The notes under the pieces: generated by a model
Told to the model about the DNA's origin: nothing
The model's database searches: none
Seen by the model: the letters and a program-made list of their open reading frames with translations, nothing else
Translations under genes and position numbers: made by a program
Part shown: positions 1 to 24,000 of the stretch, one piece after another
How the letters are laid out: the number at the start of each line of letters is the position of its first letter
Position numbering within the stretch: the first letter of the stretch is position 1
Source: Tsukamurella pulmonis
GTDB lineage: Bacteria; Actinomycetota; Actinomycetes; Mycobacteriales; Mycobacteriaceae
Reading direction: 5' to 3'
Assembly: GCF_900103175.1 (NCBI RefSeq)
Contig: NZ_FNLF01000002.1
Span: 1,788,136-1,812,135 of the forward strand
DNA length: 24,000 bases

Positions 1-1
1 C

Positions 2-343
2 GGCCAGTTCCTGCTCTCCGCGGGAACGCCGGGCAAGCGGCGCGCACTCGCCCATGCCAGGGTGCTCATGCACCAGGGCTCCGCCGGGATCGGCGGCACC
101 GCCGTCGACATCGAGCTGCAGGCGGGCGATCTGCGGCACACCCGCGACACCGTCCTCGGCCTCATCGCCGAGGACACCGGCCAGCCCCTCGAGCGGATCT
201 TCGAGGACTCGCTGCACGACCGCTGGTACACGGCGCAGCAGGCCCGCGCGTACGGGTTCGTCGACGAGATCGTCGACTCCTTCGACACCATCGTCCCGGG
301 CCGTCGGCGCACCGGCTTCGACCTGGCGGGAGCGGGCCGATGA
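2..343 (+). CDS. clpP: ATP-dependent Clp protease proteolytic subunit ClpP, 5'-truncated by the window edge
   Basis: The frame is open from base 2. The translation GQFLLSAGTPGKRRALAHARVLMHQGSAG...YTAQQARAYGFVDEIV matches the C-terminal half of the ClpP (S14) family, including the triad His (MHQ) and the Asp-Arg motif (HDRWY). The stop overlaps the next start (ATGA at 340-343). The catalytic Ser region lies outside the window. Confidence 0.85.
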   Translation, partial: GQFLLSAGTPGKRRALAHARVLMHQGSAGIGGTAVDIELQAGDLRHTRDTVLGLIAEDTGQPLERIFEDSLHDRWYTAQQARAYGFVDEIVDSFDTIVPGRRRTGFDLAGAGR

Positions 344-924
344 GCACGTACACGATCCCCAACGTCATCGACCGCCGCCCGAACGGCGAGCGGATCACCG
401 ACGTCTACTCGCACCTGCTCTCCGAACGGGTCGTCTACCTCGGCACCGCGATCGACGCGGGTGTCGCGAACGCGATCGTCGCGCAGCTGCTCTTCCTCGC
501 CTCCGACGGCGACGGCGAGATCCAGCTCTACATCAACTGCGAGGGCGGCGATCCCAGTGCGGCACTGGCGATCTACGACACCATGCGGTACATCGGGCCC
601 GCCGTGGCCACGACCTGCGTGGGCCAGGCCGTCGCCGTGGGCGCGCTGCTCCTCGCCGGGGGCGCGCCGGGCCGTCGGATGGGGTTGCCGCACGCCCGGA
701 TGGTGCTGCATCAGCCCTCGGCGCAGGGACGCGGCACGATCCCGGACCTGATCCTGCAGGCCGACGAGGTGATCCGGGTGCGGGCGCAGATGGAGCGGGT
801 ACTGGCCCGGCACACCGGGCGCACCACGGAGGAGTTGCGGGCCGACACCGACCACGACCGGGTGCTCACCGCCGACGAGGCGGTCGGCTACGGGCTGATC
901 GACGAGGTCATCGAGAAGGCCTGA
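340..924 (+). CDS. clpP: ClpP-family subunit (194 aa), accessory paralogue with the catalytic Ser replaced by Ala
   Basis: Full-length ClpP-like sequence with these motifs: YSHLLSERVVYLG, IVAQLLFL, LAIYDTM, LPHARMVLHQP and DTDHDRVLTADEAVGYGLIDEV. The nucleophile motif G-x-A-A-S-x-G reads GQAVAVG, with Ala99 (codon GCC at 634-636) in the Ser position. His124 and Asp173 are retained. The gene is coupled by an ATGA overlap to the upstream clpP. Confidence 0.9.
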   Translation: MSTYTIPNVIDRRPNGERITDVYSHLLSERVVYLGTAIDAGVANAIVAQLLFLASDGDGEIQLYINCEGGDPSAALAIYDTMRYIGPAVATTCVGQAVAVGALLLAGGAPGRRMGLPHARMVLHQPSAQGRGTIPDLILQADEVIRVRAQMERVLARHTGRTTEELRADTDHDRVLTADEAVGYGLIDEVIEKA

Positions 925-934
925 CGGTCAGGCC
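918..934. terminator. Compact hairpin spanning two convergent stop codons (possible bidirectional terminator)
   Basis: GGCCTGA cgg TCAGGCC is a perfect 7-bp stem with a 3-nt loop. The left arm contains the clpP TGA (922-924) and the right arm contains the complement of the regulator's TGA (928-930). There is no U-tract on either side. Confidence 0.35.
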
Positions 935-1260
935 GCGAGCGCCAGGAGGCGGGGGCCGGGGGAGGTCGGACGGGCGCCGCGCGAAGCGGTGAAGTCCAGG
1001 CGCAGCACCGGGCGGGCGGCCTGCAGCCGGTGGCCCACCTCGACGGCGACGTCGCCGACGCCGGTGCCGAGTGCGCCGGCGATGGCGGCGAGCATCTCGC
1101 TGGACGGGTCCTTGAGGCCGCGCTCGATCTCGGAGAGGTACTGCGGCGAGATCCCGGCGCGCTCGGCGGTATCGCTCAGGCGCTCGCCGCGCGCGTGCCG
1201 CAGGCGGCGCAGGTGGGCGCCCAGTTCGTGCCGGAACAGGTCCTCGCCGCGCGTCGTCAT
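928..1260 (-). CDS. clgR: XRE-family HTH transcriptional regulator, ClgR/PopR-like (Clp gene regulator)
   Basis: The sequence LSDTAERAGISPQYLSEIERGLKDPSSEMLAAIAGALG closely resembles the ClgR HTH core (YLSEIERGRKEPSSELL in M. tuberculosis ClgR, from memory). The protein is about 110 aa and ends in ...RLLALAA. It lies convergent with, and 3 bp from, a clpP pair. The start is ATG at 1260; an in-frame GTG at 1269 is an alternative. Confidence 0.8.
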   Translation of the reverse strand: MTTRGEDLFRHELGAHLRRLRHARGERLSDTAERAGISPQYLSEIERGLKDPSSEMLAAIAGALGTGVGDVAVEVGHRLQAARPVLRLDFTASRGARPTSPGPRLLALAA

Positions 1261-1304
1261 GCGGTCCACGCTACGACGGTGCGCGGCGGTCCGGCGGCCC
1301 GCTC

Positions 1305-1320
1305 CGCTCTCAGCAGAGCG
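1305..1320. promoter_or_regulatory. Perfect palindrome CGCTCT-CAGC-AGAGCG between the GH3 stop and the clgR-like start
   Basis: 6-bp arms with a 4-nt spacer, inside the 73-bp gap (1261-1333). It could be a terminator stem for the upstream GH3 gene or an operator for the regulator. There is no U-tract. Confidence 0.25.
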
Positions 1321-1333
1321 CCACCGCGGGCGG

Positions 1334-3550
1334 TCACTGCGCGGCGATCACCGTCTCCAGCTGCGCACGCGCCTCGTCGCCGGCGGGACCGGGGAGCATG
1401 TCCAGTGCCTTGCCCAGCGGCATCGATCCGGCTAGTTCGAGCAGCTGATCGACCGGTATGCCGCCCACCGATCCGGCCAGCGCCGCCCGGAATCCCTCGC
1501 CCGCCACCGGATGCGCGGCCCATTCGGCGAGCGTGGATTCCAGATCGAGGCGCTGCACGATCGCATCGCCGTCCAGATCGACGTCGGCACCGTCGTCGAT
1601 GCTCGCGCTGCTCGACCCGGCCTCGATCCGGTGCGCGCCGGGCACCACGGTCCAGTCGCCGCGCCGGACGTCCCAGTACGCGAAGGCGCGGCGCGGCAGC
1701 TCGAAGGTCACCGTGGTCGTGGCGCCGGGGTCCAGGGCGATCTTGCGGAACGCGATCAGCGACCGTCGCGGGCGGACGACCTCGCCCGGGCCGCCCGCGA
1801 GGTAGAGCTGCACCACGTGGCTCCCGGCCCGGTCCCCGGTGTTGGTGACGAGGACCGTCGCGGTCGCGGTGTCCGGGCCGGTGGACCGTATCGCGAGATC
1901 ACCGATCTCGAAGCTGGTGTAGCCGAGGCCGTGCCCGAACGGGTACCGCGGCGCGATCCGCCGCGTGGTGTACCAGCGGTAGCCCACGAGCAGGCCCTCG
2001 CCGTAGCGCACGGTACCCAGTTCGCCCGGGAAGTTGCCGAAGGCCGGCGTCTCCTCGAGTCGGTGCGGGATCGTCTCGGCGAGCCGGCCGGACGGCTCGG
2101 TGAGCCCGAACAGCAGATCGGCCAGTGCCGCCCCGCCGCCCTGGCCGAGGAGGAAGGCCTCGAGGATCGCATCCACCTCGTCGTGCCAGGGCTCGAGCTC
2201 GACCACGCCGCCGCCGACCAGCACGACGACGGTCCGCGGCGCCGCTGCGGCGACCGCTCGCACCAGCGCGACCTGCTGCGGGGCGATCGCGAGGTCGCGA
2301 CGGTCGAAGCCCTCGGACTCCTCGGACTCGGTGAGGCCGGCGAAGACCACGGCCACGTCCGCGCGCCCGGCGGCGGCGACCGCCTCGGCGCGCAGCGCGT
2401 CGGCGTCGACCTCGGCGTCGAGTCCGTAGCCCGCGGCGAACTCCACCGCGGCGCCGGCGTCCGCGGCCCGGGCGGTGAGCTCGTCGAGGGGCACGTCCAC
2501 CCGGGTGGCGTTGATGTGGCTGGAGCCCCCGCCCTGGTACCGCGGGGTCCGGGCGAGCTCGCCGATCACTGCCACCGAACCGGAACCCAGAGGGAGGGCG
2601 GCATTCTCGTTGCGCAGCAGCACGGCGCACTCGGCCGCGGCCTCCCGCGCCAGCGCGTGGTGCGCATCGAGGTCCGGCGCCGGCTCGTCGTGCGACGGTG
2701 CCCACCGCGTCAGGTCGATCACGCGCTGCGCCGCCCGGGTCACGACAGTCTCGTCGAGCTCGCCCGCCTGCACCGCCGCGATCACCTTCGCGGCGCTGTG
2801 CGGGCCGTGCGGCATCTCGAGGTCGAGGCCGGCGCGGACCGCGGCGATCCGGTCGTGCACGGCGCCCCAGTCGGAGACGACGAGCCCGTCGTAGCCCCAG
2901 TCCTCGCGCAGCACGGAGGTGAGCAGCCAGTGGTTCTCGGAGGCGTGCACACCGTCGATCCGGTTGTACGAGCACATCACCGTGGCGGGGGAGGCCTCGC
3001 GGACGATCCGCTCGAACGCGGGCAGGTAGATCTCGCGGACGGTGCGCGGGTCCGCGTCGACGCTGACCCGCATGCGCTCGGTCTCCTGATTGTTGAGCGC
3101 GAAGTGCTTCACGGACGCGCCCGCGCCGCCGTCCTGCAGTCCCTGCACCTGTGCGGCGCCGAGCGCGCCGGCCAGCAGCGGGTCCTCGGAGTAGTACTCG
3201 AAGTTGCGGCCGCACAGCGGATGCCGCTTGATGTTGACGCCGGGACCGAGGACGACGGCCACGCCGAGCGCGCGGGCCTCGGCCGCCACTGCCGCGCCGA
3301 TGCGGCGCGCGAGATCCGGGTTCCAGCTCGACCCGACGGCGACCGCGGGCGGGAAGCACGTCGCGGGTGCGGCCGCGTTCAGCCCGAGGTGGTCGGAGCC
3401 GCCCGTCTGGCGCCGGACGCCGTGCGGGCCGTCGGTCAGCACGATCGACGGCACCCCGGGCGCCTGCGCGGTGGTCCAGAAGTCGGCCCCCGTGAGGAGG
3501 CGGGCCCGGTCCTCGAGGCTCAGGTCGGCGGCGGAGACAGTGGGGCTCAC
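1334..3550 (-). CDS. Glycoside hydrolase family 3 beta-glucosidase (BglX-like), 738 aa
   Basis: GH3 motifs are present: LTDGPHGVR, NIKRHPLCGRNFEYYSEDP, VKHFALNNQE, and the nucleophile region GLVVSDWGAV, followed by the alpha/beta sandwich and FnIII-like C-terminal parts. The start was chosen at GTG 3550-3548, preceded by AGGAAA 4 nt upstream. The longer track ORF (to 3859) would overlap the sirtuin gene by about 300 bp. Confidence 0.9.
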   Translation of the reverse strand: MSPTVSAADLSLEDRARLLTGADFWTTAQAPGVPSIVLTDGPHGVRRQTGGSDHLGLNAAAPATCFPPAVAVGSSWNPDLARRIGAAVAAEARALGVAVVLGPGVNIKRHPLCGRNFEYYSEDPLLAGALGAAQVQGLQDGGAGASVKHFALNNQETERMRVSVDADPRTVREIYLPAFERIVREASPATVMCSYNRIDGVHASENHWLLTSVLREDWGYDGLVVSDWGAVHDRIAAVRAGLDLEMPHGPHSAAKVIAAVQAGELDETVVTRAAQRVIDLTRWAPSHDEPAPDLDAHHALAREAAAECAVLLRNENAALPLGSGSVAVIGELARTPRYQGGGSSHINATRVDVPLDELTARAADAGAAVEFAAGYGLDAEVDADALRAEAVAAAGRADVAVVFAGLTESEESEGFDRRDLAIAPQQVALVRAVAAAAPRTVVVLVGGGVVELEPWHDEVDAILEAFLLGQGGGAALADLLFGLTEPSGRLAETIPHRLEETPAFGNFPGELGTVRYGEGLLVGYRWYTTRRIAPRYPFGHGLGYTSFEIGDLAIRSTGPDTATATVLVTNTGDRAGSHVVQLYLAGGPGEVVRPRRSLIAFRKIALDPGATTTVTFELPRRAFAYWDVRRGDWTVVPGAHRIEAGSSSASIDDGADVDLDGDAIVQRLDLESTLAEWAAHPVAGEGFRAALAGSVGGIPVDQLLELAGSMPLGKALDMLPGPAGDEARAQLETVIAAQ

Positions 3551-4446
3551 GGCGTTTCCTCTCGGTCGGTGCTCGATGGTCGGTCGTCGGCCAGGTGGCG
3601 CAGTGCGGTCGCCACATCGACGTCGACGGTGACGTCCGCCAGTCCGTCGCCGCGGGTGCGGCCGCGGTTGACGATGACGACCGGCGTGCCGCGCCGGTGC
3701 GCGTGACGGACGAAGCGCAGTCCGGACATCACCGTCAGGGAGGTGCCGAGCACCAGGAGGGCGTCGGCACCGTCGACGGCGGCGAAGGCGCGCGCGACGC
3801 GCGGCTTGGGCACCGATTCGCCGAAGTAGACGATGTCGGGCTTGAGGATGCCCTGGCACTCGGGGCAGTCGACCATGGTGAAGTCGGTGGTGTCCTCGAC
3901 CACGACGTCGGCGTCCGGGGCCACCTCGAGCGCGCCGCGCCCGGCGATGCGCGCCGTGAAGTCCGCGTTGAGCGGCGCGAGCCGGGCGTGCAGCGCGTGC
4001 CGGCTGATGCGGTACTCGCAGCTCAAGCAGCGCACCTGCGCGTAGTTGCCGTGCAGGTCGATCACGCCGCGCGAGCCGGCCTTGAGGTGCAGCAGATCGA
4101 CGTTCTGGGTGATCACCGCGCTCACGCCGGGCAGGGCGGCGAGGCCGCGGTGTGCGGCGTTCGGGAGGGCCGAGTCCATGTGCCGCCAGCCGAGGTGGTT
4201 GCGCGCCCAGTAGCGCCGCCGGAACTCGGCGGAGCCCAGGAACTGCTGCAGCGTCATCGGTGTTCGACGGGGCGCCCCCGGGCTGCGGTAGTCGGGGATG
4301 CCGGACGCGGTGGAGACGCCCGCACCGGTGAGCGCGACGATGCGGCGGCCGTGCAGCAGCGCGCGGGCCCGGTCCAGCCGATCGACGAAATCCGGATCGG
4401 GCGTGGTGGCCTCCGCGGGTTCCCAGGCAGGCGTCGCAGTGCGCAC
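3547..4446 (-). CDS. NAD-dependent protein deacylase, Sir2 family (class II / SIRT4-like), 299 aa
   Basis: Motifs present: GAGVSTASGIPDYRSPG, ITQNVDLLH, catalytic His in IDLHGN, and the Zn ribbon CLSC...CPEC. The start is GTG at 4446. The TGA stop overlaps the GH3 GTG start (GTGA at 3547-3550). Confidence 0.9.
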   Translation of the reverse strand: MRTATPAWEPAEATTPDPDFVDRLDRARALLHGRRIVALTGAGVSTASGIPDYRSPGAPRRTPMTLQQFLGSAEFRRRYWARNHLGWRHMDSALPNAAHRGLAALPGVSAVITQNVDLLHLKAGSRGVIDLHGNYAQVRCLSCEYRISRHALHARLAPLNADFTARIAGRGALEVAPDADVVVEDTTDFTMVDCPECQGILKPDIVYFGESVPKPRVARAFAAVDGADALLVLGTSLTVMSGLRFVRHAHRRGTPVVIVNRGRTRGDGLADVTVDVDVATALRHLADDRPSSTDREETP

Positions 4447-4487
4447 GCGTCCAGGCTACTCGTCGGCGGGTGGCGGGCGCCGCGCTC

Positions 4488-4736
4488 TCAGCGCTGGTCG
4501 TCGACCCACGAGTGGCTCGGCGACTGGCCGCGATCGACGACCCAGCGGTACTCGCTGCACAGGATCCGGGTGCCGTTCGCGGTCACTGCGCGCTCGCCGA
4601 TGTCCGCGCCGACGCAGGTGTCGCCGAGCTGCGGCCCGGCGGCCTGCGCGGCGGCGCCGCCGACGGTGGCGGACCCGCCCGCGAGGGCGAGACCGAGCAG
4701 GGCGGTGGCGGCGAAGCGGCGCGGGGTGTGGTGCAT
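4488..4736 (-). CDS. Small secreted protein of unknown function (82 aa, Sec signal peptide, two Cys)
   Basis: An internal ATG at 4736 is preceded by GGAGGAG. The N-terminus MHHTPRRFAATALLGLALAGGSATVGGAAAQA-AGP looks like a signal peptide with an AxA cleavage site. The mature part is about 50 aa with 2 Cys. The upstream 41 codons of the track ORF have no support. Confidence 0.5.
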   Translation of the reverse strand: MHHTPRRFAATALLGLALAGGSATVGGAAAQAAGPQLGDTCVGADIGERAVTANGTRILCSEYRWVVDRGQSPSHSWVDDQR

Positions 4737-4833
4737 GCGGATCTCCTCCGAGCGGTGCGCCCCGTGGTTCGGTGCGCGGTCGGGATCGAGTGTCCGCGCC
4801 GCGGACTGGCGGCCGCTTGGCGCGGGCTTGGGA

Positions 4834-5877
4834 CTACAGGCGGCCGGCGCGGGGCGCACCGTCGTGCGAGGCCGCGAACGGGTCCACCTCCGGGGCCTTG
4901 TTCCGGCGCAGCCACAGGGCGAGCGCCACCAGCGGCACGAGCAGGCCGCCGAGGCCGAGGAAGAAGAACTGCCACGCGCCGCCGATGTGATCGACGAGCC
5001 AGCCGAAGTTCTGGCCGAAGAAGCCGGTGACGAACGTGAGCGGGAGGAAGATGGTGGACAGGATGGTCAGCCGCTCGATGGTCGAGCTCTGCCGGGCGGC
5101 CGAGTGCGCCTGCTGCACGGAGACGACGGCGATGTTCGCCTGCAGGATCGTGCCCAGCAGGTCGCGCTGCGCCGAGACCTCCTCGTTGACCAGTTGCAGC
5201 CGGTCGTAGACGTCGCGCAGGTAGGGCGCGAGCTTGTCCTCGGTGAGCCCCTTGCCCACCGCGTTGACCACGGCGAGCAGCGGATGCGCCGCCCGGTAGA
5301 AGTTCGTCACCTCGCGGCGCAGGAGGTAGATGCGTTCCGTGGGGGCGACGGCGCCGGAGAAGACGGTGGCCTCGATCTGCTCGATGTCGTGCTCGAGTCC
5401 GGCGACCACGGGCTCGTAGCCGTCGACGACCTGGTCGAGGATCGCCCAGAGCACGGCGTCGGTGCCCAGCGCCAACAGCTCGGGCTTCTGCTCGAGCCGC
5501 GCGCGGGCCTCATGCAGCTCGCTCGCGACGCCCTGCCGCACCGTGATCACGAAGTTCCGCCCGACGAAGATGCTGATCTCGCCGAAGTCGACCTCCTCGC
5601 GGGCGTCGTCGTAGCGCGCCGTGCGCAGGATGACGAGCTTCACCGAGGCCTCGAAGTCCTCGACCTTGGGCCGCAGGTGATAGTCCTGCGCATCCTCGAC
5701 CGCAAGTTCGTGCAGGTCGAAGGCCTGCCGCACCGACTCCATCTCGTCGGGCGTGGGCTCGAAGAGCCCGAGCCAGACGAAGCCGTCCTCCGTGCACAGA
5801 CGTGCGGCATCGAGCGGGGAGAGCGCCTCCTCGGCCTGCCGGGCGCCGCCCAGGTAGTGGGCGCAATCGACGATCAC
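4834..5877 (-). CDS. corA: CorA/ZntB-family divalent metal ion channel, 347 aa
   Basis: A cytoplasmic N-terminal domain is followed by two C-terminal TM helices. The family loop motif is LPLTFVTGFFGQNFGW, so the GxN signature is GQN (5008-5016) rather than the canonical GMN. Confidence 0.8.
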   Translation of the reverse strand: MIVDCAHYLGGARQAEEALSPLDAARLCTEDGFVWLGLFEPTPDEMESVRQAFDLHELAVEDAQDYHLRPKVEDFEASVKLVILRTARYDDAREEVDFGEISIFVGRNFVITVRQGVASELHEARARLEQKPELLALGTDAVLWAILDQVVDGYEPVVAGLEHDIEQIEATVFSGAVAPTERIYLLRREVTNFYRAAHPLLAVVNAVGKGLTEDKLAPYLRDVYDRLQLVNEEVSAQRDLLGTILQANIAVVSVQQAHSAARQSSTIERLTILSTIFLPLTFVTGFFGQNFGWLVDHIGGAWQFFFLGLGGLLVPLVALALWLRRNKAPEVDPFAASHDGAPRAGRL

Positions 5878-5989
5878 TCCCGTGATTCAACCCCACGACG
5901 GGCGCCCGTGTGCGGGATCGCAGCGCCTCGTCGTCAGGTGGTCACCGCCCGGAAACCACTGTATTCGTTCACCGAAGTATATTTCTGCG

Positions 5990-7360
5990 ATGACCTCCGA
6001 GACCACGCAGGCACCGTCGATCGCGGCGCGCCTGGACCGGCTGCCCATGACGCGGCTGCACTTCGCCGCGGTGGGCGTGATCGGGCTGGGGCTGTTCTTC
6101 GACCAGTACGAGAACTTCCTCGCGGCGACCATCGCGACAGTGCTGAAGAAGGACTTCGCGCTCGGCCCCGACGAGCTCAAGCTGCTGCTCGCGTCCGCGT
6201 TCATCGGCCAGTTCATCGGCGCGCTGTTCATGGGCCGCCTCGCGGACCGGTACGGCCGGCGCACCGCCTTCATGATCAACCTCGCGCTGTACTCGGCGAT
6301 GTCGCTCGTCGGCGCGTTCAGCCCGAACGCCGCCTTCCTGGTGGTCACCCGGTTCATCGCCGGGATCGGCATCGGCGGCGAGTTCGCCCTGGCCGACTCG
6401 TACCTCTCGGACATCCTGCCGAAGAACGTGCGCGGCAAGTACATCTCACTGGCGTACGTGGTCTCCTTCCTCGGCGTTCCGGTCGTCGGTTTCGCCGCGC
6501 GCTGGCTCACCCCACAGGTGTTCGATCTCGGCGGGGCCGAGGTGCAGGGGTGGCGGCTGCTGTTCGTCTTCGGCGCCCTCGGTTCGCTCCTCGTGTGGCT
6601 GGTCCGACGGGGCCTGCCGGAGTCGCCGCGCTGGCTGGAGGCGCAGGGCCGGTACGACGAGGCTGACGCGATCGTGCGGCGTCTGGAGGCGCGGGCGGTG
6701 CAGGAGGGGAAGGTGCTCGCCGAACCCGATGCCGCGCTGCGCCCGGTGCGGTCCCGGTCGATCTCGATCCGCGCCCTGTTCCGGCCGCCCTACCGCCGGC
6801 GCACCGTCATGCTGTGGATCGTCTCCGCGCTGGAGGTGTTCGGCTACTACGGGTTCGGCACCATCGCGCCGCTTGTCCTCCTGGCCAAGGGCTATTCGAT
6901 CCAGACCTCGCTGTTGTTCGTGGCGCTGTCCTACATCGGCTACCCGCTGGGCGCGGCGCTCGCCGTGCCGATCGTCGAGCGGGTCGAGCGGCGGTACCTG
7001 GTGATCGGCTCGGCGGGCCTGATGGCCGCGTTCGGCCTGTGGTTCGGCTTCGCGGCGAGCCCGATGCAGATCGTGCTCGCCGGCTTCCTCTACACGTTGG
7101 CCTCCAACCTGTTCTCCAACGCCTACCACGTCTACCTCGCCGATTCGTACCCCACGGCGATCCGCGGGACGGCCGCGGGCGCCGCGTACTCGCTCTCGAA
7201 GCTGGTGACCGCGTTCCTTCCGTTCGTTCTGCTCCCGATTCTCGACGAGCGTGGCAGCGTGTGGGTGTTCGCGGTGGTGGCGGCGGCGATGCTCGCGCTG
7301 ATGGTCACGGTGGCCGTCCTCGGCCACCGGAGCACGGGGCGCTCCGCCGATGAGGTCTAG
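5990..7360 (+). CDS. MFS transporter (sugar-porter / NiaP-like), 456 aa
   Basis: Motifs present: MFS motif A GRLADRYGRR, the sugar-porter loop motif LPESPRWLE, and YPTAIRGTAAG near the C-terminus, with about 12 hydrophobic segments. The start was chosen at ATG 5990 (MTSETTQ...). The 36 upstream codons in the track ORF are not transporter-like. Confidence 0.85.
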   Translation: MTSETTQAPSIAARLDRLPMTRLHFAAVGVIGLGLFFDQYENFLAATIATVLKKDFALGPDELKLLLASAFIGQFIGALFMGRLADRYGRRTAFMINLALYSAMSLVGAFSPNAAFLVVTRFIAGIGIGGEFALADSYLSDILPKNVRGKYISLAYVVSFLGVPVVGFAARWLTPQVFDLGGAEVQGWRLLFVFGALGSLLVWLVRRGLPESPRWLEAQGRYDEADAIVRRLEARAVQEGKVLAEPDAALRPVRSRSISIRALFRPPYRRRTVMLWIVSALEVFGYYGFGTIAPLVLLAKGYSIQTSLLFVALSYIGYPLGAALAVPIVERVERRYLVIGSAGLMAAFGLWFGFAASPMQIVLAGFLYTLASNLFSNAYHVYLADSYPTAIRGTAAGAAYSLSKLVTAFLPFVLLPILDERGSVWVFAVVAAAMLALMVTVAVLGHRSTGRSADEV

Positions 7361-7386
7361 GCCGAGCTCCGGTCGGAAGGGCGATC

Positions 7387-8742
7387 ATGACTGATGCGAG
7401 TGCGCCGGCGCCGGTGTCGTCGCGGGCGGAGACCCGCCGCGCGATCTGGAACACGCTGCGGGGTTCGAGTGGCAACCTCGTCGAGTGGTACGACGTCTAC
7501 GTCTACACCGTTTTCGCGACGTACTTCGAGAGCCAGTTCTTCGACAAGGCCGACAAGAACTCCACCGTGTACGTGTACGCGATCTTCGCGGTCACGTTCG
7601 TCATGCGGCCGGTCGGCTCCTGGTTCTTCGGCCGGTACGCCGACCGCAAGGGCCGCCGCGCCGCGCTGACCATGAGCGTCTCCCTCATGGCCGCATGCTC
7701 GTTCATCATCGCGATCGTGCCGGGGCGCGAGACCATCGGCATCGCCGCTGCGGTGATCCTCATCCTGTGCCGCCTGGTGCAGGGCTTCGCCACCGGCGGC
7801 GAGTACGGGACCTCGGCGACGTACATGTCGGAGGCCGCTACGCGGGAGCGGCGCGGCTTCTTCTCCTCCTTCCAGTACGTCACCCTCGTCGGCGGCCATG
7901 TGCTGGCGCAGTTCATGCTGCTCGTCCTGCTCGGACTGTTCTCCAAGGCCCAGGTCTCCGACTTCGGTTGGCGGATCGCCTTCTTCGTCGGCGGCATCGC
8001 GGCGATCATCGTCTTCTGGCTCCGCCGCACGATGGACGAGTCGCTCTCGGCGGAGCAGCTCGCCGCGATCCGCGACGGTGAGGACACCTCCTCCGGGACG
8101 ATGCGCGAACTGCTGACCGGCTACTGGCGATCGCTGCTGCTGTGCTTCCTCATCACGATGGGCGGCACGCTCGCGTTCTACGTCTACAGCGTCAACGCAC
8201 CCGCGATCGTCAAGACCGCGTACTCCGATCACGCGCTGACGGCGACCTGGGTCAACCTGATCGGCCTGATCTTCCTCATGCTGATCCAGCCGATCGGCGG
8301 TGCGATCAGCGACAAGATCGGCCGCAAGCCGATGCTCGTCTTCTTCGGTGTGGGCGGCGTCTGCTACACGTACTTCCTCATCACCTACCTGCCGACGCTG
8401 CACGTCGCGATCGCCTCGCTGGCGATGGTCTGCTTCGGCTACGTGATCATCACCGGCTACACGTCGATCAACGCCCTGGTGAAGGCCGAGCTGTTCCCCT
8501 CCCACGTCCGCGCCCTCGGCGTCGGGATCGGCTACGCGCTCGCCAACTCGATCTTCGGCGGCACGGCGCCGCTGATCTACGAGGCCGCGAAGAACTCCGG
8601 GCACGTACCGTGGTTCATCGCCTACGTCACCATCACCATCGGTATCTCGCTGTTCGTCTACATCTTCTTCCTGCACAACAAGTCCGAGACCTACCTCGAC
8701 CGGGAACGCGGCAGTGCGTTCGTCGCGGACGGGCGTCGTTGA
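7387..8742 (+). CDS. kgtP: MFS metabolite:H+ symporter (MHS family), alpha-ketoglutarate permease KgtP-like, 451 aa
   Basis: The N-terminus RRAIWNTLRGSSGNLVEWYDVYVYTVFATYFESQFF closely parallels E. coli KgtP (SSGNLVEWFDFYVYSF..., from memory). Motif A is GRYADRKGRR. The RBS GGAAGGG lies upstream of the ATG. Confidence 0.8.
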   Translation: MTDASAPAPVSSRAETRRAIWNTLRGSSGNLVEWYDVYVYTVFATYFESQFFDKADKNSTVYVYAIFAVTFVMRPVGSWFFGRYADRKGRRAALTMSVSLMAACSFIIAIVPGRETIGIAAAVILILCRLVQGFATGGEYGTSATYMSEAATRERRGFFSSFQYVTLVGGHVLAQFMLLVLLGLFSKAQVSDFGWRIAFFVGGIAAIIVFWLRRTMDESLSAEQLAAIRDGEDTSSGTMRELLTGYWRSLLLCFLITMGGTLAFYVYSVNAPAIVKTAYSDHALTATWVNLIGLIFLMLIQPIGGAISDKIGRKPMLVFFGVGGVCYTYFLITYLPTLHVAIASLAMVCFGYVIITGYTSINALVKAELFPSHVRALGVGIGYALANSIFGGTAPLIYEAAKNSGHVPWFIAYVTITIGISLFVYIFFLHNKSETYLDRERGSAFVADGRR

Positions 8743-8786
8743 CTCCGGCCTGCACTCGAGCGTGGCGAGCCCTCAGCCCAGATGAT

Positions 8787-8835
8787 GAAAAATTACACAG
8801 TTCCCGACACGGCGCGCCTATGGTGGTAATTTTTC
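8787..8835. promoter_or_regulatory. Perfect 10-bp inverted repeat GAAAAATTAC-N29-GTAATTTTTC upstream of the first DeoR gene (candidate operator or RNA stem)
   Basis: The arms are at 8787-8796 and 8826-8835, in the AT-rich 179-bp intergenic region at the left island border, about 90 bp upstream of the ATG at 8922. Confidence 0.3.
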
Positions 8836-8921
8836 TCGTACGTGCTGGAAATTATGCGCGGAAGTTCGCGCCCACCCCGAATCTCTGTGAGGAAATAACA
8901 TGGTGAGTGTGGAGGTGCCCC

Positions 8922-9695
8922 ATGGTGAGCGATGTCTCCAAGCGTCGGAACATGATTCGCGACCTTGCCCACGAAAAGGGTGAGGTCGCGTTCGCAGCAC
9001 TCGCTGCGCGTTTCGGGGTGTCGGCTATGACAGTGCGCCGCGATGTCGATGCACTTGAGGCTGAAGGACTGGTGCGCAAGGTCATGGGAGGTGCAATCGC
9101 GACCGGCAAGGTCGCCGAGCCCTCCTTCGAGTCCCGCGCCGCTGTGGAGTCCGCGGGGAAGCAACACATTGGCGAAACCGTGGCAGCACTCCTGTGTCCG
9201 AAGGAGACGGTGATCCTCGACAGCGGCAGCACCGTGCTGGCCGTCGCGCGAGCGATCCGCGGGAGGGGCCTAGGCCTGACGGTTCTAACTCCCAGCATTC
9301 TGGTCGCCGTCGAGCTTGCGGACGATCCCGGAACCACCGTGTTGCTGACCGGCGGGACGGTCAGGGCCGGTGAGCTCAGTCTGATCGGCGACGACGCCGC
9401 GGCGACGTTCGATCGTTACAACTGTGACACCTTCGTGATGGGGGTGTCCGGCGTGGACACCGACCGCGGGTACAGCGACTACCGCTCCGATGAGAGCGCG
9501 GTGAAGCGCGCCGCGATAGGTGCCGCGGACAGGCTCGTCGTCGTCGCAGACCACACGAAGCTCGACCGCGCACACCTAGCGCGAATAGCACCGTTCGAGG
9601 CGGCGGACCTGCTCGTTACTGATGCCGACGTGGGGGCAGAAGTCGTGAGAGTTGGGCGTGAGATGGGCGTCCACGTCGTCCTGGCGGAGCGGTGA
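8922..9695 (+). CDS. DeoR-family transcriptional regulator (SgcR-like), 257 aa
   Basis: The N-terminal HTH is RRNMIRDLAHEKGEVAFAALAARFGVSAMTVRRDVDALEAEGLVRKV. The C-terminal DeoR sugar-phosphate sensor domain shows ILDSGSTV and FVMGVSGV. The ATG at 8922 is preceded by GGAGG (8911-8915). Confidence 0.85.
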   Translation: MVSDVSKRRNMIRDLAHEKGEVAFAALAARFGVSAMTVRRDVDALEAEGLVRKVMGGAIATGKVAEPSFESRAAVESAGKQHIGETVAALLCPKETVILDSGSTVLAVARAIRGRGLGLTVLTPSILVAVELADDPGTTVLLTGGTVRAGELSLIGDDAAATFDRYNCDTFVMGVSGVDTDRGYSDYRSDESAVKRAAIGAADRLVVVADHTKLDRAHLARIAPFEAADLLVTDADVGAEVVRVGREMGVHVVLAER

Positions 9696-9767
9696 ATAAC
9701 TGACCGATTCGCAGTGGTATCGGAAATCCCCGCGCCCTATTCAGGCGCGCCGACGAAGGAGTCATCC

Positions 9768-10586
9768 ATGAACGACACCTGGCTCGATAACGTCTTCACA
9801 GTGAAGAAGCCTGTCATCGCTATGCTTCACCTGGCTGCCCTACCGGGAGATCCCGGGTACGACAGCGTCGCCGGCATCAGCGCCATCGTCGATCGTGCCA
9901 AGGGCGAACTCGAAGCCCTGCAGGAGGGCGGTGTTGACGGCGTGATGGTCTCCAACGAGTTCAGTCTGCCCTATCTCACCAAGACCGAGCCGATCACCGC
10001 GATCACAATGGCACGGATCATCACCGAGTTGCTCCCGGAGCTATCCGTACCACACGGCGTGAACGTCCTGTGGGACGGTCGCGCCTCCATCGACCTTGCT
10101 GTTGCTACCGGCGCGCAATGGGTTCGGGAGATCTTCACGGGTGTCTACGCGAGCGATTTCGGCTTGTGGAATACCAACGTCGGTGAGGTCGCTCGCTACC
10201 GGCACCGGATCGGAGCACACGATGTCAAGCTCCTTTTCAACATCGTCCCGGAGTCGGCAGCGTATGCCGCCGACCGGTCGTTGCAGTCGATCGCGCGGAG
10301 CACGGTGTTCGCGACCGCACCCGACGCGCTGTGCGTATCGGGGCTCACTGCCGGCTCCCCCACGGACACACAATCACTCACGACCGTCAAGGACGCTGCG
10401 GGTTCCGTGCCGGTGTTCGTCAACACAGGGGTCGAAGCGTCCAATGCCGCCGAGCAACTGGCTGTCGCCGACGGAGCTGTCGTCGGCACCGCGTTCAAGA
10501 AGGATGGCGAGTTCGCCAACAGGGTCGAGCTGGGTCGGGTACGTGAGCTCATGGGTGCGGTCCGGGACTTCAGGGCCACCGCCTGA
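9768..10586 (+). CDS. sgcQ: BtpA/SgcQ-family protein (TIM-barrel, function unknown), 272 aa
   Basis: KKPVIAMLHLAALPGDPGYD is typical of the BtpA family N-terminus. Length and context next to PTS/sgc genes fit. The ATG at 9768 is preceded by GAAGGAG. Confidence 0.75.
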   Translation: MNDTWLDNVFTVKKPVIAMLHLAALPGDPGYDSVAGISAIVDRAKGELEALQEGGVDGVMVSNEFSLPYLTKTEPITAITMARIITELLPELSVPHGVNVLWDGRASIDLAVATGAQWVREIFTGVYASDFGLWNTNVGEVARYRHRIGAHDVKLLFNIVPESAAYAADRSLQSIARSTVFATAPDALCVSGLTAGSPTDTQSLTTVKDAAGSVPVFVNTGVEASNAAEQLAVADGAVVGTAFKKDGEFANRVELGRVRELMGAVRDFRATA

Positions 10587-10643
10587 TTGTCCCTCGCCGG
10601 GTGCGCCTCTGCTCGAGTGGGGCGCGTCTGGAGATGGGACGTG

Positions 10644-11275
10644 TCAGCGCCAGGCCCGCACCAGAGCCACTGGGTCCGGTGCAGCGAGGAACGACCGGCC
10701 CAAGACCACATCGGTGAACCCGGCGCCGATGAGCTGCTCGCGGTGCTCGAGTGAGACTCCGCCGTCGGCGCATATCCCAATGTCAGTGGGAGATCCGCGA
10801 GGAAGGCCTTTCGAGCCGTGACCGCAGCAGGAAGAAAACCCTCAGAGCCACCGTCGGGCTCGCTGGTGAGCAGGCTGACCCCGTCGATCCATGGCGTCGA
10901 GAAGTCCAGGACGGGAGCCGGTGTGGAGGGATTGATCGCGAGTATCGCGCGCATACCCGCGCACCGGATCATGCGAGCGATCCGAGTCGGGTACCGAGTG
11001 GTCTCGGCGTGGAAGGTCACGGAGTGCGCACCAGCCTCCTTCAGAGGACCGATCAGGAACTCGGGTTGCTCCGCCATGAGGTGGACGTCGACGGGGAGCG
11101 ATGACCTCGCGGTGATCGCCGCAACTTGTCGCACGCTGCCGTTCAGGCTCGGGACGAAGTGTGCATCGCAGAAGTCCACGTGGAGACCGGACGCACCGGC
11201 GTTCGAGACTTGTTCCACCGCGCTGCCAAGGTCGAGGGGATCGGCCCGTTCGAGCGAGATCCACAGTCGAATCAC
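10644..11275 (-). pseudogene. sgcE: SgcE-like pentose-5-phosphate 3-epimerase, interrupted by a 1-nt frameshift
   Basis: The first ~162 codons, from GTG at 11275, show RPE-family motifs: GLHVDFCDAHFVP, VDVHLM and GVSLLTSEPDGG. The conserved C-terminus DIGICADGGVSLEHREQLIGAGFTDVVLGRSFLAAPDPVALVRAWR* is read in another frame and ends at TGA 10644-10646. The span is 632 nt, one short of a multiple of 3. The frame switch maps to the G3 run at 10788-10790. Confidence 0.7.
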
Positions 11276-11724
11276 CGGAGGGCACGACCAATCGCCGCTG
11301 TGATCGCCTCCACAGTGGCCTCTGAGAGTAGGTCCGACTCCTCCTGGGCCAGTCGCAGTAGTGATGTCAACGTACCTAGATGCTCATCAGGAGACACTGC
11401 GAGTGCGAAGACGAACCCGACGTCGACCGTGCGTCCGTCACTCGTGCCCATCTCGGCGAAGGCGACGGGTGGAGACAGTCGGGCGAAACCGATCGAACTG
11501 TGCAGGACTGCATCTCCGGCGGTTGCGTGGGGGACGGCGATCGCGACGGGCTCGGTCGCAAGGCCCGTGGGGTACTGGGTTTCACGGTCAAGCATCGCCT
11601 CCACGTAGTCAGGAGTCACCGTGCCGGCATCGTTCAGGACTGCTCCCACAGCGCGGATGACGGTCGCCGGGTCCTCCGCCGTGAAGTCCAGCAGGGTGTC
11701 GTGAGTGACCACTCGGAGCGTCAT
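11272..11724 (-). CDS. sgcA: PTS EIIA component, type-2 (Gat/Fru/Mtl-like; SgcA-like), 150 aa
   Basis: The size and the phospho-His motif VAIAVPHATAG fit PTS_EIIA_2. It has 4-nt overlaps with both neighbours (ATGA at 11721-11724 and GTGA at 11272-11275). Confidence 0.8.
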   Translation of the reverse strand: MTLRVVTHDTLLDFTAEDPATVIRAVGAVLNDAGTVTPDYVEAMLDRETQYPTGLATEPVAIAVPHATAGDAVLHSSIGFARLSPPVAFAEMGTSDGRTVDVGFVFALAVSPDEHLGTLTSLLRLAQEESDLLSEATVEAITAAIGRALR

Positions 11725-13109
11725 GCGTCTGCCTCCGCGGTTGCAGGGTCGGTGGTTGCGAGCTGTGCGCGTTCACGACGATGCCGGACAAAGCCTACGG
11801 CCGCTGCGGCGCTCAGGACGATGGCGAACATCAGACCCATCGCCCACGTGCCGCCGAGGCGGCCGAGCTGCGACGTCAGGTACGACACCCAATTGCCGGC
11901 GCTGAGCGCGGTGATGTAGGTGGCTCCCTGCGCCGACTCGGGCAGTGCGTAGCCGGCATCGGGCGCGGCGGCGGTGATCGAGGGTGCGAAGTAGGAGGCG
12001 ATCAGCAGGACGCCGGACATGATCACGATCCCCGCTATCAGCCCTCGGAATAGGTTGCCCCGCATCAATGGTGCACACATCGCTACGAAGAACGCCGTTG
12101 CCGCCAGGTCGCCGAAAGGAAGAGTGCTGTTCAACGGCAGAAACGCGGCGAGCAGCAAAGTGATCGGGACCATCAGGACGCCGAGGATCACAGTCGCGGG
12201 GTGTCCCACGAGGAGGGCCGAGTCGAGTCCGACGTAGGCCTCGCGACCCTTGAGCCTGCGCTGGAAGAAGACCTGTGCCTGTTCGGTGAGCGGGACGAGC
12301 GCCTCCATGAAGACCGAGATGACCTTGGGGAGGAAGTACATTACCGCTGCGAGGGTGATCCCCAGTTTCAACGCGGAAGAGACCTCCCCGGTTCCGATCG
12401 CGCCTATGACGATGCCGAGGATGCCGCCTATCGCAAACGGTTCCCCCGCTACGCCGAGCTTGTTCTGGAGCCGGTCGACGTCGAGGTTCACATCGCGCAG
12501 TCCGGGCGTACGGTCGAGGATCCATTGCAATCCGAGTACTACCGGTACCGAGGTGGTCGCCCACCCATGGGCGATCGAGACGCCGGGGAGCTGGAAGAAG
12601 CTCTGGACGCGTGAGGCGGTCGCGTCGGCGATCAGGAGTGAGAACACGGCGTGGGTCATCGACGCGAGCACTCCTGCCAGGTAGTTGTCGCCGGTGATCT
12701 TGAAAACGACTGCGCCGCTGAATGCGTAACACCAGAAGTTCCAGATGTCCAGGTTCAGCGTTTTCGTCATCCGCAGCAAGAGCATCACGACGTTCATGCA
12801 GAAGATGATCGGGATCGTCGTGGCGCCGACGGCGGTGCCCAGCGCGATCGCTGCCACTGCTCCGAATCCCACGTCGATCGCCTGCAAGTGGAGATCGAGC
12901 TTCGTCGCGAGTCCATCTGCGGCCGGAGCCAGGGACTCGATGAGCAGGTTCACGACGACACCGAGCATGACGAATCCGATGCCGAGCAGGACCCCGGCAC
13001 GAATCGCCTTGGGCCACTTGACCCCGAGTATGAGAGCTACGAGTGCGATGACGATCGGCAGGACGACCGCGTTGCCGAGGGAATCCCGGACGTATTCGAG
13101 CACGCTCAC
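11721..13109 (-). CDS. sgcC: PTS EIIC permease, galactitol (Gat) family (SgcC/GatC-like), 462 aa
   Basis: A highly hydrophobic polytopic protein of GatC-like size, placed between the IIB and IIA genes. The GTG start at 13109 overlaps the IIB stop (GTGA). Confidence 0.8.
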   Translation of the reverse strand: MSVLEYVRDSLGNAVVLPIVIALVALILGVKWPKAIRAGVLLGIGFVMLGVVVNLLIESLAPAADGLATKLDLHLQAIDVGFGAVAAIALGTAVGATTIPIIFCMNVVMLLLRMTKTLNLDIWNFWCYAFSGAVVFKITGDNYLAGVLASMTHAVFSLLIADATASRVQSFFQLPGVSIAHGWATTSVPVVLGLQWILDRTPGLRDVNLDVDRLQNKLGVAGEPFAIGGILGIVIGAIGTGEVSSALKLGITLAAVMYFLPKVISVFMEALVPLTEQAQVFFQRRLKGREAYVGLDSALLVGHPATVILGVLMVPITLLLAAFLPLNSTLPFGDLAATAFFVAMCAPLMRGNLFRGLIAGIVIMSGVLLIASYFAPSITAAAPDAGYALPESAQGATYITALSAGNWVSYLTSQLGRLGGTWAMGLMFAIVLSAAAAVGFVRHRRERAQLATTDPATAEADA

Positions 13110-13393
13110 GACTTTTCCCGCAGGATCGATTCCGCCGAATCGACGAGATCATCGGCTCCGATCCCGGTGAGCAGTGGCACCCCGGAGAGAACCGGCACGG
13201 GGAGACTGTCGGGAGCTGCGGCGGTCGAGACCACGAGGGAGACGCCGGCGAGATTGGCAGTGATGTCCTGCACGCGGCACTGCTTCGTCTGGACGGCGAG
13301 GCCTCGTTCCTTCAACCGCGCTGTCAGCGCGGTGGCGACGTGCGTGGAGGTCGCGACTCCGGTGCCGCAGGCTACGAGGATGGTCTGGGACAT
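13106..13393 (-). CDS. sgcB: PTS EIIB component (Gat family; SgcB-like), 95 aa
   Basis: The N-terminus MSQTILVACGTGVATS carries the phospho-Cys motif of PTS_IIB (lactose/galactitol type). The size is about 95 aa. Confidence 0.8.
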   Translation of the reverse strand: MSQTILVACGTGVATSTHVATALTARLKERGLAVQTKQCRVQDITANLAGVSLVVSTAAAPDSLPVPVLSGVPLLTGIGADDLVDSAESILREKS

Positions 13394-13401
13394 GGGAGCT
13401 C

Positions 13402-14478
13402 CTACCAGGTGAGGGTCGAGGTGTCGAGGGAGTGCGCCAGGGACTCAAGGATGTCCGTGCAACCGATGAGGTCGTCCATTCGGATCTGTTCGACGGAGCT
13501 GTGCGTGTAGCGACACGGAATTCCGATCCCGACGGTCGCCACGCCCTCCGCGGTCGACATCGGTACGAAGGCTGCGTCGGTGATGAGTCCGATGATCGTT
13601 TCGAGCTGAAGTGGGGTCCCGGTGTCGGTCGCGGCGGTCTCGACGGCGTCAGCCAGACCCTGGTGTGGGATGAGGCCGCCCAGTGTGCCGCGGCCGTGGA
13701 AGGAGAGCCGGTTCAGGACGGGACCGGCGCCGAGGGCGACGTTACCCGTGCCATCGAGGTCGGGAGTGTCAGTAGCAGGTGACACATCCACGTTCACCAC
13801 CGCCGCGGGGTGGTGGTGTGCCACGAGAGAGAGTGTGCCCCGAACGTGGAACTCTTCCTGTGTGGTGAATCCCAAGATGACGGGTCGTTCTGGAGGGGCT
13901 GCGGCCAGTCGCTCAGCCAACTCGCAGAGGGAGGCGACGCCCGATCGGTCGTCGAGGGCGGGGGAGACGACACCTCCGTTGGGAAGCTCTGTGAAACATC
14001 TTTCCGTGCAGGCCATGTCGCCTACGCGGGCGCCGATGTGCAGCGCCTCGGACCGGGTTCGTGCGCCGATGTCGAGATAGAGATCCTCGGCTGGGTGCGC
14101 GACGTACTTCTCGGTCTCCGGTGTCAGGTGGTGCGCGAGACTGCCGACTACGGCAGGGATCGGGCCGTGCCGAGTGAGTACATTGAACCGCGAACCGGGT
14201 AGGAGACGTTCGGGAACACCGCCGACGCGGCGGATCCGGAGGAAGCCGTCCTCCTCTACTCGGTGCACGACCAGTGCCACCTCATCGAGGTGCGCGGTGA
14301 TGAGAGTGGGTTCGCCGGTGCCGGTGCCGATCACGACGGACAACTGACCGGTCCGATCCTGACGCGCGTCGAGTCCTAGGGATTGCAGGTGCTTGCGAAC
14401 GTGACCGACGACGGCGTGCTCGTATCCCGGCGGGCCCGAGAGTGCACACAGGCTGCGGAGGTGTTCGGCGAGGCTCAT
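13402..14478 (-). CDS. sgcX: M42-family metallopeptidase / putative glycosidase-like protein (SgcX/FrvX-like), 358 aa
   Basis: M42 motifs are present: ITAHLDEV, ALDDRSGVA and TTQEEFHVRG (metal ligands His/Asp/Glu-Glu). The ATG at 14478 overlaps the upstream DeoR stop (ATGA). Confidence 0.8.
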   Translation of the reverse strand: MSLAEHLRSLCALSGPPGYEHAVVGHVRKHLQSLGLDARQDRTGQLSVVIGTGTGEPTLITAHLDEVALVVHRVEEDGFLRIRRVGGVPERLLPGSRFNVLTRHGPIPAVVGSLAHHLTPETEKYVAHPAEDLYLDIGARTRSEALHIGARVGDMACTERCFTELPNGGVVSPALDDRSGVASLCELAERLAAAPPERPVILGFTTQEEFHVRGTLSLVAHHHPAAVVNVDVSPATDTPDLDGTGNVALGAGPVLNRLSFHGRGTLGGLIPHQGLADAVETAATDTGTPLQLETIIGLITDAAFVPMSTAEGVATVGIGIPCRYTHSSVEQIRMDDLIGCTDILESLAHSLDTSTLTW

Positions 14479-15239
14479 GCGTGGAGTACTCCTATCCCTT
14501 CATCGACCAGGGCGCGCACAGGCTCTGACCTCGGATCCGCGTCAGTGATGACAAGATCGATGGCGCGAGGTTCCAGTACACGCACTGCTGCGTCGGATCC
14601 GTCGAGTTTCGTTGTGTCGGCGAGGATGATCCGTCGGCGCGCGGCGGTGGCCGCGGCCTGTTTCACCCGGGTCTCATCGATCCCGTAGTCGGAGGCGCCG
14701 CCCGCTGCGGTGATACGCGCGACACCGAGGAACGCCGTGTCGAAGCGGAACTCGCGGAGTCGGTCGACAGCATCAGGCCCGACGACCGTCAGTTCCTCGG
14801 AGCGCACGCGACCACCGATCATTTCGACCCAGATCGTCGTGCAGCCCGCGACGATGCTTGCCGCGGTGAGATTCGGTGTGATCATCGTCCCGCGCAGTGG
14901 CCGGTCGGCGATTGCCGAAGCGAGTGCGATCGCAGTGGTGCCTGAGTCCACGTAGAAGGTGTCACCATCGGCGATCTGATCACGTGCGGCCATGCCAATC
15001 GCACGCTTGGCCAGGTCGTTCCGCACCATTCGGTCCGCGAACGGGGGCTCGAAAAGTCCGCCCGTGTACACCGCTCCGTGCCGGACGCGGCGGACGTCGC
15101 CGTGCCTCTCGAGCGCCTCGATGTCGCGTCGTGCGGTCATCGAGGAGATCCCGTACTCCCGTGCGATCGAGTCGAAGGTCAGTTCGCCACGGATTCGCAA
15201 CTGGTCACGAATCTTGTCCAGGCGATCGGCTCGGTCCAT
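14475..15239 (-). CDS. DeoR-family transcriptional regulator (second copy; first gene of the minus-strand operon), 254 aa
   Basis: The HTH is LTFDSIAREYGISSMTARRDIEALERHGDVRRV and the sensor domain shows YVDSGTTA and AFLGVARI. The start was chosen at ATG 15239 (MDRADRL...). The 21 upstream codons from the TTG at 15302 are unsupported. There is no SD sequence, so the transcript may be leaderless. Confidence 0.8.
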   Translation of the reverse strand: MDRADRLDKIRDQLRIRGELTFDSIAREYGISSMTARRDIEALERHGDVRRVRHGAVYTGGLFEPPFADRMVRNDLAKRAIGMAARDQIADGDTFYVDSGTTAIALASAIADRPLRGTMITPNLTAASIVAGCTTIWVEMIGGRVRSEELTVVGPDAVDRLREFRFDTAFLGVARITAAGGASDYGIDETRVKQAAATAARRRIILADTTKLDGSDAAVRVLEPRAIDLVITDADPRSEPVRALVDEGIGVLHA

Positions 15240-15246
15240 GTGACGA

Positions 15247-15267
15247 ACGTTACACCTCACGCGTGAG
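15247..15267 (-). promoter_or_regulatory. Candidate core promoter/operator of the sgc-type operon: -10-like TAACGT plus a 12-bp perfect palindrome CTCACGCGTGAG
   Basis: On the minus strand, TAACGT (15252-15247) ends 7 nt before the DeoR ATG. The perfect palindrome at 15256-15267 sits immediately upstream, inside the expected -35/-10 spacer. Confidence 0.3.
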
Positions 15268-15484
15268 TCAGTCACAAAAAGATAAGGATCAGTGTTCCTC
15301 AATCTCAGACGTGCGCATCACCGTGCGTAGGGGAGTCGCTCCGTGCTGGGGTGTCGCCGCACTCGAACAGGCGCGGTCCGACCCGGCGGGGCGTTCACCG
15401 AACGCGGCGTCGACCATGGGATTCGCGTCTATCGGTCGCGACGATGAGGAGCGCCCAGATGTCAGTGACGCGGGCAGCCATCAC

Positions 15485-16237
15485 TCAGCGCCAGCGGGCG
15501 AGCAGTTCGTTCGATCGTTCCGTGAGTGCCATCTGCCAGATCGGGCCGAAGCTGATCCGGCCCGCGCCGGCGGCGGCGAGAGCGGCCAGATCGTCGCTCG
15601 CGGGGTTCGCGATCGCGTTCACAGGGAGCGGCAGGGCGTCCGCGAGGTGGCGGAGCGTGGCCGCGTCGTGGAACGCGACCGGGTACAGCGAGTCGGCGCC
15701 CGCGTCGGCGCACAGCTGCATCCGCGCGATGGCCCGCTCTACGCGATCCTCCGCCTCACCCACCTGGTTCTTGAAGATGTCCGTACGGGCATTGATCACC
15801 ACGTGCACGCCCGCGGCGTCGGCGGCGGCGCGCAGCGCGGCGACCAGGTCGGCGTGCTCCTGCGCGTCGCGGAACCGACCGCCCTCGGAGTGCACGGTGT
15901 CCTCGATGTTCAGGCCCACCGCGCCGGCGCCCAGCAGACCCTCGATGAGCCGCTCCGCGGGCCGGCCGTAGCCGGACTCGATGTCGACGGACACGGGCAC
16001 GTCGACGGCGGCGGTGATCTGCGCGACGCGGGTCATCGCCTCGTCGAAGGTCATGCCCTCGCCGTCGGGCCGGCCGATCGAATCTGCCATCGGATGCGAT
16101 CCGACGGTGAGCGCCGCGAAGCCCGCGGCGACCGCGGTACGGGCCGACCACGCGTCCCACGTGGTCGGCAGGACGACGGGATCGCCCTTGCGGTGCAGGG
16201 ACTTCAGGGTGGTGGCCAGATCGGCGAGCGATGTCAT
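15485..16237 (-). CDS. Isocitrate lyase / PEP mutase superfamily protein (2-methylisocitrate-lyase-like), 250 aa
   Basis: Motifs present: VVLPTTWDAWSA, VSVDIESGYG, GLNIEDT and VINARTD. Only the last 250 codons of the 932-aa track ORF are supported. An in-frame ATG at 16255 is an alternative start. Confidence 0.8.
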   Translation of the reverse strand: MTSLADLATTLKSLHRKGDPVVLPTTWDAWSARTAVAAGFAALTVGSHPMADSIGRPDGEGMTFDEAMTRVAQITAAVDVPVSVDIESGYGRPAERLIEGLLGAGAVGLNIEDTVHSEGGRFRDAQEHADLVAALRAAADAAGVHVVINARTDIFKNQVGEAEDRVERAIARMQLCADAGADSLYPVAFHDAATLRHLADALPLPVNAIANPASDDLAALAAAGAGRISFGPIWQMALTERSNELLARWR

Positions 16238-16330
16238 GACACCAGTCTGGTGCATCCGCGCGGCGTGCGCACCGCTTCGGGTCGGACCGTCGTGCCTCCC
16301 GCGAAGGACCTGCCTGGATAGGGTGATTCG

Positions 16331-18322
16331 ATGTTGGACACACAGCCGGGTCCGCTGCGGCCCGTCGAACTCGCCCACGCCGCCGTCACCGCCGCACTGA
16401 TGTCCGCCATCGCGGTGCTCTCCATGGTTGTCCCGGGCGCCGTCGCCTTCGCCTGGGCCGGCGCGGTTCCCATGGGCGTACTCGCCTTCCACCACCGCGC
16501 CAGGGTCGCGCTCGCGACCGCGATCGCCGCGGGCACGGTCTCCTTCCTCCTGGCGGGGTTCGGCGGCCTGGTCTCGGCGTGGACGTGCGTCTACATGGGC
16601 GTGATCTGCGGTCAGGTGCGCCGCCGCGAGCGGGGCCGCGGCACGATGCTCGCCGTCGCCGCGGTGTGGGGTGTCGTCGTCTCCTCGGCGGTGTTCGCCT
16701 TCCTCGCGGTGTTCGCCGACTTGCGCACCGTGGTGCTCGGCGCGTTCGCGGCGAACGTGCACGGGCTGGGCGCGGTGCTCGAGCCGGTGCCGGGGCTCTC
16801 CGGTGCCGGCGCGGCGCTGCACCGGCTCGCCGACTTCGGGCTCGAACGGTGGCAGGCCTTCGTGCTGGTGTCCGTCTGGTTGATCGTCGTCATCGGGTGC
16901 TCCTTCGCGTGGCGGATCCTCACCCCGGTACTGCGCCGGGTACGGGCCACGAGCGCGGCGCCGCGCGACCTGTTCACCCCCGAGGACGGCACGGAACCGC
17001 CCGGCCCGCTGCCGATGACGCTGCGGGGCGTCGACTTCCGCTATCCGGGTGCCGACCACGACACCCTCGCCGGCGTCTCGTTCACGGTGCGGGCGGGCGA
17101 TCACGTCGCGGTGACCGGTGCCAACGGCACCGGCAAGTCGACGCTCATGCGGGTGCTCGCCGGGCTCGCGCCGACGGGCGGCACCGTCGAACGACGCGGG
17201 GCGGTGGGCCTCGGCCGGGTCGGCGGGACGGCCCTCGTGCTGCAGCACGCCGACAGTCAGGTGCTCGGAATCCGGGTCGCCGACGACGTCGTGTGGGGAC
17301 TGCCCGAGGAGACCGAGGTGGACGTCGACGGCCTGCTCGCCGAGGTCGGTCTCGCCGGCATGGGGGACCGGGACACGTCGGGGCTCTCCGGCGGCGAGGC
17401 CCAGCGTCTCGCGGTGGCCGCGGCACTGGCCCGGCGGCCGGCCCTCGTCGTCGCCGACGAGGTGACGACGATGGTGGACCGCGACGGGCGGGGCGATCTG
17501 ATGGGCCTGCTGGGCGGCCTGACCCGCCACCACGACCTCGGCCTGGTCAACATCACGCACTACCCGGAGGAGGCGGACGGGGCGGACCGCACCGTCGACC
17601 TGGGGGAGGCGCAACGCGCTTCCGTGCCGCTGCCGGAGTCCGCGCCGGGCCGTCGCGCGCCGCTCGGCGGCGTGGTGCTCGCGGTGCGCGGCGTGCGCTA
17701 CGAGTACGACGCCGGCACCCCATGGCGCCGAGAGGCCCTGCGCGGCGTGGACTTCGAGGTGCGGGAGGGCGAGGCGGTCCTGCTGTGCGGCGGCAACGGT
17801 TCGGGCAAGTCGACGCTCGCCTGGGTGATGGCGGGGCTGCTGGCGCCCACGGCCGGCACCTGCGAGCTCGACGGTGCGCCGGTCGCGGACCACGTCGGAG
17901 CGGTCGCGCTCGCGCTGCAGGCTGCGCGCCTGCAGCTGATGCGGGGCACCGCCGGGGACGCCCTCGCAGCGCTCGCGGGCTACCGCAGTGACGACGACGG
18001 GGCCATCGGGCGGGCGCTCGCCGCGGTGGGGCTGCCCGCGAAAACGGCGGGCCTGCTGGTGGATCGGCTCAGCGGCGGCCAGCTCCGCCGGGTCGCGCTC
18101 GCGGGCCTGCTCGCCCGCGCGCCGCGCCTGCTGATCCTCGACGAGCCGCTCGCGGGGCTCGATCTGCCCTCCCAGCGGGAGCTGATCGAGCTGCTGATCG
18201 GCATCCGGGACCGCGGTCAGGCGCTGGTGATCATCTCGCACGACGTCGATCATCTCGATCGGTTGTGGGACAGGACGATCCACCTCGCCGGTGGGCGGAT
18301 CGAGACCGAGGAGGCGGCGTGA
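16331..18322 (+). CDS. ECF-type ABC transporter fusion protein: N-terminal membrane domain plus two ATPase domains (EcfA-EcfA'-like), 663 aa
   Basis: Residues 1 to ~205 are hydrophobic, with about 5-6 TM segments by eye. Two NBDs follow. Walker A: GANGTGKST and GGNGSGKST. Signature: LSGGEAQRL and LSGGQLRRV. Walker B: LVVADE and LLILDE. H-loop: ITHY and ISHD. The architecture resembles M. tuberculosis Rv2326c (from memory). Confidence 0.85.
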   Translation: MLDTQPGPLRPVELAHAAVTAALMSAIAVLSMVVPGAVAFAWAGAVPMGVLAFHHRARVALATAIAAGTVSFLLAGFGGLVSAWTCVYMGVICGQVRRRERGRGTMLAVAAVWGVVVSSAVFAFLAVFADLRTVVLGAFAANVHGLGAVLEPVPGLSGAGAALHRLADFGLERWQAFVLVSVWLIVVIGCSFAWRILTPVLRRVRATSAAPRDLFTPEDGTEPPGPLPMTLRGVDFRYPGADHDTLAGVSFTVRAGDHVAVTGANGTGKSTLMRVLAGLAPTGGTVERRGAVGLGRVGGTALVLQHADSQVLGIRVADDVVWGLPEETEVDVDGLLAEVGLAGMGDRDTSGLSGGEAQRLAVAAALARRPALVVADEVTTMVDRDGRGDLMGLLGGLTRHHDLGLVNITHYPEEADGADRTVDLGEAQRASVPLPESAPGRRAPLGGVVLAVRGVRYEYDAGTPWRREALRGVDFEVREGEAVLLCGGNGSGKSTLAWVMAGLLAPTAGTCELDGAPVADHVGAVALALQAARLQLMRGTAGDALAALAGYRSDDDGAIGRALAAVGLPAKTAGLLVDRLSGGQLRRVALAGLLARAPRLLILDEPLAGLDLPSQRELIELLIGIRDRGQALVIISHDVDHLDRLWDRTIHLAGGRIETEEAA

Positions 18323-19089
18323 GCAGATCGACCTCCCTCGTCCTGCGGCCGTTGCCGCAGCGGTCCTACCTGCACGAGCTGTGGGCCGGGACCAAGCTGC
18401 TCGCCGTGGCCGCGCTGTCCGTGGTGCTCACCGTCGCGCCGAGCTGGCCGGTGGTGGGGCTCTTCGCCGTGCTCCTGGTGCTCGCCGCCGCGGCCGCGCG
18501 GATCCCGCTGTCCGTCGTGCCGGGCGTGCCCCGCTGGGTCCTCGTGGTCACCGCGATCGGCGGTGGCCTGATGGTGGCCAGCGGTGGGGCGCCGTTCGTG
18601 CACCTGGGCGCGGTGTCGCTGGGCCTCGGCGGGCTCTCGAACCTGCTGCGCATCGTGTTGCTGGGGTTGGTGCTGCTCGGCGCGGGCGCGCTGATCGCGT
18701 GGACCACCGACCCCGCGGATGTGGCACCCGCCGTCGCCCGGCTGATGCGGCCGCTGCGCCCGCTGCGCGTTCCGGTGGACGAGTGGGCGGTCACGCTGGC
18801 TCTCGCCCTGCGTACGTTCCCGCTGATGCTCGACGAGTTCCGCACGCTGGCCGCGGCGCGGAGGTTGCAGCCGCCGCCCCCGGTGCAGCGCTCACGCCGG
18901 GCCGATCTGGTGGACCTGTGCGTCGCCGCGATGGTGGTGGCCCTGCGCCGTGCCACCGAGATGGGCGAGGCGATCGCCGCGCGCGGCGGGACGGGCCGAC
19001 TCGTCGCCCGCACACAGGGGCCGGGCCGTCGCGACGCGGTCGCCGCCGCCTTGGTGGGCGCGGCCTGCGTTCTCGCCCTGGCCCTCTGA
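18319..19089 (+). CDS. ecfT: Energy-coupling factor transporter transmembrane subunit EcfT/CbiQ family, 256 aa
   Basis: A polytopic membrane protein with the CbiQ-like region VARLMRPLRPLRVPVDEWAVTLALALRTFP. The GTG at 18319 is preceded by GAGGAG and overlaps the upstream stop (GTGA). Confidence 0.8.
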   Translation: MSRSTSLVLRPLPQRSYLHELWAGTKLLAVAALSVVLTVAPSWPVVGLFAVLLVLAAAAARIPLSVVPGVPRWVLVVTAIGGGLMVASGGAPFVHLGAVSLGLGGLSNLLRIVLLGLVLLGAGALIAWTTDPADVAPAVARLMRPLRPLRVPVDEWAVTLALALRTFPLMLDEFRTLAAARRLQPPPPVQRSRRADLVDLCVAAMVVALRRATEMGEAIAARGGTGRLVARTQGPGRRDAVAAALVGAACVLALAL

Positions 19090-19092
19090 CGA

Positions 19093-19128
19093 CCGATGCC
19101 CGACGGTGCGGGCACCGTCGGGCATCGG
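19093..19128. terminator. Bidirectional intrinsic-terminator-like hairpin between convergent ecfT and ectC
   Basis: CCGATGCCCGACGGTG cggg CACCGTCGGGCATCGG is a perfect 16-bp stem with a 4-nt loop. It lies 3 nt after the ecfT stop and 10 nt after the ectC stop. No clear U-tract is present, which is common in high-GC actinobacteria. Confidence 0.6.
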
Positions 19129-19138
19129 AGGGGGTGGA

Positions 19139-19528
19139 TCAGTCGACCGCGACCAGCGGGTAGACGCCGTTCTCGTCGTGCACCTCGGTGCCGACGACGG
19201 GCGGGTTGAACACGCACAGCATGCGCATCCGGGTCCTCGTGGTCACCGTGTGCCGCTCGTGGCCGTCGAGCAGGTACATCGTGCCGGGGGCCAGCGGGTA
19301 CTCGACGCCGGTCTCCCGGTCGAGCAGGGTGCCCTCGCCCTCCACGAGCCACACGGCCTCCACGTGGTTGGCGTAGTGGAACTCGTTGACGGTGCCGGGC
19401 TCGATCACGGTCTCGTGGAACGAGAAGCCGACCCTGTCGCCGCCGAGGACGATGCGCTTGCTGCGCCAGTGGCCCGCGGCGACGTCGCGCTCGGTGCCGG
19501 TGATCTCGTCGGTGGTACGAACGATCAT
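19139..19528 (-). CDS. ectC: L-ectoine synthase EctC, 129 aa
   Basis: A cupin protein, [16 protein letters not shown]...WRSKRIVL...[10 protein letters not shown]....HY.NHVEAVW..EGEG, typical of EctC. The ATG overlaps the ectB stop (ATGA at 19525-19528). Only the last 129 codons of the 365-aa track ORF are supported. Confidence 0.9.
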
Positions 19529-20823
19529 GCGGACAGAACCTTTCGGGTCGCGGTGGCCAGGATGTCCAGGCCGAGGTCGAGTTCGGAGTCGGTGATGGTC
19601 AGCGGCGGCAGCAGCTTGACCACCTCGTCGGAGGGGCCGGAGGTCTCCGCGAGCAGGCCCTGCTCGTAAGCGGCGCCGCAGACCTCGCCGGCCTTGTCGG
19701 CGTCGGTGAAGACCAGGCCCTGCACCATGCCGCGGCCGCGGTGGCTCAGCTGCTCCGGGAACTCGGCGCACAGCTCCTCGAAGCGCTTCTCGATGTGAGC
19801 GCCCTTGCGGAGCGTCTCCTTCTCGAACGTGTCGTCCGACCAGAACTCGTCGATCGCGTGCTTGGCGGTGACGAAGGCGGGGTTGTTGCCGCGGAAGGTG
19901 CCGTTGTGCTCGCCCGGGCCCCAGACGTCCAGCTCCGGCTTCATCAGCGTCAGTGCCATCGGCAGGCCGTATCCGCCGATCGACTTGGACAGCGTCACGA
20001 TGTCGGGCGTGATGCCGGCGGCCTCGAACGAGAAGAACGGACCGGTACGGCCGCAGCCCATCTGGACGTCGTCGACGATGAGCAGCATGTCGTGGCGCTC
20101 GCACAGCTCGGAGAGCGCGCGCAGCCACTCGGGGCGCGCGACGTTGACGCCGCCCTCGCCCTGCACGGTCTCGACGATGACGCCCGCGGGCTTGTTGAGG
20201 CCACTGCCGGAGTCGGCGAGCACGGCCTCGAACCACTGGAAGTCGGGCGCGACGCCGTCGAAGTAGTTGTCGAAGGGCATCGGCGTGGCGTGCACCAGCG
20301 GGATGCCGGCGCCGCCGCGCTTCATCGAGTTACCGGTCACCGACAGCGCACCCAGGGTCATGCCGTGGAAGGCGTTGGTGAAGTTGATGATCGACTCGCG
20401 ACCCTTCACCTTGCGGGCCAGCTTCAGCGCGGCCTCGACGGTGTTGGTGCCCGTCGGGCCGGGGAACTGCACCTTGTAGTCCAGACCGCGGGGCCGCAGG
20501 ATCTTGTCCTCGAAGGTCTGCAGGAACTCGCCCTTGGCAACGGTGGACATGTCCAGCGAGTGGGTGATGTGCCCCTCGGAGATGTAGTCCACCAGAGCCT
20601 GCTTGAGCTTGGGGTGGTTGTGCCCGTAGTTGAGGGCACCGGCGCCGGCGAAGAAGTCGAGGTAGCGGCGGCCGTCGCGGTCGATGAGCCATGAGCCCTC
20701 GGCCCGATCGAACACCGCGGGCCAGCCGCGCGAGTAGCTGCGCACCTGCGACTCGCGGGTGCTGAAGATCGAGGGCTGCTCGAAATCTGCAGTGCTGGTG
20801 TGATCGTCGGTCACGGTTGCCAT
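19525..20823 (-). CDS. ectB: Diaminobutyrate--2-oxoglutarate transaminase EctB, 432 aa
   Basis: A class-III aminotransferase with [13 protein letters not shown]-type N-terminus (here [16 protein letters not shown]), [11 protein letters not shown], and the PLP-Lys motif [10 protein letters not shown]. The ATG at 20823 is preceded by AGGAGG. Confidence 0.9.
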
Positions 20824-20860
20824 GGTGATCCTCCTAGTGGGCCGTGCAGCGCCCCGCGCA

Positions 20861-21391
20861 TCAGGCGGGGTCGATGGTGTACAGCTGCTCGGGATCGTGT
20901 GGTTCGGAATCAATGGGGGAGATGTGGTGCGAGGCGAAGAGGTCGCTCACCGCGAGGGTGGAGCCGCGCTTCTTCGCCACTGCGCCGAAGAGCTGTTGGG
21001 ACGCTGTGTTGTCCGCGGTGATCGTGGTCTCCAGGCGGGTAACGCCCTCCACCGCAAGACGGTCCAACAGATCGATGAGCATGCGGGATGCGATGCCGTG
21101 GCCGCGATGCGCGGCGTCCACAGCGACCTGCCACACGAACAGGGTGTCCGGGCGGTCGGGTCGGCGGTAGCCCGTGACGAATCCGGCCACGGCACCGTCG
21201 CGTTCGGCGACGATCGACGAGGCGGCGAAGTCACGGCACAACAAGGTGTACGCATACGTCGAGTTGAGATCGAGAACCTCGGTATCGCGGGCGATTTCCC
21301 AGAGCCGAATCCCGTCGTCGATAGACGGGCGGCGAGTGGAAACCCCCGCTTCCGCGGTGGTGGTGGGATCGCTCTTGTGAGACGGGCTCAT
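20861..21391 (-). CDS. ectA: L-2,4-diaminobutyrate acetyltransferase EctA (GNAT), about 176 aa
   Basis: A GNAT core (VWQVAVDAAHRGHGIASRML) with the EctA-like N-terminal region LDLNSTYAYTLLCRDF. It lies upstream of ectB-ectC. The start is uncertain: ATG at 21391 or TTG at 21409. Confidence 0.85.
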   Translation of the reverse strand: MSPSHKSDPTTTAEAGVSTRRPSIDDGIRLWEIARDTEVLDLNSTYAYTLLCRDFAASSIVAERDGAVAGFVTGYRRPDRPDTLFVWQVAVDAAHRGHGIASRMLIDLLDRLAVEGVTRLETTITADNTASQQLFGAVAKKRGSTLAVSDLFASHHISPIDSEPHDPEQLYTIDPA

Positions 21392-21500
21392 CGCATTCGA
21401 CGCTAACAACCGGCTCTGAGGAAGTCACCCGCGCTTCGGAATCGGTCACCGGAACGCCGAAGTATCCCCAGCGAGTCGGGTCAATGTGAGATGGGTCACA

Positions 21501-22382
21501 TCACGGCCGCGACGCAGCGGTCCGCGCCAGCGAACCGGCCTCCAGGGCCGCCCACAGCGCACCGTCGGGGCCGAGCGCGATGCCGTGCGGCTCCGACGCC
21601 GCTCGGGGAAGCTCGTACCTGCGGATTCGCCCCTCGGGGTCGATCGAGCCGAGGGCGTTCCCGGCCCACTCGGTGAACCACATCCGCTCGTCCGCGCCCG
21701 CGCAGATGCCGTGCGGGCGGGCCGCGGGGTCGGCGAGGGGGAAGTGCGTCACGGCACCGTCGGCCGTGATCCGGCCGATGCGTCCGGCGCCGATCTCCGC
21801 GAACCACAGCGCGCCGTCGGGGCCCGCGGCGATCCCGACCGGTGCGCTCCCCGCGTCGAGGCCGAACGTCGTGACCGCCCCGTCGAGGGTGATCCGGCCG
21901 ATCGCGTCGGCCTGGTTGAGGGTGAACCAGAGCGCGTCGTCGGGGCCGGCGGCGATCGCGGAGGGGAAGGCTCCGGGGACCGGCAGGTCGAACTCGGTGA
22001 GATCGCCCGCGGGCGTGAGTCGCCCGATGCGGTCGGTCGCGGTCGCGGTGAACCACAGGGCGCCGTCCGCGCCGGTGGCGATGCCGAACGGGCCGGGGCC
22101 GACGTCCGCGGGGAGGTCGATGTGGGAGACCTCGCCGGAGACGGTGATCCGTCCGAGGCGGTGCGCGCGGTACTCGGTGAACCAGAGCGCGCCGTCGGGG
22201 CCGGTCGTGATGATCGTGGGACCGGACTCGGGGCCCACGGGGTGCAGCACGGTCGTGCCGGTGGCGGGGTCGTGCCTGCCGATCTCGCCGCTCCCGACCA
22301 GCGTGAACCACAGTCCGCCGTCGGGGCCGGCGGTCAGTGCGTACGGCCCGGCACCGGGTACCTCGTGGAGCGTGATCGTCAT
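21501..22382 (-). CDS. vgb: Virginiamycin (streptogramin) B lyase Vgb family, seven-bladed beta-propeller, 293 aa
   Basis: Seven repeats of about 42 aa are centred on GPDGALWFTE-like motifs. The residue environments recalled from S. aureus Vgb are conserved: GPYALT (Tyr), ARPHGI (His) and SEPHGI (Glu-x-His). The ATG overlaps the ribokinase stop (ATGA at 22379-22382). Confidence 0.85.
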   Translation of the reverse strand: MTITLHEVPGAGPYALTAGPDGGLWFTLVGSGEIGRHDPATGTTVLHPVGPESGPTIITTGPDGALWFTEYRAHRLGRITVSGEVSHIDLPADVGPGPFGIATGADGALWFTATATDRIGRLTPAGDLTEFDLPVPGAFPSAIAAGPDDALWFTLNQADAIGRITLDGAVTTFGLDAGSAPVGIAAGPDGALWFAEIGAGRIGRITADGAVTHFPLADPAARPHGICAGADERMWFTEWAGNALGSIDPEGRIRRYELPRAASEPHGIALGPDGALWAALEAGSLARTAASRP

Positions 22383-23242
22383 CGGGTGTTCTCCTGCGCG
22401 GCGAGGAAGGCGTCGACCTCGGCGGCCGTCGGCGCGGCCGCGGCACCGGCGGCGGTCGCGGTGAGGGCGCCCGCGGCGTTCGCCCGGCGCAGGCGCTCCG
22501 CGGGCGGCAGGTCCCAGTGCGCCGCGAGCGCGCCGGCGAAGGCGTCCCCGGCGCCGGTGGTGTCGACGACGTCGACGGCGAACCCGGGGGCCTCGACGGT
22601 CCCGCCCGGTCCGGTGGCCCGGGCACCGTCGCCGCCGAGGGTGGTGATCACGTGGGGCACGCGCGCGACCACGTCGGCGAGCGCCTTCTCCTCGTCGCGG
22701 TTGACGACGACGGCGTCGAGCAGCCCGACGAGCTCGTCGGGGAGGGCGCGCACGGGGGACGGGTTGAGCAGGACGACTGTGCCCGCCTCCCGCGCGGCGC
22801 GGGCGGCGTCGAGGACCGCGTCGAGCGGGATCTCCAGTTGCAGGAGCAGCACGTCCGCCTCGGCGATCGCGCGGCGCGACGCCTCTCCGACGGCCACCTC
22901 CGCGTTGGCGCCCGGGACCACGACGATGTGGTTCTCGCCCGCGCCGTCGACGGTGACGTTCGCGAAGCCGGTGCTGCCCGACACCCGCGCGACCCGCGAG
23001 ACGTCCACCTCAGCGCCCGCGAGCGAGTTCAGCACGGTCTCGGCGGCGTCGTCGTCGCCGACCGCGCCGATGAAGGCGGTCGGTGCGCCGGACCGCGCCG
23101 CGGACCGGGCCTGGTTCGCGCCCTTGCCGCCCTGGCCGAACGCGACGGAGAGGCCCGCCACGGTCTCGCCCGGGTGCGGGAAGCGTTCGCACACCGTGAC
23201 CGCATCGAGGTTCACGCTGCCCACCACGACCACCGACGTCAT
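22379..23242 (-). CDS. rbsK: Ribokinase / PfkB-family sugar kinase, 287 aa
   Basis: Motifs present: VVVGSVNLD N-terminus, GGKGANQA, and the C-terminal anion-hole/catalytic motif DTTGAGDAFAGAL. Confidence 0.8.
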   Translation of the reverse strand: MTSVVVVGSVNLDAVTVCERFPHPGETVAGLSVAFGQGGKGANQARSAARSGAPTAFIGAVGDDDAAETVLNSLAGAEVDVSRVARVSGSTGFANVTVDGAGENHIVVVPGANAEVAVGEASRRAIAEADVLLLQLEIPLDAVLDAARAAREAGTVVLLNPSPVRALPDELVGLLDAVVVNRDEEKALADVVARVPHVITTLGGDGARATGPGGTVEAPGFAVDVVDTTGAGDAFAGALAAHWDLPPAERLRRANAAGALTATAAGAAAAPTAAEVDAFLAAQENTR

Positions 23243-23282
23243 GCCCGCACCCTACGGCTCATCGCGGCCGTAGGCTCGGCGC

Positions 23283-23663
23283 ATGACCACGATTCGTCCG
23301 TTCCTCATGTTCCAGGGCGGGGTCGCCGCCGCCGCGATCGAGCTGTACGTCAAGGCCTTCGACGGTGCCGTGCTCCGCTCCGTGCCGCACGCGGGTCCGC
23401 AGCAGGGCGTCCAGCTCGCCGAACTGGTGATCAAGGGGCAGCACGTGCTGATCAGCGACAGCGCGGTCGACCACGACTTCGACTTCACCCCGTCGACGTC
23501 GCTGTTCGTCGAGTGCGACGATCGCGCGGAGCTCGAGCGCCTCACCGAGGTGCTCGGGGCGGGCGGGAAGACCTACATGCCGCTGGGCGAGTACGGCTTC
23601 TCCACCGCGTTCGCGTGGGTCGGTGACCGGTTCGGCGTGTCCTGGCAGCTGAACCTGGCCTGA
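23283..23663 (+). CDS. VOC-superfamily protein, PhnB / 3-demethylubiquinone-9 3-methyltransferase-domain type, 126 aa
   Basis: The N-terminus IRPFLMFQGGVAAAAIELYVKAF and the C-terminus FGVSWQLN are typical of the PhnB-like glyoxalase-fold family. Confidence 0.7.
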   Translation: MTTIRPFLMFQGGVAAAAIELYVKAFDGAVLRSVPHAGPQQGVQLAELVIKGQHVLISDSAVDHDFDFTPSTSLFVECDDRAELERLTEVLGAGGKTYMPLGEYGFSTAFAWVGDRFGVSWQLNLA

Positions 23664-23746
23664 CGGTCCGCCTGTTCGCGACGGGGCTCGCGTCACGCTG
23701 AGCGCAAGCCTGGGCGGGTGCGGGCGAGCCGCCTACCGTCGGCGCC

Positions 23747-24000
23747 CATGAGCCGTCAGATCCGATTCAACGCCTTCGACATGAACTGCGTCGCCCACCA
23801 GTCCCCGGGGCTGTGGCGGCACCCGAAGGACCAGTCGCACCGCTACAAGGAACTGAGCTACTGGACGGACCTGGCGAAACTTCTCGAGCGCGGCACCTTC
23901 GACGGCATCTTCATCGCCGACGTGCTGGGCATCTACGACGCCTACAACGGCAACGGCGACGCGGCGATCAAGCACGCGGCGCAGGTCCCCGTCTCCGACC
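23747..24000 (+). CDS. LLM-class flavin-dependent monooxygenase (NtaA/SnaA/DszA family), 3'-truncated by the window edge
   Basis: From ATG 23747 the frame is open to the window end. The translation is MSRQIRFNAFDMNCVAHQSPGLWRHPKDQSHRYKELSYWTDLAKLLERGTFDGIFIADVLGIYD, the characteristic N-terminus of this family. It is absent from the ORF track because no stop is reached. The track's 23733-23975 minus-strand ORF is its antisense shadow. Confidence 0.8.

Follow-up and report, generated by a model that had tools for sequence, protein, structure and literature searches.

The analysed window, a 24,000-nucleotide stretch of Tsukamurella pulmonis DNA, starts within a three-gene module consisting of two ClpP-type genes, A and B, and a convergent regulator. 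The second cistron, B, encodes a ClpP2/ClpP4-like ClpP paralogue of 194 amino acids (ATG start; positions 340 to 924, forward strand) in which an alanine stands in place of the catalytic serine. Upstream lies the 3' part of a ClpP1/ClpP3-like gene, A (1 to 343, forward strand; PF00574, E = 4.9e-25), whose TGA stop codon (341 to 343) overlaps the ATG of B (340 to 342) in an ATGA tetranucleotide read directly from the sequence (340 to 343, forward strand), and this overlap implied translational coupling of A and B. On the reverse strand, an XRE-family regulator of 110 amino acids (928 to 1260) converges on B, with its stop codon 3 nt from that of B. Rfam and tRNA scans of the window detected no RNA genes.

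Profile searches identified B as a full-length ClpP. A match to PF00574 (CLP_protease) covered positions 2 to 181 of the 182 in the profile (E = 4.1e-62), and a phmmer comparison with PDB ClpPs matched 110 ClpP sequences with a best E of 1.5e-57. There were no gaps at the nucleophile in these alignments, GQAVAVGALLL of B being set against GQAASMGAILL, GMAASMAAVIL and GQACSMGALLL. Alignment by MAFFT with E. coli ClpP, Mtb ClpP1 and the housekeeping ClpP1 and ClpP2 of T. tyrosinosolvens likewise placed Ala99 (GCC, 634 to 636, forward strand) in the column of E. coli Ser97. The catalytic His and Asp were retained as His124 (CAT, 709 to 711) and Asp173 (GAC, 856 to 858), both on the forward strand, as established by direct reading of the codons and the same alignment. 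With Ala99 the Ser-His-Asp triad is incomplete, and B therefore classifies by sequence as a non-peptidase homologue. It also scored under the cut-offs of the NCBIfam ClpP models (227.6 versus 249 and 221.2 versus 228). Levels of identity were 47% to the housekeeping ClpP2 and 40% to the ClpP1 of T. tyrosinosolvens (MAFFT). An AF2 model of B had a pLDDT of 86.8 and a pTM of 0.81, and its top Foldseek match was a ClpP2 chain of Mtb ClpP1P2 (TM 0.88), the identity of the chain being taken from the PDB phmmer result.

Further features of B lie at the pocket and the N terminus. Cys67-Glu68 (TGC GAG, 538 to 543, forward strand) gives YINCEGG where ClpPs have YINSPGG, and this clade signature falls in the segment IQLYINCE (523 to 543, forward strand) together with pocket positions Q62 and Y64. 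In the alignment, Q62 of B corresponded to E. coli Y60, and Y64 and Y84 of B to Y62 and F82 of the E. coli pocket (mature numbering); PMC4416901 equates Y62 and F82 with Y75 and Y95 of Mtb ClpP2, which were mutated in that study. Residues 4 to 27, the N-terminal axial-loop region (YTIPNVIDRRPNGERITDVYSHLL; 349 to 420, forward strand), aligned with the E. coli N-terminal loop by MAFFT, and a beta-hairpin was predicted there in the AF2 model (E8-13/E16-21).

The window begins inside A, and the full gene was recovered from the parent contig (L001, 9387 to 10004). It encodes 205 amino acids with GIAYSAG (Ser), LMHQ (His) and SLHDRW (Asp) motifs, indicating that the triad of A is intact, and its best PDB matches were ClpP1 of M. 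smegmatis and Mtb (∼164 bits). A sequence-only reading of this DNA had described a ClpP-family protein that aligns well throughout, with Ala99 in the nucleophile column, His124 and Asp173 retained, an altered YINCEGG motif and coupling to an upstream clpP whose serine lies outside the window; all of these points were borne out. Partners and regulators were then sought by phmmer in 80 related loci. An A-type gene was present in 79; 78 of these had the Ser and the His, and 70 had the Asp, the last being a count of the A genes whose Asp motif could be read. Across related genomes, 75 of 77 A-B pairs shared the 4-nt overlap, and A and B were kept together across orders.

The regulator (an ORF with HTH_3/HTH_31 matches) is PopR/ClgR-like, and an alternative GTG start at 1269 would extend it to 113 amino acids. 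Its best NCBIfam match was ClgR at 56.9 bits versus a cut-off of 170 bits, indicating a paralogue rather than ClgR itself. The C-terminal end, ...PRLLALAA, is ssrA-like. Homologues were detected in 77 of the 80 loci, 73 of them convergent and just downstream, and an -AA end was found in 73 of the 77, mostly as ...YALAA. PopR-type palindromes, TCCGCCTGGAGCGGA and TCCGCCCCAGGCGGA, precede A on the parent contig, beyond the edge of the window. Strict matches to TCYGCY-N3-RGCRGA, one or more per locus, preceded A in 68 of 79 loci and made up 93 of the 109 found in all 436 kb examined. The Streptomyces PopR box quoted in PMC9775585 consists of tandem palindromes of the TCTGCC-N3-GGCAGA type; the S. 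fungicidicus site was an exact match to the published box, and the Tsukamurella half-site (TCCGCC/GGCGGA) is one base apart from that of Streptomyces (TCTGCC/GGCAGA). The module layout was kept in Embleya, Gordonia, Nocardioides, Streptomyces and Prescottella and in 80 further genomes. In T. tyrosinosolvens a separate housekeeping tig-clpP1-clpP2-clpX locus lies ∼17 kb from the module. A plasmid or mobile origin was set aside: the 'plasmid' records with the module were mislabelled chromosomal pieces or megaplasmids, with a 432-kb Prescottella equi plasmid as a possible exception.

The same layout is found in clpP3-clpP4 and PopR of Streptomyces lividans/coelicolor (Viala & Mazodier 2000, 2002, cited in PMC9765437 and PMC12607617). 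Both modules comprise a ClpP1-like gene, an overlapping ClpP2-like gene and a convergently transcribed XRE regulator with an -AA end, both have tandem 6-N3-6 palindromes 5' of the first gene, and both are set apart from the tig-clpP1-clpP2-clpX locus. Furthermore, a C-terminal tail is common to A and Streptomyces ClpP3. Judged by these shared features, A and B correspond to the clpP3-clpP4-popR backup module already known from Streptomyces and do not represent an uncharacterised arrangement. B was, however, only 57% identical to Streptomyces ClpP4, and the two differ at the active site. Streptomyces and Kitasatospora ClpP4 keep the Ser and YINSPGG and have Gly in the catalytic His column, whereas the B clade keeps His and Asp and has Ala or Gly in the Ser column along with YINCEGG. 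A third pattern was seen in the B subunit of a Prescottella plasmid, with Gly in the Ser column and Gln in the Asp column. Catalysis appears to have been lost in this subunit type more widely than the sequence-only reading had noted, by at least three routes in different lineages, namely, Ser to Ala or Gly in the B clade, replacement of the His by Gly in Streptomyces ClpP4, and changes of both Ser and Asp in the Prescottella plasmid copy. Our literature search found no report of natural Ser or His loss in actinobacterial ClpP4-type subunits, and no statement in the searchable literature that Streptomyces ClpP4 lacks the catalytic His, although the Viala 2000 PopR paper might mention the ClpP4 triad. 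A paper on Actinoplanes 'ClpP3/ClpP4' was set aside, these names being used there for unrelated monocistronic genes.

Among actinobacteria, at least 563 species genomes harboured a member of the B clade, and identity within the B clade was 72 to 85% across orders. In the 80 best loci the nucleophile column held Ala in 74, Ser in 3, Gly in 2 and Asp in 1. The codons in 79 of these genomes were GCG (n = 49), GCC (n = 24), GCA (n = 1), TCG (n = 2), TCC (n = 1), GGC (n = 1) and GAC (n = 1), and the 80th (L052) had Gly. A wider set of 185 clade proteins gave 158 Ala, 16 Gly and 10 Ser, so that an alanine was the rule among orthologues of the subunit singled out by the sequence-only reading. The column toggled among small residues, a neighbour-joining tree requiring 11 or more changes. 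A complete Ser-His-Asp triad was present in 8 of the 185 members, and the ring may therefore cut in some lineages; Gordonia Ser-variants had Thr at the Asp173 column. Positions Y4, P7, G16, R18, D21, V22, Y23, S24, L26 and L27 of the N-terminal loop were invariant in 150 of 150 clade members, and the pocket was also conserved (Y64 in 150, Q62 in 138 and Tyr or Phe at position 84 in 146 of the 150). Within Tsukamurella the dN/dS of B was 0.03 to 0.11, and that of the catalytic partner A was higher at 0.07 to 0.17. The B clade is old and constrained. A coarser phmmer view of 50%-identity representatives gave ∼95 of 150 with the canonical SP/S/H/D, and the CE signature accompanied Ala or Gly; the representatives near B were mostly truncated, fused or frameshifted and were excluded from counting.

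The best explanation of these results, to which we assign a probability of about 0.68, is that B is a non-catalytic ring subunit of a PopR-controlled alternative ('backup') Clp core, in which B docks the ATPase and A cuts. A hetero-oligomeric core with one inert ring had been among the options offered by the sequence-only reading and is the one favoured by genomic context and published biochemistry. B would be cotranslated with the upstream ClpP1/ClpP3-like A, which keeps Ser, His and Asp, and the two would form an A7-B7 double ring by analogy with mycobacterial and Streptomyces ClpP1P2. Peptide bonds would be hydrolysed by ring A, while ring B, which we infer to be catalytically inert from its residues, would dock ClpX or ClpC, gate the pore and keep the whole particle in its active conformation. 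This proposed role of ring B is based on the invariant N-terminal axial loop and the aromatic pocket residues being kept while the nucleophile is Ala, and His124 and Asp173 would then serve structure or allostery rather than catalysis.

Published experiments on related cores are consistent with such a division of labour. In S. hawaiiensis, ClpC1-dependent activity was fully kept when ClpP1 was combined with ClpP2(S131A), and the ATPases dock via ClpP2 only (PMC9765437). The sole chaperone platform of the Mtb enzyme is the ClpP2 face, and in a particle of active ClpP1 and inactive ClpP2 both rings were fully processed (PMC4416901). ClpP2 of Mtb and S. hawaiiensis is closest to B by sequence and predicted structure, and B shares with it both aromatic pocket residues and the N-terminal loop; B looks like a natural version of the engineered ClpP2(S131A) and P1-active/P2-inactive particles, which are still fully functional. 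The housekeeping ClpP2 differs in keeping a canonical triad (GTAASAA, IHQP and DRDN in T. tyrosinosolvens), and B, an accessory paralogue at 47% identity, differs in its clade-specific Cys-Glu motif. As for regulation, PopR, the activator of clpP3clpP4, is a degradation substrate of ClpP1P2 (PMC9765437, PMC12607617). A PopR-like activator with an ...LALAA end would normally be destroyed by housekeeping ClpXP1P2, and the operon would thus be switched on once the housekeeping protease is compromised or overloaded. Such control of the Tsukamurella operon is proposed by analogy: the regulator C-terminal end and the operator palindromes come from Tsukamurella and the experiments from S. lividans and S. 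hawaiiensis.

Some observations were counted against this explanation. In the first homologue set His124 was kept in 119 of 119 members and Asp173 in 116 of 119, far above the expectation for a dead site, and a near-invariant, unexplained Cys67-Glu68 (118 of 119 and 119 of 119, respectively) lies beside the oxyanion-hole glycines. We also know of no experimental precedent for the subunit A pocket (Ala/Trp/Leu). The conserved residues could instead mean that B is not inert and that its pocket has been repurposed, with Cys67(-Glu68), His124 and Asp173 acting as a Cys-His-Asp protease or as an allosteric site that senses redox state, metal or peptide and steers the partner ring. The position of Cys-Glu, which stands for Ser-Pro directly before the oxyanion-hole Gly-Gly, would suit such a site, and a Ser-less site could still be a ligand site because peptide activators of ClpP1P2 are known to bind close to its active sites and to stabilise its active state (PMC4416901). 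However, the Cys-Glu signature was also found in clade members with Ser, indicating that the signature does not serve to compensate for Ser loss, and Cys67 was ranked low as a compensatory nucleophile for this reason. The His is replaced by Asp in two Glycomyces genomes, which thus lack it in addition, and variants reading YINCAGG (L066) and YINCDGG (L084) indicate that Glu68 is dispensable. Furthermore, a relocated nucleophile in family S14 is without precedent to our knowledge. We regard a repurposed pocket as unlikely. A broader proposal, in which Cys67-Glu68, His124 and Asp173 form a new centre through which ring B controls when A fires and in which the docking ring of two-ring actinobacterial Clp cores has shed catalysis repeatedly and independently, is speculative and was given a small chance of being correct as a whole.

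A different possibility is that B is a decoy or modulator and not the partner of A. In that role B would cap the ring of housekeeping ClpP1 or poison it, sequester ClpX or ClpC, or form cross-complexes with housekeeping subunits. Cross-pairing of paralogues is documented for ClpPADEP-ClpP2 in Streptomyces hawaiiensis (PMC12607617), the T. tyrosinosolvens genome also has a housekeeping clpP1P2 locus, and all ATPase-docking features are kept in B. The overlap with A in 75 of 77 genomes and the presence of A in 79 of 80 loci nevertheless point to stoichiometric coproduction of a dedicated pair, and the joint conservation of A and B across orders also argues against a decoy, which we consider improbable.

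Mixing of A and B within each heptameric ring, as in cyanobacterial ClpP3/ClpR, was thought to be quite improbable. Non-catalytic ClpR occurs in mixed rings in cyanobacteria and plastids (PMC4673316, PMC6508832), but the closest characterised relatives, ClpP1P2 of Mtb and Streptomyces, form one ring per type, and A is ClpP1-like while B is ClpP2-like. The resemblance to ClpR noted in the sequence-only reading holds as a functional analogy, in that ClpR is likewise a ClpP paralogue without catalysis in a core with catalytic subunits (PMC6508832, PMC4673316). It does not extend further: the catalytic triad is lost in ClpR (PMC6508832), which sits in mixed rings, whereas B has lost the Ser alone, aligns with canonical ClpPs gap-free and with no insertion, and would by analogy form a ring of its own. 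The losses in ClpR and B, in different phyla, were probably independent; the nearest relatives of B found were all actinobacterial ClpP2/ClpP4-type proteins. Listeria monocytogenes ClpP1, with Asn for the catalytic Asp, is another subunit with an imperfect triad that needs a heterocomplex with a second ClpP, as described in PMC9765437; it is catalytically competent inside the heterocomplex, whereas B has no nucleophile itself. Finally, the negligible possibility that Ala99 reflects faulty sequencing, a mutation private to the strain or a decaying pseudogene was rejected, with no point found in its favour, since the identical protein was present on five contigs from independent assemblies and read sets (GCA_001575165.1, Logan SRR11462861 and SRR29904086), Ala occurred in 74 of 80 species genomes, dN/dS was 0.03 to 0.11, and the full-length ORF gave a model with a confident ClpP fold.

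Overall, a ClpP2-type ring that lacks its nucleophile has been maintained by selection across hundreds of species of actinobacteria, which fits the view that catalysis by the docking ring is dispensable. This agrees with the behaviour of mycobacterial and Streptomyces ClpP1P2 in vitro, where cutting falls to one ring and unfoldase docking to the other (PMC9765437, PMC4416901). The system is suited to the study of ClpP ring roles beyond hydrolysis, such as gating, allostery and ATPase selection. B-type proteins carry the annotation 'ATP-dependent Clp protease proteolytic subunit' or 'ClpP family protease', although, going by their sequence, they should be non-peptidase homologues. Tsukamurella and Gordonia are relatives of the mycobacteria, in which Clp is a drug target, and act as opportunistic pathogens. 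Covalent ClpP inhibitors, including beta-lactones, boronates and activity-based probes, should miss ring B, and the backup core could blunt the action of such drugs.

The ClpP paralogue in this stretch (B; 340..924, + strand) is an ATG-started open reading frame of 194 amino acids that is covered almost end to end by the Pfam CLP_protease domain (E = 4.1e-62). In the PDB, 110 distinct ClpP sequences matched B (best E value, 1.5e-57), and the alignments were free of gaps at the nucleophile, with GQAVAVGALLL in B placed against GQAASMGAILL, GMAASMAAVIL, and GQACSMGALLL. MAFFT placed Ala99 (codon GCC, 634-636, + strand) opposite Ser97 of E. coli ClpP in an alignment that also contained M. tuberculosis (Mtb) ClpP1 and the housekeeping ClpP1 and ClpP2 of T. 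tyrosinosolvens. Codons read from the DNA of the same strand gave His124 (CAT, 709-711), Asp173 (GAC, 856-858), and Cys67-Glu68 (TGC GAG, 538-543), the last of which alter the YINSPGG motif to YINCEGG. A sequence-only reading had described B as alignable with the ClpP family throughout, with alanine in place of the catalytic serine, the His and Asp of the triad retained, and YINSPGG altered; the alignments and codons bore out each of these points. B is a homologue within family S14 but does not carry the complete catalytic triad.

Two database searches yielded 185 close homologues, of which 158 had Ala, 16 Gly, and 10 Ser in the nucleophile column. When genomes, one for each species, were scanned with the clade signatures Y[IV]NCEGGD and DLILQADE, at least 563 proved to encode a relative. 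In the best 80 of these, which included Tsukamurella, Streptosporangium, Nonomuraea, Actinomadura, Embleya, Yinghuangia, Nocardioides, Cellulomonas, Oerskovia, Glycomyces, Hamadaea, Acidothermaceae, and others, the residue was Ala in 74, Ser in 3, Gly in 2, and Asp in 1. Ala, which the sequence-only reading had proposed looking for in orthologues, predominated in both sets. An Acidipropionibacterium metagenome-assembled genome (locus L083) had Asp in this column (GQAIDVG) and lay inside the clade marked by Cys-Glu. Ala was encoded by GCG or GCC and Ser by TCG or TCC, one base apart. By Fitch parsimony on a neighbour-joining tree, this column changed at least 11 times; in other ClpPs it is essentially invariant. 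Within Tsukamurella, dN/dS was 0.03 to 0.11 for B, below the 0.07 to 0.17 of its catalytic neighbour, and clade identity across orders was 72 to 85%. B is strongly constrained, with the identity of the nucleophile alone being free, apart from the residue being small.

His124 (119/119 in the first homologue set) and Asp173 (116/119) were conserved to an extent that exceeds the need of a dead site, and Cys67-Glu68, near invariant in the clade, replaces the ClpP Ser-Pro directly before the oxyanion-hole Gly-Gly. This combination would fit a site repurposed around a cysteine nucleophile or as a redox, metal, or peptide sensor, but we consider such repurposing improbable, as Ser-bearing clade members carry Cys-Glu too, Glu68 is replaced in two loci (YINCAGG in L066 and YINCDGG in L084), and Glycomyces lacks the His. 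A formally complete triad was present in 8 of the 185 clade members. In ClpP, the catalytic Asp and His are coupled to the interface between the rings, and a structural or allosteric role for these residues of B is plausible. A sequencing error behind Ala99 was ruled out by the presence of Ala in relatives and by the identical B protein being called on five independently obtained contigs, which came from a Tsukamurella assembly (GCA_001575165.1) and from two read sets unrelated to each other. A 99% identical protein (P0002) indicates that B is from a Tsukamurella, probably T. pulmonis.

Both sequence and model comparisons placed B nearer to ClpP2 than to ClpP1. Identity was 47% to the housekeeping ClpP2 of T. 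tyrosinosolvens versus 40% to ClpP1, and in the PDB Mtb ClpP2 scored 178 bits, with Mtb ClpP1 absent from the top 60. The best Foldseek match of an AlphaFold model of B (pLDDT, 86.8; pTM, 0.81) was a ClpP2 chain of the Mtb ClpP1P2 crystal structures (TM, 0.88). In 150 sequences, Y4, P7, G16, R18, D21, V22, Y23, and S24 of the N-terminal axial loop, which is predicted to be a beta-hairpin, were invariant; pocket position 64 was Tyr in all 150, and position 84 was Tyr in 124 and Phe in 22. In the alignment these pocket positions correspond to Y62 and F82 of E. coli, which are equated with Mtb ClpP2 Y75 and Y95 in PMC4416901. B has the sequence features of a ClpP2-type docking subunit and retains exactly what such a ring needs, namely, the axial loop and the aromatic pocket residues.

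The upstream partner gene (A), which is cut by the window start, was read whole on the parent contig (L001, 9387-10004, 205 amino acids; 3' part at window 1-343, + strand). The reported coupling of B to this gene was confirmed, the ATG of B (340-342) overlapping the TGA of the clpP fragment (341-343) on the + strand. The serine of A, a residue that the sequence-only reading had wanted inspected, lies in GIAYSAG and, with LMHQ and SLHDRW, forms a complete Ser-His-Asp triad. M. smegmatis and M. tuberculosis ClpP1 were the best PDB matches of A (∼164 bits; other ClpPs, ≤142 bits), its three pocket positions are Ala/Trp/Leu, and its N-terminus is short and non-canonical, as in Mtb ClpP1. A is itself unusual in having WIHSPGG for YINSPGG and MHQG for HQP. 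It was present in 79 of the 80 loci, with Ser and His read in 78/79 and Asp in 70/79, and the overlap was exactly 4 nt in 75 of 77 A-B pairs. The layout of A, 4-nt overlap, B, and convergent regulator recurred amid differing flanking genes in Embleya, Gordonia, Nocardioides, Streptomyces fungicidicus, Streptomyces sp. N50, and a Prescottella equi plasmid. On the Tsukamurella sp. PLM1 chromosome (L013, ∼1850-2504), A was apparently frameshifted right after GIAYSAG and the regulator C-terminus was also changed (...RSRPRPRR), reflecting either assembly indels or module decay. The neighbouring genes, at 1334-3550 (− strand) and onward to position ∼10.9 kb, encode a GH3 beta-glucosidase, a SIR2 deacetylase, CorA, two MFS sugar transporters, a DeoR regulator, and BtpA, and look unconnected with proteolysis; scans of the window for tRNAs and Rfam RNAs were negative.

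The PopR/ClgR-like regulator (928-1260, − strand; XRE/HTH, 110 amino acids) lies three bases past the B stop. As the stop codons (TGA at 922-924 for B; TCA on the + strand at 928-930 for the regulator) are 3 nt apart, with no space for terminators, the two transcripts may overlap. The best NCBIfam match was ClgR, well under the cutoff. The protein has a degron-like C-terminus, ...PRLLALAA (LALAA at 931-945, − strand). Homologues were found in 77 of the 80 loci, convergent directly downstream in 73, and 73 of the 77 end in Ala-Ala, as ...YALAA in most other genera; the ssrA degradation tag has this ending at its C-terminus. Tandem palindromes (TCCGCC-N3-RGCGGA) lie upstream of A, outside the window (L001, ∼9300-9345), and tandem 6-N3-6 palindromes were located 55 to 90 nt upstream of the first clpP in L001 and the related loci (L011-L090). 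A strict pattern, TCYGCY-N3-RGCRGA, was present within 240 nt ahead of A in 68 of 79 loci, and 93 of the 109 strict matches in 436 kb of loci were sites upstream of A. The S. fungicidicus site (TCTGCCCGTGGCGAATCTGCCACGGGCAGA) agreed with the PopR box as quoted in PMC9775585. The half-sites of Tsukamurella (TCCGCC/GGCGGA) differ from those of Streptomyces (TCTGCC/GGCAGA), which may reflect co-variation with the recognition helix of the regulator. In T. tyrosinosolvens, the housekeeping tig-clpP1-clpP2-clpX locus (L091, 19107-23396, NZ_LR134452.1) lies only ∼17 kb from the A-B-regulator module, and both of its ClpPs have canonical triads. That record is labelled "plasmid 10" but, with ribosomal protein genes, valS, obgE, and clpX on it, looks like a chromosomal piece. 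The pair in the window is therefore an accessory one.

Judged by sequence, the module is the counterpart of Streptomyces clpP3-clpP4-popR. A shares with Streptomyces ClpP3 the C-terminal pattern ...D-x-V/I-x-P...R...G-F/L...R, and its basic tail (...DTIVPGRRRTGFDLAGAGR) is conserved and common to that protein. ClpP4 of Streptomyces and Kitasatospora, which in Streptomyces is an experimentally studied backup subunit, kept Ser (GQAASTA) and YINSPGG but carried Gly in place of the catalytic His (ARVLLGQP), a change read in S. fungicidicus, Streptomyces sp. N50, and a Kitasatospora sp. (L007 3001-3603, L008 ∼3001-3603, and L010 1501-2100) and in 15/15 members read (P0337-P0351) of a 1534-member 90%-identity cluster. 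Literature searches, with most subscription journals outside their scope, found no statement of it and no description of natural Ser loss in actinobacterial accessory ClpPs. The Prescottella equi copy of B, in the same layout on the 432-kb plasmid p1-WH99 (L009, 3001-3600), had Gly at the Ser column (GEAVGSV) and Gln at the Asp column (DIERQLV), with His kept, and so represents a third type of degenerate second-gene ClpP. Glycomyces (L081 and L090) combined Ala at the Ser column with Asp replacing His (ILDQP), and Gordonia Ser variants in the Cys-Glu clade had Thr at the Asp column. The ClpP2/ClpP4-type subunit of these accessory modules has degenerated along several independent routes; the first-gene partner kept its triad in every such case, which supports catalysis by the docking ring being dispensable. 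B is not a ClpR; it keeps two triad residues, has no insertion, and is probably of separate origin. Database labels for B-type proteins are "ClpP family protease" or "ATP-dependent Clp protease proteolytic subunit," with one T. pulmonis record labelled "proteolytic subunit-like." B is a real, conserved natural variant inside a known system, by sequence a pseudo-protease.

Published biochemistry of relatives, together with the axial loop and pocket of B and the pocket and N-terminus of A, underlies our proposal that B forms a docking ring. In S. hawaiiensis, ClpP1 combined with ClpP2(S131A) retained full ClpC1-dependent activity, a ClpP1(S113A) change abolished activity, and ClpX, ClpC1, and ClpC2 bound "exclusively via ClpP2" (PMC9765437); in Mtb, chaperones dock on the ClpP2 face only, and when ClpP1 was active and ClpP2 inactive in one particle, both rings were fully processed (PMC4416901). 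PMC12607617 and PMC9765437 describe PopR as a clpP3clpP4 activator that is constantly degraded by ClpP1P2, so that ClpP3P4 appears only on failure of the housekeeping core. We propose, with a probability of roughly 0.68, that A would be the catalytic ring and that the ring of B, itself inert, would dock the ATPase, gate the pore, and keep the conformation stable, with translational coupling yielding A and B in fixed proportion. The ssrA-like end would mark the regulator for destruction by housekeeping ClpXP1P2, and the regulator would turn the operon on when that machinery is compromised. B would then correspond, as a natural case, to the engineered ClpP2 Ser-to-Ala result.

Follow-up and report, generated by a model that had tools for sequence, protein, structure and literature searches.

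In the 24,000-nucleotide stretch of Tsukamurella pulmonis DNA that we analysed (the window), positions 8743–15484 appear to form a horizontally acquired catabolic island: a mosaic of two units that converge on a strong hairpin and together carry the gene content of the Escherichia coli sgc operon. We give this reading a probability of roughly 0.75, jointly with its two components, namely that the units stem from two different sources and that the island, among the Tsukamurella species examined here, is confined to T. pulmonis, where it occupies a variable spot between convergent host genes. EIIC and SgcQ match T. pulmonis proteins at NCBI with 100% identity, confirming that the host is a high-GC actinobacterium, as the initial annotation had stated. 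The features of the region are as follows.

7387–8742, plus strand: left flank, host MFS metabolite/H+ symporter, KgtP-like (Pfam Sugar_tr/MFS_1; GC3 0.94)
8743–15484: putative acquired island, 6742 bp, between two convergent host stop codons, delimited by synteny and GC
8743–8921, plus strand: AT-richer intergenic region (56% GC) upstream of deoR1, presumed promoter/operator
8922–9695, plus strand: deoR1, DeoR/GlpR-family regulator, 257 aa (HTH_DeoR and DeoRC)
9768–10586, plus strand: sgcQ, BtpA/SgcQ-family phosphate-binding TIM-barrel protein, 272 aa (PF03437, 277 bits)
10587–10643, unstranded: hairpin between the convergent units, from folding energy
10644–11275, minus strand: sgcE, gene for an RPE-family epimerase, frameshifted by the loss of 1 bp at 10787
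11272–11724, minus strand: sgcA-like PTS EIIA (PTS_EIIA_2), 150 aa (Pfam, 69 bits)
11721–13109, minus strand: sgcC-like PTS EIIC, Gat family, 462 aa (PF03611, 231 bits)
13106–13393, minus strand: sgcB-like PTS EIIB, 95 aa (PF02302; 38% identical to SgcB)
13402–14478, minus strand: sgcX-like M42 dinuclear metallohydrolase, 358 aa (PF05343, 217 bits; 32% identical to SgcX)
14475–15239, minus strand: deoR2, DeoR/GlpR-family regulator, 254 aa, leading the PTS operon (HTH_DeoR and DeoRC)
15256–15267, unstranded: perfect palindrome CTCACGCGTGAG, candidate operator, 17 nt upstream of the deoR2 ATG
15485–16237, minus strand: right flank, host PEP-mutase/isocitrate-lyase-family gene (PF13714, 218 bits; GC3 0.91)

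The edges were set by synteny with nine congeners, which breaks exactly at 15485, the stop codon of the PEP-mutase-family gene, and resumes at about 8722–8749, around the MFS stop codon at 8742. The extent first proposed, 8780–15320, was nearly right, synteny giving a slightly wider interval. Both flanking proteins recur in congeners, at 86–93% identity for the MFS symporter and 90–96% for the PEP-mutase-family protein. Measured in 60-nt lines against the window's own flanks as the sole reference, mean GC is 0.644 in the island (range 0.47–0.77, n = 112) and 0.717 in the flanks (range 0.52–0.88, n = 286; 0.712 and 0.722 for the two sides taken separately; Mann–Whitney p = 4e-23). The drop described in the initial annotation is real, but its figures of 48–67% inside and 78–82% outside exaggerate it, as they represent the low tail of the island and the high tail of the flanks. 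At third codon positions, the eight island genes have a GC3 of 0.72–0.81, compared to 0.91–0.98 in 12 of the 14 flank genes (p = 1.6e-4); the remaining two have values of 0.81 and 0.88. Raw GC falls already from about 7400, before the island edge, because the MFS gene is low in GC1 and GC2 while retaining its high GC3. GC3 is therefore a better edge marker than raw GC.

Horizontal acquisition by T. pulmonis, which the initial annotation had suspected, is well supported by the absence of the island from this junction in congeners, by the GC3 deviation and by a gap in the identities of EIIC homologues. Nine other Tsukamurella species, the congeners among the matches listed (T. pulmonis itself is not one of these), have no island gene in their ±10-kb PEP-mutase loci. 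In T. spumae the site between the kgtP-like and PEP-mutase genes is empty, 112 bp separating the two; in other Tsukamurella species different cargo occupies it. Among 5.8 billion clustered proteins, the best EIIC homologue outside T. pulmonis is 61% identical, and nothing falls between 61% and 100%. An origin ancestral to Tsukamurella, with differential loss elsewhere, would fit the junction, which is variable in all species, with neighbours such as MFS1 and an ECF transporter pair coming and going. The insertion is likewise unmarked: in keeping with the initial claim for the locus, the 24-kb window contains no integrase or other mobility gene, and we found neither a tRNA marking the island nor a convincing direct repeat flanking it. 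However, ancestry would demand at least nine independent precise losses, one of them leaving the clean site in T. spumae, and would have to accommodate a GC3 that lies 15–20 points under the flanks in all eight island genes. No other Tsukamurella is found among the top homologues of EIIC (down to 44% identity) or SgcQ (down to 74% identity). We consider an ancestral origin extremely improbable.

The genes of the acquired island fall into two units. Unit A, on the plus strand, consists of deoR1 and sgcQ and is separate from, and convergent on, the PTS operon; the initial annotation had described this layout, as well as the two DeoR paralogues (39% identical to each other), correctly. Unit B, on the minus strand, reads deoR2-sgcX(M42)-sgcB(EIIB)-sgcC(EIIC)-sgcA(EIIA)-sgcE(RPE family) and is tightly coupled by 4-nt overlaps, the EIIA gene overlapping each of its neighbours. 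The 254-aa length of DeoR2 is the same in the NCBI protein and in the gene call on contig L001, from a near-identical isolate. Searches with Pfam and NCBIfam recognised all predicted families among the eight genes, namely two DeoR regulators, BtpA/SgcQ, an RPE-family epimerase, Gat-family EIIA, EIIC and EIIB, and an M42 hydrolase, with matches to the expected models (for example, PF03437, PF03611, PF02302 and PF05343). Judged by family membership, units A and B together match the E. coli K-12 sgcXBCQAER locus (b4300–b4305, b4565) in gene content. The earlier designation as a full sgc-type locus stands in that every family is represented, but not in that sgcE is frameshifted in the sequenced T. 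pulmonis strain, unlike its E. coli counterpart.

The two loci share seven families (DeoR, RPE, EIIA, BtpA/SgcQ, Gat-family EIIC, EIIB and M42) and the core order X-B-C-A-E, and both are accessory and horizontally mobile in their hosts. Neither has an established substrate; that of sgc was still described in this way in July 2026 (PMC13343008), in line with the initial remark that its substrate and role had never been established. In contrast to E. coli, where sgc lies in the KpLE2 cryptic-prophage island and has a single regulator at its tail, the T. pulmonis island has no prophage context, contains two regulators, one of them at the head of the operon, and has sgcQ not within the PTS operon but in a convergent unit that differs in phylogenetic origin. 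Protein identities are only 21–58% (SgcQ 58%, EIIC 43%, EIIB 38%, M42 32%, RPE 31%). The RPE-family protein scores under all curated equivalog cut-offs (122 versus 212.6 bits for Rpe, 96 versus 376 for SgcE). EIIC scores 405 bits against TIGR00827, under the cut-off of 542, and is about equally distant from SgcC (311 bits) and GatC (37–43% identity, about 256 bits). An sgc affinity of the PTS components, implied at the outset, is thus not apparent in EIIC, and the label 'sgc-type' is grounded in gene content rather than in orthology of the PTS proteins.

This near-equidistance from GatC raises the question of whether unit B is a galactitol- or pentitol-type operon. E. coli gatYZABCDR also encodes separate Gat-family EIIA, EIIB and EIIC polypeptides under a DeoR-family repressor, and galactitol models are the best NCBIfam matches of all three island components. 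Nevertheless, every Gat model scores under its cut-off, and the island contains no kinase and neither of the gat catabolic functions, the polyol-phosphate dehydrogenase GatD and the tagatose-bisphosphate aldolase GatYZ. In their place SgcQ, SgcE and SgcX are present, three partners specific to sgc systems, and the island keeps the sgc order X-B-C-A-E, which makes a gat-like identity very unlikely.

SgcQ is recognised by TIGR00259 (292 bits, over the cut-off of 153), and its AF2 model (pLDDT 81) is confidently a TIM barrel, closest in fold to the phosphate-binding barrels TrpA, HisF, OMPDC, PcrB and RPE; about 100 of its columns do not vary across sequences ranging from Tsukamurella to E. coli. 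Its closest relatives, in Logan contigs L089/L090 (86% identical) and Amycolatopsis silviterrae (83%), belong to uncharacterised actinobacterial loci that read DeoR-SgcQ-FGGY kinase-M29 peptidase. DeoR1 is 73% identical to the DeoR of two such loci, L089 and L090, and the orthologous DeoR-SgcQ pair has the same order and orientation there as in the window. By comparison, the window SgcQ is only 57–63% identical to the SgcQ of PTS-type loci, and in a neighbour-joining tree (without support values) it branches within the clade of kinase-type actinobacterial sequences. The PTS proteins have their nearest relatives instead in the PTS-type sgc clusters L084 (63% GC, resembling that of the island) and L095 (50% GC), with identities of 59–61% for EIIC, 55% for EIIB and 42–45% for the M42 protein. 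These clusters contain the same seven families, but as a single operon, R-B-C-A-E-Q-X, with one regulator and with SgcQ (58–62% identical) inside. We therefore retain the initial proposal of an acquired module but not that of a single origin: SgcQ and its own regulator probably derive from the kinase-type lineage.

The FGGY kinase, M29 peptidase and divergent MFS/SDR genes of that lineage are missing from the window, where the PTS and the M42 protein fill the corresponding functional positions. Units A and B might accordingly be functionally unrelated neighbours, with deoR1-sgcQ left stranded when a kinase-type locus lost its kinase and peptidase; the separate regulators, opposite orientation and clearly different phylogenetic affinities agree with this. 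Yet sgcQ, the single sgc gene absent from unit B, is precisely what unit A contributes: unit B runs X-B-C-[Q]-A-E as in E. coli but has nothing in the Q position, and the EIIC/EIIA 4-nt overlap sits where E. coli has sgcQ. In a metagenome sample, all PTS-linked SgcQ loci (4/4) also have M42 and RPE genes, which places Q with B-C-A-E-X. The same lowered GC3 is moreover common to both units, which suggests that they arrived together. We regard unrelated neighbours as distinctly unlikely.

The deletion in sgcE leaves CCC at 10787 where contig L001, which carries an intact 210-aa allele, has CCCC. As a result, the Pfam match ends at profile position 150 of 198 and the C-terminal ICADGGV... segment is encoded in a different frame, taking away a catalytic, metal-binding Asp and the C-terminal eighth of the barrel. 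Such a loss would probably impair the pathway in the sequenced strain, unless the housekeeping Rpe substitutes. No SgcE protein is listed in three NCBI assemblies. When two near-identical genomes were compared, three of the four differences fell within the island, including K7E in DeoR1. These observations, and the absence of a growth defect on any carbon source tried in E. coli strains deleted for sgc (PMC13343008), would also fit a decaying, non-functional relic, with the frameshift reflecting a lack of selection in T. pulmonis. On the other hand, seven of the eight genes are intact and keep their active-site residues, as in the M42 protein, where the five positions that bind metal and the catalytic Glu correspond to those of TET1/PH0519, and one isolate retains an intact sgcE. 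A single recent mutation, possibly in culture, may account for the lesion, because the three assemblies may all represent the same type strain. We think decay unlikely.

Between the units, the hairpin at 10587–10643 has folding energies of −41.5 kcal/mol (z = −4.2) on the plus strand and −29.5 kcal/mol (z = −2.6) on the minus strand, and is likely a two-way terminator. Upstream of deoR1, no sigma-70-type consensus was found within 8743–8921. The palindrome CTCACGCGTGAG occurs once in the window, and 22 of 100 shuffles match within one mismatch; the 8-mer CTCACGCG is also present upstream of the L084 deoR. The palindrome is a weak operator candidate.

In a putative pathway, the Gat-family enzyme II would import and phosphorylate a sugar- or polyol-like compound via EI and HPr, assumed to be provided by the host; the initial annotation guessed at a keto-sugar or pentose-derived substrate, which may apply. 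SgcQ, as a phosphate-binding TIM-barrel enzyme, and SgcX, as a metallohydrolase whose active site is intact, would convert the product, and SgcE would epimerise a ketose phosphate towards the pentose-phosphate pathway. Once a phosphorylated intermediate appears, the two DeoR repressors would free their units. The lung bacterium T. pulmonis thus carries a sugar-import gene set resembling the still-unexplained E. coli sgc operon; in itself an ordinary acquired catabolic island, it offers a useful comparative clue.

The island occupies positions 8743-15484 of the window, between the stop codons of two convergent host genes, a KgtP-like MFS gene and a PEP-mutase-family gene; both flanks are as the initial annotation had named them. 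Gene families were assigned with Pfam and NCBIfam:

Genes of the island
8922-9695, plus strand: deoR1, DeoR regulator (Pfam/NCBIfam)
9768-10586, plus strand: BtpA/SgcQ (TIGR00259, 292 bits, cut-off 153; 58% identical to E. coli SgcQ)
10644-11275, minus strand: RPE-family gene sgcE (PF00834), frameshifted in the window
11272-11724, minus strand: EIIA (PF00359)
11721-13109, minus strand: Gat-family EIIC (PF03611)
13106-13393, minus strand: EIIB (PF02302)
13402-14478, minus strand: M42 hydrolase, sgcX (PF05343, 217 bits; 32% identical to SgcX)
14475-15239, minus strand: deoR2, DeoR regulator (Pfam/NCBIfam)

The gene map confirms the presence of two DeoR genes and the placement of deoR-sgcQ in a convergent unit of its own. 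EIIA, EIIB and EIIC are three separate Gat-family polypeptides encoded by three adjoining genes. Along the minus strand, neighbouring genes share 4 nt at four junctions and are 8 nt apart at the fifth, and we therefore regard them as one operon. The 57-bp spacer between the two units contains a strong predicted hairpin (-41.5 kcal/mol, z = -4.2). A weak candidate for an operator is a palindrome that lies 17 nt upstream of deoR2; a scan for the sigma-70 consensus, which is uninformative for actinobacteria, gave no promoter match.

The initial annotation had described a full sgc-type orphan PTS locus. All of the families are indeed present, in eight genes, but sgcE is frameshifted here and the locus is not intact. 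The island shares with E. coli sgcXBCQAER the separate Gat EIIA, EIIB and EIIC, the BtpA/SgcQ protein, the M42 hydrolase SgcX and a DeoR regulator, and it keeps the core order X-B-C-A-E. In contrast to the E. coli locus, its genes do not form one co-directional operon but two convergent units around the hairpin, and its two DeoR proteins are only 21-26% identical to E. coli SgcR. By sequence, EIIC appears about equally distant from SgcC (43% identity, 311 bits) and GatC (37-43%, about 256 bits), which are 46% identical to each other. Neither the intact RPE-family allele nor any of the three PTS proteins reaches a curated NCBIfam equivalog cut-off: the former scores 96 bits against the SgcE (PRK08005) cut-off of 376 and 122 bits against the Rpe cut-off of 212.6, and EIIC scores 405 bits against the galactitol model TIGR00827, with a trusted cut-off of 542.

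A galactitol (gat) or L-ascorbate (ula/sga) system was weighed against an sgc-type one. The gat operon, the locus of which was fetched for comparison, has the galactitol-1-phosphate dehydrogenase GatD and the tagatose-bisphosphate aldolase GatYZ; neither family was found by Pfam among the eight island genes. The ula regulon combines a UlaA-type EIIC with UlaD, UlaE, UlaF and UlaG, a set that the island does not match: none of its enzyme genes has a Ula-specific NCBIfam match, and the similarity to UlaR is weak (66-75 bits against a 244-bit cut-off). The island lacks the defining enzymes and is therefore neither a gat nor a ula system. We conclude that it is an actinobacterial example of an sgc-type locus with a rearranged, hybrid architecture. 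Genes for EI (ptsI) and HPr (ptsH) are absent from the 24-kb window, and a literature search for a Tsukamurella PTS found nothing.

Base composition sets the island apart from the window's own flanks, which served as the reference. Sliding-window GC is 0.60-0.68 at about 8500-15500 and 0.70-0.77 over most other parts of the window, and 60-nt lines average 0.644 (0.47-0.77) in the island versus 0.717 (0.52-0.88) in the flanks (Mann-Whitney p = 4e-23). The GC drop noticed in the initial annotation is thus real, at about 7 points, but the figures quoted for it (48-67% inside, 78-82% outside) correspond to the tails of the distributions. Third codon positions give a clearer signal than raw GC: GC3 is 0.72-0.81 in all eight island genes and 0.91-0.98 in 12 of the 14 flank genes (p = 1.6e-4), the two exceptions being ectA (0.81) and a GH3 gene (0.88). 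Raw GC also dips over the left-flank MFS gene and the ectABC genes; GC3 there is host-like, and we therefore attribute these dips to amino-acid composition rather than to foreign origin. The ectABC ectoine-synthesis operon (19139-21391, minus strand; acetyltransferase, aminotransferase class III and ectoine synthase) has a raw GC of 0.65-0.69 with a GC3 of 0.94-0.98 in ectB and ectC, and constitutes a second GC dip that is due mostly to amino-acid composition.

Two further features of the window bear on its annotation. A gene at 21501-22382 (minus strand) belongs to the virginiamycin B lyase (Vgb) family of streptogramin-B resistance enzymes (PF24684, 406 bits), and its propeller blades produce staggered self-similarity in BLAST comparisons with congeners. 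Very long antisense or out-of-frame ORFs (932 and 1023 aa), for example at 15485-18283 (minus strand), are high-GC artefacts; in the 932-aa ORF, the real gene, that of the PEP-mutase family, is confined to the C-terminal 250 codons.

We compared loci of ±10 kb around the PEP-mutase flank gene, with one genome per species and T. pulmonis not among the loci listed. Among the matches listed, this gene is 75-96% identical in nine other Tsukamurella species and one Jongsikchunia, and none of their ±10-kb loci encodes a homologue of an island protein. DNA synteny with the congeners ends exactly at 15485 and picks up again at 8722-8749. T. spumae has an empty site, with 112 bp between the two flank genes, while T. 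hominis, T. pseudospumae and Tsukamurella sp. NPDC003166 carry 1.3-3.8 kb of other DNA in the same gap, which makes the junction a variable spot. The cargo found there in congeners includes a TetR regulator and paralogous genes of unknown function; GC3 is 0.84-0.94 in the callable cargo genes of T. hominis and NPDC003166 and of the gap that remains in T. asaccharolytica, where MFS1 is missing as well. The island EIIC and SgcQ are identical to NCBI T. pulmonis proteins, and the next-best relative of EIIC beyond this species, in a search of 5.8 billion clustered proteins, is only 61% identical. The absence of the island from the junction in the nine congeners listed, the empty site and the distance of the EIIC relatives substantiate the horizontal acquisition that had been proposed.

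The left-flank KgtP-like MFS gene (7387-8742, plus strand) is itself absent from the loci of a T. paurometabola MAG, T. asaccharolytica and T. soli, and the whole junction is therefore recombination-prone. An ECF-type transporter pair (16331-19089, plus strand), the first gene of which joins DUF2232 to two ABC ATPase domains and the second of which encodes CbiQ, forms a second presence/absence segment directly beside the island: T. hominis, T. pseudospumae, Tsukamurella sp. 1534 and PLM1 have the pair, but T. spumae, T. asaccharolytica, T. soli and others lack it.

A classical integrase-mediated island would have the shifted composition and the absence from relatives in common with the T. pulmonis island, but also a tRNA or tmRNA attachment site, an integrase or transposase and direct repeats. 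A tRNA scan detected no tRNA in the window, a repeat search returned flanking direct repeats at chance level only, and Pfam revealed no integrase, transposase or other mobility-gene family among the window genes. We therefore reject this explanation; the earlier observation that the locus comes without mobility genes stands.

The two units of the island have different relatives. The nearest PTS relatives lie on two contigs from uncultured organisms, L084 (63% GC, EIIC 61% identical) and L095 (50% GC, EIIC 59% identical), in which all seven families form one operon in the order R-B-C-A-E-Q-X. The SgcQ proteins of these clusters are only 58-62% identical to island SgcQ, which has many relatives at 74-86% in Amycolatopsis, Saccharopolyspora, Microbacterium, Mycolicibacterium and others. 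In the contexts read, the loci of these relatives consist of DeoR, SgcQ, an FGGY kinase and an M29 peptidase with a divergent MFS gene; one kinase-type locus (L091) has an additional SDR gene, and a variant has an ABC transporter and no M29 peptidase. DeoR1 is 73% identical to the regulator of a kinase-type locus, and deoR1 and sgcQ align with such a locus as DNA over 1.7 kb. Only this DeoR-SgcQ part is orthologous, whereas the FGGY kinase and the M29 peptidase are absent from the window. In a neighbour-joining tree (without support values) of 80+ SgcQ proteins labelled by neighbourhood, island SgcQ is nested in a kinase-type actinobacterial clade, and the PTS-linked copies, including E. coli SgcQ, fall elsewhere.

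Gene order in the minus-strand unit is that of E. coli, X-B-C-[Q]-A-E, except that the Q position is closed: the EIIC and EIIA genes overlap by 4 nt. The simplest reading of these sequence relationships is that a deoR-sgcQ pair of kinase-type origin became attached to a PTS-type operon without sgcQ. Since both units share the same lowered GC3, the joining probably took place in a donor of about 63-65% GC. A DhaK gene beside the L084 cluster is 77-78% identical to proteins of Brachybacterium, Dermabacter and Actinomyces, and also 73-75% identical to those of Clostridia (Agathobaculum, Pseudoflavonifractor, Hydrogenoanaerobacterium, Oscillospiraceae and Lachnospiraceae); these matches are a weak hint that the PTS module may have an actinobacterial source. 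SgcQ is encoded on 200 plasmid records, and a source among them is rejected: none of these copies is more than 60% identical to the island protein and none is actinobacterial.

In the window, the RPE-family Pfam match of sgcE stops at profile position 150 of 198, and the remaining C-terminal segment (...DIGICADGGVSLEH...) lies in another frame. The segment missing from the in-frame product contains the Asp of the xDGG motif, which in RPE enzymes is one of the two acid/base residues and a metal ligand. L001, a Logan contig from the near-identical T. pulmonis isolate sequenced as SRR11462861, with 4 differences from the window over 21.4 kb, reads CCCC instead of CCC at 10787 and encodes an intact 210-aa protein. 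This one extra C in an ordinary open frame argues against programmed frameshifting, which we reject. A sequencing error is unlikely: a further, independent Logan assembly matches the window at 100% identity over the frameshift site, and the SgcE protein is absent from three NCBI assemblies, in two of which the accessions run from EIIA straight to SgcQ, although these assemblies may all derive from one strain, perhaps the type strain sequenced three times. The frameshift is therefore real in this strain line, and it has not become fixed in T. pulmonis. Of the four differences from L001, three lie inside the 6.7-kb island, at 8940 (K7E in DeoR1), 10787 (the sgcE frameshift) and 14182 (a silent change in sgcX), numbers too small for a statistical test.

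We scored 80 metagenomic SgcQ loci by tblastn and counted neighbours in the 44 loci of at least 8 kb, a sample biased to relatives of the query alignment; Pfam was used to check the identities of other neighbours. An ORF-based count was dropped because SgcQ was lost in 14 high-GC loci to spurious antisense ORFs.

Families near SgcQ in metagenomic loci
FGGY kinase: 34/44 loci
M29 or M42 (either): 30/44 loci
DeoR: 26/44 loci
M29: 21/44 loci
Dak1/Dak2: 14/44 loci
M42: 10/44 loci
PTS EIIC: 4/44 loci

All four PTS loci have M42 and RPE, and none has M29. Within this biased sample, a phosphorylating step is almost always found beside SgcQ and a dinuclear metallohydrolase usually, with the PTS as the minority solution. 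The counts therefore point to a phosphorylated substrate and a metallohydrolase step as the conserved logic. Across the kinase-type loci (L089/L090, L091 and L092) and the 44 metagenome loci (L097-L176), the SgcQ-M29 peptidase-FGGY kinase form occurs in many bacteria, accompanied by ribose-type ABC or MFS transporters and often by Dak1/Dak2, a DeoC-family aldolase and polyol-type dehydrogenases. These loci appear to represent an uncharacterised pathway that is far commoner than the PTS version.

In an alignment to the solved TET1 peptidase, the M42 protein of the island has all five metal-ligand positions as well as the catalytic Glu conserved. The AlphaFold model of SgcQ is a confident TIM barrel (pLDDT 81, pTM 0.85), the nearest solved folds of which, TrpA, HisF, OMP decarboxylase, PcrB and RPE (TM 0.5-0.6, 12-17% identity), are phosphate-binding barrels. 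Structure searches found no solved BtpA-family structure, and literature searches on SgcQ or BtpA function found nothing useful. Across SgcQ sequences ranging from Tsukamurella to E. coli, about 100 columns, many of which are polar, do not vary, a pattern that would be expected of an enzyme. In the pathway we propose, enzyme II would import and phosphorylate a sugar- or polyol-like compound, SgcQ and SgcX would handle the phosphorylated product, and SgcE would epimerise a ketose phosphate towards xylulose-5-phosphate, with the DeoR proteins repressing until a phosphorylated intermediate builds up. Because the M42/M29 partner recurs, an amine- or aminoacyl-linked sugar is a substrate candidate worth testing beside the pentitol idea proposed for E. 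coli.

A broader reading, which we consider improbable at roughly 15%, is that SgcQ is the fixed core of a widespread pathway in which phosphorylation is interchangeable, by a Gat-family PTS or by a transporter with an FGGY or Dak kinase, and the dinuclear 'aminopeptidase' (M42/M29) is a true pathway enzyme. If so, the substrate would be a sugar with an attached amino-acid, peptide or other amine-linked group, such as a glycated amino acid, and not a plain pentitol; the island would be a natural chimera of a kinase-type SgcQ and a PTS-type front end; and SgcQ and the metallohydrolase would be the key pair behind the 30-year-old sgc question.

Ever since the E. coli genome was first sequenced, sgc has remained an orphan operon. 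In the island it was rebuilt from two lineages, an argument for SgcQ acting together with the PTS, M42 and RPE genes instead of being a mere neighbour. In E. coli the locus belongs to the KpLE2 cryptic-prophage island; only 31-59% of genomes of phylogroups A, D and B2 have it, and mutants deleted for it grow normally on the carbon sources tested (PMC13343008). That its substrate has never been established, as the initial annotation said, is still so stated in a 2026 transcriptome atlas, according to which it 'remains to be established' (PMC13343008). A 119-kb Salmonella enterica plasmid (NZ_CP110932.1, 63733-65782) has annotated sgcC and sgcQ, and the 200 SgcQ plasmid records are mostly Rhizobium megaplasmids. 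Given the KpLE2 location, the patchy presence in E. coli and the plasmid copies, mobility is normal for the sgc gene set, which moves between phyla as a unit.

For Tsukamurella, the locus adds to the species-specific metabolic islands of an opportunistic pathogen, here at a junction prone to recombination. Phenotype screens can make use of two near-identical T. pulmonis strains, which form a natural pair with intact and broken sgcE. The acquisition of a sugar-use island is ordinary; it is the mosaic and the neighbourhood pattern that provide concrete handles on an old orphan operon.
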